A DNA stretch of 49,194 bases, counting the filler, from Candidatus Woesearchaeota archaeon (GTDB lineage Archaea > Nanobdellota > Nanobdellia > Woesearchaeales > DATGWN01), in NCBI GenBank assembly GCA_047603125.1. It is 2 parts of 2 records of this genome, joined end to end, with 100 filler letters (N's around TTAATTAATTAA, not from the genome) between each part and the next. Parts side by side here need not be neighbours in the genome. Positions count along the whole stretch, not along the records: positions 24,786 to 49,194 come from JBLKOU010000015.1; 1 more part is not named here. One strand, given 5' to 3'. The notes under the pieces are model-generated. The model did not search any database, was not told where the DNA came from, and saw nothing but the letters and a program-made list of their open reading frames with translations. Both the position numbers and the translations under genes were made by a program. Positions 1 to 49,194 of this stretch are shown here, one piece after another; the stretch's first letter is position 1, and every line of letters begins with the position of its first letter.

Positions 1-318
1 ATGGCAATATACCAAGATGCTCGGCTTGATTCGTACATTGGAAAACACATAGTTGCAACTTATGTTGCTGGTTCTGTAGAAAAGAAAGTAGCTGGAGTTT
101 TACGCTCTCTCCATCATGACTTTAAGTTAGAAGTGGATAATTTAGTTTTACCAATTGTTGGAGTCACAGGGGCAGTAAGGTCTGTTCATATTGACAATAA
201 ACCCGTTTATGAGAACCCCCATATAAAAAAACCATATAAAGGTATGTTTGATATGGGAAAACGTGCGAAATTAATGCAAAAAACCTTTGGATCGGATATA
301 GGGGATAGGCTGGATTAG
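1..318 (+). CDS. hypothetical protein
   Basis: 105-aa ORF from ATG at the window edge; converges on the next gene with overlapping stops; no recognisable motif. Confidence 0.6.
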   Translation: MAIYQDARLDSYIGKHIVATYVAGSVEKKVAGVLRSLHHDFKLEVDNLVLPIVGVTGAVRSVHIDNKPVYENPHIKKPYKGMFDMGKRAKLMQKTFGSDIGDRLD

Positions 319-674
319 TTTCTTTGCACTCGAGGATAATTTTGTAAAGCCGTACTTGCTGCAAATAATTCTCGGGCAAGTTGTATTTTTCCATTAGCTC
401 TGTCTTTTGTAGCTTGTCTTGCCAAATCGTTACCAAGTAAAACCGCAGACGTATTTCTTCCATAAACTTGTACGAGATAATCGCTCAATTCTCTGACACT
501 CCCAAACCCTTCAATCATTCGAGGATGTTTTGTATTTGCATCCATATATGGTACTGATATGGACCATGCACGATCTAAATGGTGAGCGCTTATATTGTCC
601 TTTGTTGTTTGCAAGACGACATCACTCAAAACATCATATTGTAAATTGCCAACATGAAAAAAGAAATCACTCAT
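315..674 (-). CDS. hypothetical protein
   Basis: 119-aa ORF whose ATG overlaps the TGA of the upstream RPA-like gene (ATGA). Confidence 0.65.
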   Translation of the reverse strand: MSDFFFHVGNLQYDVLSDVVLQTTKDNISAHHLDRAWSISVPYMDANTKHPRMIEGFGSVRELSDYLVQVYGRNTSAVLLGNDLARQATKDRANGKIQLARELFAASTALQNYPRVQRN

Positions 675-1315
675 TTTAACACCTTGATAATACCGGGCTT
701 GAGCTCAAAAATTTCACCATTAAGTAAAAGTCGTTCTATTCTTTTTTGCACATCCATTTCTGGTTCTTGTTCTAAAACTTTTTCTTTGAGCAATTCAACA
801 TCAACTCCTTTTCCTCCATCAAGGGAATCTATTAGTGATAACATTCCTTGAAGTGATTGTAAGTCGCCTTTTTCAGGTTCTTCTTCTGGCTCATCTGTTT
901 TTTCAACTGTTGTTTTTTGTGGCTCGCTTTTTTGATGTTTTGTTTCTTTTTTACGAATTTCTAACCATTTTCCATCAATTTTTCGAACAATTTCAGGGAC
1001 AATATACAATTCATTCATATATAATCGCGGTCTGCCAATAACAAGAACTGTTGCTCCGACTGCTAATGGGAATGGTTCTTTAATAGTATCAAAACTGCGA
1101 AGCCGTATTGTTTGTGTTCCATCGTCAATCATGCCTGAAAAAACTTCTCCAGGTATGTATTCGACAAGTACTCCAATGATATTCACACGACCGATTTCAT
1201 CATTTGCAATTTTTACAACATTTGGTTCCCAACCTTCGCGTTCAATATATTCTCCGTTTTTCAATGTTGCAATATTTACGATTTTTGCTATTTGTCTTTT
1301 TGGTGTTGTTGTCAT
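671..1315 (-). CDS. RPA32/RPA2-like OB-fold ssDNA-binding protein with C-terminal winged helix
   Basis: OB-fold signature RVNIIGVLV...IDDGTQTIRLRSF...VLVIGRPRLY..ELYIVPE, acidic linker, WH end (LLLNGEIFELKPG); ATGA-coupled to mcm. Confidence 0.8.
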   Translation of the reverse strand: MTTTPKRQIAKIVNIATLKNGEYIEREGWEPNVVKIANDEIGRVNIIGVLVEYIPGEVFSGMIDDGTQTIRLRSFDTIKEPFPLAVGATVLVIGRPRLYMNELYIVPEIVRKIDGKWLEIRKKETKHQKSEPQKTTVEKTDEPEEEPEKGDLQSLQGMLSLIDSLDGGKGVDVELLKEKVLEQEPEMDVQKRIERLLLNGEIFELKPGIIKVLK

Positions 1316-4300
1316 AGTATTCTGCTAATAAAGCCGCGCTTTGGCTCAAAAATATCTCCGTTTAATTTTAGGCGCTCAAGTGCTTCTTCAACTTTCTCTT
1401 CACTCATTCCTTTTTGAGAAGCAAGATCATATACTTTTTCTACAGGTATTATTTTTCCTTCTTTTTCTTCGAGTTCTTTAATAATTTCTCTAATATTAAT
1501 AACCTTAGACCGCTGTGATGTTGTGAAACCAGTTTGAATACGATCAATGTCAACTCGTCCTGTTTCCGGATCAACACCGATTTGTGAGAGACAATAATCA
1601 AGCATTTCAATTGCTTTTCTTGCATCTTTTACTGTTGCTTTTTGAGATAATCGCAACCTAGCATTTGCTTCTGTCATACGAACAAGCGCTTCTAGTTGTC
1701 TTGCAGAAAGAGAAATAGCAGTCATAGAGTCCTCCCCTTTGTTTGCATTTCTCATTTTTACATAATATGTTTTGAGCTCTTGCAGCGCAGAATCTGTTAA
1801 TGTAGGGAAAATATTTTTTCTTGCATAAATAATAAATTTTTTGAGTTTATCAGTGCTTAATTCTGGTTCTTTATTTGCATGTCTTTGGTGCATACCTAAA
1901 ACAAATGTTGCGAGTCGTTCATCACCTTCTTCATTTGGTAAATCGCGAAATGGAAAAATTAAATCAAACCTGTTGATTAACGCGGGCGGCAAATCAATTT
2001 GTTTTGCAATATTCTCGAAAGGATCAAAACGTCCCATCTTTGGGTTGGCAGCTGCAAGAACCGTTGTTTCACACATAAGCGTTGCTTGAATATTTGCTTT
2101 TGCAACAGTAACCGATTGTTGTTCGAGCGCTTCGTGCATGGCTGAACGGTCTTCTGTTGTCATCTTATCGAGCTCATCAATCATACAAATTCCTCTGTTT
2201 GCTAATACTAATGCACCAGCTTCAAGTGCCCAGCCTCCCATAAAATCATCTTTTATAACTGAAGCAGTATTATGAACAAGTATACCGTCTACAACAAAAT
2301 TATGAGATTTTTCTACAGTTAAATCATAAACATAATCAAAGTTACACGAGATTTCTTTTTTCTTCACAACTTTTTCAAAAACAATATCACTTGTGAGAAT
2401 TTGTAATAGTTCTTCAATTTTTTGTGAACGATGTTTAAGAGACTTAATAATTTCTATACACTTGTTTCGTGAAATTGTAGGGTGCCACTGAGCTTTTCTT
2501 AAAGATATTTTTTGTTCTTGTAATTCTTTTTTAATAATGTGTGCAACGTTAGGAATTTGAGTTAAATTAGAATGACTTTTTTTAGAAGTCGTAAGTATTT
2601 TTTGTAGTTTTTTCTGTTTTTCTGGATGCTTGAGTGAAAACGTTTTGGCAAATGTTTGTAATTGTGCGTGCCCTCGTATTTCTATAACGTATTTTTGGTG
2701 CTTTCCATTAATTGTTCCCCTGCTGGCTGGTCGCTTTCGAATTGTTGCACGTAATTCGTAACGTAATAAAACAAGTTGAAGTTGTTTTGCAAGTTGAGAC
2801 GATGTTGTTGTTAATTCAATTGAATCTGAGCCAACTTTTCCTTCTCGAAGATAAATACTTCCGTCCGCATCATATAAACCTGCAATATAGTGCGCCAAGT
2901 AATCGTTGGTGAAATGCAACAATGTATCAGAAAAACATATTTTATCGGATTTAGGCGACACACACATTCCTAATGAAAAGAGAATTTCAGCTAGTATTTT
3001 AGAGGTTGTCCGAACACTTGCTGGTCTAATACTCGTTGCAGGTTGCTCATCAAATGGTAGTTGAAATTCACGCGTAAGTATTTTTTTATATGCGTCAAGC
3101 AGTATTTTTTGAGAGTTTGAAAGGCGAACAGCGTACGTATTATTTGCTTTTTTTGCAATATCCCCATCTCCTGCCAGTAACCCACAGACATAGAGAAATT
3201 CAGGTGATATATATGTCGGGATGGTGTGTTTTTTCCCATTATAGAGAGAAATAATTTTTACAGCGGTTTCATATTGAGTATCTGCCAATTTTGCTATTTT
3301 TTTCAGATCCCAAAGTTTAATGTTTCCTGCTGCCTTTTCATTAATCCAGTGATGATATAATTGATTTTCATTTACTTGTAATTCTTGCGCAATACTTCTT
3401 TTTGTTTTGTTTGTTTGTTGCAATGTTTCTATGAGAGATTTTACAAAAGGTTTGACAAAGTGAACGACGGGATTACTTTTAATGAGACTAACCGTGAAAA
3501 GATTTGTTACATTTCCCCCAATGAGTTTTTTTGGAGTTGCGATATATTGGTTCTCGCAAATATTCTTTGACTCTATCCATTTAAGTTGTCCATCTTCAAG
3601 ACAGAGAAGTTGAGTGTTTGCAGTCAGTTCTATTTCTTTACCTGTCTGGGTTTGAACTGAAATTAAATATTGCGGCGCGTCCAATTTCCATATCGCTTGC
3701 GGTTTTTTGGATTGAATTTTTAAGTTTTCAGACAGGCTTTGTATTGTAATATCACCTACATTTTCCTGTTTTAAAATTCCGGGACGATACTGAGTGGGAT
3801 TTGTGAGTCGAGGTTCAACAACATCTTTGATTTTTGTCATTGCCCCGGGGTTTAAATTAACAAGACTATTTGGGGAAACACAGAGTCCTGCTGCACTCGC
3901 GCCTTTTCCTGAAACATATCGTGCTTTGGGTGCAAATACTGATGCGCGCTTAAGGAGCTGACTATTATGAACAACAACACCGTTTGCAATAAAATTATGT
4001 GTTTGTTCTACTTCAAAATCATACACAAATCCTTTGTAAGGAACTGATTCAATTCGCGTGATTTTATCCCAGAAAATGTTTGCAGATGCAAGAGGAATTC
4101 CTGCGTTTTTTGCTACAGTTCTTGAGGGCAGCCTTGTTCCCTTCATATAATGTGCGCGTGTTTGTCGAGGAACGGATTCAGAACTAAATAAATGTCCGAT
4201 ATTCGGAATAACATCAATATTGGTGTTTTGTGGGAGTGTGAGAATATGTTTTAAAGTGCTTGCCTTATACTGAACAGTAAATCCAATTTCTTGTGCATAT

Positions 4301-6243
4301 GCTTGGCATGAAAAACGTGGTATGATAAGTTCATACGCATCTATTTTTTTCTTTTCAATCGTATTTGTTGCATGTTTTCTCTTATGCTTGAGCAGTGATA
4401 TAACTCCAAAACGGAGTAATGCCAGTTGCAATTCTTTTGCTAATTGTTTACTAATCGTACAATACTCGATTTGGCGTTTTGATTTATTCACATACGCGTC
4501 ACAATCAAATAATCCTTTAATAAATTGAGAGAGAATGCTATTTGGCGATTGCAGTATTTTTTGAGGAATTGTTTTTTTATTTGCTTTTTGCGTTATTTCA
4601 GTAAAATTTTTTGAAAAAAAAGCAAGCGTGTTTTCTCCAGAACAGTATAGTTCAAAAGTATTTATTTTTTTACGAATGCTGGGGCTGAGCTCAAATTCTG
4701 TTTTCAAAATAGAGCAAACATCTCCAAATATTTCATATGATTGTGTAGTCAGACCGACATACCCTGTTGTTTTTGTTTTTCTCAGGCATCCATCCCCCGT
4801 CAAATACCCTATAAATCGAGCAATTCTGTGATTGAGCAGTTGTGGATAGGTTTGGTTTTTTGTATTGTTGCTGTATTTTTTATGTGTATATTCTAATAAT
4901 TGGTATGAGCCATTTGTCGAAATACTTCTCGGTGTAGCAATATAATCTCCAACAGTAAATTCACTTGCGTGTTTTGCAACAACTTGTCCATTTATTGATT
5001 CAAAAAGTGGATGGTTTTTTGTTACTTCGAGTTCTTTTCCACTTCGTAAAGTAATTTTGAGGACTGACTCATCGACATATCGTTTCCAAAACTTTGTTGC
5101 TGTGCTTGTACCGCTTGTCCCATCAAGTTGAATGCTTGGTACTTGTATTTGAACTGGTGTGAATTCATTTTGAGAATGTTCAGCAATTTTTTGTATGGGT
5201 AAAATTGTTCCGTCACTCAATGTTACGAGTGTATTTGCAGTGACGCATTTTCCCGATCCGGGATCTCCAATTAAAAGAATGTGAATATCCCCTCTATTTT
5301 TTACTCCGTCCGGTCGTTTCTTTTGTACACCGCCAACAAATTGCATGAGTATGGCTTCTTTGACAATTTCGTGACCATAAATTCCAGGAGCAGAAGATTC
5401 AATTAATTTTTGACGAAAGTTAGGATCTTTTGCCATTTCTTGTAATTCTTTTTCTTCTTCTTTTGTTATTTTAATATCTAGATAATCTTCACTTAAGGAT
5501 TCAATGTAATTTCCATAATACAAGTAATCATACTTTGTCAGTTTTCCACCACCTTTTGCAGGAAGTTCGACTTCTCGTAGCACACCTGTGACACGTATAT
5601 TTGTTCCGGGGTTGGTTTTCTTTTCAGTAATGGGACTTACAAGATCGCTTTCTAAATAAATCTTCAATCGTTTTGGTTGTTCACCACCTTCTAAGTCTGA
5701 GCTGATTTCTTCAAGCACCATTCCTTGCGAATCCACTAATTCTTTGTCCATGAGTCGAAATTTTCCTTTGTATTGGCAATTTGGACAACGAACAGGTGTT
5801 CGAATTTTTTCTTCATTTTGACTGAGTTTTAATGTGTTACCACAACTTGGACATTCAAATGTTGCTGAAATCATTTTTGGGCGAACATCGGACTTTTGTC
5901 GAACAGTTCCTTCTAAAAACAAGAGTTTGTTTAAGTGATTAGAACGTAAATTTCTAATTAAACATTGTTCTTTTGGTGTTAAGTTTGAAAAACGAAAGTG
6001 AAATTTTTTTGGATCAACATCAATATCAAATTGTTCGATGGCTTTTTCAAAAATGCCATTCTTTTCAATAAATTCTTCTGGATTGTCCAATATATATGTT
6101 GCAATCTGCGGGTTGAATTTAGAGAGTGTTTGAAAATCGATGTGAAGTGCATAAACTCCTTGGCGAATTGCTTCTAAAACGTGAGCATGATAGTATTTTT
6201 GTAAGAATTCTTTAATTTGTTCTATCTGCTCTAAAGTCTCCAT
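1312..6243 (-). CDS. mcm: MCM replicative helicase precursor with two inteins (~677 aa after splicing)
   Basis: C4 zinc finger (CPSC..CPNC), Walker A GDPGSGK/S, IDELDKM, arginine finger NRFD; start moved to ATG 6243 (METLEQ), which has a TATA-like element upstream. Confidence 0.97.
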   Translation of the reverse strand: METLEQIEQIKEFLQKYYHAHVLEAIRQGVYALHIDFQTLSKFNPQIATYILDNPEEFIEKNGIFEKAIEQFDIDVDPKKFHFRFSNLTPKEQCLIRNLRSNHLNKLLFLEGTVRQKSDVRPKMISATFECPSCGNTLKLSQNEEKIRTPVRCPNCQYKGKFRLMDKELVDSQGMVLEEISSDLEGGEQPKRLKIYLESDLVSPITEKKTNPGTNIRVTGVLREVELPAKGGGKLTKYDYLYYGNYIESLSEDYLDIKITKEEEKELQEMAKDPNFRQKLIESSAPGIYGHEIVKEAILMQFVGGVQKKRPDGVKNRGDIHILLIGDPGSGKCVTANTLVTLSDGTILPIQKIAEHSQNEFTPVQIQVPSIQLDGTSGTSTATKFWKRYVDESVLKITLRSGKELEVTKNHPLFESINGQVVAKHASEFTVGDYIATPRSISTNGSYQLLEYTHKKYSNNTKNQTYPQLLNHRIARFIGYLTGDGCLRKTKTTGYVGLTTQSYEIFGDVCSILKTEFELSPSIRKKINTFELYCSGENTLAFFSKNFTEITQKANKKTIPQKILQSPNSILSQFIKGLFDCDAYVNKSKRQIEYCTISKQLAKELQLALLRFGVISLLKHKRKHATNTIEKKKIDAYELIIPRFSCQAYAQEIGFTVQYKASTLKHILTLPQNTNIDVIPNIGHLFSSESVPRQTRAHYMKGTRLPSRTVAKNAGIPLASANIFWDKITRIESVPYKGFVYDFEVEQTHNFIANGVVVHNSQLLKRASVFAPKARYVSGKGASAAGLCVSPNSLVNLNPGAMTKIKDVVEPRLTNPTQYRPGILKQENVGDITIQSLSENLKIQSKKPQAIWKLDAPQYLISVQTQTGKEIELTANTQLLCLEDGQLKWIESKNICENQYIATPKKLIGGNVTNLFTVSLIKSNPVVHFVKPFVKSLIETLQQTNKTKRSIAQELQVNENQLYHHWINEKAAGNIKLWDLKKIAKLADTQYETAVKIISLYNGKKHTIPTYISPEFLYVCGLLAGDGDIAKKANNTYAVRLSNSQKILLDAYKKILTREFQLPFDEQPATSIRPASVRTTSKILAEILFSLGMCVSPKSDKICFSDTLLHFTNDYLAHYIAGLYDADGSIYLREGKVGSDSIELTTTSSQLAKQLQLVLLRYELRATIRKRPASRGTINGKHQKYVIEIRGHAQLQTFAKTFSLKHPEKQKKLQKILTTSKKSHSNLTQIPNVAHIIKKELQEQKISLRKAQWHPTISRNKCIEIIKSLKHRSQKIEELLQILTSDIVFEKVVKKKEISCNFDYVYDLTVEKSHNFVVDGILVHNTASVIKDDFMGGWALEAGALVLANRGICMIDELDKMTTEDRSAMHEALEQQSVTVAKANIQATLMCETTVLAAANPKMGRFDPFENIAKQIDLPPALINRFDLIFPFRDLPNEEGDERLATFVLGMHQRHANKEPELSTDKLKKFIIYARKNIFPTLTDSALQELKTYYVKMRNANKGEDSMTAISLSARQLEALVRMTEANARLRLSQKATVKDARKAIEMLDYCLSQIGVDPETGRVDIDRIQTGFTTSQRSKVINIREIIKELEEKEGKIIPVEKVYDLASQKGMSEEKVEEALERLKLNGDIFEPKRGFISRIL
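2269..3882 (-). mobile_element. Intein 2 in MCM (538 aa), LAGLIDADG homing endonuclease
   Basis: SAAGL|CVSPNS...LVHN|TAS junctions, motifs CGLLAGDG and YIAGLYDADG. Confidence 0.95.
3964..5247 (-). mobile_element. Intein 1 in MCM Walker A (428 aa), LAGLIDADG homing endonuclease
   Basis: GSGK|CVTANT...VVHN|SQ junctions, block B TKNHP, motifs FIGYLTGDG and FIKGLFDCDA. Confidence 0.95.
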
Positions 6244-6465
6244 ACTAAGGGGGGAAGGTTTTGTATTTATAAAAATACTTTGTTTTTTTGTGGAAGATTT
6301 ATAAAAATGGGACGAATGCAATCAAACCCCAATATAAACTCGTTTTTATTGTTTTAATTGGAGTTGACTACTTTGGCATTGATATATTCGATGTTTTTAA
6401 ATAAAGGGTTGCAACACTGGCTTTCGCTGCGTCTACACTCCAAACTAAAAAGAAGAAAGAAAAAA

Positions 6466-7035
6466 TTATTTCTGTAATTTAATACCCATTTTTTGAAGAC
6501 GTTTAACAAGCATTTCAACAGCTGTGTAGACTTCTTCTTCTGATCGAGTACCCGTACAGACAATCTGTCCGTTTGAGAAAAGTAAAAATGTTGCTTTGGC
6601 TTCCATCAATTTATACACAAGACCGGGAAACTGCTCTGGCTCATATTCTGTGTTTTCAAGTTGCATGGCAAGATTGTTCAAATTTAATTCCATGTTAATT
6701 TTACCGGACGCAACAACATTTTGAATTTTAATTTGTGGTTTTATTGTGATTTTGATATTTATCTTTTCTAGTGCTTTGATAATTTGTTGAATACTTTCTT
6801 CAACTTTTTTGAGTGTTCTTGCACCAGTACAAACAACTTTACCACTTGAAAAAATAAGAGCGCTTGTTTTTGGGTCTTTAATCCGTAACACCAAGCCCGG
6901 AAATTGTTCTGGGTTGTATTCAGTATTTGGCAATGTTGCTGCCATTTTCTCCAAAGGAACATCATGTTCTAAGGATGTTGATACAACGATATTTACAATA
7001 TCGAGCTTTTCGTATGATTTTTTTGTTTCTGCCAT
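6466..7035 (-). CDS. tbp: TATA-box binding protein
   Basis: Two direct repeats with YNPEQFPGLV / YEPEQFPGLV and SGKVVCTGA. Confidence 0.98.
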   Translation of the reverse strand: MAETKKSYEKLDIVNIVVSTSLEHDVPLEKMAATLPNTEYNPEQFPGLVLRIKDPKTSALIFSSGKVVCTGARTLKKVEESIQQIIKALEKINIKITIKPQIKIQNVVASGKINMELNLNNLAMQLENTEYEPEQFPGLVYKLMEAKATFLLFSNGQIVCTGTRSEEEVYTAVEMLVKRLQKMGIKLQK

Positions 7036-7180
7036 TCTAATCCCTACTGGTCAATTAATACGTATAAGAATGATTCTTTTATTTATAAAGGTTTCATTTA
7101 TAAAGAAATCAGTTTATTTATAAACCACCCCTTTATTTCCTGTGGAAACATTTAAATTCTTACCAATATTTTACTAAAAC

Positions 7181-7792
7181 ATGGGACAATATGTGTACAG
7201 TATTGCTATTGCGTTTGGAATATGCCTTGCGTGGCTTTTATTTTTAACATTTTTCTTTCCAACATATGAAATATATCAATTTTTTGCACAAACTCCGGTT
7301 GAATCAGAACAAGCAATCGCTGATCATCAACAAATTACGTATTATTTACTGGGAATGCAACCGCAATTAAATGCATCACTGTATACGCAGCGTGAACTTA
7401 TTCACATGCAAGATGTACGATTTTTATTTTGGCTTGCAATTTCCCTAGTGCTTTTCATAGGTGCGGTTCTTTGGTTTTCTCGTCAATATCATTCTCACAA
7501 AGTATACCAAAAGGTTGGAATATTGCTTGTCGGTGTGCCCTTCGCTTTATTGTTTTTCTCAATTGCTTTTTTTCAAACAGTCTTTACGTGGTTTCATAAG
7601 CTTTTATTCACAAATGATTATTGGCTTTTGCCAACAAATGCGCACCTACTTGGGCTGTATCCCGAATCCTTTTTCTTTTCTTTTGCAATTCTTTGGATGA
7701 CAAGCTGTGTTGCTACAGGCCTGTTACTGACTGGTGTGACTACTGAGAATTTGAAAAGTGTTGTATTGAAAAAAAGTAGTAAAAAGACGTAA
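7181..7792 (+). CDS. DUF1461 / Lit-like (lipoprotein intramolecular transacylase family) membrane protein
   Basis: 4 TM segments; motifs ELIHMQDVRFLF and FTWFHKLLFTNDYWLL...LYPESFF. Confidence 0.75.
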   Translation: MGQYVYSIAIAFGICLAWLLFLTFFFPTYEIYQFFAQTPVESEQAIADHQQITYYLLGMQPQLNASLYTQRELIHMQDVRFLFWLAISLVLFIGAVLWFSRQYHSHKVYQKVGILLVGVPFALLFFSIAFFQTVFTWFHKLLFTNDYWLLPTNAHLLGLYPESFFFSFAILWMTSCVATGLLLTGVTTENLKSVVLKKSSKKT

Positions 7793-7873
7793 GATATATA
7801 AAGTAGTATGAACGAAAGTGATATAGCTTTCAAAAATTTATTTGTAAAGTAAAAAAAAGGGGTGACAAAGAAA

Positions 7874-8701
7874 ATGATTGTTAAAGAAGAATTTATGAGC
7901 AAATTGCGTCGATATTTTGGACTTAATTTGTACGAAGTGAAAATATGGACTGCGCTATTATCACGAGGTGTGGCGACAGCAGGAGAATTATCAGATATTG
8001 CTGATGTTCCGCGAAGTAGAAGTTATGATGTTCTTGAATCGCTAGAAAAAAGTGGTTTTGTTGTTATGAAAATTGGAAAGCCAATTAAATATATTGCGGT
8101 AGATCCAATGGAAGTAGTAGAGCGTGTGAAAAAAAATGTTCACACGAGTGCAAAAGAAAAAGTAACAAATTTAGAAAATCTCAAATCAACAGATGTTTTA
8201 CAAGAATTAAAATCATTACATACACAAGGTGTTGAACTCGTTGAACCTTCGGATTTAAGTGGCTCAATTCGTGGTCGACATAATCTATACAGCCATCTTG
8301 AATTAACAATTTCAGGTGCAGAAAAGACAGTGACTATGATGACAACAGCACCAGGTTTGATTCGAAAAGCAGAAAGTCTGCGACCTATTTTTGAAAAAAT
8401 CAAAAAACGGGGCGTTGTTATTCGCGTAGCGGCACCATTAACAAAAGATTGTGCAAATGCAGTGGCAGAACTTGCAGATGTTTGTGAAGTGCGTCACACA
8501 GATGCAGTTGTCGGTCGATTCACGCTAGTAGACTCAAACGAATTAGTGTTTATGGTGATGGATTGCTCGCAAGTACACCCGACATATGATGTAGGAATTT
8601 GGGTAAATACGCCATTTTTCGCACAAACGCTAGAAAACTTATTTGAGCTTGCTTGGAAACAAATGAAGCCGGCGAAAGATGTTATTAAAGTAAAGGCCTA
8701 G
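7874..8701 (+). CDS. TrmB-family transcriptional regulator / chromatin protein
   Basis: FGLNLYEVK...VPRSRSYDVLESLEKSG wHTH plus C-terminal effector-like domain; GGGGTGA SD before ATG 7874. Confidence 0.9.
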   Translation: MIVKEEFMSKLRRYFGLNLYEVKIWTALLSRGVATAGELSDIADVPRSRSYDVLESLEKSGFVVMKIGKPIKYIAVDPMEVVERVKKNVHTSAKEKVTNLENLKSTDVLQELKSLHTQGVELVEPSDLSGSIRGRHNLYSHLELTISGAEKTVTMMTTAPGLIRKAESLRPIFEKIKKRGVVIRVAAPLTKDCANAVAELADVCEVRHTDAVVGRFTLVDSNELVFMVMDCSQVHPTYDVGIWVNTPFFAQTLENLFELAWKQMKPAKDVIKVKA

Positions 8702-8767
8702 ACCTTTACTTCTTTCCAGTAATAACAAAACGAAACATTTATATTTTCTTTCTTAATTCTTATTTTT

Positions 8768-9589
8768 ATGCACAGAGCCGGACACACTATTTTACTTCCT
8801 GAGCAAGTTATGTATGATAAAGAGTTTGCAAAAGTGTTGTATAAAAAACGCGATAAACTATCAGAACTAGTTTCTTGCGATAAGAATTACGACTCGGATC
8901 GGTTTAAAAAACTTGCAAATCGAAGAAATCAAATTATGGAAATTGCCGATTATTATGCCGTTAAGATTGAAAGAGAAGACCCGAATGATTCGAGAGGGTT
9001 AGCTAAACGAATAAAAGATGCTTGGGCTCAACTCGATTCTTTAGATACAACAAAAGATCCTATTTGCCATTCTCACGTAATTGGCGTTCTTCGAAATCTC
9101 ACATATGGTGCGAGCCAAAGGCATCCTCACGGGTATAGGGATGGTGATTTCGAATTAATCGTAGCAAAAAGATTATGTGACAATCAGAAAAAAATATATA
9201 GTCTCATGGATTCGTTTTTATATTTTGCAAATGGCATACGAGATCCTTTAAAAAAAGCTCTTTACCTTCATATAGGAATTGCTCATCTTCAACCTGGTTT
9301 AAATGGAAATAAAAGGGCCGGCCAGTTATTAAGTGATAAGGTTTTAGATAATATTGGGTTTCCTATTCCGTTTATTCCTGAGGTTGAGCATGAGTATTAT
9401 TCACAGATTTTATATAAAGCATCCTGTCAAATAGATTTACAAACACCAGAACAAATGCCTGCAGTACGTGAGGCTGCTAATTATCTATTGCAAAGAATAT
9501 CGGCAAGCATTGATCTTTTAGGAGAATGTTCCCAAATAAATTCGAAAAAGAGCAGTATTGTCAAAGCGCATGAGGAAATTTTTAGTTAG
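8768..9589 (+). CDS. Fic/Doc-family protein, degenerate motif
   Basis: DPLKKALYLHIGIAHLQPGLNGNKRAGQLL resembles HPFxxGN(G/K)RxxR. Confidence 0.65.
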   Translation: MHRAGHTILLPEQVMYDKEFAKVLYKKRDKLSELVSCDKNYDSDRFKKLANRRNQIMEIADYYAVKIEREDPNDSRGLAKRIKDAWAQLDSLDTTKDPICHSHVIGVLRNLTYGASQRHPHGYRDGDFELIVAKRLCDNQKKIYSLMDSFLYFANGIRDPLKKALYLHIGIAHLQPGLNGNKRAGQLLSDKVLDNIGFPIPFIPEVEHEYYSQILYKASCQIDLQTPEQMPAVREAANYLLQRISASIDLLGECSQINSKKSSIVKAHEEIFS

Positions 9590-10212
9590 GCCTTTTTTTT
9601 CTTTTTAACTGTTTTTTTGGTTGCTTTTTTTACAGTCTTCTTTGTTGTTGCTTTCTTTTTCGTAGGGGTCTTTTTCACCGTCTTTGGTGTATCAGAACGT
9701 ATAATTGGTCTTGTCTGCAATTCTTCTTCTAATTGCGACAATTCTTTTTCTAATTCTTGTATTTTTTGAGAATTATCTTCTTGAATGAGCATCTCACCTG
9801 TTTCTGGACACTGGTAATTAAATTCAATTGCTTTTTCAAATGTGAGTCTCACAGCTTTTGATGGACCAGAAAAAAACACATTCGATTTTTCACGATGAAT
9901 TCGTTCAATAAGTGCTTCTTTTCGTTTTCGTTTAATTTCCCAGAACTTGTGCTCAATGTCAATTGGATTAAATGTCCAATAATAAATATACCAGCCTTTT
10001 TGCTTGTCTTTTTTTCGTGTAAAACTCACTAAATTGTGATCAAGTAGGCGGTAGAGCATATTTCGAATATAATTTATTTCTAGTTCAAGGTCATTTGCAA
10101 TAATAAATTCTGAGATATTTTTCTTTCCACGCAGATATTCAACTAGTTGAATCGTATCTTCTCCCGCAATTTGCGTGATTACCTCGTTGCTCACCTGTTT
10201 TGTTATTTTCAT
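9586..10212 (-). CDS. tfe: Transcription factor E (TFIIE-alpha homologue)
   Basis: wHTH IRNMLYRL..HNLV, GWYIYYW, RLTFEKA.E.NYQCPETGEML..EDNS; Lys-rich tail. Confidence 0.9.
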   Translation of the reverse strand: MKITKQVSNEVITQIAGEDTIQLVEYLRGKKNISEFIIANDLELEINYIRNMLYRLLDHNLVSFTRKKDKQKGWYIYYWTFNPIDIEHKFWEIKRKRKEALIERIHREKSNVFFSGPSKAVRLTFEKAIEFNYQCPETGEMLIQEDNSQKIQELEKELSQLEEELQTRPIIRSDTPKTVKKTPTKKKATTKKTVKKATKKTVKKKKKA

Positions 10213-10335
10213 AATGCTGAACTATATATACGGACATATGGCTTTTTAAAATCGACCATCCCTCGTCACTACTAACTAGTAAATTAAACCGAATCTTTAT
10301 AAATGTTTCTATTTGTTGTAACTTTTCAGGGACAT

Positions 10336-10716
10336 TTAGAAATGCTCGAGTGAGCAACCGTGCTCCATAATGTATTTTTCTTGGATGATGTAGTTTTTCT
10401 CTGTTTTTAATAACTGTGAAACTAAGATCATCATCCAAGGTTTTCGAAAAAATTTGACAGCTATCCATGGTTCTGCCCCGAATTGTCGACTAAAATCAAC
10501 AAATAAATCAATAGTTTGGCAATCAAGGTATCTGGACGTACCTTTGACAATTTTACACTCAATTGAGAGGATACGAAGCCCATTTCCTGCTAAAATATCT
10601 GTTGAGGGGGTTTTTGTGTTTCCCGAACCTGCTATACGAATAGCAGCATACCCTTTTTTTTGGAATAAATGAACAAGTTCCCGTTCTGCGCTAATTCCTC
10701 GGCTCTTTTGCGACAT
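10336..10716 (-). CDS. hjc: Holliday junction resolvase Hjc
   Basis: RGISAERELV, RIAGSG, DILAG, IECK PD-(D/E)xK motifs; start at MSQK. Confidence 0.93.
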   Translation of the reverse strand: MSQKSRGISAERELVHLFQKKGYAAIRIAGSGNTKTPSTDILAGNGLRILSIECKIVKGTSRYLDCQTIDLFVDFSRQFGAEPWIAVKFFRKPWMMILVSQLLKTEKNYIIQEKYIMEHGCSLEHF

Positions 10717-10789
10717 AATCGGTATACGAACGAGTCTCTTTTTAAATCGTTCGAAATATTTTATAAAGAGTGTTTGTTTTGTGCAAAAC

Positions 10790-12211
10790 ATGCGTCAAGC
10801 AATATTGACAATAAGCGTTTTTGTGGTTTTTTTTGCAACCATACTGTACTTTTTTTCTCCGACACTTCCCTATGTAACAGACCAATCATATGATGTATTA
10901 CGAAACATAGAGTCGATTGAAAAAACACAGCAACCTTTATTTTTTGACTCGCAAAGTCAATTAGGAAAAGAGCGTGTTTTGAATCCATTTAGTTATTATG
11001 TGCTTTTTTTTGTCCAAAATATTTCTTTTTTTTATAAATTCCTCATAGGTGCCTTGTTTTTTGTAGGATTCTTTTATGCAAAACTTCATCTTAATCGTAT
11101 ATTTTTACAAAATATCGTCGCGATTTTATTTGCAACCACTCCTCTTTTTACTCTTTACGCGATTCGAACAATTTCTCTTGAAATACTTGCAATTTTTTTC
11201 GGGTTTGTTAGCTATGTTCTTTTTTTATATTGGCTTCGTAACAAAGCAGTATTTATACCACTCTTGCTCGTTACTGTAGTAGGTTGTTTTATACATCCTA
11301 TTTTTGGACTATTTTTATTTGCAAAAGCTGCATATTATGTGAGTACGATTTTATTAAAGCGCTCTGAGAAAAGAGTCAAAGAATATGTCTTTTTTACTAC
11401 ACTTTTTTTTATTGTGAGTCAATATTTTTTGTATTATAAAGCGATTATGCACCATGGTTTTACTGTGTTTTGGCTGGATACTAATAAATCATATTTACTT
11501 GATGTTTTGATAGTTTTCCCGCAATTTGGTCTTTTAGCAGTTGTTTTAGCAATGATTGGTGTATATTGGTCACTAAAAAAAGATTTTTCCCATACAACCT
11601 ATTTACACTTATCACTCATTGTTTGTGCACTTGTCGCATCACTCACATATATCATTTCTGGAGATTTTTTTCTTATTATCACAGTATTAGCTGGTGTTGC
11701 GTTATTACCACAATTTTTTTCACATTTACAAACGCATTTATTTACAACAAAGTTTTCCTCAAAGCGTTTTTTTATTGCAAAAACAATAGGTTTTTTCCTT
11801 GTTTTATTTATGATAATTCCAGCTTTTTCGTATCCTTTTTTACTTTCCGATCACAGAAATGACTTAAAAGAACCACTTTTGTGGATAGAACAAAATACGT
11901 CTGAAGAATCAGTCGTTCTTGTGTTTAAAGAATATGCGTTTCAAACGATGTATTATGCAAAGAGAGCAACTGTAATAGATCGAGATCCCATTTTGTCGGT
12001 AGGGTATGCACAAAAAGATATTCTTCTCACACAATTTTTTCAAAGTTATTTTGCTGGACAAGTTCGTTCTATTTTCACACAATTAGGCATCATAGAAAGA
12101 CCGATTTATGTTCTTTATTTACCTCAAATGGGTGTACAGTCCGAAGTTCCCATTTTAAACGGATCCTGTTTTGAGAAGAGAATTGAGGGGGTGTACGAGT
12201 ATGTTTGCTAA
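10790..12211 (+). CDS. Polytopic membrane protein, GT-C / AglB(STT3)-like architecture
   Basis: More than 10 TM segments, N-terminal D..Y..LR motif, C-terminal domain LLWIEQNT....VL......YYAKRATVID. Confidence 0.55.
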   Translation: MRQAILTISVFVVFFATILYFFSPTLPYVTDQSYDVLRNIESIEKTQQPLFFDSQSQLGKERVLNPFSYYVLFFVQNISFFYKFLIGALFFVGFFYAKLHLNRIFLQNIVAILFATTPLFTLYAIRTISLEILAIFFGFVSYVLFLYWLRNKAVFIPLLLVTVVGCFIHPIFGLFLFAKAAYYVSTILLKRSEKRVKEYVFFTTLFFIVSQYFLYYKAIMHHGFTVFWLDTNKSYLLDVLIVFPQFGLLAVVLAMIGVYWSLKKDFSHTTYLHLSLIVCALVASLTYIISGDFFLIITVLAGVALLPQFFSHLQTHLFTTKFSSKRFFIAKTIGFFLVLFMIIPAFSYPFLLSDHRNDLKEPLLWIEQNTSEESVVLVFKEYAFQTMYYAKRATVIDRDPILSVGYAQKDILLTQFFQSYFAGQVRSIFTQLGIIERPIYVLYLPQMGVQSEVPILNGSCFEKRIEGVYEYVC

Positions 12212-13574
12212 AAAAACCCTTTTGCTTTTTGGTTTTATTACATTCGCATACACACTTCTCGTTAGTTTAGTGTATGTGCTAAGAAATGGAAATATTATTT
12301 ATGATGTTGCAAGTTACTATATATTGCGTGTAGTCGAACATAATTGGCTCTATGATCATCTGGGCTTTGGCGGGGTTGACATACCTGTTTCACTCACCCG
12401 ATTATTAATGAAGGGAATTGATGCTTCATTTAGTTATTTTTGGTTCCAGATTTGTTTAGGTTTGATTGTTTTGATCCTCATCATGTTTTTGTTACAAAAA
12501 GAACAGATTTCCTTTTCTCTTAGTGTGATGACATTGCTCTTGTTTATAACAAGTTCAACATTTTTGTTTTCTTTGTTTAGCTTATCTCATTCGCTTATTT
12601 GGCTAGCATTATTATTGATTTTATATTTCTTACTTCGAGAAAAAAAATATTGGGCGGCCATAATTCTCACATTTCTCTTGCCATTTTTTGGTTTTGCATT
12701 ATTTTTACTTCAAATAGTGCTTTATGTGTTTTTATATAATCGACGCGATCTTCTTTCCAAAAAACGACTATATACATACGGGTTTGCCACAATACTGGGG
12801 ATGATTTTGTATTTCTTGTTCTACCTTTTCACAAATGGCTCCGTGCTTTCTTTGTTTTTGATTTCTTTTGAGGATTTTATAATCATTTTTACTGTTGCAA
12901 AAGGATTTTCGCTATTTTTGCTTATATTGTATGTGGCAGGGATATTCATACTCTGGAACCAAAAAACGCGCCGATTTTTATTAGCATCACTTGGAGTTTT
13001 TTTCATCTCCTTATTTTTTGTTGAAATAATTCTTTTGCACACATTAATAATGTCCATTATTGTGAGCTTTAGTTTGCAAAAAATTCACAAACACGCGTGG
13101 GAAAATCAAATTTTTTATTATGGCTCACTAGCTTGTTTATTGGTCTTTTTTGTCGGTTCGTTTTCTTTTGCAATTAGTTCACTTGAACAAGAACGACCTG
13201 AAGTTGGGGAATTACAGGCAATACAAGAAATTAGACCGGGGATGAAGGTACTCAGTTCACCGGAGAATGGTTTTTTACTGGAAAGTGCCGGTGCAAAAAC
13301 ATTTATTAACAATTTTCGTCAAGTACCGCACTATAGAGAACGAAAGTCACATTTGACAATATTTGACTCGACAAATTTGGAAGAATTGCATACCTTTCTT
13401 GATGATTTTTCCATAACACATATTTATCTCACTCCAAGTATGAAAGAGCAGTATTGGTTTGGGATGCAAACAGGGATGCTTCGTTTATTAGAAGATGAGT
13501 CTTTTGAACGAGTGTACAATCAAGATGGTTTTACCATATACACATACCGTAGATCTACACTTGCTAGCGAATAA
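12201..13574 (+). CDS. Polytopic membrane protein, GT-C / AglB-like paralogue
   Basis: Many TM segments, ASYYILR, C-terminal domain with FLDDFSITHIYL and FERVYNQDGFTIY; overlaps the upstream gene. Confidence 0.55.
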   Translation: MFAKKTLLLFGFITFAYTLLVSLVYVLRNGNIIYDVASYYILRVVEHNWLYDHLGFGGVDIPVSLTRLLMKGIDASFSYFWFQICLGLIVLILIMFLLQKEQISFSLSVMTLLLFITSSTFLFSLFSLSHSLIWLALLLILYFLLREKKYWAAIILTFLLPFFGFALFLLQIVLYVFLYNRRDLLSKKRLYTYGFATILGMILYFLFYLFTNGSVLSLFLISFEDFIIIFTVAKGFSLFLLILYVAGIFILWNQKTRRFLLASLGVFFISLFFVEIILLHTLIMSIIVSFSLQKIHKHAWENQIFYYGSLACLLVFFVGSFSFAISSLEQERPEVGELQAIQEIRPGMKVLSSPENGFLLESAGAKTFINNFRQVPHYRERKSHLTIFDSTNLEELHTFLDDFSITHIYLTPSMKEQYWFGMQTGMLRLLEDESFERVYNQDGFTIYTYRRSTLASE

Positions 13575-14277
13575 TCGCATATTTACAAATAACATAGAGT
13601 GCTCGAACACCATCTTTCCAATTTATTTTTTTTCCTTGTGCATAAGTTCTTCCATAATAAGAAATACCGACTTCGTAAATTCGAATATTTGGAATTCTCG
13701 CTATTTTTGCAGTAATTTCAGGCTCAAAGCCAAAGCGTTTTTCTTTTAATTTTATTTTCTTTAGCAAAGGTGTTTTGAACACTTTGTAACACGTTTCCAT
13801 ATCAGTGAGATTTAAGTTTGTGGTTAAATTGGAACAAAAAGTGAGAAATTTATTTCCTATTGTGTGAAAGAAAAAGAGTATTCGGTGAGGTTTTCCGCCA
13901 ATAAATCGGGAACCATAGACAACATCTGCAAAGCCATCTAATATGGGTTGCAAAAGAAGGGGATATTCATTCGGGTCATATTCTAAATCTGCATCTTGAA
14001 TAAGAATGTAATCTCCAGTTGCGTGTTTGATACCTGTGTGAATGGCTGCCCCCTTTCCTCTGTTTTTTGTGTGAGTATATAGTCGTAATGTGAATGCTTT
14101 TTTTGGCTTATATTCTTGAATTTTTTTAATTGTTGCATCGGTAGAGCCATCATCCACAATAATAATTTCTTTTTCTAGTGGCAGGGAAACTTGTGAAATT
14201 TTATCAAGAATGGTTGTGATTGTCTTTTGTTCATTATAACATGGGATGAGTATGCTCAGTGTTTTTTTACTATTCAT
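13564..14277 (-). CDS. GT2 polyprenyl/dolichyl-phosphate glycosyltransferase (DPM1-like)
   Basis: LIPCYNE, VDDGSTD, NRGKGAA, IQDADLEY, VYGSRF, TDMETCYK. Confidence 0.92.
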   Translation of the reverse strand: MNSKKTLSILIPCYNEQKTITTILDKISQVSLPLEKEIIIVDDGSTDATIKKIQEYKPKKAFTLRLYTHTKNRGKGAAIHTGIKHATGDYILIQDADLEYDPNEYPLLLQPILDGFADVVYGSRFIGGKPHRILFFFHTIGNKFLTFCSNLTTNLNLTDMETCYKVFKTPLLKKIKLKEKRFGFEPEITAKIARIPNIRIYEVGISYYGRTYAQGKKINWKDGVRALYVICKYAIIR

Positions 14278-14279
14278 AT

Positions 14280-15836
14280 TTACCACCAAATACCCCGATT
14301 ATCATCTATTTGCCACCCCTCGCCATGCAAGAAGTTACAACCACTTTCTATGAGTCCGTATTTATTAAAGAGAATAAAGCAAGGGTTTATATTAATTGTG
14401 ACATTCTGGTTTATTTGAACCCTTGCCTTTATTTCTTCTAAATAGGTTTGTCTGTAGGGAGTAAATTCAATACAATTTGATGTTCCGACAACATATACGC
14501 GAGAATCATTATAGAGTATGGGAAGCGTTTGCATAAATTGTGCGTCATTTACATAATCTGGCTCTCCTGAATTTGGAAATAATACATGTATGGGTGTTTG
14601 TTCTTGATTCATTTGGAAGCTAAAGTCGTCTTTATGTAAAAATGGAGCAGAACCTTGACCTAAATAATTGAGATATGGCCATGCGTTGGAGTGGATTTGA
14701 CAATGTGTGAGGTTGAGTTGCTCGAGAACAGAGATACTGTGCTCATATAGTTGTTTTGAGTCGTAATGCTGATGTTCAAGTAGTACATACACCATATTTA
14801 ATGAAAAAAAGAGTATTGCAAATACTGTCCACCATTTTTTTTGAAATTTTACTTTTTTTGCTAAAAATTCAAAACCAATGTAGCCAAAATAAACAACCCC
14901 GACAGTGAGAAAAAAAAGATACCTGGAAAATTTAAAAGGGGTTGTTGCGTAGCTGTAAATGGTATACGCTCCAAGAAAAATCATGAGCAATTGCATTTGA
15001 TATTTTAATAAAAATACATACGCTTTTTTCCAAGTAATTTTTTTATTTACAAGTTTTTTTCCTGAGGAAAATAAAATGACAAAGACAACAATCACACCAA
15101 TAAATACAAACGGTGTAAGAACATGACTCGCCTCAAAAAAATGAGAAAAAACTACTGGTTGTGTGATCTCTCTTCGGGCAAGTACATTGAGCGCGTATTG
15201 GTTGGTAATACTTGCAAACATATGTCCAAAAACAAAGTAGTTGTATATGAGCCATGCGCCAAGAGTCAGTCCAAAGCCAATGCAGGCAAAGATAATTTTT
15301 TTCATTTGAAAATGAAATAAGAGCAGTGGAAATAAAGCCAGTCCCGTATATCGGCTTAATGCACTCAAACCAAGAGCAACACCCGAAATCATTTTTCCCC
15401 CTGTGATGCCTGCAATTGCTATAAGTAAAAACGCTAGCGAAAGCATTTCTGTTCCAATAAAAAGTCCGTGGATAATAACATATGCATTTAAGAAAAAAGC
15501 GTATGTGAGTGTGAGATGAAAGCGTGTTACCAAGCTAAAAAGGTATACGGAGTATGCATAGAGAATACAAACAAAAATGATAAAAAGTATTTGAGCAAAT
15601 TCCCACGTTGTCAGTACACCAAAAAGACCCATCAGAAATGATGCTAGCGGTGGCCTTCCAATTTCAAAATAGAGGCTTTGATCAAAATAAAATTGTGCGT
15701 TTAATAAATAAACAACAAAATCCCAGGAAATATTTGTTATTTGTTCATATAAAAAATAGATTGTAGAGAGAAAAAACAGAACAAGAAATGACCAGTCTTT
15801 TTTGCAGAATTTGAAAATTTGTTTTTGGAGTGTCAT
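14280..15836 (-). CDS. GT-C (ArnT/PMT-like) membrane glycosyltransferase
   Basis: WD..VY, RPPL, TEMLSL, ALSRY motifs and multiple TM segments. Confidence 0.75.
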   Translation of the reverse strand: MTLQKQIFKFCKKDWSFLVLFFLSTIYFLYEQITNISWDFVVYLLNAQFYFDQSLYFEIGRPPLASFLMGLFGVLTTWEFAQILFIIFVCILYAYSVYLFSLVTRFHLTLTYAFFLNAYVIIHGLFIGTEMLSLAFLLIAIAGITGGKMISGVALGLSALSRYTGLALFPLLLFHFQMKKIIFACIGFGLTLGAWLIYNYFVFGHMFASITNQYALNVLARREITQPVVFSHFFEASHVLTPFVFIGVIVVFVILFSSGKKLVNKKITWKKAYVFLLKYQMQLLMIFLGAYTIYSYATTPFKFSRYLFFLTVGVVYFGYIGFEFLAKKVKFQKKWWTVFAILFFSLNMVYVLLEHQHYDSKQLYEHSISVLEQLNLTHCQIHSNAWPYLNYLGQGSAPFLHKDDFSFQMNQEQTPIHVLFPNSGEPDYVNDAQFMQTLPILYNDSRVYVVGTSNCIEFTPYRQTYLEEIKARVQINQNVTININPCFILFNKYGLIESGCNFLHGEGWQIDDNRGIWW

Positions 15837-16477
15837 TGTGTTCGATTAAGTGCGTTCTGTATTCGCGTCAAATCAGAGTGGCCTTGTAAGGTGATATCAA
15901 AATTAATAATGAGGGCGGGGAGTTGTTCAATTTCAAAGAAATCATAAAAATATGAAATGGATGGCGTGTATCCATAATCCATAGGGATAATCAAAAGCTT
16001 ATCTTGAAGTGGTTCAAGTTCATTCCCTTGTGCACGCGCTTGCCCGGGGTTATTTCCATCAAAGAAAAATAAAATGACGGGTGTTTGAAAGTCACATTCT
16101 TGTTGAAATCGCTGCAGTTCCGCATAAAAAATAACTTGGTTGACATTGTGTCGTTGTTTAAGTAAATCATAGCGTCTGCTTGAGTCTGCACCCTCTTGTT
16201 CCATTTGGTCTAGTCGTATTCCACTCTCATGAATACGCGACGCAAGTGAGTTTATATGTGTGCTTTGGCAAGTGTCGATGTCAAAATGTTGTGTAAATGT
16301 CAAATATTCGTTTAAGCTTCGCATATCTAAATATAAATTTTCAATTTCAATTTCAAGATCACTTACTGTGGAATCACCAGAAAAAACGCCAAGTAAAAAT
16401 CCAAGTATGAATGCAAGAATGAGTGCAAAGAGAATATTTATGCTTTTTTTCTTGTAAAACACTTTTTTCTTTTTCAT
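15833..16477 (-). CDS. Membrane-anchored protein, probable thioredoxin-like C-terminal fold
   Basis: N-terminal TM, helical region with two Cys, PVILFFFDG and IEQLPALII; ATGA-coupled on both sides. Confidence 0.7.
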   Translation of the reverse strand: MKKKKVFYKKKSINILFALILAFILGFLLGVFSGDSTVSDLEIEIENLYLDMRSLNEYLTFTQHFDIDTCQSTHINSLASRIHESGIRLDQMEQEGADSSRRYDLLKQRHNVNQVIFYAELQRFQQECDFQTPVILFFFDGNNPGQARAQGNELEPLQDKLLIIPMDYGYTPSISYFYDFFEIEQLPALIINFDITLQGHSDLTRIQNALNRTQ

Positions 16478-17733
16478 TTTTTTGTACCCCAGTCATATTT
16501 TCGTTTTTGTAGTTCTAAGTACAAACTTCGCGGAATGATGTATACATACATGTAGTTATAAACGAGTATATATAAAACTACTGCAACTATTTTTTTCACC
16601 GTATGTGTTGCAAAAAAACGACTATTGTAGAATGTGAATGTTGTATATATAATAAATAAAACTATGCTGATGAGAATAATAATCGGGACGAGTAGCGTTA
16701 CATTGAGCGTGAGAAGAATTTGTGAGAGTGTGCGAAATTCAAACCAAACAATTAAATCGGGTGTGTTTATGAGTTTAAATACAAATTCGCTTATTCCTCG
16801 AACTATATTATATCCGAGAATACTAATTGCGCATAAAAGAAGAAAAATTCCTGTGACTGTTATGGGAAATTCAAACCAGCCAAAAAGCCCATGTTTTTTA
16901 TTAAAGTGTATGTCTCTGTGTTTGAGGTGTGTTTGAAAAAACCCGCGAAACCACCGTATTCGCTGCTTGATAATGAGGGAAAGTGAATTAGGGGTTCTTG
17001 TAAAGACTAAGCTATCGTGGGCATATTCGATGAGATAGCCATTTTTTTTTAATCGCACGCCAAGTTCAAAATCTTCTGTTAGATTTTTTGCATCGAAGCA
17101 ACCTATTTTTTTAACAATATCGGTTTTATATACGCTTAAAACACCTGGCGCAATATGTAAGAAGCGAAGGCTTGCTGATATGGCTCGCATAAGCCCGACC
17201 ACAAGGTATTCAATTACTTGAATTCGCTCCAGTACATTAGCATTTTCATTTTCGGGCTTGAGTTTACTCATGACTGCGCCAATAGGTTCTTCTCTTTTGA
17301 TAGAAAACATTTTGACTGCATTTTTGAGACTTTTTTTACTAATGGTGCTATCTGCATCAAGCACTGCAAATAAAGGGGTTGTAATTTGTTTGAGTGCAAT
17401 ATTCATTGCTTGCGCTTTTCCTTGATTTTTTTTGAGTGTTAAGAGCTTGACTTGAGGATGTTTCAAGTAAGGTTTAACTATTTGTTCTGTTTTATCTTTT
17501 GAGGCATCGTTTACAATGACAATGTGTATTTTCGCACCATATTCGAGTTTTAAGCAGCTCTCTATCGTTCTTGCAATTCCTTGTTCTTCGTTATATGCAG
17601 GGATAAGAATAGTAACTTCTGGGTATTTTTTTATAGAAGGAGAAGAATATTGTGCTTTTAAAAGCGCCAATATATAGAAAGTGATGATATAAAGATTGAT
17701 AAAAATTATGACTGTAACGATGGTTTCAATCAT
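16474..17733 (-). CDS. Processive GT2 polysaccharide synthase (PgaC/IcaA/cellulose-synthase-like)
   Basis: IPAYNE, GKAQA, LDAD, TED and QRIRW motifs, C-terminal TMs. Confidence 0.88.
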   Translation of the reverse strand: MIETIVTVIIFINLYIITFYILALLKAQYSSPSIKKYPEVTILIPAYNEEQGIARTIESCLKLEYGAKIHIVIVNDASKDKTEQIVKPYLKHPQVKLLTLKKNQGKAQAMNIALKQITTPLFAVLDADSTISKKSLKNAVKMFSIKREEPIGAVMSKLKPENENANVLERIQVIEYLVVGLMRAISASLRFLHIAPGVLSVYKTDIVKKIGCFDAKNLTEDFELGVRLKKNGYLIEYAHDSLVFTRTPNSLSLIIKQRIRWFRGFFQTHLKHRDIHFNKKHGLFGWFEFPITVTGIFLLLCAISILGYNIVRGISEFVFKLINTPDLIVWFEFRTLSQILLTLNVTLLVPIIILISIVLFIIYTTFTFYNSRFFATHTVKKIVAVVLYILVYNYMYVYIIPRSLYLELQKRKYDWGTKK

Positions 17734-18407
17734 TCTATTTGCCTCATACGCTCAAGTTCTTGTGTAAGTCTTCCCGGACCGAGTGTTCCTTGGCCGTGGT
17801 GGGTGAGATTGCCAAAGACGATGGAATTATGTTGTGTGATATTATAGTTTTCCAGTAAAAAATGAACCATGGGTTCGTTTCTAAAATTTAAATCGATAGT
17901 ATAGACAATCACTTCATTTCGATAATTGAGTGCAAATTGCTGGACGTGGAGTGCTTGTGGATTAAAACCGGTAATATCCCCGTCAAGAAAAAAAAAGAGT
18001 GGTTTGAGTTGCTGCTCACAAAGTCTATTATGTTCATAGAGTTTATTGAGATTTTCTAATTGTGCAATTAAATATTCTCTTCTTTTCAAATCATGTTTTT
18101 CTAAATTAAAGGTGAGCATGCGTTGTCGAAAGCTCGTCAAGTCAACGGCAATAAGTTTATTATCTTCATATTCTTCTAAAATATATTCTTTGCTAAATGC
18201 ACAGTCCGTTCTGCCCACGCGTTGATAGAATGCGTTTGTTGCAAGAAAAGATTCGTGTTTTAAATTTTGTATTTGTGTTTGTTGCTCAAGTTCTGTGACC
18301 CTCCAAGAATCTAAAAAGAGGGTAAGTCCAAATGTGAGTAAATAAACGATGAGAACGACAATCCCTGCTTGAAAAAAAAGGAGTTTTCTATTCGTTTGAC
18401 TTATCAT
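17730..18407 (-). CDS. Membrane-anchored protein, paralogue of 15833-16477
   Basis: Same layout; HDLKRREY vs YDLLKQRH, C...PLFFFLDG vs C...PVILFFFDG. Confidence 0.7.
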   Translation of the reverse strand: MISQTNRKLLFFQAGIVVLIVYLLTFGLTLFLDSWRVTELEQQTQIQNLKHESFLATNAFYQRVGRTDCAFSKEYILEEYEDNKLIAVDLTSFRQRMLTFNLEKHDLKRREYLIAQLENLNKLYEHNRLCEQQLKPLFFFLDGDITGFNPQALHVQQFALNYRNEVIVYTIDLNFRNEPMVHFLLENYNITQHNSIVFGNLTHHGQGTLGPGRLTQELERMRQIE

Positions 18408-18520
18408 AAAGAAAGGGTTTTTTGCCCCTTTTTAAACATTTCTTAAAACTTTTATTTTTAGGCAAAAAAATGATTTTGCATCCACTATCTTTTTAAATGT
18501 GAATGCGATTTAGGGCACAT

Positions 18521-18949
18521 ATGGAAATCCTTTCTCTCTTTCAAATCCCGATTGTAAATAGATTCATTCGATTTTTTATTGTCGGAGGTAGCGGTGTTTT
18601 CTTAAATTTACTCGTCACTGCCTTTTTTTTTTACTTCGTGCTTCCTGAAAACTTGTTTTATATCTCTTCAATTATAGGGACGGCTGTAAATGTACTATAT
18701 AATTTTACTTTACATACAATATTTACATTTCAAACAAAAAAACACCATAAGTCTCGGTTTGTTCTTTTTGTTGGGTATACTCTCGGGCTTGCAACAATAC
18801 AAGAGACATTAATTGCAGTGATTACGCCCTATATAGGGGTTGAGTTTTTTCTCATCATTAAAGCAGTTGTTATTCTTTGCTTTTCCATACTTACTTTTTT
18901 AGTGTTTCATTTTGTACTCTTTTCGAGAAACATCGAGCAAAAGTTCTAA
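18521..18949 (+). CDS. GtrA-family flippase
   Basis: RFIRFFIVGG...NFTLHTIFTF, 4 TM segments; start could alternatively be 18503. Confidence 0.85.
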   Translation: MEILSLFQIPIVNRFIRFFIVGGSGVFLNLLVTAFFFYFVLPENLFYISSIIGTAVNVLYNFTLHTIFTFQTKKHHKSRFVLFVGYTLGLATIQETLIAVITPYIGVEFFLIIKAVVILCFSILTFLVFHFVLFSRNIEQKF

Positions 18950-19308
18950 GAGTTATTTTCAAACAATATTGTGACACTTTTAGCGACATCCGGAGTGATT
19001 TTGGCATGTGCGTGTGGGTATATGGACCATTGAGTCTGTGTCTGATCGTTAAAGAAGGTGACTTTACAATCCAATAGTTTACTAAATTCTTGCCAGTGAT
19101 TGAGAAGAAATTGTACATTTTGCTTTGTATTTTTACAATAAATATGGGTATTTGTTACATTATTGAGTGTTTCTTGAACGGTAATTGTTTGTGTCTTTGA
19201 TTTTATTTGTACATTAAACTCATGCTTTCTTTTTTTGATGATTGCATTTCTTGTTGCGTATTTATACCGGAGATATTCGTAGATATGGTCGTAAAAGGCA
19301 TCGCTCAT
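18946..19308 (-). CDS. hypothetical protein
   Basis: 120-aa ORF with upstream TTTAAA element. Confidence 0.65.
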   Translation of the reverse strand: MSDAFYDHIYEYLRYKYATRNAIIKKRKHEFNVQIKSKTQTITVQETLNNVTNTHIYCKNTKQNVQFLLNHWQEFSKLLDCKVTFFNDQTQTQWSIYPHAHAKITPDVAKSVTILFENNS

Positions 19309-19371
19309 GGTTTATTTTGGTTTGTTCGTGTTTAAAAAAGTTTTTTATAGGGGGGATGTTCTCCCTTTCCT

Positions 19372-20379
19372 ATGCATAATCAATCTGCACTGGATTTGTA
19401 CTATATGTTGCAAGAATTAGACTTGCAAGGAGCAAAAATTGATCAAGTCTATCAATATGAGCAAAAATTCTTTGTCATTCGTTTGCATAAAAGCGGTCAA
19501 GGGAAAAAAGAGTTGGCAATTTGCCTTCCAGATGCTCTCTTTTTAACAGAATTTCGACCAAGTGCACCACAAGCAACATCATTTTGCTTGTATCTTCGAA
19601 AAAAACTCTCCGGTTCTTTTGTTGATTCTGTGACTCAACTGGGCTTTGATCGGCGAATTCTTTTTACGTGCAAGCGTTTTGATTCGTACATGTATTTGAT
19701 TTTAGAGCTTTTTGATAAGGGAAATTTGATACTATGCTCAAAAAATGAAAAAGGAGACTTTATTATTGAATCAGCAGCACAGCAACAAGTCTGGTCTGAT
19801 AGAACAATCAAAAAAGGAGAAGTGTATGCTTTTGAACCTCGCCCATTTGCGCATGAACTCACAAAAGAACGATTTGAAGAGCTAGTGTTTGAAAATAATA
19901 CAGAACAACTTGATGAGAACACAAAACAACGCGCAATTGCCTCAAAACTTGGTCTGGGGGGCTGGTATGCAAAACTCGTTGAACCAACATATGAAGGTGT
20001 CTGCTCACTTTTTACAAAACAATTATCGCCACATTTACACGGCTCACGAGTCGTTCCTTTTGCTATAGATTCTACAAGTCAACCCCTAGAATCAATGAGT
20101 GCGGGTTTTGATCAACAGTTTGAGAAAGAACAAGCCCAAGAACAAAAACCAAAAGAGCATCCGCAATTAAAAAAATTGCGCGCAATTATACAAGCACAAA
20201 CAAAGCAACAAGAACAATTAGAAAAGACTATTGAGCAATCCACACAAATTGGTGAGTATATTTATGCAAACTTTGAAACCGTGCAAGAAATTTTACAATC
20301 AGCCAAATTGAAAAAAAAGCACCCGCTCATAAAAAAACAAGATGGGTTTACAGTACAGGTTCAAACTGAATCGGAGTGA
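19372..20379 (+). CDS. NFACT/Rqc2 (FbpA-like) N-terminal domain protein
   Basis: GAKIDQVYQ, FCLYLRKKL, Q.GFDRRI, LILELFDKGNLIL, GEYIYANF..V; lacks the C-terminal half. Confidence 0.85.
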   Translation: MHNQSALDLYYMLQELDLQGAKIDQVYQYEQKFFVIRLHKSGQGKKELAICLPDALFLTEFRPSAPQATSFCLYLRKKLSGSFVDSVTQLGFDRRILFTCKRFDSYMYLILELFDKGNLILCSKNEKGDFIIESAAQQQVWSDRTIKKGEVYAFEPRPFAHELTKERFEELVFENNTEQLDENTKQRAIASKLGLGGWYAKLVEPTYEGVCSLFTKQLSPHLHGSRVVPFAIDSTSQPLESMSAGFDQQFEKEQAQEQKPKEHPQLKKLRAIIQAQTKQQEQLEKTIEQSTQIGEYIYANFETVQEILQSAKLKKKHPLIKKQDGFTVQVQTESE

Positions 20380-20383
20380 TGAT

Positions 20384-21241
20384 ATGATTTTTCAAAAACG
20401 ATATAAAAAATGGGGCTTTGAACAACCAAAGACAATTCAAATAGAAAAGACGCTTCGCATCCATTCTTTTACCAATAACGATAAAGAAATTCTTCAAGAT
20501 TTAGATTCAAAAATTCTTGTGAAAAAAATTTCGTACTTGCCCCACGGATATACGGTGCAAAGCCCATTCTCCCTTGCAAGTTCCAAACAATATATTCTTG
20601 GTCAACTCTATATTCAAGACGCCGCGTCCCAAGTGCCTGTTGCATTACTGGATCCAAAACCAGCAGATCGAGTATTAGAAATTGGTGCAGCTCCTGGAGG
20701 AAAAACGACACAGCTTGCACAGCATATGAATAATCAAGGAGAAATTATCGCTGTTGATATTCGCGCTGATCGTATACGAAAACTTATCTTTAATCTTGAA
20801 CGCTGTGGCGTGACAAATACTTCGATTATTCACGAAGATGCTCGATATTTAGATTGTGGGACATTTGATAAAGTATTATTGGATGCTCCATGCTCGGGTA
20901 ATTATGCAATTGATCCACAGTGGTATTCAAAACGCACACTTGAAGATGTGCAAACACAATCATTGCTCCAAAAAGAACTCGTTGAAAAAGCAATCTCTGT
21001 TCTTAAACCGGGTGGGATTTTATTATATGCGACCTGCTCCCTTGAAATAGAAGAAAATGAGCACGTTATTGAATGGGCTCTCTCCACATTACCGGTAACA
21101 CTAATTCAACCGCAATCACCCATCGTTGACATTGCAAAGCCTGGTTTAACACAATTGACAAAATATTGCTTGCGATTTTGGCCAACACTTACAAAAACTC
21201 AGGGTTTTTTCGTTGCGATACTTCAAAAGAACGAAAAATAG
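20384..21241 (+). CDS. RsmB/NOP2-family RNA m5C methyltransferase
   Basis: YIQD, AAPGGKT, LLDAPCSG, YATCS, GFFVA. Confidence 0.93.
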   Translation: MIFQKRYKKWGFEQPKTIQIEKTLRIHSFTNNDKEILQDLDSKILVKKISYLPHGYTVQSPFSLASSKQYILGQLYIQDAASQVPVALLDPKPADRVLEIGAAPGGKTTQLAQHMNNQGEIIAVDIRADRIRKLIFNLERCGVTNTSIIHEDARYLDCGTFDKVLLDAPCSGNYAIDPQWYSKRTLEDVQTQSLLQKELVEKAISVLKPGGILLYATCSLEIEENEHVIEWALSTLPVTLIQPQSPIVDIAKPGLTQLTKYCLRFWPTLTKTQGFFVAILQKNEK

Positions 21242-21306
21242 TACTCTGATGTAGTAAACAAACTTTATATATCAAAAAAGATAAAATTACTAAAAAGAGG
21301 GTTTCA

Positions 21307-22080
21307 ATGGGTTTTTCACTATTTAAAAAAAAAGAGGACAAAGATTCTTCCAAGAGTGCTTCGCAGCAAAATGCGCCAAATCCAGCAGTAAGCGAGCAAG
21401 TTCCACCAAATGATTCAGTTTCAAGTTTACCACCGCTTTCTCAAAATAAGGAAAGCCAACCAAACACGCAACCTGCACCACAAGCGCCGGTGAATTCTCA
21501 AGAACAACCTACTGACATTCCAGGTGTGCCAAATACACAATTTTCATCTGATCCGAAAGTACCATCATTTGATGCATCACAATCTTCTGTAACGGGAGAT
21601 TTGGATGTGGAGCCACCGGTTCCTGATGAACTTCCAGATTTACCTTCATTTGATTTTTCTCAATTAGATAGTGAGCAAAAACCACAACCTGCAGAGCAGC
21701 CAGAACTGCAGCCAGTTGAGCAACCTGAGCCTGAAAAACCACCAGAGCTAGAACCTGAGCCACAACCGCAAGCACCATCCTTAGATTCATTCCAAGCTCC
21801 AGAGCCAGCACCTCAAGCAGAAGCACCTACAGAACCATTCAGCGCCCCTTCCTTTGATCCAAAAAAACCTGTTTTTTTACAAACTGAACAGTTTGAAGTC
21901 GTAGCTACTAATTTACAGGAAATAAAATCAGATGTTTCACATATGCAACAAGTAAATAATCACATACAAGGGGTTCATTCTTCTTTAGATAATCAAATGG
22001 AATTAATGAAGCAGATGATAACAGTTATGATTCAAAAAACAGAGGGAATCGAACGAAAACTATTCAAAAACATAGGGTGA
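21307..22080 (+). CDS. Pro/Gln/Glu-rich protein with C-terminal coiled coil
   Basis: Long low-complexity region, then PVFL plus heptad helix; GAGG SD. Confidence 0.8.
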   Translation: MGFSLFKKKEDKDSSKSASQQNAPNPAVSEQVPPNDSVSSLPPLSQNKESQPNTQPAPQAPVNSQEQPTDIPGVPNTQFSSDPKVPSFDASQSSVTGDLDVEPPVPDELPDLPSFDFSQLDSEQKPQPAEQPELQPVEQPEPEKPPELEPEPQPQAPSLDSFQAPEPAPQAEAPTEPFSAPSFDPKKPVFLQTEQFEVVATNLQEIKSDVSHMQQVNNHIQGVHSSLDNQMELMKQMITVMIQKTEGIERKLFKNIG

Positions 22081-22086
22081 TGATAT

Positions 22087-22311
22087 ATGGAAAAAATGCC
22101 GGTATTTATTAAAATTGACGAATATAAAGACGTGTTGACATTGGTACAGGATTTACAATCAAAGTCACAGGAAGCAAAAGCATTGTTACAAAAAATTGTG
22201 GATTTAAAAAATTCAGAAGATACGGAATTAGAAAGTTGGAGAATGGGCTTAGAAGACATTGAGGCAAAGATTCAGACATTGACAAACGCACTTCAAGATC
22301 CAAAACAATAA
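22087..22311 (+). CDS. Small coiled-coil protein
   Basis: 74 aa, PVFIKIDEY plus heptads; GGGTGA SD. Confidence 0.8.
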   Translation: MEKMPVFIKIDEYKDVLTLVQDLQSKSQEAKALLQKIVDLKNSEDTELESWRMGLEDIEAKIQTLTNALQDPKQ

Positions 22312-22312
22312 A

Positions 22313-22714
22313 ATGAAAAAACGAAAAATACCTGTAAAAAAGAAGCGAGCTCAAAAAAAAAGTGAACCATATTATGTGAGCTTGCAAGATCCAAAAGATG
22401 TGTATAAATGTTTTTTGGAATGTACTCATGGGTATTTGACAAGTTTAAAACAATTTGAAAAAGTTAAAAAACTTTCTATACAAAAAAAAGAACTATCCTC
22501 TGAATTCATAAAGTTAGTCACGCAGATAGCGTCTGCAGTAAACACACTTAACAAGAAATTACCAAAACATAAAATTTCAACAAAAAAGTTCGAAAAAACA
22601 ATTGCACAACCAAAACCAGTTGTACAAAAAGTAAACACTTCAAGAGCCATGTCCGAACTTGAAAAACTTGAGCATGAATTAGCAGAAATTGAGTCAAAGC
22701 TTGGTAATTTATAA
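22313..22714 (+). CDS. Basic coiled-coil protein
   Basis: PYYVSL plus helices, ends ELEKLEHELAEIESKL; followed by a T-tract. Confidence 0.75.
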   Translation: MKKRKIPVKKKRAQKKSEPYYVSLQDPKDVYKCFLECTHGYLTSLKQFEKVKKLSIQKKELSSEFIKLVTQIASAVNTLNKKLPKHKISTKKFEKTIAQPKPVVQKVNTSRAMSELEKLEHELAEIESKLGNL

Positions 22715-22728
22715 TTTCTTTTTTTTCA

Positions 22729-22989
22729 TTAATTATTGATGGTAATATCAAATATTTTCATTTGTAAACCAAGTTCTTTGAATTTTGCTATTACTTCTTT
22801 TTTATATTTTGGTTCAATAAAAAAAGTCCCTCGTGCAATTTTCTCAAAAGGTATATCTGAGAGTATGCCTTTTCGTTTATAGATATATTTGCCATGATTG
22901 GAACTATCCGTATATCCATAAATTTTCCTTGTTATTTCGAGAGCATTTTTTCGACCACTTAACGAGTATGCGACGAGTGTTCTTTTCAT
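22729..22989 (-). CDS. Small hypothetical protein (possible Cas2/VapD-like ferredoxin fold)
   Basis: 86 aa from MKRTLVAYSL; the longer ORF-track call runs through two tRNAs. Confidence 0.6.
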   Translation of the reverse strand: MKRTLVAYSLSGRKNALEITRKIYGYTDSSNHGKYIYKRKGILSDIPFEKIARGTFFIEPKYKKEVIAKFKELGLQMKIFDITINN

Positions 22990-23092
22990 AATGTGGTGTA
23001 AATAATAAAGGTATATAAAGTTTACGTATATTATATACGTAAAAAGAAACATTGACTCCGATCGAACCTTCCTTACAATCATTGAGAAAAAA

Positions 23093-23175
23093 TGCGGGAA
23101 GAGGGGTTCGAACCCTCGTAGGCGTAAGCCAACGGTTCTTGAGACCGCCCCGTTTGACCGCTCCGGCATTCCCGC
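23093..23175 (-). tRNA. tRNA-Leu(CAA)
   Basis: Acceptor GCGGGAA/TTCCCGC, anticodon arm GCGGT-CTCAAGA-ACCGT, long variable arm, GGTTCGAACC T-arm; no CCA. Confidence 0.95.
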
Positions 23176-23232
23176 AACTACACAAACAAGGGATTTCTTT
23201 TTAAATATTACTGATTTTCCTTCAAAAAAGAC

Positions 23233-23306
23233 GGGGTCGTGGTCTAGCTTGGTATGATTCAAGGCTGGGGGTCTTGAGGTCGGGAGTTCAAATCTCCCCG
23301 ATCCCA
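23233..23306 (+). tRNA. tRNA-Pro(GGG)
   Basis: Acceptor GGGGTCG/CGATCCC, anticodon arm CAAGG-CTGGGGG-TCTTG, T-arm GGGAG-TTCAAAT-CTCCC; no CCA. Confidence 0.95.
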
Positions 23307-23309
23307 TCT

Positions 23310-23597
23310 TTAATTAATTCCAAATGTGTCTAAGAATTCGCCTATCATTTTATATCGTGAGAGAAATTCAAATCCCTTCTCTGTTAATTGATAGGAGCGC
23401 GATGTTTTTGTTTGTACTTGGACAATTAAATCATTTTTTTGCAATTCTGCTAAGTATTCATTCATCATAGTATGTGATAAATTCGCTTTATACATAATGT
23501 GCGTCGGTTTAATACGACCATTTTTTGCTTGAATGGCTCGCAAAATATCCGCAATTACTTGGATTTTATCCCGTTTTAGTGTTTTTTTCGCCGCCAT
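23310..23597 (-). CDS. Winged-helix transcriptional regulator (HTH_45/ArnR1-like)
   Basis: RDKIQVIADIL, PTHIMYKANLS, YQLTEKG.EFL. Confidence 0.85.
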   Translation of the reverse strand: MAAKKTLKRDKIQVIADILRAIQAKNGRIKPTHIMYKANLSHTMMNEYLAELQKNDLIVQVQTKTSRSYQLTEKGFEFLSRYKMIGEFLDTFGIN

Positions 23598-24208
23598 ACG
23601 AGTAGGATGTTTGTTAAGATTATAAAGTATGCGAATAATTCAAGAAAATGTCCAGTTATATAAATTGCTGGTGAAGAAAAAGCGATTGCATACAAGCTAC
23701 GGGCTAAAAATAATAGTATAAATGTGGAAAAAACAGAACGAACTCGGCATTTACTTATTGCACCCAATTGTTTATATTTTGTGATAAATCGACTGTAATA
23801 ATATGCAACCATAAATAACAAAAGTGCGGCACTTAAACTGTTAAAAACAGTAAGGTTAAGACCAAAGATAAATAATGGTGTAAGAACAAGCGCACTTAAA
23901 AGAACGAGAACAGAGTAATTTTGAATGCGAAATGTCATATGTGCCAAGGTGACGATTCCTAGCAAGTAAAGAATCATATACATATACAAAAAGCTCGCTA
24001 TGAAAAGAATCCCGTATAGGCCGTGGGACGCATGTGCGAGTGCGAGAAGTCCAAAACCAATCCCTAAAAATTTGGATTGTTGACTTTTACATAAATAATA
24101 CACATAAAAGGCACTCATGGACGCAAATAAAAGTAGTAAAAAGAATATTCCTTCAAATATAATCCCGTATGATAAAAACCATTGTGGAAAACTTAAAAGT
24201 GACGGCAT
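23576..24208 (-). CDS. Polytopic membrane protein (~7 TM)
   Basis: Hydrophobic 210-aa ORF overlapping the wHTH gene start. Confidence 0.75.
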   Translation of the reverse strand: MPSLLSFPQWFLSYGIIFEGIFFLLLLFASMSAFYVYYLCKSQQSKFLGIGFGLLALAHASHGLYGILFIASFLYMYMILYLLGIVTLAHMTFRIQNYSVLVLLSALVLTPLFIFGLNLTVFNSLSAALLLFMVAYYYSRFITKYKQLGAISKCRVRSVFSTFILLFLARSLYAIAFSSPAIYITGHFLELFAYFIILTNILLVWRRKKH

Positions 24209-24318
24209 TCTATAGGGTTTGTAGTTTCTCTTTAAAAAACTTATAGATAATTCTTCTAGAAATATCTTTACTTGAGTATTTAAATCTCTAACACTACATA
24301 CTTAGTAGAGGTGATACA

Positions 24319-24393
24319 ATGAGCATGATTCGATATATGTTAGCAAAGTCCAGTTTTGTCATTTATTCCAAATTGAGTGGGAAGGTTCCGTAA
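24319..24393 (+). CDS. Putative 24-aa small protein MSMIRYMLAKSSFVIYSKLSGKVP
   Basis: TATTTAAAT at ~24277, SD GAGGTGA 24308-24314, ATG, TAA then T-tracts. Confidence 0.5.
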   Translation: MSMIRYMLAKSSFVIYSKLSGKVP

Positions 24394-24566
24394 GTGTTTT
24401 TTTCGCTTTTTCCCCTTTCAATTGCACAATATTTTATATTTACAAGTTTGTGCAAATAAAAATGCGCAAGATTGCAAAGTGGAAAACATCCCTGCGGACT
24501 GATAACCCTCAGCAATATTAGGTTTTCTCATAAAAATTTATAAAGGATTTCTGCTAAAACTCGCAT

Positions 24567-24685
24567 ATGAGCAAAGATTTCCAATCACAGATTCCTTTTA
24601 TTTCTATCGTTGCTATTGTAGCAATTGTCGCGATTGTTGGTTTGTTGCAAAATGGTGGTGGATTTAATTTTTTGTCAGATCGCTC
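24567..24685 (+). CDS. 5' fragment of a secreted or membrane protein, truncated by the contig end
   Basis: MSKDFQSQIPFISIVAIVAIVAIVGLL... with TTTATAAA ~25 nt upstream. Confidence 0.6.
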
Positions 24686-24785
24686 NNNNNNNNNNNNNNN
24701 NNNNNNNNNNNNNNNNNNNNNNNNNNNNNTTAATTAATTAANNNNNNNNNNNNNNNNNNNNNNNNNNNNNNNNNNNNNNNNNNNN
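24686..24785. other. Artificial contig-join spacer
   Basis: N44 + TTAATTAATTAA (stops in all six frames) + N44. Confidence 0.98.
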
Positions 24786-24885
24786 TTTAAAAATGTATTG
24801 ATTCGAAGAAACGACAATTACATGTTTATACTATCACTAACTAAACCTCAACTATCTTTTTAAAGACAAGATAGTCAAAACTTCC

Positions 24886-26649
24886 GTGAACAATCCAATA
24901 CTCTATCTATTTAAGAAATGGTGGCGTTTTTCAAAAGGAAATAGAAAAAACGTTGTCTTATACATTTCACTCTTTACCATAGGACAAGCATTTTCATTCT
25001 TTGAGCCCCTCATCATTGGACTTCTGCTAAACACAATACAAGAACAGGGTGTAACGGACATACGACTCTTACTTGGAATTGCACTATTATATGTTGGTGC
25101 AAGATTTGGGTTCTGGTTATTTCACGGACCCGGCCGAATTATTGAAATTTCAAATGCGTTCCATGTTCGCGCACAATATAAACAATATCTACTTACTGGC
25201 GTGTTAAACCTTCCCCCTAAATGGCATACAGATAATCACTCCGGAGACTCTATTGATAAAATTGAAAAAGGAACGAGCGCGCTGTTTGAATTTTCCAATA
25301 TTACTTTTGAAATATTTGACACCGTACTACGGTTTCTTGGTTCCTATCTCGCACTTATTTATTTTAATTTTCACACAAGTTACATCGTTCTCTTTTTTGT
25401 TATACTTACTATAATCACTATTTTACAATTTGATAAATATATTATTCCAAATTATCGCCAAATAAATCAGATGGAAAACACTATCGCCTCTAAAATGTAT
25501 GACACTATAAGCAATATTACCACTGTAATCATTCTTAGAATTGAGCGATTAGTCTCTACCGACATCTACAAATCCATTATGAAACCCTTTCGACTTTTTC
25601 GAAAAAACAGTATTATTAATGAAACTAAATGGTTCACAGTATCAATGCTTACAACAGGCATGGTCTTTTTCGTACTTGGTTCGTATCTATATCAAGCGTA
25701 TCTGACACAAAGTACTGTTATGCTCGGAACTATTTACATTTTATACGGATATGTTGAGCGAATTAACAATCTCTTCTATCGATTCACGCATAGATACGGA
25801 CAAATTATCAAAGAATATGCAGCAGTTAACAATGCAGAACTTCTTGAGAAAAATTTTGTTAAACAAAAAACTGTCAAACGTATTCATTTTCCAAAAACAT
25901 GGAAACGTCTGCTCATTCAAAATCTTAACTTTTCATACGATGGAAAATCTTCCGGCGCACTCCACTTAAACAATGTCTCACTCACGTTTAAACGAGGAGA
26001 AAGAATCGCCTTTATTGGAGAGAGCGGAAGTGGAAAGACAACTATGCTCAAAGTGATTAGAGGGTTATATCATTCGCCATCATATCAATTATTTATTGAC
26101 GATCAACCAATTGCTCACGGATTCAAAGCAATCAAAGAAGACATTTCTCTTATTCCCCAAGATCCTGAGATTTTTAATGCGACTATCAGAGAAAACATAA
26201 CCTTTGGCATACGACACAAACAAAGCACAATTCTCACGTACACCGACATGGCACGATTCACACAAGTTGTCAAGCGACTTCCTCAACAATGGGATTCATC
26301 CATTGTAGAAAAAGGAGTAAATTTGAGTGGAGGAGAAAAACAACGACTCGCTCTCTCTAGAGGGTTGCTTGCCTGCCAAGATAAACCATTTGTTTTACTT
26401 GATGAACCAACTAGTAGTGTTGATCCAAAAAATGAGCTTCTTATTTACAAAAGCATATTTAGAAAATTCAAAAGAAAAACGATTATTTCAACCATACATC
26501 GACTTCACTTACTCCCACTCTTCGACACAATATACATTTTTGATAAAGGAGAAATTGTAGCAGTTGGCTCATATAAACAGCTACAAAAAACATCACCTAT
26601 ATTTCGTCAGATCCTTAAAAAATATGCAAAATCACAAGAGATTGAATAA
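24886..26649 (+). CDS. ABC exporter, fused permease and ATPase
   Basis: TM domain, GESGSGKT, LSGGEKQR, LLDEPT, IHRL; GTG start. Confidence 0.95.
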   Translation: MNNPILYLFKKWWRFSKGNRKNVVLYISLFTIGQAFSFFEPLIIGLLLNTIQEQGVTDIRLLLGIALLYVGARFGFWLFHGPGRIIEISNAFHVRAQYKQYLLTGVLNLPPKWHTDNHSGDSIDKIEKGTSALFEFSNITFEIFDTVLRFLGSYLALIYFNFHTSYIVLFFVILTIITILQFDKYIIPNYRQINQMENTIASKMYDTISNITTVIILRIERLVSTDIYKSIMKPFRLFRKNSIINETKWFTVSMLTTGMVFFVLGSYLYQAYLTQSTVMLGTIYILYGYVERINNLFYRFTHRYGQIIKEYAAVNNAELLEKNFVKQKTVKRIHFPKTWKRLLIQNLNFSYDGKSSGALHLNNVSLTFKRGERIAFIGESGSGKTTMLKVIRGLYHSPSYQLFIDDQPIAHGFKAIKEDISLIPQDPEIFNATIRENITFGIRHKQSTILTYTDMARFTQVVKRLPQQWDSSIVEKGVNLSGGEKQRLALSRGLLACQDKPFVLLDEPTSSVDPKNELLIYKSIFRKFKRKTIISTIHRLHLLPLFDTIYIFDKGEIVAVGSYKQLQKTSPIFRQILKKYAKSQEIE

Positions 26650-26732
26650 AAAAGTTCACCACTCTAGGCGAATTGAAAAAAACAAGTATCTCAAACCTAT
26701 ATCTTTATAAGTACTCGCAGGTACCTGTATTT

Positions 26733-27014
26733 ATGACCGCACAAATTAAATTGACCCTAGACAACACACTCGCCAAAAAAATTAAAGCGACGGCAAAAGA
26801 GCTTGGATATTTAAGTACACAAGAATTTATTGTCGAGGCTGCAAGAAAAAGGGTTTTTATTATAGAAGGTATGAAAGCACTTCAAGGAATTAATCAGAAT
26901 GAACCAAAAAAAATAACTGAAGAAGAGTATGAACAAATGATTTTAAACATCGAACAAGGAAAAAAATCACATACTTTCAGGAAGTTGAATTTGAATCGAA
27001 TCCCCCGAGCATAA
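26733..27014 (+). CDS. RHH/CopG-like putative antitoxin
   Basis: MTAQIKLTLD...KIKATAKELGY.STQEFIVEAAR ribbon-helix-helix pattern. Confidence 0.7.
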   Translation: MTAQIKLTLDNTLAKKIKATAKELGYLSTQEFIVEAARKRVFIIEGMKALQGINQNEPKKITEEEYEQMILNIEQGKKSHTFRKLNLNRIPRA

Positions 27015-27374
27015 AAAATCTCGAATATTACGAGTGACAATATATCTCGCACCGGCTTTTTTTGCTAGAATTTCATGCAATCTGTCTTGCCAATGAGAAA
27101 AGACTTTAGCCTTTTGGACATCTTCTTTCGATTGCTCTACCCAAACTATCTTATTACATTCCACAAACCAATCTAGTAAGGACTGGATATGTTTATCTGA
27201 AGCATTTTTTTGCAATTCCACCAAAACCCAGTCAGAGATGACTATAGTATATGAACACTGAATACATTTTCTAAAAAACTCAAATGCAAAATCTCCTAAA
27301 GGTCTGAGCCTATCAACTCTATTAAATAGATAATCCAAATATACATTTGTATCCACATAAACCAATTGCGACAT
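26967..27374 (-). CDS. PIN-domain (VapC-like) ribonuclease
   Basis: VYVDTNVYLD, E, D.LH, IVTRNIRDF. Confidence 0.88.
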   Translation of the reverse strand: MSQLVYVDTNVYLDYLFNRVDRLRPLGDFAFEFFRKCIQCSYTIVISDWVLVELQKNASDKHIQSLLDWFVECNKIVWVEQSKEDVQKAKVFSHWQDRLHEILAKKAGARYIVTRNIRDFLCSGDSIQIQLPESM

Positions 27375-27435
27375 ATGTATATCAAAACGCCCTTCACTTA
27401 TCAACTTAAGTTTAAAATAGTGGAAAGATTTTCAA

Positions 27436-27828
27436 TCACAAGAGATTAAATAGCTGTTTTGCATCAGTTTTCGAGGTAATGATAAATTCCCCGCCATGAT
27501 TTTTCATTTTCTGTTCAAATTCATACACGCCAGAGTATGAAAGAACAACCCTCGTTTGTAAGACATCTGCCGGGTCACCTCTATTGCGACTTGTCGATAG
27601 TTCTTGTACACTAATAGACCAAATGCGAAATTGTGAACTGCCCATAAGCGATTGCAAGTATGTTTGAAAGTCAAGCGCTTTTGTAAAAAAGCAATCTTTT
27701 CCTTCCTCGTCATAATACGGACCATTTTGTAAGACTGTTTTTATGTGCGAGTCAGTTGATGCAAAACTCAAATGAAACTCGTGTTCATTAAAACGTGATA
27801 AGAAAACACAAAATTGCTCATAATCCAT
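27436..27828 (-). CDS. hypothetical protein
   Basis: 130-aa ORF with TATA-like element upstream. Confidence 0.55.
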   Translation of the reverse strand: MDYEQFCVFLSRFNEHEFHLSFASTDSHIKTVLQNGPYYDEEGKDCFFTKALDFQTYLQSLMGSSQFRIWSISVQELSTSRNRGDPADVLQTRVVLSYSGVYEFEQKMKNHGGEFIITSKTDAKQLFNLL

Positions 27829-27886
27829 AGTACTCTCAAAAGGCGAGTATATTAAATACTTTTGGGTTTCTCCGAGTTTAACCTGA

Positions 27887-28079
27887 AAATAACAAAAGTT
27901 CGCTGCTCGAAGCTAATTGAAAAACACAAATTTTTCAAACTCAGAAAACTAGAAAGTTTTCTAGGTATCCCCGCCCTAAAGGGACGGGGTATTACACTTC
28001 TCACCTAATCGCGAACTTTTGAATTGAGAGTTTGCGGACTAAAGTCCGGGGTATTATACCCGCGAAACCCTCAATAAGA
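27887..28079. repeat. 193-bp hairpin-rich repeat, copy 1 (MITE/PATE-like)
   Basis: 188/193 identical to 36612-36804; contains CCCCGCCCTAAAGGGACGGGG and CGGACTAAAGTCCG hairpins. Confidence 0.9.
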
Positions 28080-28080
28080 T

Positions 28081-28228
28081 AAAAGAGCACCTTGCAGCCA
28101 GATAAGAAAATTCGGTGATTGTTTGAAAGTTTCTTTCAAACTTGAGGATGTGAATCCGAAAAGTTTGCAAGCGAATTTTCGCATAGCACTCAAAGCGGGA
28201 CTCTTGAGTAAAATCTGCGTGCTCTTTT
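28081..28228. ncRNA. CTT-bulge three-way-junction element, copy A
   Basis: AAAAGAGCAC-CTT-GCAG ... AT-CTGC-GTGCTCTTTT enclosing nested stems. Confidence 0.7.
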
Positions 28229-28290
28229 TGAGAAACAATTTTTGAATGAAGCAGGTTTCTCACCCACTACAACATACGTAATCGAGAACC

Positions 28291-28824
28291 TCATCTTCTT
28301 CGCAGACTCCCTAATACATCTTCCAAATTAGCTCGATATAATATTGTCGCCCTCACATCACTTGGCGTATACCGCTCTAATTCAATTTGAAGATGAATAT
28401 TCCCAGGAATATACGATGGTTTCTTAATATCTGTTCTAAAACGCACATCATCAGAGAAGCGAACAATAATATCTCCGGAGACAGGTGTCTGCAAAGGAAT
28501 TCTCATACGCGGAGCTAACATGTCAAATCGAAGCTGGACATTTTTTTGATAACCGTCATAGTCAAGAGACTGAATGTCTACATTTGACACTGCAAACTCA
28601 GTTTCTTTTTGAACATGATTTTGCAAACGATTTGCAAGTCGATCTACTGTTGTTATCCGCCTCGACTGCATTTCCCGCAATAATTCTTGCTCTTGATTTA
28701 ACACATGTTGAGCATATAAACTATTCCTCACAGGTTGTGGGGGACCAACAAAAGAATCATCAACATGTTGGGACACTGCGTGAAATGGTAAGAGAAAAAG
28801 TCCAATTGCTGCCTTGTAATTCAT
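28291..28824 (-). CDS. Hypothetical secreted protein
   Basis: Signal-peptide-like N-terminus from MNYK; TTTATAA upstream. Confidence 0.6.
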   Translation of the reverse strand: MNYKAAIGLFLLPFHAVSQHVDDSFVGPPQPVRNSLYAQHVLNQEQELLREMQSRRITTVDRLANRLQNHVQKETEFAVSNVDIQSLDYDGYQKNVQLRFDMLAPRMRIPLQTPVSGDIIVRFSDDVRFRTDIKKPSYIPGNIHLQIELERYTPSDVRATILYRANLEDVLGSLRRR

Positions 28825-29003
28825 GTGATTGTTTTTTTGTTTATTCTTTATAAAGCTGTCACACAAGATACGTTACGAATATATCATTATGGGCATATCC
28901 ACCTGTTAGCCCAATCGTCCCACCAACACTGTACACCAGGCGGTTCAGTTGGAGGAGGATTCATTGAAGGTGAACCTGAACTGACTTGCTCATTCGAATT
29001 ACT

Positions 29004-29645
29004 CTAAGAACAAACTTCCGTATAAGTTATTAGTCGGGTACCGTCAAAATATGTCAGTTCAGGTTTTGGCTGACAGGGACCACCAGTTTCCCAAAGACAC
29101 CCTTCAAATTGGCGACACTCTTCATAAGTTGTCAAGTCAAGGCAAGCAAATGGATCTAAGTTACTAATCACACAGTCTTGAACAACCCCGTATATATTTT
29201 CCTGACCTTCGTTATGGCAAACGTCTCCTCGCCGAGTACTTCCAAAATTACTTTTTGCAGTTGAATCACACGGACCTTGAATAGTTTCATCTAATCTAAA
29301 TAAAAGTGTATCACCATTATCAGATGAATCCAATGAAATTCCTTGTTTTGCGTCTTTGAGAACTTGCATTGCTCTGTTTAAATCCATATCCTCGCCAGCA
29401 ATATTAACAAAAATCTTATCACCTGTATGAAAACGATTTCCGCTTGGGGTTACAGCTGGAGGTTGTGAAGGACTTTCATCATTCAAATACAAGTGAAAAT
29501 AATTCAATGCCGAAATCAAAGTTACATTCGCAGTTTCATTCCATTCAACATAAATCTCATCAAAATTATGTGTAGCGGTGAGTGCAAATGCTAAACTAAA
29601 GCAAGTTACTAAAAATACAATTCCGATGAGTAGTTTGTTGTTCAT
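29004..29645 (-). CDS. Cys-rich secreted protein; possibly extends through TAG to 28887
   Basis: Signal peptide MNNKLLIGIVFLV, GAGGTG SD, ATGA-coupled to the upstream gene. Confidence 0.75.
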   Translation of the reverse strand: MNNKLLIGIVFLVTCFSLAFALTATHNFDEIYVEWNETANVTLISALNYFHLYLNDESPSQPPAVTPSGNRFHTGDKIFVNIAGEDMDLNRAMQVLKDAKQGISLDSSDNGDTLLFRLDETIQGPCDSTAKSNFGSTRRGDVCHNEGQENIYGVVQDCVISNLDPFACLDLTTYEECRQFEGCLWETGGPCQPKPELTYFDGTRLITYTEVCS

Positions 29646-30370
29646 GTACACCTCACAGTAGCATGCCAAGGGTTCGAACCAAATCTGCTAGTACAACCAT
29701 TGCGACAAAACCAACCCGCATACCCTAGACCTTCAAAATAGGCAATAACATTGTTTGCAGGCCACTGATTATTAGGACTGTTTATCCAAATTCCCTGATC
29801 TTCTCCATAAGTCGAACTTCTAATAGTTGTGCCCATCTCTTGAGCTCGAGTCTTTCCGTCCCTAAAACGTTGTTCTGCCGAATATCCTGCTAATTGAGTA
29901 TTAGTTACTACATTACTAGTTTGTCTCGCGGCATTTGCAGGTTCAAGACGTACTCCATAAGGATTCTGACAAATACGAGGATCGCCTGTAGATAAAACCG
30001 TATCAACAGGCGCGATATGAGGATGCTCACATAAATCAGTTTCACCACCATGTAATCCAAGACATTCGATTGTATAAGGATTTATTTCATTCCTTTGCCC
30101 TTGAGTACAGCCACCAAACGTACTTGCACAAACCCCATCAACAGGATCAGGAATAGCATTTTCCAACAACTCATCATACAAATAATTCAACACGTGATTC
30201 AAATTACGATCATCTTGAAGGACAGCACTACCTTTGTGACCCGATAAAACCGAACCTTGATAATCATCCACGTCAGTCTCAGGAACAGAACTCATCCAGC
30301 TCATACCACCAGCTGCAAAAACCCCAGCTATCAAAAAAACAACACCGAAAATAATCAAGCCCGAACGCAT
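29642..30370 (-). CDS. Cys/Gly-rich secreted protein
   Basis: Signal peptide, several Cys, 242 aa. Confidence 0.8.
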   Translation of the reverse strand: MRSGLIIFGVVFLIAGVFAAGGMSWMSSVPETDVDDYQGSVLSGHKGSAVLQDDRNLNHVLNYLYDELLENAIPDPVDGVCASTFGGCTQGQRNEINPYTIECLGLHGGETDLCEHPHIAPVDTVLSTGDPRICQNPYGVRLEPANAARQTSNVVTNTQLAGYSAEQRFRDGKTRAQEMGTTIRSSTYGEDQGIWINSPNNQWPANNVIAYFEGLGYAGWFCRNGCTSRFGSNPWHATVRCT

Positions 30371-30403
30371 AAGAAAAACTAGGGCAGTTGCCCTTTAAAA
30401 ATA

Positions 30404-30868
30404 TTAATGTTCTTTACCAAAAATATGGCGCTCCAAATTCAATTTTTTCCCTCCACCTGAAAATAGTAAGGACAAATTAACCATAAAGAGTGCAAATACA
30501 GGAACAAAATTACCCCAACCAGCACCTTCCGAGGAAGCAACGCCTAAAATTGCAGCAATATCACCAGTATGAACTGTAACAATTGCAACAAGAAGCGTCA
30601 AGCTAATAGCTAATGCACCCCAGCGCGTAAAGAGACCGAGTACTATCAGCAATGCGCCTCCAAACTCAAAAAGTGTTGCTAGAAAGCCAAAAAACACAGG
30701 GGCTACGCCAATATTGCTGCCAAGCCATGCCCATGTTTCAGGACCACCAGTGACTTTGTTCCATCCAAAATGAAATAAAAACACTACTCCTACTAGTAAG
30801 CGGAGTATGAAGATGTTATAATCTGAGATATCAGACATAAATTTCGATAAACCAGTATTTTTTTTCAT
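30404..30868 (-). CDS. DoxX-family membrane protein
   Basis: LRLLVG..F..FGWNKV, EFGG.LL.LGLFTR.A, AI.TVH; GGTGA SD. Confidence 0.9.
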   Translation of the reverse strand: MKKNTGLSKFMSDISDYNIFILRLLVGVVFLFHFGWNKVTGGPETWAWLGSNIGVAPVFFGFLATLFEFGGALLIVLGLFTRWGALAISLTLLVAIVTVHTGDIAAILGVASSEGAGWGNFVPVFALFMVNLSLLFSGGGKKLNLERHIFGKEH

Positions 30869-31011
30869 GGAGTCACCAACAACATTCTCATTTAAAATAT
30901 TTACGAAAAACGAAACTACCTCAAATAATGGTTTCTTCACACCCCTTTTTAAAACCCAAAGAAACATTTAAATAGAAGATACCATTCTAACATAGTGACG
31001 AGGTTGACATT

Positions 31012-32178
31012 ATGAAAATTGTATATCTTTTTGCCATTGCCCTTCTCGTAAGCGCGTGTGCAACCATACCAGAACTAGAACAAAATCAAACAACAAATCT
31101 TACGGATGATTTTTTTACACCCATACCGTCTGAGCCAATTGAACTGCCGCGACCAACTGAACCGGCACTAAATCAAACACCACAGGAATATATCCCTACA
31201 TTTGATGAGGGCGAACTCATAGAAATTGCAAAGGAAAATATCATTGATCCCGATGGTGATGAGTTAACTATCACATTTACAGAACCATTTAATCAAACAG
31301 GTCAGTGGCAAACACAAGTTGGAGATGCAGGAACTTATACAGTTACTATTACTGCAAGCGACGGTGTATTAAGCACAACAAGAACGGTTACATTTCGTGT
31401 AAACCCCGTTAATTTACCACCTCAAATCACAGTTCCAGAAACAATTACTGTGCAAGAAGGTGAACGAGTATCCTTGCGACCACAAGTTTTTGATCCAGAT
31501 GGAGACCAAGTACAAGTAACATATTCAGGGTGGATTAGCACCGACACATACCAAACACAATTTGGTGATGCAGGAAATCATACAGTTACAATAACAGCGA
31601 CTGATGGATTTCACACTGTCCAAGAAAATGTCACTATACAAGTTCTTCGCGTGAACAGACCGCCAGTACTCCAAGTACCAGAAACAATTATCGTTGATGA
31701 GGGCGATATTGCCATTATCGAAGCAACAGCAGTTGACCCTGATGGAGACCAAGTAAATATTAGCTTTGGAAGTCCATTTAATCAAACTGGATTCTGGCAA
31801 ACACAGCGGGGTGACGCAGGAAGATACCGAGTACAAGTAAGCGCAACTGATGGTGAGAATATTGTCACACAACCAGTCGTTGTTGAAGTTGCTGCCGTGA
31901 ACCTACCTCCAGTTATTGAAGCGCGCGATGTCTTTGCACGTGAAAATGAAACGGTCGTACTTGATTACAATGTAACTGACCCTGATGGTGATGAAGTAAC
32001 AGTCACAATCTCAGGATGGATGGACAGCGACACAAAACAAACAACATTTGGTGATGCAGGAAATCATTCGGTAACAATAACGGCAAGCGATGGTCAACTC
32101 AGTGCAGAACAGACAATTACTGTGCATGTTGAGCAGGTGAACAGACCACCACAATTTGTCGGCGACATTTTCCGTTAA
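31012..32178 (+). CDS. Lipoprotein with four cadherin/Ig-like repeats
   Basis: Lipobox LVSAC, four DPDGD...VTITA(S/T)DG...N(L/R)PP repeats. Confidence 0.85.
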   Translation: MKIVYLFAIALLVSACATIPELEQNQTTNLTDDFFTPIPSEPIELPRPTEPALNQTPQEYIPTFDEGELIEIAKENIIDPDGDELTITFTEPFNQTGQWQTQVGDAGTYTVTITASDGVLSTTRTVTFRVNPVNLPPQITVPETITVQEGERVSLRPQVFDPDGDQVQVTYSGWISTDTYQTQFGDAGNHTVTITATDGFHTVQENVTIQVLRVNRPPVLQVPETIIVDEGDIAIIEATAVDPDGDQVNISFGSPFNQTGFWQTQRGDAGRYRVQVSATDGENIVTQPVVVEVAAVNLPPVIEARDVFARENETVVLDYNVTDPDGDEVTVTISGWMDSDTKQTTFGDAGNHSVTITASDGQLSAEQTITVHVEQVNRPPQFVGDIFR

Positions 32179-33128
32179 ATGAGTCGATAATACTCTTGCA
32201 CAAAGGCTTGTGCAAGTGTTTTATTTTTTATTATCAAAATATTTTCATTATTTCTTGTATCAGCATTTTGAGAAGGATTCATAGAACCAGCAATAATTGT
32301 TTTCTCATCTATAACAAACACTTTATGATGCATTGAACCTCGAGGTATTGACTTTCGAATAACTGATATGTTTTGCAATAAAAAGGGATCAAACTGACTA
32401 TATTGACTCACAAGGCGCGTATCCATTATTCCCTGAACCCGAACACCATTATAGGATTGAATAATAAGTTCATTTCCTATTTCATTATGAGTAAAGGCAA
32501 ATGTCAAAAAATAAATCGATTCAGTTGCTTGGCGCAAATGACCAATAATTTGACGAGCACAGGAATCTTGGGGACAAAAATACACTTCAACAGGCGTCAT
32601 TGCCACCTCAGTCTGTGTTATTTGCGTAGGAGCAATATTTGTAAAATTTCCAGCATACAAATTCAAAAATGCATCCATATATATGCGAGACAATGATTCT
32701 GATTCAAAAAACACAATATTATTTGCACTAATGTGAAAACTCGTATGAGTCGGATTTGCAGAGCCACTAAAACCACGCTTTTGATCAATAATGCAAAATT
32801 TATGATGCATGTACGCCGAACGAGTGTCCGGTCGTAAATACGGACGATCAAAGACATAGGCGCGATCAATAATGACTTTTACAATAACACCATCCGCAGA
32901 CTTTGCATCAAATAAATCAATAAGAGGTTGATAACTAAATTCATAAAACGCACAGAGTATAGAAGAATTTGCCTGCTCAACCATGAAAAATAATTCATCC
33001 TTACAGTCCGGGCACATCAAAACAGAGAGTGATTCTTGAGAAAAGACAACTTTCTCATCAACACTTGAAAACCCCCAGAAAAAAAGAATCATTGCTACAA
33101 ATAAAAAGAAAATACAATCCCATCTCAT
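32175..33128 (-). CDS. Phospholipase D / Nuc-like nuclease with two HKD motifs
   Basis: MHHKFCIID..GSAN and MHHKVFVID..GSMN; N-terminal TM. Confidence 0.92.
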   Translation of the reverse strand: MRWDCIFFLFVAMILFFWGFSSVDEKVVFSQESLSVLMCPDCKDELFFMVEQANSSILCAFYEFSYQPLIDLFDAKSADGVIVKVIIDRAYVFDRPYLRPDTRSAYMHHKFCIIDQKRGFSGSANPTHTSFHISANNIVFFESESLSRIYMDAFLNLYAGNFTNIAPTQITQTEVAMTPVEVYFCPQDSCARQIIGHLRQATESIYFLTFAFTHNEIGNELIIQSYNGVRVQGIMDTRLVSQYSQFDPFLLQNISVIRKSIPRGSMHHKVFVIDEKTIIAGSMNPSQNADTRNNENILIIKNKTLAQAFVQEYYRLI

Positions 33129-33877
33129 AAAAACACCCGATGAAAATTTTGTGCAAGCATATTTGCAACTTCTCCTTCATCGAGTTGTTTTATTTTTGCT
33201 ATGGTTTTTACTGTAAAAGCGATTGTGGCAGGCTCGTTTTTCTTTCCTTTTTCAAAATGTAAATATGGCGAATCCGTCTCCAAAAACATCCGTGAGACCG
33301 GAACTAATTGAATCAATTGTTGAAATTGTTGATCAGTATATGCTTTTGATGGTATGGAAAAAAAGATAAGTGGATTTTTCAACGCTTCTTTCACCAAAGT
33401 TTGCTTGCCACAAAAACAATGCAATATCGCAGGCGTTTTTGCATGCGCATGTACCATGTCAATCACATCTTGCTCAGCATTTCTCGAATGAATAATTGTT
33501 GGTTTTTCAATGTCCTTTGCAAGTTCGAGTTGTTTTTGAAAATAGATTTTTTGTTTTTCTCGGCCTTGAGAATCCTTAGTCCATTTATAATCCAATCCGA
33601 TTTCACCAACTGCCAAAATAGTCTTTGCATGCTCACGCACAAAATCAAGCATTTGTGTTAATTGTTCAGCTGAAGAGTCAACAACCGTATCCGGATAAAT
33701 ACCAAGTGCACTTTTACAAATATCATATGTTTTTTCCAAGAAAAGCACTTGTTTCATAGATTCCAAGTCAGTTGCATTACTAATAATTAAACCAACGCCG
33801 GCTTCTTTTGCGCGAGTAATTATACCCTCAACATCTTGACAAATATCCAAATGTGCATGTACATCAGTCAGTTTCAT
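33125..33877 (-). CDS. tatD: TatD-family nuclease
   Basis: DVHAHLD, GEIGLDY, IHSR, LHCF, LETDSPY. Confidence 0.95.
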   Translation of the reverse strand: MKLTDVHAHLDICQDVEGIITRAKEAGVGLIISNATDLESMKQVLFLEKTYDICKSALGIYPDTVVDSSAEQLTQMLDFVREHAKTILAVGEIGLDYKWTKDSQGREKQKIYFQKQLELAKDIEKPTIIHSRNAEQDVIDMVHAHAKTPAILHCFCGKQTLVKEALKNPLIFFSIPSKAYTDQQFQQLIQLVPVSRMFLETDSPYLHFEKGKKNEPATIAFTVKTIAKIKQLDEGEVANMLAQNFHRVFL

Positions 33878-34821
33878 GTTCTTTTTACCAGTTTGCAAAC
33901 AAAGAACCCTTCCGTATTATTATCTTGGGGCCATATACGTAAACATTGAGAAACGCGCGAATCATAGACCTCACCTTCAAATTCTGTAATGGGCTCACTG
34001 CGTTTTATTTGCAAATCAATTGGTGCGACATCCATATCCTCGTACTTTTGTAAAAATTGACTTATAACACCCTCATTTTCTTGTGGCTCCAATGTACAAG
34101 TCGAATACACAATAACACCACCCGGTTCAAGATGTCGATAGGCTTTTTCTAAAATACGTAGCTGTGTTCTTGCAAGTCGAACGATCATCCCGGGGTTCCA
34201 CATCATCAATGTCTTTGGCGATTTTCGAATCGTCCCCGTCCCTGAACAAGGCGCATCAACAAGAATTTTCGTAAAAAATAATGAACGGTTCAGTCTATTT
34301 GCATCATTATGTGAAATTAAAACATTTTTACAACCCATACGCTGCACATTAATACCAAGAGCTGCAATTCGCGAACCAACATATTCATTTGCAATAATTA
34401 ACCCTTCGTTTTGCATCATCTGTGCCATTTGTGTTGTTTTTGAACCAGGAGCAGCGCACATATCAAGTACGCGATCCTCACTTGTTGGCTGCAAAACTAA
34501 CGGAGGAATGGCACTTGCCGGATCTTGCACATAAATATATCCTTGCGCATGCTCAAGCAAATTTCCAACGTCTCTTCGCGAATCATGCTCAATCCAAAAA
34601 TGCTCCAAAGACCACGGAACCGGCGTCAATTTCCAATCTCCAAGACGAGATACGAGCTTTTGAACAGAAATCTTCAGCGTGTTGACACGAATTCCCCTGC
34701 GATTAAACGCAAGCGAGTACTCAAGAAATTTCTCATAGGAATCACCCAAAAGTTCACGATAACGCTTTTCAAACTTAGGCTTGACTATAATTTTTTCTTT
34801 ATTATGAAACGGTTCGAGCAT
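33874..34821 (-). CDS. RsmB/NOP2-family RNA m5C methyltransferase
   Basis: IRVNTLK, DMCAAPGSKT, DAPCSG, YSTCT, ENE, EGFFV. Confidence 0.95.
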   Translation of the reverse strand: MLEPFHNKEKIIVKPKFEKRYRELLGDSYEKFLEYSLAFNRRGIRVNTLKISVQKLVSRLGDWKLTPVPWSLEHFWIEHDSRRDVGNLLEHAQGYIYVQDPASAIPPLVLQPTSEDRVLDMCAAPGSKTTQMAQMMQNEGLIIANEYVGSRIAALGINVQRMGCKNVLISHNDANRLNRSLFFTKILVDAPCSGTGTIRKSPKTLMMWNPGMIVRLARTQLRILEKAYRHLEPGGVIVYSTCTLEPQENEGVISQFLQKYEDMDVAPIDLQIKRSEPITEFEGEVYDSRVSQCLRIWPQDNNTEGFFVCKLVKRT

Positions 34822-34931
34822 AATAAGAGAAAAAGATGACTCGTTTAAAAGATTTGCCATAAACAAATCAAAAAATCTTCAATACTCCTCAACAGAAGGG
34901 GTTTTTAAAGAAAAGTGTTTAATTATTGTCA

Positions 34932-35083
34932 CAAACACTATTGCCTTGGTGCGAAATCAGAAATCGAGTGATTGTTGAACAATATCTTTGTTCAACATCG
35001 TTGGAAAATGACTTTTCCAACGTTTTATGCAGCGAAGATTTCGTATTTAGACAACCGTCCTAATATCACCGCAATAGTGTTTG
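34932..35083. ncRNA. CTT-bulge three-way-junction element, copy B
   Basis: CAAACACTATTGC-CTT-GGTG ... AT-CACC-GCAATAGTGTTTG with two perfect 10-bp internal hairpins. Confidence 0.7.
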
Positions 35084-35101
35084 CAGGTAATAAAACGAAA
35101 T

Positions 35102-35401
35102 TCAAACATTTTCTTTTAAAGAAGGTTTTTCAAACGTTTCAAGATATTTTGTAAAATGCACCAAACAGTCATGACCACAAAATGAAGCCTTCTTTTTAAA
35201 ATCCTCAGGGCCGAAAACTAATGTATATGTTTTTGGACTTGCACAAACAAATGCACCACAAGTTGCACACACACTTTTGCTTTGCAATTCAATGAGCTGT
35301 TTTTGTTTTATAAGCAACGTAGCAAGCTCTCCAGTTTTTTGTAGTTGTTCAAGTTGTTGTAATTGTTCATAGGGTAATTGTTTAATCCAGTTTTTTATCA
35401 T
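35102..35401 (-). CDS. Small protein with TRASH/MYM-like Cys4 metal-binding motif
   Basis: CATC...FCGHDC; SD-like sequence before MIKNW. Confidence 0.7.
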   Translation of the reverse strand: MIKNWIKQLPYEQLQQLEQLQKTGELATLLIKQKQLIELQSKSVCATCGAFVCASPKTYTLVFGPEDFKKKASFCGHDCLVHFTKYLETFEKPSLKENV

Positions 35402-35483
35402 GTTCACACACCTTTCATACCTCCGATGCCCCCATGTTAAAAACATAGGGGCTGGAGGCAAAACAGTTTTTCGCCAAGTTTGA

Positions 35484-36050
35484 TTAGTGAATTCTTGTTA
35501 GCCTCTTGAATTGTTTGAGATCGTCTCTAGCAACAAACCTCGTATCAATCGCATACGTTTGATCTTTGTATGGAAGATGAATCAGTTTTGGAGGTAAGGG
35601 CTTTTTCTCATTTGAAATAATAATTCGACAAACCGCATCCCCATACTCTACAAGGTAAATCTCATTTTCCTGTGTAAATAATCCTGCGTAACGATAATAA
35701 AAAGCAATGAGTGGCCCCTGCACTAACTTTGGCAATTGCCAAATTCGCGCAATGACTTGCTTGTCGATATCAAAATCAAAATAACTCCGGTATTGAATGA
35801 GCTTACTTGCCGCACTCACAAAAAACACATCCTTAGTCAATTGATAGAGAAGACGAGGCTTTCCCGCTTTTGAATTTGAAACGCGGCGTTTTTGCACAAT
35901 ACCGCTTGCTTCAAGTAAACGAAGCTGCATGGAAATATGCGCAACCGAGGTTTTTAATTGAGCAGATAATTCAGTCGGACTCGATTCATTTTTTGCTAAG
36001 CGTGCAATAATATCCCACTTTGTATCCGAAACAACCATCTGCGCTTCCAT
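35484..36050 (-). CDS. ArsR-like wHTH transcriptional regulator
   Basis: TKWDIIARL..SPTELS..L.TSVAHIS.QL.LLEASGIV, GKPRLLY. Confidence 0.85.
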   Translation of the reverse strand: MEAQMVVSDTKWDIIARLAKNESSPTELSAQLKTSVAHISMQLRLLEASGIVQKRRVSNSKAGKPRLLYQLTKDVFFVSAASKLIQYRSYFDFDIDKQVIARIWQLPKLVQGPLIAFYYRYAGLFTQENEIYLVEYGDAVCRIIISNEKKPLPPKLIHLPYKDQTYAIDTRFVARDDLKQFKRLTRIH

Positions 36051-36087
36051 AAAGAAAAATATGCAACCACTTATATTTAAATGTTTT

Positions 36088-36122
36088 GTTAACTACGTGA
36101 ATTATATAATAATGTAGTTAAC
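36088..36122. promoter_or_regulatory. Inverted repeat, putative operator
   Basis: GTTAACTAC-N17-GTAGTTAAC just upstream of the TATA box of the ArsR-like gene. Confidence 0.5.
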
Positions 36123-36172
36123 TAATTACTTAAATACTAAGTCTAAGAGCTGTTTTTTTCTGAATTAAATCA

Positions 36173-36209
36173 AAAAGAGCACGCAGATCTAACTGCAAGG
36201 TGCTCTTTT
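36173..36209. repeat. Miniature CTT-bulge element (copy D, inverted orientation)
   Basis: Reverse complement AAAAGAGCAC-CTT-GCAG-TTAG-AT-CTGC-GTGCTCTTTT equals the ends of copy A. Confidence 0.8.
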
Positions 36210-36222
36210 CTTAAATAAAATC

Positions 36223-36609
36223 TCAAGAATCGTCTAAATCATCAAAAGGTTTCTCACTTTCACTCTTCCAATACACGTTGTAATTTTTTAAATCACTCTT
36301 TAATTTTGAAAAATTGCCCTCAAACTTCACACATCGATCATCAATATAGACTATCGAAGGATATTTTGTACGAGTCACTTCAAGTTTTGGAAAGTGAAAT
36401 TTTTCAAGCCAACGTACAATTAATTCTGGTTCACGCGCACTAAAAACAACGGGCGTATATCCCGACTCAAGTAAATGCAAAACGAATTCTTTTGCTCCCG
36501 CAAGAGGTTCTCCTAACACGTCTTCTCCTTTCCAACCATCATAATGGGAAAGTACACCATCAAGATCAATAGAAACTATTTTTTCTTTGTGCCAATCGCG
36601 AGTCGTCAT
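36223..36609 (-). CDS. Small capless HAD-superfamily phosphatase (phage-like)
   Basis: IDLDGVL, VFSAR, KYP..YIDDR; start MTTRDW. Confidence 0.82.
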   Translation of the reverse strand: MTTRDWHKEKIVSIDLDGVLSHYDGWKGEDVLGEPLAGAKEFVLHLLESGYTPVVFSAREPELIVRWLEKFHFPKLEVTRTKYPSIVYIDDRCVKFEGNFSKLKSDLKNYNVYWKSESEKPFDDLDDS

Positions 36610-36611
36610 AG

Positions 36612-36804
36612 AAATAACAAAAGTTCGCTGCTCGAAGCTAATTGAAAAACACAAGTTTTTCAAACCCAGAAAACTAGAAAGTTTTCTAGGTATCCCCGCC
36701 CTGAAGGGACGGGGTATTACGCTTCTCACCTAATCGCGAACTTTTGAATTGAGAGTTTGCGGACTAAAGTCCGGGGTATTATACCCGCGAAACTCTCAAT
36801 AAGA
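36612..36804. repeat. 193-bp hairpin-rich repeat, copy 2
   Basis: 5 substitutions relative to 27887-28079, same orientation. Confidence 0.9.
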
Positions 36805-36812
36805 AAAACAAC

Positions 36813-37130
36813 TTATTTTTTTAAAAGCTTCGTTAAAAGCCGCACTTCTTCAATTTGTTCTTGAGAAATATTTCGAAGATATTTGAGTTCTTGAGAATTT
36901 TCATAGATAAGAATTGTCAAATCCTCACGTATATTTTCTGCAATTGCAACGCCAATAATCATAAAAATAAGCATCAGCCACAACATGACAAATAAAATAA
37001 CTGAAGAGGTTACTCCTTCTTCTAACCCAATTATTCGATCAAGCAAAAATAACCCAAGGAGTACTACACCTAAACCCATGACCAATAATATCTTTTCAAA
37101 GACATTTGTCCGACGTGCCACCTTAACCAT
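36813..37130 (-). CDS. Two-TM membrane protein with C-terminal coiled coil
   Basis: Start MVKVA with TTTATAAA upstream. Confidence 0.75.
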   Translation of the reverse strand: MVKVARRTNVFEKILLVMGLGVVLLGLFLLDRIIGLEEGVTSSVILFVMLWLMLIFMIIGVAIAENIREDLTILIYENSQELKYLRNISQEQIEEVRLLTKLLKK

Positions 37131-37248
37131 AGTCGTATTACGGCGCATAGTATTTATAAATATGACGGAAGTTTGGATTAGGGAAATTCGTATTTTAAAT
37201 CTCAAAAAAATCACAAACTATTAATATCCCACCCCTGCCAAAAAACAC

Positions 37249-37668
37249 ATGAAAATACCAATCAAACGACTAGACAAAACACTCCCCATACCAAAACACG
37301 CAAGAGAACACGATGCAGGACTTGACATCTATGCCGCAAAAGATGTGCTTCTCAAACCACATGAACCACAAATTGTCCCAACTGGTATTCAAACCGCATT
37401 TCCTCCAGGTTTTGTCATCCACATTTGGGACAGAAGTAGCCTTGCAAAAAAAGGTGTAAAAACACTTGGCGGCGTCATAGACGCAACATATCGGGGAGAA
37501 TACATGGTTTCTATGGTGAATCTCACAAAAGAACCAATCTCAATTACAAAAGGAGATCGCATTGCACAAATGGTCATTGTCAAGCACGAAACAATTGAAT
37601 TTGAGGACGTCGATGAATTGGACGTTACAAATCGAAATCAGCACGGCTTTGGAAGCACTGGACGCTAA
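37249..37668 (+). CDS. dut: Trimeric dUTPase
   Basis: AGLD, RSS, GVIDATYRGE, RIAQ, R..GFGSTG. Confidence 0.96.
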   Translation: MKIPIKRLDKTLPIPKHAREHDAGLDIYAAKDVLLKPHEPQIVPTGIQTAFPPGFVIHIWDRSSLAKKGVKTLGGVIDATYRGEYMVSMVNLTKEPISITKGDRIAQMVIVKHETIEFEDVDELDVTNRNQHGFGSTGR

Positions 37669-37749
37669 GAAAAGTAAAATACAATATAGTACGCAAAAAA
37701 CATTGCGACAAAGACAAAAAGAATATACCAAAAAAATTGTTTCGCTGCG

Positions 37750-38778
37750 CTACGAAGGTTGTCTTGCTCCATTCTCTAAATACTCCAAAAACACATCTAA
37801 ATATTTTTGCTCAAATGTAATCCCGCCAGCTTTTTCATGCCCTCCACCAACAACATCAGGAATGTGTTCTTTTACTGCCGAGAGAAATCCACCCGCATCA
37901 AACTCCAATTCTTCTGGAACACGCATACTTGCAATAATGTTCCCCTTGTATTTATTTAAGACAACAATGGGCTTTTCTTTCATATACCGAGAGCAAATCA
38001 CACCCTGAATATTGCAATCACACTCGATAATTGCATAATCAATATCGCCTAATTGTGAAATTCGATATTTTTTATTATAATGTTGGCGCAAATGCATTTT
38101 ATATCGCTGCAATTCCTCCACGAGGGGATGGCGAGAATAAATAATATCTTCAAATGATTGCACTGATTTGAGCAATGCAAGCGGAACTTCACCATTCCAA
38201 TGCATACGTTTGCCTGTGTTAAACAAGGATACAAAAAGTTCTATCTTATAATATGCATCATTGGAATAACGCGACTGCTTTTTCTCCAAAAGTGAGCCAA
38301 GCAACTCATGTGCGCGAATTTGTAAATCAACGGGCAACTGCTCAAACTTTCCACTATCCCCAAAATATCCTAAGAGCACCAGAAATATCATGTATGAATC
38401 AGTCGTATCTTTGAGCAACTTATCCCAAATAAGAAAAGAACAAGATTGGCACTGTGGATCGTATAAAGAAAGTAACATTTCATCCGCATACTCACAAGGA
38501 TGATGGTCAATGTAAATGACTGTATCTAAATCCAACTCCCGACTTGGCTGAATGTCTGAACAAATGATAATTTGCGCCGCAGGGTCAATTTCATCAATAT
38601 CTTGTTGACGAATTTCAAACACATCCCCTTTTGAGACTGTGCGAACACTCTGGCAGACATCTTTTATCATATGATATAATAATGCCCCACTTGTTACCCC
38701 ATCACAATCCCAATGCGTTGCAATGACGACGCGCTTGTCTTTGACAAGATGAAGAAAATGATCATACTGCGAACTCAT
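37750..38778 (-). CDS. DHH/DHHA1 phosphoesterase (RecJ/NrnA-like)
   Basis: HWDCDG, IDHH, SMR, GGGHEKAGG. Confidence 0.92.
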   Translation of the reverse strand: MSSQYDHFLHLVKDKRVVIATHWDCDGVTSGALLYHMIKDVCQSVRTVSKGDVFEIRQQDIDEIDPAAQIIICSDIQPSRELDLDTVIYIDHHPCEYADEMLLSLYDPQCQSCSFLIWDKLLKDTTDSYMIFLVLLGYFGDSGKFEQLPVDLQIRAHELLGSLLEKKQSRYSNDAYYKIELFVSLFNTGKRMHWNGEVPLALLKSVQSFEDIIYSRHPLVEELQRYKMHLRQHYNKKYRISQLGDIDYAIIECDCNIQGVICSRYMKEKPIVVLNKYKGNIIASMRVPEELEFDAGGFLSAVKEHIPDVVGGGHEKAGGITFEQKYLDVFLEYLENGARQPS

Positions 38779-38898
38779 ACAGTGACAATCCCCTAAACAT
38801 TTAAAAATATTGTGTCAGTCTGTCCAGTGCCGTCACCACTCAAAAATTAAAACAAAACCGTAATATTTAAATACTAGTTGTACTTACTCTCTAGTTAA

Positions 38899-39072
38899 CA
38901 CACACCTGCTGTTTGCGCAGCAAAACCTCTTTGTCCTGTTTGGCTCTGCCAAACGGGTCATATTCACCTCTTTTTCCTGCCCAGGTGAGTCCTCGCGGCT
39001 TATTTGGGCAGGTTTAAAGTCACCTCTCATCCCCACGGGTTGTTTGAAAAGACGACCCGGAAGGGATTTTTC
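38899..39072 (+). ncRNA. Candidate four-hairpin sRNA with anti-SD-like linkers
   Basis: TATTTAAATA upstream, four stems with G-U pairs on the + strand, GAAA tetraloop, 3' T-tract. Confidence 0.7.
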
Positions 39073-39099
39073 TTAAATTCAAAGAATAGAGCTTACAAA

Positions 39100-41022
39100 C
39101 TAGCGTTTTGCACGAGCAGGCCGTTTACGTGGCTTTTTCTTGACAATCACTTTTCTTTGTTTTTTTGCTGATTTACGATATGCTCTTACAATATGAGCGC
39201 TCCCAAAACACAGAAGGGAAAACACTAAGCCCACGATAATACCCAGCAAAAAGAGTGCTTCTTTAGGCAATTCTACGTCATTACGAACCGACATTTGACG
39301 AGAAGTTTGACCTCGTTGAGTTGTCGGTAAATACGGATCTAAATTGGATAATTCAATTGCATATTGTAAATACAGCAAACTTGCAAACGGGTCGTGTTCG
39401 CGAAGTGAAATTCCATATTCATAATAAGAATATCCAATTATAGGAAATGCTCCTTGTTGAAATTGATTGAAAATAATCTGATTAGCAATTGCAATCTTCT
39501 CATCAATAAATTGCGAGACATCCGCATTTAATCCAATAGAGGATAAGAGCACATCCATGGACGCTTTTGCTTTTGAAGCATAAAATAGACATAATTCTAC
39601 ATTTCCTCGTTGTCGTTCTTCTTGAGCACGTTCAAGGTCAGGAAATTCTCTTTGTGAGAAAAATGGGTAAAGCTGCACATAACTCCGTCTTTGAGTCGCC
39701 TCATCAATACGAATTGAACATGATTCACGAAGAGCAGATTGTGAGATTTGTATTGGCTCGCCATGATGTGCAAAAAACTTCGACCACGAGTGAGCACTCA
39801 TATATCGTTCCTGCGCATTAACTAAGCGAAAAAGTTTTTGATAATGATTTGTCATATTCTGCGCACGTTCAAAATGATCCTGCGCCTCGACAACTCGCTC
39901 TTGCACTAACATATATGTTTGCAAATCAGTCATTGTTTGATAATTTCGATCAACAGGAGACTCTGCAAATAGCTCTTGAATTGAATCAGATAACTCATCT
40001 AAATCAGTGTGTAAATTCGCTAAGAATGCAGCATTCAAACCCGCCCCATAACAAAACGATGCAGCAGAGTAAAAAGAACCAGACTGCATTGCAGCCTTGC
40101 TTCGCTCCAGTGAATCTTGAACCGCTTGAAATGTCTGATTCACATCAATAGAAGAATTCGGTAAAACAGTTGCATTTCCAGTAATTTGAATCGAATCAGG
40201 AGCAATCTCTATAATTGTTCCATTATTGTTATACATTATATCAAAAGAATCGACAACTTCTTGCGTTCTCTGACAAAGCTGATTGGCAAGTTCACCCATC
40301 GTTTCGGTATAAAATTCAGGTAATGAAATATCAATGTATGAGAGTGAATACTCTCTTCCTGTTAATTCGGTTAGCACATCATATAAATTTCCAACTTTAA
40401 CGACACGAACACCTAGACTCGCACCATATTGCTCAAAAGATTCTCCATTTTCAGGCGTGGAACTTGTTTGATTTGATTCATTAGTCACATTCATCTGGCG
40501 CAAATCACTCATCGCAATCTCACCAACAGGAATCATCACGGTTCTAATTCTATTATTAGAAGCAGCCTCAATTTTTTCTCGAATACCACCGACGGGGCCT
40601 ACCAAACCACCAGAGTTAACTGTTCCTGTTATAGACATACGTCTATTGACTTGATGACCTTCTAGAGTTGCAACTGTTACAGCCGCAATTGCCGCTCCTG
40701 CACTCGGCCCACCAATAACAGTTGAGCCGCTTCGAATAGTATAAATAAAATCATATTGATTACAATCAACTTGTGTAAATGTACATGCAATCTCTTTTGC
40801 AATCCGTGTTGATATTTGCGTATCGAGTTGTGTGAGTGGATATGTATCAATAAAAACTCTGCCAGAACCTGGAATAATTTCAACGGTTAAATCTGCCACA
40901 CTTCCCACACGCCCATTTTCACTTTCGGCAACTGCTAACAACGGCAAAGTGTTTTGCATTGTTTGTGAATACGCAAAAGGCGCAAGTAATGCAAGACATA
41001 CTATAATAATACCCAATCTCAT
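39100..41022 (-). CDS. Membrane-anchored Lon-like (S16) serine protease
   Basis: Signal peptide, PGSGRVF, GGPSAG, TGTV..G.VGPVGGIREK, C-terminal TM and basic tail; no ATPase domain. Confidence 0.9.
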   Translation of the reverse strand: MRLGIIIVCLALLAPFAYSQTMQNTLPLLAVAESENGRVGSVADLTVEIIPGSGRVFIDTYPLTQLDTQISTRIAKEIACTFTQVDCNQYDFIYTIRSGSTVIGGPSAGAAIAAVTVATLEGHQVNRRMSITGTVNSGGLVGPVGGIREKIEAASNNRIRTVMIPVGEIAMSDLRQMNVTNESNQTSSTPENGESFEQYGASLGVRVVKVGNLYDVLTELTGREYSLSYIDISLPEFYTETMGELANQLCQRTQEVVDSFDIMYNNNGTIIEIAPDSIQITGNATVLPNSSIDVNQTFQAVQDSLERSKAAMQSGSFYSAASFCYGAGLNAAFLANLHTDLDELSDSIQELFAESPVDRNYQTMTDLQTYMLVQERVVEAQDHFERAQNMTNHYQKLFRLVNAQERYMSAHSWSKFFAHHGEPIQISQSALRESCSIRIDEATQRRSYVQLYPFFSQREFPDLERAQEERQRGNVELCLFYASKAKASMDVLLSSIGLNADVSQFIDEKIAIANQIIFNQFQQGAFPIIGYSYYEYGISLREHDPFASLLYLQYAIELSNLDPYLPTTQRGQTSRQMSVRNDVELPKEALFLLGIIVGLVFSLLCFGSAHIVRAYRKSAKKQRKVIVKKKPRKRPARAKR

Positions 41023-41083
41023 AGAAAAGACCAAACAGGCACAACTTATAAATATTCTGGAAGTCAAATTAGTGACAACAGAA

Positions 41084-41181
41084 AATTATAATGCCTTGGC
41101 GCAGAATCAGAATTTCGCGAAGCTCTGCGCCGGAGAAATTCGCAAGATGAACCACTGTTCGAAGATCGCCGCATTATAATT
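41084..41181. ncRNA. CTT-bulge three-way-junction element, copy C
   Basis: AATTATAATGC-CTT-GGCG ... AT-CGCC-GCATTATAATT. Confidence 0.65.
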
Positions 41182-41236
41182 AGAATTCGCCGTTTGGTAC
41201 TAAATGAGAGAGAAAAGCAATATACCTTAATAAAAA

Positions 41237-41989
41237 TCACAACAACCCTTTTTGCCAAGCCTGAATAATAAAACGAGAAATAGTTTGAATATCCGGCTGA
41301 CCTCCTTTTTTGAGTCGGTTTTTTGCAATTGCTAACTCTTCAAGGGCAGAATCTTTATTTTTAAGCGTAACAGAGAAAAACTTTTCAAGCACTTTCCATT
41401 TTTGTTGCTCATGTAATGTATCTAAGATTGTTTGCGCAACTAAATCAATATCTTTGACTCTGTCTGCGTTTTTAGAAGCAATAAGTGCTAATTGCACTGA
41501 ATCTTGCTGATTAATAGGAATAACCCCTGGAGAATCTAAAAGCATCACACGCGAGGAAATACGCACCTTTTGCGCACCTTTTGTTCGACCTGAACGTGAG
41601 CTCATCGGCGCACTTGTTCTGCCTTTCAGTGCATTTATTACACTCGATTTGCCCGTGTTTGGATACCCAACTACACCCACGAGTATTTTTTCTTTTTTGG
41701 ATTTTGCACTTACTGAATAAATCATTTCACGTAAAATTTTTGTTCCGTACCGAAGTCTGCTAGAAACGAACACACAATTTTTCAATCCTTTTACTTTTTT
41801 TTCAAGATAGGACTTTTCTACCAAATCACATTTATTCACACAAATAATAAGACGTTTATTTTGCTGCTCTACAAGTGACTCTACTAATTCATTTCGTGTC
41901 AGGTCTAAAAGTCTTGCGTCAACTACTTCAATTATAATATCCGACTCATCAATGACTTTTCGTAAAACCTGTCCAAAGGATCGTTTCAT
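41237..41989 (-). CDS. Circularly permuted ribosome-biogenesis GTPase (YlqF/RbgA family)
   Basis: DAR, NKCD, GYPNTGKS, DSPG in G4-G1-G3 order. Confidence 0.93.
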   Translation of the reverse strand: MKRSFGQVLRKVIDESDIIIEVVDARLLDLTRNELVESLVEQQNKRLIICVNKCDLVEKSYLEKKVKGLKNCVFVSSRLRYGTKILREMIYSVSAKSKKEKILVGVVGYPNTGKSSVINALKGRTSAPMSSRSGRTKGAQKVRISSRVMLLDSPGVIPINQQDSVQLALIASKNADRVKDIDLVAQTILDTLHEQQKWKVLEKFFSVTLKNKDSALEELAIAKNRLKKGGQPDIQTISRFIIQAWQKGLL

Positions 41990-42017
41990 AGAAGAGAAAA
42001 GAAAAGACTCCTTTATA

Positions 42018-43850
42018 TCACTTTATGTTTTTTAACAACTCCCCGACAATCTTCCCATCAGCACGGCCTTGCGTTTGTGCCATAACTTTGCCCATCAATA
42101 AACCAAATGGCGCATCAGGATGCTCTTTTTTTACCTGCGCAATAATTTGTTTGAGCTGTGATTCATCTAAGAGTCGAAATTGTTCTATTGCTTTTTCTAA
42201 AGAAACTGAGTGTGCCAGTTTTTCAAATATGTCAAGCATACTCGACGGTGCAATCTCTTTTTTTTCTAGTGCCAAAAAGATACGACGATACTGCTCAATG
42301 TCTGGTTGAAAATCCAATTGATATTTTCGCTTTAGAAGTTTGGGTGTTGATTCAATCGTTTCTGCAATAAATGAAGGTTTTATCGTTGAAAATGATTCTA
42401 CACACTGCTCAAAAACATCTGCAGACTCGCCTTTTGCAATCTTTGAAGCTAAGTCAATACTTAAGCCAAGTTTTGTAAATCGCTGAATTTTTTGATCTAT
42501 CATCTCAGGCAATTGTATTTTTGACGTATCCACTTGTATGGGAATCACATCCGTTTCCGGATACATTCTTGCACCACCAGGCATTGGTCGCAAATACGAT
42601 GTTGTTCCATCTTGATTTGCTTTTCGAACTTCTTTTGGTACAGAACCACAAAACAATTCATGTATTCTTTTTTCAATAAATGGTTTAACCCGAGTTAAAA
42701 TAGACAGTGGCGCAACGACAAGAACAAATGCATCCCTTTCTTCAAGCCCAAGTTGTGAGCGTAAAGTTGCTATTATTTTTGTATCAAAGCTATACTTATT
42801 CAGATCCTCATCACTATGAATAATGCCACCCAAACCTACATGAATTTTAAGATAATCAGAAATATCTGTCCCAACACGTTTTTTTGGTTGCAATTCTAAC
42901 CCCAATAATCCTGATGCGTTATGAATCTTAAATCCAAACACACGCTCGTTTCTCTTAAGCGCTTTTTCTATAAATTGACAATCTGTTTTTTCAAATACGG
43001 TACTTACATCTTCTGGCGCATGCACCTTCACATCAGTAAATTGTTTTGGTAAATCTAAAATTGCAAGTTGGCGAATAATTTCATAATCAACTAATGTTGG
43101 CAGCAATTGCAAATCCTGCGCACCCTTAATTTCAACACGATTCCCACCAAGAATTGAAATATTGACATCTTGTCGAATTGTTCCTAAACCCCGTTTCACT
43201 GCCCCAGTACTTCGTAGATACATCCCCAATGTTTGTGCAGCTTGTTGGACTTGTGCAGGTGTTTTCATATCTGGACCGGTTGCAATTTCAATTAATGGAA
43301 TTCCTAAGCGAGATAAATTATACACAACAGTCTGTGGCGTTTCTTTGACGCGCTTACATGCATCTTCTTCTAAGACAACTGATTCAATTCGTATTTGCTC
43401 ACCGCCTTCTAACGTAAGCACACCATCCATTCCAACAAGTGCAGTTCGCTGAAAGCCAGAAGTATTTGACCCATCCACCACTGTTTTTCTCATTACTTGG
43501 ACTTCATCCACAATATCAGATTTTAACATACTTGCAATTTGTACTGCTGTTGTGACTGCCTTTTGATTAACCGGGTGGGGCGGCTCTTCATCAAGTTCCA
43601 CAAGTCCAATTGTATCTGCATACCCTTGGTACGTAAAGGCTTTTTTCTTTTCCATTTCTGCTGCTGCTGCAACATCAATTTCACCCGTCTCACCAACTAC
43701 AGCCCGTAATGTTCGTGTCACTGTATAATCAGGAGTATCGTCTCGAATGATTGTTGGCGAACTACAAAATAATTTTTCTCCATCTAATTGCTGGTGAATT
43801 TCAATTCCACAAATCAGATTCAGTTTTTTATAATCAAGTTCTTTTACCAA
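42018..43850 (-). CDS. gatE: Glu-tRNA(Gln) amidotransferase subunit E
   Basis: GIEIHQQL, RKTVVDGSNTSGFQRT, GLGTIRQDVN, PGGARMYPETD; TTG start after GGAGG. Confidence 0.96.
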   Translation of the reverse strand: MVKELDYKKLNLICGIEIHQQLDGEKLFCSSPTIIRDDTPDYTVTRTLRAVVGETGEIDVAAAAEMEKKKAFTYQGYADTIGLVELDEEPPHPVNQKAVTTAVQIASMLKSDIVDEVQVMRKTVVDGSNTSGFQRTALVGMDGVLTLEGGEQIRIESVVLEEDACKRVKETPQTVVYNLSRLGIPLIEIATGPDMKTPAQVQQAAQTLGMYLRSTGAVKRGLGTIRQDVNISILGGNRVEIKGAQDLQLLPTLVDYEIIRQLAILDLPKQFTDVKVHAPEDVSTVFEKTDCQFIEKALKRNERVFGFKIHNASGLLGLELQPKKRVGTDISDYLKIHVGLGGIIHSDEDLNKYSFDTKIIATLRSQLGLEERDAFVLVVAPLSILTRVKPFIEKRIHELFCGSVPKEVRKANQDGTTSYLRPMPGGARMYPETDVIPIQVDTSKIQLPEMIDQKIQRFTKLGLSIDLASKIAKGESADVFEQCVESFSTIKPSFIAETIESTPKLLKRKYQLDFQPDIEQYRRIFLALEKKEIAPSSMLDIFEKLAHSVSLEKAIEQFRLLDESQLKQIIAQVKKEHPDAPFGLLMGKVMAQTQGRADGKIVGELLKNIK

Positions 43851-45132
43851 TGTACATATCCTCCGATAATTCTTGACTGATTTCATGTGCAACTGCTGTT
43901 TGTAAAATATGTTTTTGCTCGTCTGTTTTTTTGTAGTTTGCTAAAACCCAGCCCAACTTCACATATGCAACTTCAGCAAGCATATCATTTACAAAAACAA
44001 TTCCCATTTTTAATGACATATCCCGTAAGCGTGAATAGACATAGGGATGAACGCGACCATAAATAGTTTGTGTTGCAATAACGACCACCATTTTTTTTGC
44101 AAGCGACTCTAATTTTTTGAGAACTTGCTCAGGAACATGACCAAGTGCTGTTGCACCAATAACTAATCCCTTGTATGTATCATAGGCATTTAAAACAGAC
44201 GCATCCATTCCTGGATATACATGAACAAGTCCAACCTTTTTTTCAAAATCTGCTCTCAAAATTGTTTTTGTATTTTCGAGCTCGGACTGTTTTTGGTAAT
44301 AAGAAGAATCAATAATTTCTATGGATTTTCCTCCAGTAACACGCGCAATTGGTCGTGCATTGACTGGTTGAAATGCATCACGTCTCGACGTATGCATTTT
44401 TCTTACCTTTGTTCCGACAATAAATTGACAAACACCATCGCTTGTTGACTCATGCATACATACCCCGACACATGCACCATCAAAGTTTGCAGCTAGTTGA
44501 ACTGAACTGATAACATTTTCAAACGCATCACTTGAACCCCGATCGATGGAGCGCTGTGCTGCTGTTAAAACGACGGGTTTAGACACATTCTCTAACATAA
44601 AACTTAATGCTGCACTCGTATAATGCAGTGTATCCGTTCCTTGTGTAATAACGACGCCTGCAACGTCCGGATCATTTACATGCGTAATAACTTCTTTTGC
44701 AATTACTTGCCAATCTGTAGGATTCATATCTTCACTCATTTTTTGCATGAGAGAAACAGTCTTGATAGTTGCAATTTTTGCAAGTTCAGGCATCATAGAA
44801 ATAAAATCATTTGCGTCATAATCGGCAACAACACCGCCAGTTCTATAATCAACGCGTGAAGAAATTGTCCCACCACAAGAAATCATCACAACCTTTGGCA
44901 GAGTTTGATCTTGTGATTGTTTTGGTGCTTTTTGAAGACTTGGTTTTCTTTGCTCTAGAACCTTTTTTTCGATAATTGAGCTTGTATCAATGCCAATATT
45001 ATATCCACTTGAGAGTTTGAGAACGAGTATATTCTGATCAAAGATTTGTGCACGGGGCATTAAGATTCCTGTATACGTCTTTTCCCCATCCTTTTTTTTT
45101 GTTCGAATCTGAACAGTATCTCCTGGCTGCAT
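43834..45132 (-). CDS. gatD: Glu-tRNA(Gln) amidotransferase subunit D
   Basis: KLSSGYNIG, GGTISSRVDYRTG, GTDT, QRS.DR.SSD, KMHTSRRDAF. Confidence 0.96.
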   Translation of the reverse strand: MQPGDTVQIRTKKKDGEKTYTGILMPRAQIFDQNILVLKLSSGYNIGIDTSSIIEKKVLEQRKPSLQKAPKQSQDQTLPKVVMISCGGTISSRVDYRTGGVVADYDANDFISMMPELAKIATIKTVSLMQKMSEDMNPTDWQVIAKEVITHVNDPDVAGVVITQGTDTLHYTSAALSFMLENVSKPVVLTAAQRSIDRGSSDAFENVISSVQLAANFDGACVGVCMHESTSDGVCQFIVGTKVRKMHTSRRDAFQPVNARPIARVTGGKSIEIIDSSYYQKQSELENTKTILRADFEKKVGLVHVYPGMDASVLNAYDTYKGLVIGATALGHVPEQVLKKLESLAKKMVVVIATQTIYGRVHPYVYSRLRDMSLKMGIVFVNDMLAEVAYVKLGWVLANYKKTDEQKHILQTAVAHEISQELSEDMYIGKRT

Positions 45133-45155
45133 GAATAGATGCACTGCGAGTTTAT

Positions 45156-45791
45156 TTATAAGTGTTTTGTATGAGAAATTTTTTGTAATATTCGCTCAAT
45201 AAAGTGTGATTTTTTCACCTTTAAATAGGTATATCCATACCATAAAGAAAATAATGACCCAACACTGACAAGAATCATATCTATCATCGTGTCTGTGTTT
45301 CCATGCTGCATTGTATGAATTCCCGTTTCTGTCATGAAAAACTCAAAATATTCCCACAAGGCTCCAATAGTTGTCGCCATACAAAATGCAAACAAAATAA
45401 TCATCCTTGGGCTCAGCACTGAGCGTCCTGAATAATGGGAAACTAAGTACACTATAATAAAGCAAATAAACCCCAAAATCACACCACTAAGTGTGTGAAG
45501 CATCATATCCCACCACCAAAACCGTATATAGGCATCATGCACTTCTCCTAAGACAAGGGAAAGAAAAATAAAAACCGTCCCTGCAAAATCAAGCTCAACA
45601 GGCAGCGTTACTTTGAAATTTCTCTCTAAAAATGCCGGTATAAACGTTAATACCAAAAAGAAAGCGATTAAAAAGGCAGTGTAATAATCTTGTTGGACTA
45701 ATTCCCAGATAAAAAAAACAACAATACAGAATCGCAAGATGTATGAAATGCTCATCTGAATTTTGTCATACGTGTCCAAGCGCTTTTTCAT
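45156..45791 (-). CDS. Membrane protein (DUF2238/YjdF-like)
   Basis: WWWDMMLHTLSG, GALWEYFEF, DTMIDM. Confidence 0.75.
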   Translation of the reverse strand: MKKRLDTYDKIQMSISYILRFCIVVFFIWELVQQDYYTAFLIAFFLVLTFIPAFLERNFKVTLPVELDFAGTVFIFLSLVLGEVHDAYIRFWWWDMMLHTLSGVILGFICFIIVYLVSHYSGRSVLSPRMIILFAFCMATTIGALWEYFEFFMTETGIHTMQHGNTDTMIDMILVSVGSLFSLWYGYTYLKVKKSHFIERILQKISHTKHL

Positions 45792-45942
45792 GAATACTTC
45801 TTATAAAGACGCTTTTATTTAAAAACATAGGGGTTTTTTGGATATTTAAAGAACTTGAATTCTGCTATGAACTTTCAAAATAATGTGACAAATGAAGATA
45901 AAAAGCAATAAATATTTTTTAATCGTAATGAATTTAAAATTA

Positions 45943-46335
45943 TTATTCAGCATTACCACAAGAAAATCTAGAACCATCACATATGCATAAGTGAATAACA
46001 CTACGCTCCACAGGACTAGTTGCTTCTTGCTTTATAGCAAAAACATATGTGGGCTTAAAATCTGATTCCTCACCATACAAACCCCCAAATCTCTGAGAAG
46101 GATTAAAAAAATCTCCGTAAAGCGTAGATTCATAATCACTTTCAAATGATTTAAGCTCTACGAGAGAATCGACTTTTTTGTACTCCAATAAAAAAGTAGG
46201 CCTTATATTTTTTTGCACATCCATGTATCTATCATAGCTTTCTTTACATTGTGTTTCTGGAGATGATTCTGAAATTGAGCTACAACCGTTTAAAAATAAA
46301 ATGCTTAATATAATGGAAAAGTAGATTATTTTCAT
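45943..46335 (-). CDS. Putative lipoprotein
   Basis: Lipobox-like FLNGC after a hydrophobic stretch. Confidence 0.7.
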   Translation of the reverse strand: MKIIYFSIILSILFLNGCSSISESSPETQCKESYDRYMDVQKNIRPTFLLEYKKVDSLVELKSFESDYESTLYGDFFNPSQRFGGLYGEESDFKPTYVFAIKQEATSPVERSVIHLCICDGSRFSCGNAE

Positions 46336-46533
46336 CTCAGACTTCTACTGTTTACAGGCTATATAAACTTTTTGATACAGTTTTATTATTTTTCAATTTT
46401 TTTCTTTATAAAAACCATTCACCATTTTAGCCGCAGTTGGAGAAATCTCTAAAATGGTTCCTAATCCAAAATAATCTGCACCTCTTGTAGCTCACTCGCG
46501 ACATTTTTGATAACAACGAAAAATTAAAAAAAA

Positions 46534-49149
46534 CTAACCAAAGTAGTTAGCAGCATTATCAGCCATCTCTTTTGAGCGAACTTGTCTAAATTGCTCTTGG
46601 ATTTGCTCATAACTCTTTTCAATCTCTGCACTCACTGAAGGTTTTACTTGTTTAAGCGCTTCGTCAAAGTCAGCCATTGAAACTTCACTTGCCTGTAAAT
46701 CCTTTCGCAATGTCAGCATCGCAGCCTCACGACAAACCGCCTCAATATCTGCACCAACATACCCTTGCGTTCGTTTTGCAAGACTTTCTAGTGTAACATC
46801 TTTTGCAAGTGGAATATTTTTTGTATGTATCGCAAAAATATGAGCACGCGTTTTCTCATCTGGAACATTTGCAAGCACAATTCTATCAAAGCGACCAGGT
46901 CTCATAAGCGCACTGTCTACAAGGTCGGGTCTATTTGTTGCTGCAATTACAACAACATTTGCAAGCGACTCCAAGCCATCGAGTTCAGTTAAAAGTTGAT
47001 TAACCACACGCTCAGTTGCATGCCCACCACTTGAATCTGAACCACGTCTGGGTGCAAGTGCATCAATTTCATCAAAGAAAATAATTGATGGTGACGTTTG
47101 TCGCGCCTTTGCAAAAACCTTGCGCACTGCCTTCTCACTATCACCCAACCATTTTGATAAAAGTTCTGGACCTTTCACACTGATAAAGTTTGCACGACTC
47201 TCATTTGCAACAGCTTTTGCAAGCAATGTTTTACCAGTTCCTGGAGGACCATACAATAAAACACCTTTTGGAGGTTTAACACCCATGCGCTCAAAAACAT
47301 GGGGATGTTGCAATGGCCACTCAACAGCTTCTTGTAATTGTTGTTTTACTGTGTCCATACCACCAATGTCTTTCCATTTTGTTGTCGGAACTTCAATGAG
47401 TACTTCACGAAGTGCGCTTGGTCGAACCGTTTTGAGCGCTTCATAAAAGTCATCTTTTCGTAATTTTAATCGTTCAAGTATTTCTGGTGGAATCGCCTCA
47501 TCTTTATCAAGCTCAATGTCAGGAAGAACTTTTCGTAAAACAACCATTGCTGATTCTTTTGTTAATGCAGCTAAGTCTGCTCCAACAAAACCATGAGTAA
47601 TTTCAGAGATGTCCTCTAAATCCTGATCAACACCTTCACCCATTACCTTTGAAATAATCACTTTATTTGCATCAATTCGAAGTAATAACTCAACTGCATC
47701 TTTAATTTTTACAGGTGCATTATTGACTAATTGTTCCTTAAAATCTTTTGCGACAAAGACTTCATTTTCCTGTTCTTGTTTATTCAAATAATAACAAACC
47801 TCATCCACAGGATATTTTTTTTCTTTAAGTTGATCTAAAAACACCGTATATGCGCCAATCGTCTTTTGGTAAGAAATATCTTCTTTTTCTTTGAGCACTT
47901 CTATACGTTTTTGTAATTCTTTTTTGAATACTTCACTAAAAACAGTAGGATAAATTGTTCCTTGAAGCGGCATACCCCTTGTATGAATTTTTAAGATATT
48001 AAGTCGACCATCTTTTTGCGGCGGATTAATTTCAAGCTCTCGATCAAAACGACCCGGGCGTCGAAGCGCAGGATCTAACGTATTTGGCATATTTGTTGCT
48101 GCAATCACAACGACTTTACCACGACTCTTTAGCCCATCCATCATCGTGAGCAATTGAGCGACAACACGGCGTTCAACTTCACCCTTTGCTTCTTCTCGAC
48201 TTGTGGCAATTGCATCAATTTCATCAATAAAAATAATCGACGGTGCATTTTTTTCAGCTTCTTCAAACTTCTTTCGCAAATTCGCTTCTGACTCACCATA
48301 AAATTTCGACATAATTTCTGGGCCATTGACCAATAAAAAGTTTGAATTTGTTTCATTTGCAACAGCTTTTGCAAGCAGAGTCTTTCCCGTTCCTGGTGGA
48401 CCATGCAACAAAACTCCTTTTGGTGGTTCAATACCAAGCTGCTCAAAAATTTCAGGATGTTTGAGTGGCAATTCTACGAGTTCACGAATTTTTGCAACTT
48501 CATCTGTTAATCCACCAACATCTTCATATGTTACTTCTAAAACTTGATCTTCTGTTACTTCAACAGCCTCAGGATTATATTCTATTTCTGTGTTAGGACC
48601 AACAAAGACTGCTTGTTTTTGCGGCTTTGTATCAACAACAATGAATTTAAATTCACCCAGACCAAAATTGCCACCAAGTGCTTCATCCATCATAGAGAAT
48701 GCATCATTAAAAAAAGGATTTCCACTCATGGTATTTCTTCGACGTTTCGTCCCACCCAATGTCACAATATCTCCTTTAAGTAATGCTTTTCCTAAAAGCC
48801 CTTGTTTAAACATCGATGGCGGCGCGCGAATAACCAAACCCTTTTGTGAGGGAGCAATACTCACCTTTGTCGCCTCAGTGACATCAACTGCTTGAATAGT
48901 CACATACTCGCCAATGGAAGCCTTTGCATTTCTTCTTGCAATACCATCCATTCTAATAATATTAAGACCAATATCACCCGGATACGCACGATCAACAATG
49001 GCAACGGTTTTACGTTCGCCCTTAATCTGCACAAAATCGCCAGGTTTAATCGCTAATTTATGAATAATATTAGAATCTAAGCGAACAATGCCCTTATTTA
49101 CATCATCTTGAATTGCTTCTGCTACTTTTAATTTCACTTCTTCTGTCAT
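46534..49149 (-). CDS. cdc48: CDC48/VAT AAA+ ATPase
   Basis: N-domain, two GPPGTGKT Walker A motifs, two RPGRFDR motifs, C-terminal YFG. Confidence 0.97.
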
Positions 49150-49194
49150 ATGCATCCCCTAAACATAACTTCTTAATAAGCCTTTCGTTGATTT

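Follow-up and report, generated by a model that had tools for sequence, protein, structure and literature searches.

MITEs with a covarying three-way-junction core in the genome of a Candidatus Woesearchaeota archaeon

Three MITEs in the window and their relatives in the genome

The window, i.e., the whole stretch of DNA analysed, comprises 49,194 nucleotides, filler included, of Candidatus Woesearchaeota archaeon (GCA_047603125.1), with parts of two records of the genome joined end to end. Three intergenic segments in it, A, B and C, had been put forward as a structured RNA family, each unit being bounded by an outer stem. We found that these segments are conserved Y-shaped cores inside MITEs and not free-standing RNA genes. 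The unit extends beyond the outer stem P1, which had been taken as its limit, up to terminal inverted repeats flanked by target duplications (Table 1). MITE A has a degenerate A-type terminal repeat on its left, with GAGTTTAACC at 27874, and ends on the right in TTGAATGAAGCA at 28242-28253. The repeat nested in this element, family X, has at least 17 copies at 87-97% identity by blastn; the copy in MITE A starts with CAAAAGTTCGC at 27893 and ends with CTCAATAA at 28070-28077, and family X modules also adjoin the cores of other subfamilies. On the minus strand, the TATTAAATA box to the left begins 30 nt ahead of the ATG at 27828, a spacing that is the genome-wide mode. MITE B begins with GAAAAGTGTTTAA at 34910 and closes with CAAACATTTTC at 35103-35113; its last 12 nt are also the final codons and stop of the ORF at 35102-35461. 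MITE C, with more than 20 copies at 82-98% identity, has the ends TAGTGACAAC at 41070 and GGTACTA at 41196-41202. The product of the neighboring Lon-like gene contains a Lon_C domain, and its start is probably a leaderless ATG at 41022-41020. Each core follows the stop of a minus-strand ORF, at a distance of 62 nt for A (ORF at 28291), 18 nt for B (35102) and 55 nt for C (41237), which agrees with the original prediction for these three copies. As a rule for the family this placement failed: orientation to tandem neighbor genes was 29 versus 26 copies, i.e., without strand bias, and 43 copies were found between divergent genes.

Table 1. Coordinates, strand and evidence for the elements in the window and the features next to them
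Feature	Position	Strand	Evidence or remark
TATA-like box TATTAAATA of left-hand gene (ORF 27436-27828)	27850..27858	-	14 nt from MITE A left end
Left 8-bp direct repeat GGTTTCTC, target-site duplication	27865..27872	.	Abuts MITE A end; same 8-mer at 28254
MITE A, complete, A-type long form	27873..28253	+	Terminal repeats and duplication
Nested copy of family X, unrelated repeat of ~190 bp	27888..28077	+	Inserted at AATAA between left terminal repeat and P1
Core A: P1, CTT bulge, P1a, P2 with two-hairpin long-form module, P3	28081..28228	+	R1 match L076:3295-3443 (window 28080-28228), 64.3 bits
Right 8-bp direct repeat GGTTTCTC	28254..28261	.	Directly outside MITE A
Left 7-bp direct repeat TTTTAAA	34903..34909	.	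Same 7-mer at 35114
MITE B, complete, B-type long form	34910..35113	+	Terminal repeats and duplication
Core B	34932..35083	+	R1 match L076:10149-10295, 59.1 bits
Right 7-bp direct repeat TTTTAAA	35114..35120	.	Flanks MITE B
TATA box TTATAAAT of Lon-like gene	41046..41053	-	16 nt from MITE C left end; fits -30 mode
Left 3-bp duplication AAT	41067..41069	.	Read from sequence
MITE C, complete, C-type, 133 bp	41070..41202	+	Terminal repeats and duplication
Core C	41084..41181	+	R1 match L076:16299-16395, 81.7 bits
Right 3-bp duplication AAT	41203..41205	.	Flanks MITE C

The expectation of a dispersed family was borne out by further copies, in numbers well above what chance would give. An nhmmer search of the 1.12-Mb genome gave 130 merged loci, with a total length of 14,026 bp or 1.26% of the genome, and the covariance model R1, built from 20 copies, gave 122 matches at E ≤ 0.01, one pair of which is a single element in two overlapping loci. 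The family thus numbers about 120-130 copies, at a density of ~110 MITE copies per Mb, and falls into at least 10 subfamilies, which differ from one another in their terminal repeats and in the sequences of P1, P1a, P2 and P3. The elements are 133-381 bp long, non-coding and dispersed, and 4 of the 130 loci overlap ORFs of at least 100 aa, as judged from crude ORF calls. The terminal inverted repeats are GGCTTCATCC / GGATGAAGCC in the A type, with 7-bp duplications, and TAGTTAGCGG / CGTCGACTA in the C/D type; the B-type terminal repeat is GACAGTGTTTGAA, with 8-bp duplications in sister copies, and the E-type repeat is GGGTTTGTGTAAAAA. Flanks of 3 bp were identical in 20 of 24 C/D-type terminal-repeat pairs, and the control gave 4 at two of three positions or better. 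For the A type, 7-bp flanks were identical in 10 of 46 candidate pairs and matched at six or more of the seven positions in 13 of 46, with 0 in the shifted control. The length of the duplication was fixed per class, at either 3 or 7-8 bp; four metagenome runs yielded no empty sites. The entire core was kept in all subfamilies and little else was, the deletion end-points hugging P1. An A-type derivative that lacks the 5' half of P2 was present at two loci (C25:7906-7982 and C69:1553-1631), indicating that an incomplete fold has moved at least once.

Conservation of the fold

The predicted strings were all found in the window sequence at the positions of cores A, B and C, and the three cores share one order of parts: P1, the CTT bulge, the 4-bp helix P1a (GCAG/CTGC in A, GGTG/CACC in B, and GGCG/CGCC in C), an 8-nt linker, P2, GCA and the P3 hairpin. 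The P1 arms are separated by 80-130 nt. Between subfamilies the stem sequences are fully replaced, and one architecture is common to at least 10 subfamilies and at least five genera; its invariants are a bulge of exactly 3 nt, a helix of exactly 4 bp, and the near-invariant CCTTG and GATT. In the R1 alignment of this genome, 93.6% of the stem cells were paired, versus 65.8% after shuffling and 32-46% when the partners were slid; 23 of 25 pairs showed double-sided change, and the covariation score was 0.647 versus 0.178, values that come from an alignment fitted to the covariance model, so the structure is somewhat favored in them. Helix 2 was paired in 96.1% of cases in the same alignment. In 45 copies from five other genomes and one metagenome contig, pairing reached 92.6%, versus 36-45% with slid partners, and the covariation score was 0.829 versus 0.234, again in an alignment fitted to the model. 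The fold is therefore a real, dispersed family whose structure is conserved while its sequence diverges, and the compensatory stems with conserved bulge and junction residues held up well.

On the strand antisense to the transposase gene of the parent element described below, the non-Watson-Crick cells within single copies were 87 GU/UG versus 51 AC/CA, and a second count gave 46:21; the ratio is no higher than about 2:1, and it comes from copies that are not independent. The minimum free energy of core A was -43.0 kcal/mol on the plus strand and -41.9 kcal/mol on the minus strand. When Rfam was searched at the gathering score, only two tRNAs elsewhere were matched and nothing at A, B or C; in the E-value mode over the three cores, the best matches were unrelated families at 11-25 bits versus thresholds of 34-111 bits, none of them near its threshold. 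The ribozyme families of Rfam were included and did not match the fold. In agreement with the original prediction, the fold does not belong to a known Rfam family.

A transposase-bearing parent and insertion near promoters

An enzyme encoded elsewhere had been suggested to serve these sites, and a transposase-bearing insertion sequence was indeed found in sister genera. In one of them (G007:C6), an intact 1268-bp element has a perfect 15-nt terminal repeat and an ORF of 390 aa. This ORF matched DDE_Tnp_1 at 57.1 bits, versus a Pfam cut-off of 23, and its best NCBIfam match was ISH3 (NF033541), at 107.9 bits versus a cut-off of 225. By the curated-model criterion, the transposase of the parent is a distant relative of ISH3 and not a member of that family. 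The R1 core of this element lies at L107:1153-1257, on the strand opposite to the transposase ORF. The same layout was found in G005:C28 and in the metagenome copies L195 and L196, and all four autonomous elements have I-type ends. In the insertion sequence, the core lies some 20 nt inward of one terminal repeat, on the strand antisense to the transposase gene, the last 12-39 codons of which it overlaps; the ORF ends within the core, after 36-105 nt of it, or just beyond. A clear target duplication was not seen at the intact copies. More distant relatives of the insertion sequence, at 41-45% identity, have the same terminal repeats, with other hairpin cargo in the slot of the core. An autonomous parent with A-type ends was not found in 10 genomes, and none with any type of ends was found in this assembly, which holds only a transposase relic without residues 65-300 (G000:C58); the search of this genome for transposases of seven Pfam families found none. 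The family was present in six of nine other genomes of the same taxonomic family and in 4 of 150 genomes sampled from the whole order, and no copy was found in any of 31 genomes of other taxonomic families.

The distance from the element ends to the promoters of neighboring genes was analyzed, counting the ends with a TATA-like heptamer within 55 nt, the remaining searched ends having none. The heptamer was found at 14-16 nt in 19 of 36 such A-type ends (96 searched), at 13-14 nt in 20 of 33 C/D-type ends (99 searched), and at 13-16 nt in 11 of 22 B/E-type ends (103 searched). The distribution of TATA distances was flat in a control of 1141 positions. Either end of the MITE may face the promoter, and the center of the target cut is ~11.5-12 nt from the TATA box in both the 3-bp and the 7-bp class. 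This genome is 90% coding.

As a whole, these data are very probably best explained by a MITE family with a folded core that originated from an ISH3-like DDE insertion sequence, under selection on the spread of the element. The copies would have been moved in trans by ISH3-like DDE transposases, in a cut-and-paste reaction with staggered target cuts, and integration would be aimed at a point ~11-12 bp upstream of the TATA box.

Role of the fold and comparison with known systems

Covariation of the fold from one subfamily or genus to another, together with the decay of individual copies, suggests that selection maintains it through the spread of the element and not at the host locus. We tentatively propose, at somewhat under an even chance, that the fold may be a cis-acting single-stranded structure on which efficient mobilization of a copy depends; it would form in the strand that runs antisense to the transposase gene. 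The A-type derivative without the 5' half of P2 counts against this proposal. It is possible, if rather doubtful, that the fold instead works as a regulatory RNA for the insertion sequence, and that the MITEs merely inherit it; such an RNA would either be antisense to the transposase mRNA at its 3' end or make up the structured 3' end, or terminator, of this mRNA. Antisense control has a precedent in IS10, the transposase of which is controlled by RNA-OUT. All four transposase-bearing copies examined have the core lying across the 3' end of the transposase ORF, on the other strand; GU exceeds AC on the antisense strand; and 55 of 99 copies have A5+ tracts immediately beyond P1, to be read as T tracts in the transposase-sense direction, versus 12 of 99 with oligo-T tracts on the other side. 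However, the T tracts are absent from the D, B, I and J types, no inward promoter for such an RNA was identified, and a regulatory RNA does not explain why the full core was retained in every MITE subfamily with deletion end-points hugging P1.

A targeting role for the core, which as DNA or RNA would tether the transposition complex to promoters bound by TBP/TFB, seems unlikely. Such a role would account for two element classes, unlike in their ends and duplication length, striking one and the same position upstream of the TATA box, and the 3-bp and 7-bp classes have only the core, kept in all subfamilies, in common and yet the same cut-to-TATA distance. Nonetheless, siting near promoters could be a property of the transposases, an effect of DNA bending or, in so densely coding a genome, partly one of purifying selection, and either element end may face the promoter. 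It is also improbable that the fold has no function, its arms being kept complementary by template-switch correction of quasi-palindromes while the module hitch-hikes. Short hairpins are prone to such correction, single copies decay neutrally, and the distant relatives have other hairpin cargo in the same slot. Against this, the P1 arms are far apart, and one architecture, with its exact bulge and helix lengths and its CCTTG and GATT, persists across subfamilies and genera despite the turnover of the stems.

A free-standing structured RNA that serves the host, whether a 3'-UTR element, a ribozyme or a riboswitch, is very unlikely. The strong covariation, the conserved junction residues and the location of all three window copies behind a gene would fit it, but the folds are internal modules of MITEs, with terminal repeats and duplicated targets on either side, the parent element is intact and encodes its transposase, and no Rfam family, ribozymes included, was matched; moreover, the lack of strand bias relative to host genes and the decay of single copies argue against a host 3'-UTR function. 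The other original proposal, a recombination site in single-stranded DNA of the attC or REP/PATE kind for an integron integrase or a Y1/HUH transposase, is extremely improbable. In its favor are an imperfectly palindromic fold that leaves conserved bases unpaired and a Y1_Tnp fragment in the genome, but this fragment has 67 aa, is near no copy and is without counterpart in four relatives that carry the family, the elements have terminal inverted repeats and fixed-length target duplications, which to our knowledge neither kind of enzyme makes, and the parent encodes a DDE transposase. Known classes were rejected on similar grounds: REP/RAYT or IS200/IS605-derived PATE elements on the Y1 result, the target duplications and the absence of the TnpB zinc-ribbon from all five genomes searched; integron attC on outer stems that differ wholly between subfamilies, with no shared core site, and on terminal repeats, duplications and promoter siting; and a SINE-like retroelement on the absence of any RVT_1 match in this genome and the duplication length fixed per class.

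The preferred reading, a MITE family derived from an ISH3-like insertion sequence, can be compared with several known systems. The omega RNA of TnpB/IscB and the bridge RNA of IS110 belong to RNA-guided nucleases or recombinases and have a variable guide segment. They likewise form a structured module over the 3' end of a gene, abutting the element end; here, in contrast, the enzyme is of the DDE type, the module is antisense to the gene, no guide-like segment was seen and TnpB was not found. The BHB motif in substrates of the archaeal splicing endonuclease also has an outer helix that leads into a bulge of exactly 3 nt and a helix of exactly 4 bp, and the 5' position of the bulge on the helix strand matches the relaxed hBH form. 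In the predicted fold, the first 3-nt bulge and the 4-bp helix are found in nearly all copies, whereas the second bulge and the inner helix are absent and a three-way junction stands in their place; the CTT bulge is conserved here, and BHB requires no bulge sequence. According to PMC3942029, TnGBS/ISLre2-type elements, which are Mutator-like DDE elements, insert upstream of sigma-A promoters, at a short and constant distance and in a fixed orientation. The fixed short spacing upstream of a core promoter is common to both systems, but here the transposase is DDE_Tnp_1/ISH3-like, the target is an archaeal BRE/TATA promoter, and either end of the element may face it.

ISH3 and the archaeal insertion sequences of the IS4/IS5 type resemble the parent in their single DDE_Tnp_1 transposase of ~390 aa, their length of ~1.27 kb and their short terminal inverted repeats, and MITEs derived from ISH3, IS4 or IS5 elements are likewise non-autonomous forms that arise by internal deletion, the case here being the relic G000:C58. 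The difference from the ISH3 family lies in the NF033541 score, which is below the cut-off, and in the duplications of 3 or 7-8 bp. From descriptions of that family, we know of no covarying three-way-junction module by the 3' terminus of the transposase, and in a literature search we found no description of such a module in ISH3-like elements. Correia/NEMIS, RUP, BOX, ERIC, bcr1 and Nezha are small multi-copy intergenic MITEs of bacteria, with terminal repeats, duplications and a stable predicted fold, and structured bacterial MITEs often lie beside promoters or terminators. PMC10969869 covers general features of such elements, and PMC11602168 gives 105 MITEs per Mb in 'a Woesearchaea genome', as a census figure only. 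The present family differs from the structured bacterial MITEs in its archaeal host, in its density of ~110 copies per Mb, in its three-way junction with an optional two-hairpin domain, and in a fold that covaries across subfamilies unlike in terminal repeats and duplication length. It is an unusually well-structured MITE family, although elements of the kind of which it is a variant are already known.

Elements carrying the folded segments

The sequence strings that the original prediction listed for segments A, B and C were all present exactly as described, and the three segments lay 62, 18 and 55 nt past the stops of minus-strand ORFs, as claimed. The proposal that they match no Rfam family also held: within the window, only two tRNAs elsewhere reached the gathering score, and sub-threshold noise was all that fell over A, B and C. 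Their fold stability was about equal on both strands, and the genes around them are archaeal housekeeping genes (GatE-type GatB_N+GAD, Lon_C, RsmB, TatD and dUTPase). The assembly comprises 1,115,666 bp in 70 contigs, with a GC content of 36%. The listed sequencing runs that contain window 33800-42100 are lake-water metagenomes, with no RNA run among them. The window joins contigs C54 and C55, and the finding is on the second, where window position equals C55 position + 24785. At the joint (24686-24785), a 12-nt island stands between two 44-N runs, and no feature is readable across it.

Further copies were abundant. By blastn against the genome, dozens of copies of A and C were found with 80-98% identity; two nhmmer rounds gave 130 merged loci totaling 14,026 bp, or 1.26% of the genome; and R1, a covariance model of the core, gave 122 matches at E<=0.01, a total that includes one element twice because of overlapping loci. 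Hence, a dispersed family sharing one architecture was supported, but A, B and C are not themselves the repeat units, as the true unit is larger and reaches out to terminal repeats. Unrelated P1 sequences told apart at least 10 subfamilies in the 105 of 130 loci that were parsed (labeled A, B, C, D, E/H, F, G, I and J). The order of parts was common to all of them: P1, CTT, a 4-bp helix, an 8-nt linker with a TCA end, and P2, closed by GATT...ATGCA and followed by GCA, the P3 hairpin, about 6 nt and the closing strands. P3 was a weak hairpin of 3-8 bp with a subfamily-specific sequence. Short and long forms were found in most subfamilies, the long one having a two-hairpin domain in the P2 loop; this module was rejected as an independent dispersed repeat, as 86 of its 90 pattern matches were inside cores.

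The ends of A-type copies were GGCTTCATCC and its complement; those of the C and D types were TAGTTAGCGG and CGTCGACTA, and the B, E, F and I types each had their own terminal sequences. The flanks of C/D-type copies showed identical 3 bp in 20 of 24 pairs. For the A type, 46 candidate pairs, which include many spurious pairings, showed identical 7 bp in 10 cases and at least six of seven in 13, while a shifted control gave 0. Duplications of B- and E-type copies were 7-8 bp long. Terminal repeats and flanking duplications are hallmarks of MITEs, and these results showed that the elements are transposed DNA. The MITEs and their parent insertion sequences are themselves ordinary; it is unusual that one module is common to subfamilies differing in ends and duplication length. 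No contig bridging an empty site was found in four lake-water DNA runs over 27300-42100, and the read-depth peaks at repeats in these runs reflect only repeat copy number.

Core-bearing MITEs and family X copies in the window
Feature	Position	Flanks	Remarks
MITE A	27873-28253	GGTTTCTC	left spacer with nested ~190-bp unrelated repeat
MITE B	34910-35113	TTTTAAA	
MITE C	41070-41202	AAT	
Family X, copy 1	27888-28077		
Family X, copy 2	36611-36802		

MITE B occupies the 3' end of ORF 35102-35461 (window 35102-35120), with its right end contributing the final four codons and the stop codon. Its duplicated target, TTTTAAA, is itself TATA-like and could serve as promoter for the downstream RsmB-like gene. 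Family X, a repeat of about 190 bp unrelated to the core, had at least 17 copies with 87-97% identity, along with a deletion form. It starts with CAAAAGTTCGC and ends with CTCTCAATAA, has AATAA flanks and hairpins with CTAAAG loops, and recurs in the A-rich spacer between terminal repeat and P1 in core-bearing MITEs of several subfamilies. Core copies were present at many contig ends of the assembly. These repeats break MAG assemblies and, in covariation screens, mimic structured-RNA genes.

Compensatory conservation of the core fold

The R1 model was built from 20 short-form copies, with P1, P1a (the 4-bp helix) and P2 specified by hand. In the R1 alignment of the genome, 93.6% of stem cells were paired, compared with 65.8% after shuffling and 32-46% when partners were slid; both-side changes were observed in 23 of 25 pairs, and the covariation score was 0.647 vs 0.178. 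In a second set of 45 copies, taken from five genomes other than this one plus a metagenome contig, 92.6% of cells were paired, with a covariation score of 0.829 vs 0.234, both alignments being fitted to the R1 model. CCTTG and GATT showed at least 90% conservation. Collectively, these data showed that the fold is conserved by compensation. Retention of a three-way junction via full compensatory turnover, in at least 10 subfamilies and several genera, is unusual, and more than 1% of the DNA in a 1.1-Mb symbiont-type genome is devoted to the core-bearing family.

Known motifs were compared by eye on both strands. The hammerhead was dropped because the junction strands do not fit CUGAUGA/GAAA, and the K-turn because the post-bulge helix opens with a G-C pair in 105 of 109 cases instead of sheared G.A pairs; an H-type pseudoknot was likewise dropped. 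For a candidate GATT/AATC loop-junction pairing, covariation was absent, and in types J and E the partner is missing. T or A tracts beside P1 were not universal, and the terminator reading was rejected.

Probable parent insertion sequence and distribution

In this assembly, searches with seven transposase Pfam families gave no match, and self-BLAST revealed no multi-copy segment of insertion sequence size. A-type end pairs 0.9-1.6 kb apart were considered as an autonomous element and rejected, as they match by chance within ordinary genes. A DDE_Tnp_1 gene directly adjoins an R1 match in two sister genera. The element of the sister-genus genome G007 is 1268 bp long, its inverted ends match perfectly over 15 nt, and it contains a 390-aa ORF; its core (L107:1153-1257) is on the strand opposite to the ORF, about 20 nt inside one end. 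A second sister-genus genome, G005, shares this layout, except that its transposase gene is broken. The best named family for this transposase was ISH3, at 107.9 bits vs a cut-off of 225. The transposase ORF ended anywhere from 36 nt into the core to 12 nt past it, and the encoded tail was not conserved. The genome under study (G000) keeps I-type MITEs with the parent's ends. It also holds a transposase relic (G000:C58:2-271) in which residues 22-64 and 301-351 are adjacent, residues 65-300 being lost with about 700 bp; this looks like an intermediate between insertion sequence and MITE.

The search for relatives gave 73 transposase homologues, mostly on 1.2-1.7-kb contigs. Transposase relatives in the genome collection amounted to 76 loci, all distant, with mostly 22-50% identity in the best tblastn segment and up to 60% in short segments. 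R1 found the core in only three of 39 scanned sources (34 of the 76 relatives plus five loci from G000, G001, G005 and G007), all three from G005 and G007. A first metagenome scan, with a single protein as query, gave no match; the second recovered 10 loci, two of them with a core. These two copies had 60-65% protein identity, with the core antisense at the 3' end of the gene. In copies of 41-45% identity, the terminal repeat was kept and other hairpin-rich sequence replaced the core in that slot. The slot between transposase 3' end and terminal repeat seems, from these sequences, to collect structured modules.

Other observations concern further mobile DNA. The metagenome loci L198:1100-1312 and L200:1900-2144 belong to these relatives of 41-45% identity and retain the terminal repeat CAGTATCTCCGAAT; the slot cargo is a CTAAAG-loop hairpin resembling family X in one of them and a long GC-rich stem in another. 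A 67-aa open frame at G000:C25:38117-38290 matches the first half of Y1_Tnp (IS200-type/RAYT) at 44 bits, near no core copy. G007 contains reverse-transcriptase matches, one in a 399-aa open frame, as well as an IS630-type DDE_3 gene that is broken (C1:25314-25955, C25:11943-12552 and C23:2546-2974); G000 has neither.

R1 matched six of nine other genomes of the same family, with 7-38 matches each, and none of 31 genomes that belong to different families within the order. Across the order, four of 150 genomes had matches, with only 27 candidates per genome scored; those in G087 and G046 had no adjacent transposase-sized ORF. The A-type end had 66 occurrences in G000 and 36 in G007, every pair being MITE-sized. 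In viral contigs, the long-form module pattern gave 0 matches, and R1 confirmed 0 of nine matches to a generic core pattern. According to a published census, 'a Woesearchaea genome' carries 105 MITEs per Mb (PMC11602168). A term search found no mention of Woesearchaeota in the main text of a 2026 archaeal insertion-sequence survey, DPANN appearing in its reference list only (PMC13343696).

Promoter context and role of the core

By crude ORF calls, 43 copies were between divergent genes, 29 and 26 between tandem genes according to orientation, and four between convergent ones. Promoters of this genome are markedly uniform, with a TTTAWAWA box that starts 28-32 nt before the called start codon (mode 29-30) and an A-rich BRE; 165 matches were found among 799 genes of at least 150 aa, and AAA occupies positions -5 to -3 relative to the box. 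This uniform distance implies that most mRNAs are leaderless. Among element ends with a TATA-like heptamer no more than 55 nt away, the heptamer was at 14-16 nt in 19 of 36 A-type ends, at 13-14 nt in 20 of 33 C/D-type ends, and at 13-16 nt in 11 of 22 B/E-type ends; the genome control was flat. With the duplications subtracted, we infer that the cuts of both duplication classes center about 11.5-12 nt away from the box. The end-to-TATA spread is too narrow for selection alone, because A and C have 29-31 nt of free spacer on the other side. Such a fixed distance upstream of BRE/TATA promoters is unusual.

Single copies contained 51 AC/CA mismatches alongside 87 GU/UG wobbles. These mismatches, and the lack of orientation bias relative to host genes, indicate that selection acts on the element lineage rather than on individual loci. 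Because the entire core, and hardly anything more, is retained in every subfamily, we tentatively favor a fold required in cis for mobilization, a reading to which we give somewhat less than an even chance; a derivative without half of P2, present at two loci, counts against it. The GU:AC excess (87:51 and 46:21) weakly suggests that the strand antisense to the transposase gene is the one that folds. An RNA that regulates the transposase, antisense or otherwise, is the next most likely reading, possible if rather doubtful: the core is antisense to the gene in the copies that adjoin it. We regard a promoter-targeting module as unlikely. A fold without function is just as hard to credit, given the compensatory changes. 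A host RNA is very improbable, with selection at the level of the lineage, and an attC/REP-type site, which the original prediction had offered, barely deserves mention beside a DDE parent.

There is a slim chance that the core is an element-encoded module used by the transposition machinery, common to the 3-bp and 7-8-bp classes, which would direct or license integration at a single set point some 12 bp upstream of TATA boxes in archaea, e.g., by binding TBP/TFB-bound promoter DNA. If true, a DDE transposase would have a structured nucleic-acid cofactor, and this would be the first case of promoter-tethered integration in Archaea. Should the favored cis requirement or a target-setting role hold, the fold would represent a novel type of cofactor in DDE transposition and a handle on mobile-DNA survival in extremely compact DPANN genomes.

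Our literature searches on MITE cores with a structure and on targeting close to TATA boxes gave nothing relevant for Archaea. The 3-nt bulge and exactly 4-bp helix of the core resemble one half of a BHB motif, whose second bulge has no counterpart in the core. Among published systems, the closest analogue is that of Mutator-like DDE elements, which integrate upstream of sigma-A promoters (PMC3942029).

Follow-up and report, generated by a model that had tools for sequence, protein, structure and literature searches.

A short intergenic gap in the genome of a Candidatus Woesearchaeota archaeon (GCA_047603125.1) holds what is, with high probability, a real and conserved RNA gene on the plus strand. 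Judging from sequence comparison, the core of this RNA belongs to a family that is very probably uncatalogued and class-wide in Woesearchaeota/Pacearchaeota-type DPANN archaea. The locus has a gene-like anatomy and a clear strand, its central unit is conserved and covaries, and copies of this unit are found in viral contigs.

Anatomy of the locus and fold of the RNA

The window, that is, the whole stretch of 49,194 nucleotides analysed here, consists of two contigs (C54 and C55) of a 1.12 Mb assembly in 70 contigs (G000), joined by N runs around a TTAATTAATTAA linker at 24686-24785, a joint across which features are not to be read. A run search returned eight DNA runs, lake-water metagenomes from two studies. 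The locus under study is a gap of 321 bases between two minus-strand ORFs, in which the original prediction had placed an sRNA with four plus-strand hairpins, an upstream TATTTAAATA, linkers and a T-tract at 38864-39072. Every one of these elements was found on reading the sequence, and they are listed here together with the flanking genes. Helices are those of the minimum free energy (MFE) fold of 38895-39075, and bit scores refer to R1, a covariance model built in this analysis.

37750-38778, minus strand: DHH/DHHA1-domain ORF flanking the RNA locus (ORF listing, Pfam domains)
38864-38873, plus strand: TATA-box-like promoter element TATTTAAATA (sequence read; same box in G004 and G003)
38897-39074, plus strand: predicted sRNA transcript of about 175 nt (strand-specific fold, G-U pairs only on the plus strand)
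38901-38922, plus strand: partial anti-Shine-Dalgarno (anti-SD)-like linker CACACCU and hairpin 1 of 6 bp (MFE fold)
38901-38907, plus strand: linker 1, CACACCT (sequence read)
38907-38912/38917-38922, plus strand: helix 1, 6 bp
38924-38960, plus strand: unit 2, with degenerate seed AACCUCUUUGUCC and hairpin 2 of 12 pairs (2.5 bits, E 0.5)
38924-38930, plus strand: linker 2, AACCTCT (sequence read)
38932-38944/38948-38960, plus strand: helix 2, 12 pairs
38957-39019, plus strand: unit 3, canonical, with single-stranded AUUCACCUCUUUUUCC, a 16-bp hairpin at 38976-39012 and UUU (64.7 bits)
38963-38971, plus strand: linker 3, TTCACCTCT (sequence read)
38970-38973/39016-39019, plus strand: weak extra helix, 4 bp
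38976-38991/38997-39012, plus strand: helix 3, 16 bp
39019-39074, plus strand: unit 4, with seed GUCACCUCUCAUCCCC, a nested hairpin of 5 + 10 bp, a GAAA loop and a T5CTT terminator-like tract (5.4 bits, E 0.1)
39019-39027, plus strand: linker 4, GTCACCTCT (sequence read)
39029-39033/39063-39067, plus strand: outer helix 4, 5 bp, enclosing the 10-bp helix
39036-39045/39050-39059, plus strand: inner helix 4, 10 bp
39067-39071, plus strand: T5 run, then CTT (sequence read)
39100-41067, minus strand: Lon_C protease-domain protein of 655 aa flanking the RNA locus (ORF listing, Pfam domain)

The ends of the predicted transcript are placed by promoter spacing on the 5' side and by the T-tract on the 3' side. 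As had been proposed, the gap contains a GC-rich island, with a GC content of 0.50-0.54 across 38900-39049 compared with 0.31-0.43 in its flanks. For the plus strand of 38864-39080 the predicted folding energy is -79.4 kcal/mol, and shuffled sequences give -48.4 ± 4.0 kcal/mol (z -7.78, with none of 200 shuffles as good), whereas the minus strand reaches a z of only -2.94. The MFE fold comprises 53 pairs, eight of them G-U or U-G and none A-C, so that all non-Watson-Crick pairs are G-U on the plus strand. Seven of these had already been counted in the stems and were confirmed, the eighth being an extra closing pair (38912/38917), and together with the shuffle test they uphold the assignment of the RNA to the plus strand. 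The linkers, which had been described as single-stranded and anti-SD-like, are indeed predicted to be unpaired (mean probability 0.89-0.99; 0.9 for the UCACCUC part of unit 3), and their sequence resembles the 16S tail. Directly 3' of the unit 3 stem lies GGUUU, at 39011-39015. The suggestion that AGGUGA within stem 3 could switch to pairing with the linkers is not supported: this segment is predicted to be fully paired (unpaired probability 0.00), a fold in which it is made to pair with a linker is 12-16 kcal/mol less favourable, and the stem sequence is conserved only in part of the GTDB family.

None of the known RNA classes compared accounts for the locus. At gathering scores, Rfam 15 matched the whole window only twice, at two divergent tRNA genes (23093-23175, minus strand, 54.3 bits, with a long variable arm; 23233-23306, plus strand, 52.8 bits). 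In E-value mode, the best match over 38700-39200 was Hrs10, at 26.5 bits compared with a cut-off of 108 and on the minus strand, and Rfam scans of six other loci carrying the 17-18-mer gave no match. A fragment of SRP RNA or of RNase P RNA can be dismissed, as both genes sit elsewhere in the genome, on G000:C33 (96.6 bits) and G000:C43 (162.6 bits), respectively. Guide RNAs were also rejected, those of the C/D box type by direct reading of 38864-39080, which holds no UGAUGA, and those of the H/ACA type because the hairpins are continuous helices lacking an internal pocket. The listings and abstract openings from which our literature search was mostly judged held no description of the family or of its motif.

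Among the units of this RNA, unit 3 is the one that stands out, matching R1 with 64.7 bits (E 6.7e-13 genome-wide). It carries (A)UCACCUCUUUUUCC exposed directly 5' of its hairpin, at 38962-38977, and the hairpin itself covaries and is closed by CC(Y)/(R)GG; the U-run after the hairpin and an upstream TATA promoter of its own, which complete the family features, are both present in the window RNA. Units 4 and 2 have the same layout as R1 but score 5.4 and 2.5 bits, and linker 1 is a partial anti-SD match only. Alignment of the whole RNA with G004 and G003, which represent one neighbouring genus, showed that the promoter block and units 2 and 3 are common to all three genomes. The ACTACTCNNTAGTTAT block, like the TATA box, is kept in both relatives, ACTTACTCTCTAGTTAAC after the TATA box is conserved in relatives, and the G004 homologue of unit 2 (in L004) reaches 26.2 bits. 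Hairpin 1 is kept loosely, its register not being retained in that genus, and unit 4 (39019-39067) is an insertion absent from G004 and G003, the only two genomes aligned over the whole RNA. The multivalency originally claimed therefore stands as a description of this locus, where four hairpins and four linkers are real, but not as a feature of the family, since only unit 3 is canonical. The conserved entity is the single unit, and the multivalency of this genome elaborates locally on a tandem arrangement that recurs in the family.

The start of the RNA appears to differ between minimal and extended forms. A TATA-like hexamer occurs within 70 nt in 74 of 139 distinct units from other genomes, and its distance to UCACC peaks at 29-30 nt (21 units). 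The usual archaeal promoter spacing puts the 5' end of the family RNA at about AUCACC, which suggests that, in the minimal form, the anti-SD-like segment would be a 5'-terminal single strand. In the window, the TATA box lies some 100 nt before the canonical seed, as opposed to the 29-30 nt commonest elsewhere, and about 65 nt with two weaker units precede the anti-SD-like segment.

Distribution and covariation of the RNA family

A DNA search of ten genomes of the GTDB family returned matches in nine of them, the common part being linker 3 plus hairpin 3, and each copy is preceded by a TATA box. Eight of these family sequences could be aligned with 22 invariant columns, covering UCACCUCUUUUUCCUG, and they fold into a 17-pair hairpin with compensatory changes in nine pairs. 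Within the order, and at E<=0.01, R1 has matches in 133 of 151 genomes, in 103 of the 116 that are of high quality and in 127 of 144 genera, a tally that takes in three unpublished genomes (G120, G129 and G140), each with a match. In a sample of the phylum, the count was 125 of 151 genomes at E<=0.001, and 26 of these belong to other orders of the class. Among the order matches listed, at least 11 genomes carry tandem copies with a spacing of about 60 nt.

The consensus of 41 matches from 36 sources reads aUCACCUCUUUUUCC(C/U), a stem of free sequence, and (G/A)GGUUUUAUA, with a loop that is often UUCG. In 37 of the 41 aligned units UCACCUCUUUUUCC is unchanged, and the stem sequence varies freely. 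Although the alignment was fitted to the R1 model and thus leans towards structure, 96.4% of its cells are paired and 15 of 17 pairs have changed on both sides. None of 500 shuffles reached the observed values for cells paired, both-side changes, further pair types or covariation score, and control alignments with slid 3' partners gave at most 56% pairing. The search of related genomes with a covariance model, by which the prediction was to be judged, thus found the unit of linker 3 and hairpin 3 conserved, with covariation, across order and class. These data also bear on a reading of the T5 within the unit as the true terminator, which would leave the anti-SD motif at the 3' end of the RNA; this was rejected, as the hairpin downstream covaries and the promoter lies only about 30 nt before the motif in many relatives.

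An exact-pattern scan of species-representative genomes matched at least 120 loci. Most of the 80 pattern loci listed, 15 of which were examined, are labelled as Woesearchaeota, Pacearchaeota or Nanoarchaeota. Five matches outside DPANN, those in Chlorobiaceae, Thalassovita, a deltaproteobacterium, Paenibacillus and Methanolobus (R1 26.7 bits, E 0.004), had weak or unrelated folds and were judged to be chance. Three checked metagenome-assembled genomes are labelled 'uncultured Methanosarcinales'; they measure 1.0-1.5 Mb, and the label says little.

A second non-coding locus of the window's genome, outside the window (L002, G000:C14:255-500), contains the 16-mer CCUCUUUUUCCUGCCC. There, a 12-bp stem (GGUGCUAAGU.../...ACUUAGCACC) closes a large loop that has the motif on its 3' side, and subsequent hairpins present G-rich, SD-like loops (GGGAGGGGUAAGA and GAGGGGUAGGGG). 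Loci in G007 and G006 can be aligned with it over the stem and the motif, and the z of the fold is only -1.9.

Viruses carry the unit as well. The exact family motif led to 13 IMG/VR contigs, all of which match R1 (26.9-49.2 bits), a result that confirms the hairpin but is not an independent survey, given that the set was fetched by a pattern lying within the family signature. From these contigs 40 flanking ORFs were extracted, 30 of which were scanned against Pfam. Six viral loci (L202, L203, L204, L208, L209 and L211) adjoin a large-terminase and/or a portal gene on the same strand, and in two of them (L203 and L204) the RNA sits between the two genes. By eye, TATA-like A/T runs precede the unit in several viral loci. 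In L208, L211 and L203 a further CACCUCCCUGUGUUU-like stretch is seen some 60-90 nt downstream.

The 16S-like segment, its proposed action and candidate targets

The 16S gene of the window's genome ends in GGAUCACCUCCUUUUUUUUC, and those of five other genomes of the class end alike, with a U-rich trailer; GGAUCACCUCCUUU was found in all six genomes read. The family's AUCACCUCUUUUU matches 16S AUCACCUCCUUUU, U-rich trailer included, at 12 of 13 positions. With its exposed near-copy of the 16S tail, the RNA probably acts where translation starts. Transcription, pairing, targets and effect on translation are the parts that we infer, and our preferred reading, to which we give an even chance, is that of an antisense sRNA acting in trans, with an exposed strand that resembles the 16S tail and pairs with purine-rich start regions of a limited number of genes.

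Under this reading, a promoter-driven plus-strand RNA of about 175 nt would be made from 38864-39075. The family unit consists of the exposed (A)UCACCUCUUUUUCC, a stable hairpin that is closed by CC(Y)/(R)GG and otherwise free in sequence, and a U-run. The exposed segment of most relatives lies at or near the predicted 5' end of the RNA; this genome has a 5' extension, and its one canonical unit is flanked by degenerate copies. The exposed segment would base-pair with the initiation regions (AAAAAGAGGUG...) of a few SD-led mRNAs, and this pairing would block or modulate ribosome loading. The hairpin and its flanking U-runs may provide stability, termination and perhaps a binding site for an Sm-like protein; an LSM-domain protein (80 bits) is encoded in the genome, at G000:C25:42429-42617.

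The same likeness to 16S invites another explanation, namely, that the RNA mimics the 16S 3' tail as a decoy for proteins, titrating or recruiting factors of the (pre-)16S 3' end that take part in small-subunit maturation or initiation. Complementarity cannot separate pairing from mimicry, because any copy of the 16S tail scores against SD regions, and the class-wide invariance of 14 nt could equally reflect a protein-binding site. Moreover, the match extends into the U-rich trailer seen in six of six genomes, and each degenerate unit keeps a hairpin beside a tail-like motif, an arrangement loosely reminiscent of helix 45 plus tail. Nevertheless, we regard such a decoy as improbable. The family RNA lacks the GG found before AUCACC in 16S, and its positions -8 to -1 before UCACC are G-poor (G <= 0.15); the motif stands 5' of the hairpin in most relatives, which is the reverse of the 16S order; and the single U-for-C change betters pairing with A-rich AAAGAGG leaders. 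The role as a protein sponge raised in the original prediction is likewise possible. A mimic of the circular pre-16S junction, with 3' and 5' ends joined, was dropped, because its CCGUUGAUCCUGCGGGAGG 5' end resembles only the family-level stem, and this stem is not conserved across the order.

For the antisense reading, the start regions of 1063 crude ORF calls provided the candidate targets. An SD-like motif precedes 284 of these genes, and GAGGTGA only 10. Since SD-led genes are thus a minority, a global repression of leadered mRNAs, as first put forward, looks too broad and is unlikely. At <= -12 kcal/mol, 94 of the 1063 start regions are predicted to pair with the 20-nt seed region, compared with 11 of 893 intragenic windows and with 45-58 of 1063 for five shuffled seeds, which is a modest enrichment, about two-fold over shuffled C/U-rich seeds. 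Many of the most seed-complementary start regions belong to proteins with hydrophobic N-termini resembling signal peptides or pilins.

The 8-mer AAAAGAGG, complementary to CCUCUUUU, has 101 occurrences in the genome, of which 26 fall immediately upstream of ORF starts, and the genes it leads include a PEP synthase/PPDK-family enzyme, GAPDH and a DeoC/LacD aldolase (all Pfam-confirmed). In several genomes, GAPDH and the PEP synthase-family gene often share a contig and are separated by a few kb. AAAGAGG, commonly as AAAAAGAGGUG, was found in the PEP synthase leaders of 18 of 28 usable top-scoring loci (from a set of 29, one excluded as too near a contig end), and of 18 of 27 when genomes with the sRNA are counted. 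By eye, further sRNA-positive genomes with more divergent enzymes gave 11 of 20, a count that omits two script-flagged cases (G081 and G093) with the motif away from the start site. Genomes with no R1 match gave 2 of 10, after G049 and G099, whose start is ambiguous, and G034, a paralogue-level match only, had been dropped. The count for GAPDH leaders was 7 of 30. Fisher's test yields p 0.03 for PEP synthase leaders with versus without the sRNA, and p 0.001 for PEP synthase versus GAPDH, values that should be read with the relatedness of the genomes in mind, as these are not independent, with starts set by alignment and eye, and with 'no R1 match' not being proof of absence. The PEP synthase/PPDK-family mRNA is the best candidate for a conserved target, a lead rather than a result.

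The A before GAGG would pair with the U of the sRNA and would oppose a C in the 16S tail, so that AAAGAGG leaders are a closer fit to the sRNA than to the ribosome. In two genomes, complementarity between the PEP synthase leader and the local sRNA extends over 18-19 nt and includes half of the hairpin stem:

L013 (G006), 388-459: leader of a PEP synthase-family gene complementary to the sRNA
L022 (G002), about 1486-1527: leader of a PEP synthase-family gene complementary to the sRNA

These are only two of the 11 PEP synthase loci in ten family genomes, and such complementarity is missing from G005, which shares its genus with G006. When matched to R1, the opposite strand at the G006 leader reaches 22 bits, which makes a cis-antisense paralogue possible there.

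Genomic neighbours, known systems and biological meaning

The flanking ORFs of 33 loci across the order were compared by BLASTP. In 13 of them, the gene just downstream is convergent and encodes a protein homologous to the window's Lon_C protein (E<=1e-59), and the DHH protein is the upstream neighbour in two. In ten of the 33 loci (L030, L035, L037, L039, L040, L042, L045, L046, L048 and L051), a protein of about 170 aa is encoded divergently upstream. Its N-terminal motif, CxxC...CxxCF..EKRIRK, resembles the zinc-ribbon start of tRNA thiolation enzymes, and the three copies scanned (L030, L042 and L045) had no Pfam match.

The recurrent protease neighbour raises the question of whether the RNA is a cis or antisense element of this convergent gene, either as a bidirectional terminator or as one of two overlapping transcripts that regulate each other. 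In L004 and L007 (G004 and G003), the stop-to-stop frame of the Lon-like protease even reaches the RNA core and its terminal hairpin, in a tail-to-tail overlap. The synteny with Lon_C is real but partial: the neighbour is missing at 20 of the 33 loci, the viral copies, which are without it, sit among terminase and portal genes, and in the window the ORF ends 25 nt past the T-tract. The G-U pairs and the covariation are, in addition, specific to the RNA strand, and a terminator would not need a conserved single strand. We therefore consider a cis element to be quite improbable.

A feature of the minus strand is scarcely credible. It would be a leader in which SD-like AGAGGUGA motifs accompany small ORFs, for instance one of 25 codons at the ATG after GAGGTGAAT. 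In its favour, every linker gives a good SD when read in reverse complement, GAGGTGAATATG stands at the head of a short ORF and a 50-aa minus-strand ORF spans 38884-39036. Against it, this strand folds much more poorly, every G-U pair would turn into a C-A mismatch, and about two-fifths of the 41 units have no start-codon complement beside the SD complement (eight upstream bases, by eye). Across the core of eight family loci, moreover, neither strand has a consistent open frame and all are short (antisense frames of 25-62 codons, the protease frame in G004 and G003 excepted), which led us to reject a conserved micro-ORF.

Returning to a trans-acting sRNA, the closest archaeal cases found are sRNA41 and sRNA154 of Methanosarcina mazei, intergenic sRNAs with anti-RBS sequences that mask the RBS of their targets and repress translation, sRNA41 acting on several RBSs of one polycistronic mRNA (PMC5867862). 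The likeness is one of functional description only: as far as that account goes, the anti-SD sequences of the window family lie in 5'-proximal or linker single strands and not in loops, and it is the window family that has a near-copy of the 16S tail, invariant across a class, arranged in tandem and carried by viruses. In layout, the family unit also resembles the bacterial sRNAs of the Hfq type, with a conserved single-stranded seed at or near the 5' end, then U5, a stable hairpin and, behind that, a U-run; it differs from them in its archaeal host, in an LSM protein instead of Hfq and in a seed that is an anti-SD. Such Hfq-dependent sRNAs have a 5'-terminal seed, a U-rich stretch, a terminator hairpin and a U tail. 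Among other bacterial RNAs, RsaE/RoxS are C/U-rich anti-SD sRNAs and CsrB is a multivalent sponge that binds its protein through GGA loops. With these the window RNA shares repeated, pyrimidine-rich, SD-directed motifs or repeats on a hairpin scaffold, while sequence and host are unrelated, and its repeats are linkers of which one in four is canonical.

Our literature search, limited to the portions of the sources that could be consulted, turned up no regulatory RNA described for these uncultured, host-dependent archaea. If class-wide presence, the near-copy of the 16S tail and viral carriage hold together, the family would offer a new handle on their translation control, to which the window contributes a multi-unit variant and target leads; one would then also ask whether viruses of archaea interfere with the selection of start sites. 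R1 could be used for annotating hundreds of metagenome-assembled genomes, and the PEP synthase leader offers a first testable target. It is tempting to speculate further, although we think it rather doubtful, that DPANN archaea of the Woesearchaeota/Pacearchaeota class and their head-tail viruses encode a near-copy of the ribosome's own tail that competes for SD sequences and so re-partitions translation, with PEP synthase as a conserved direct target, with viruses using it to take over host translation, and with multivalency in this genome arising by duplication of the unit. If true, this would mean a shift in translation between SD-led and leaderless or SD-less mRNAs.
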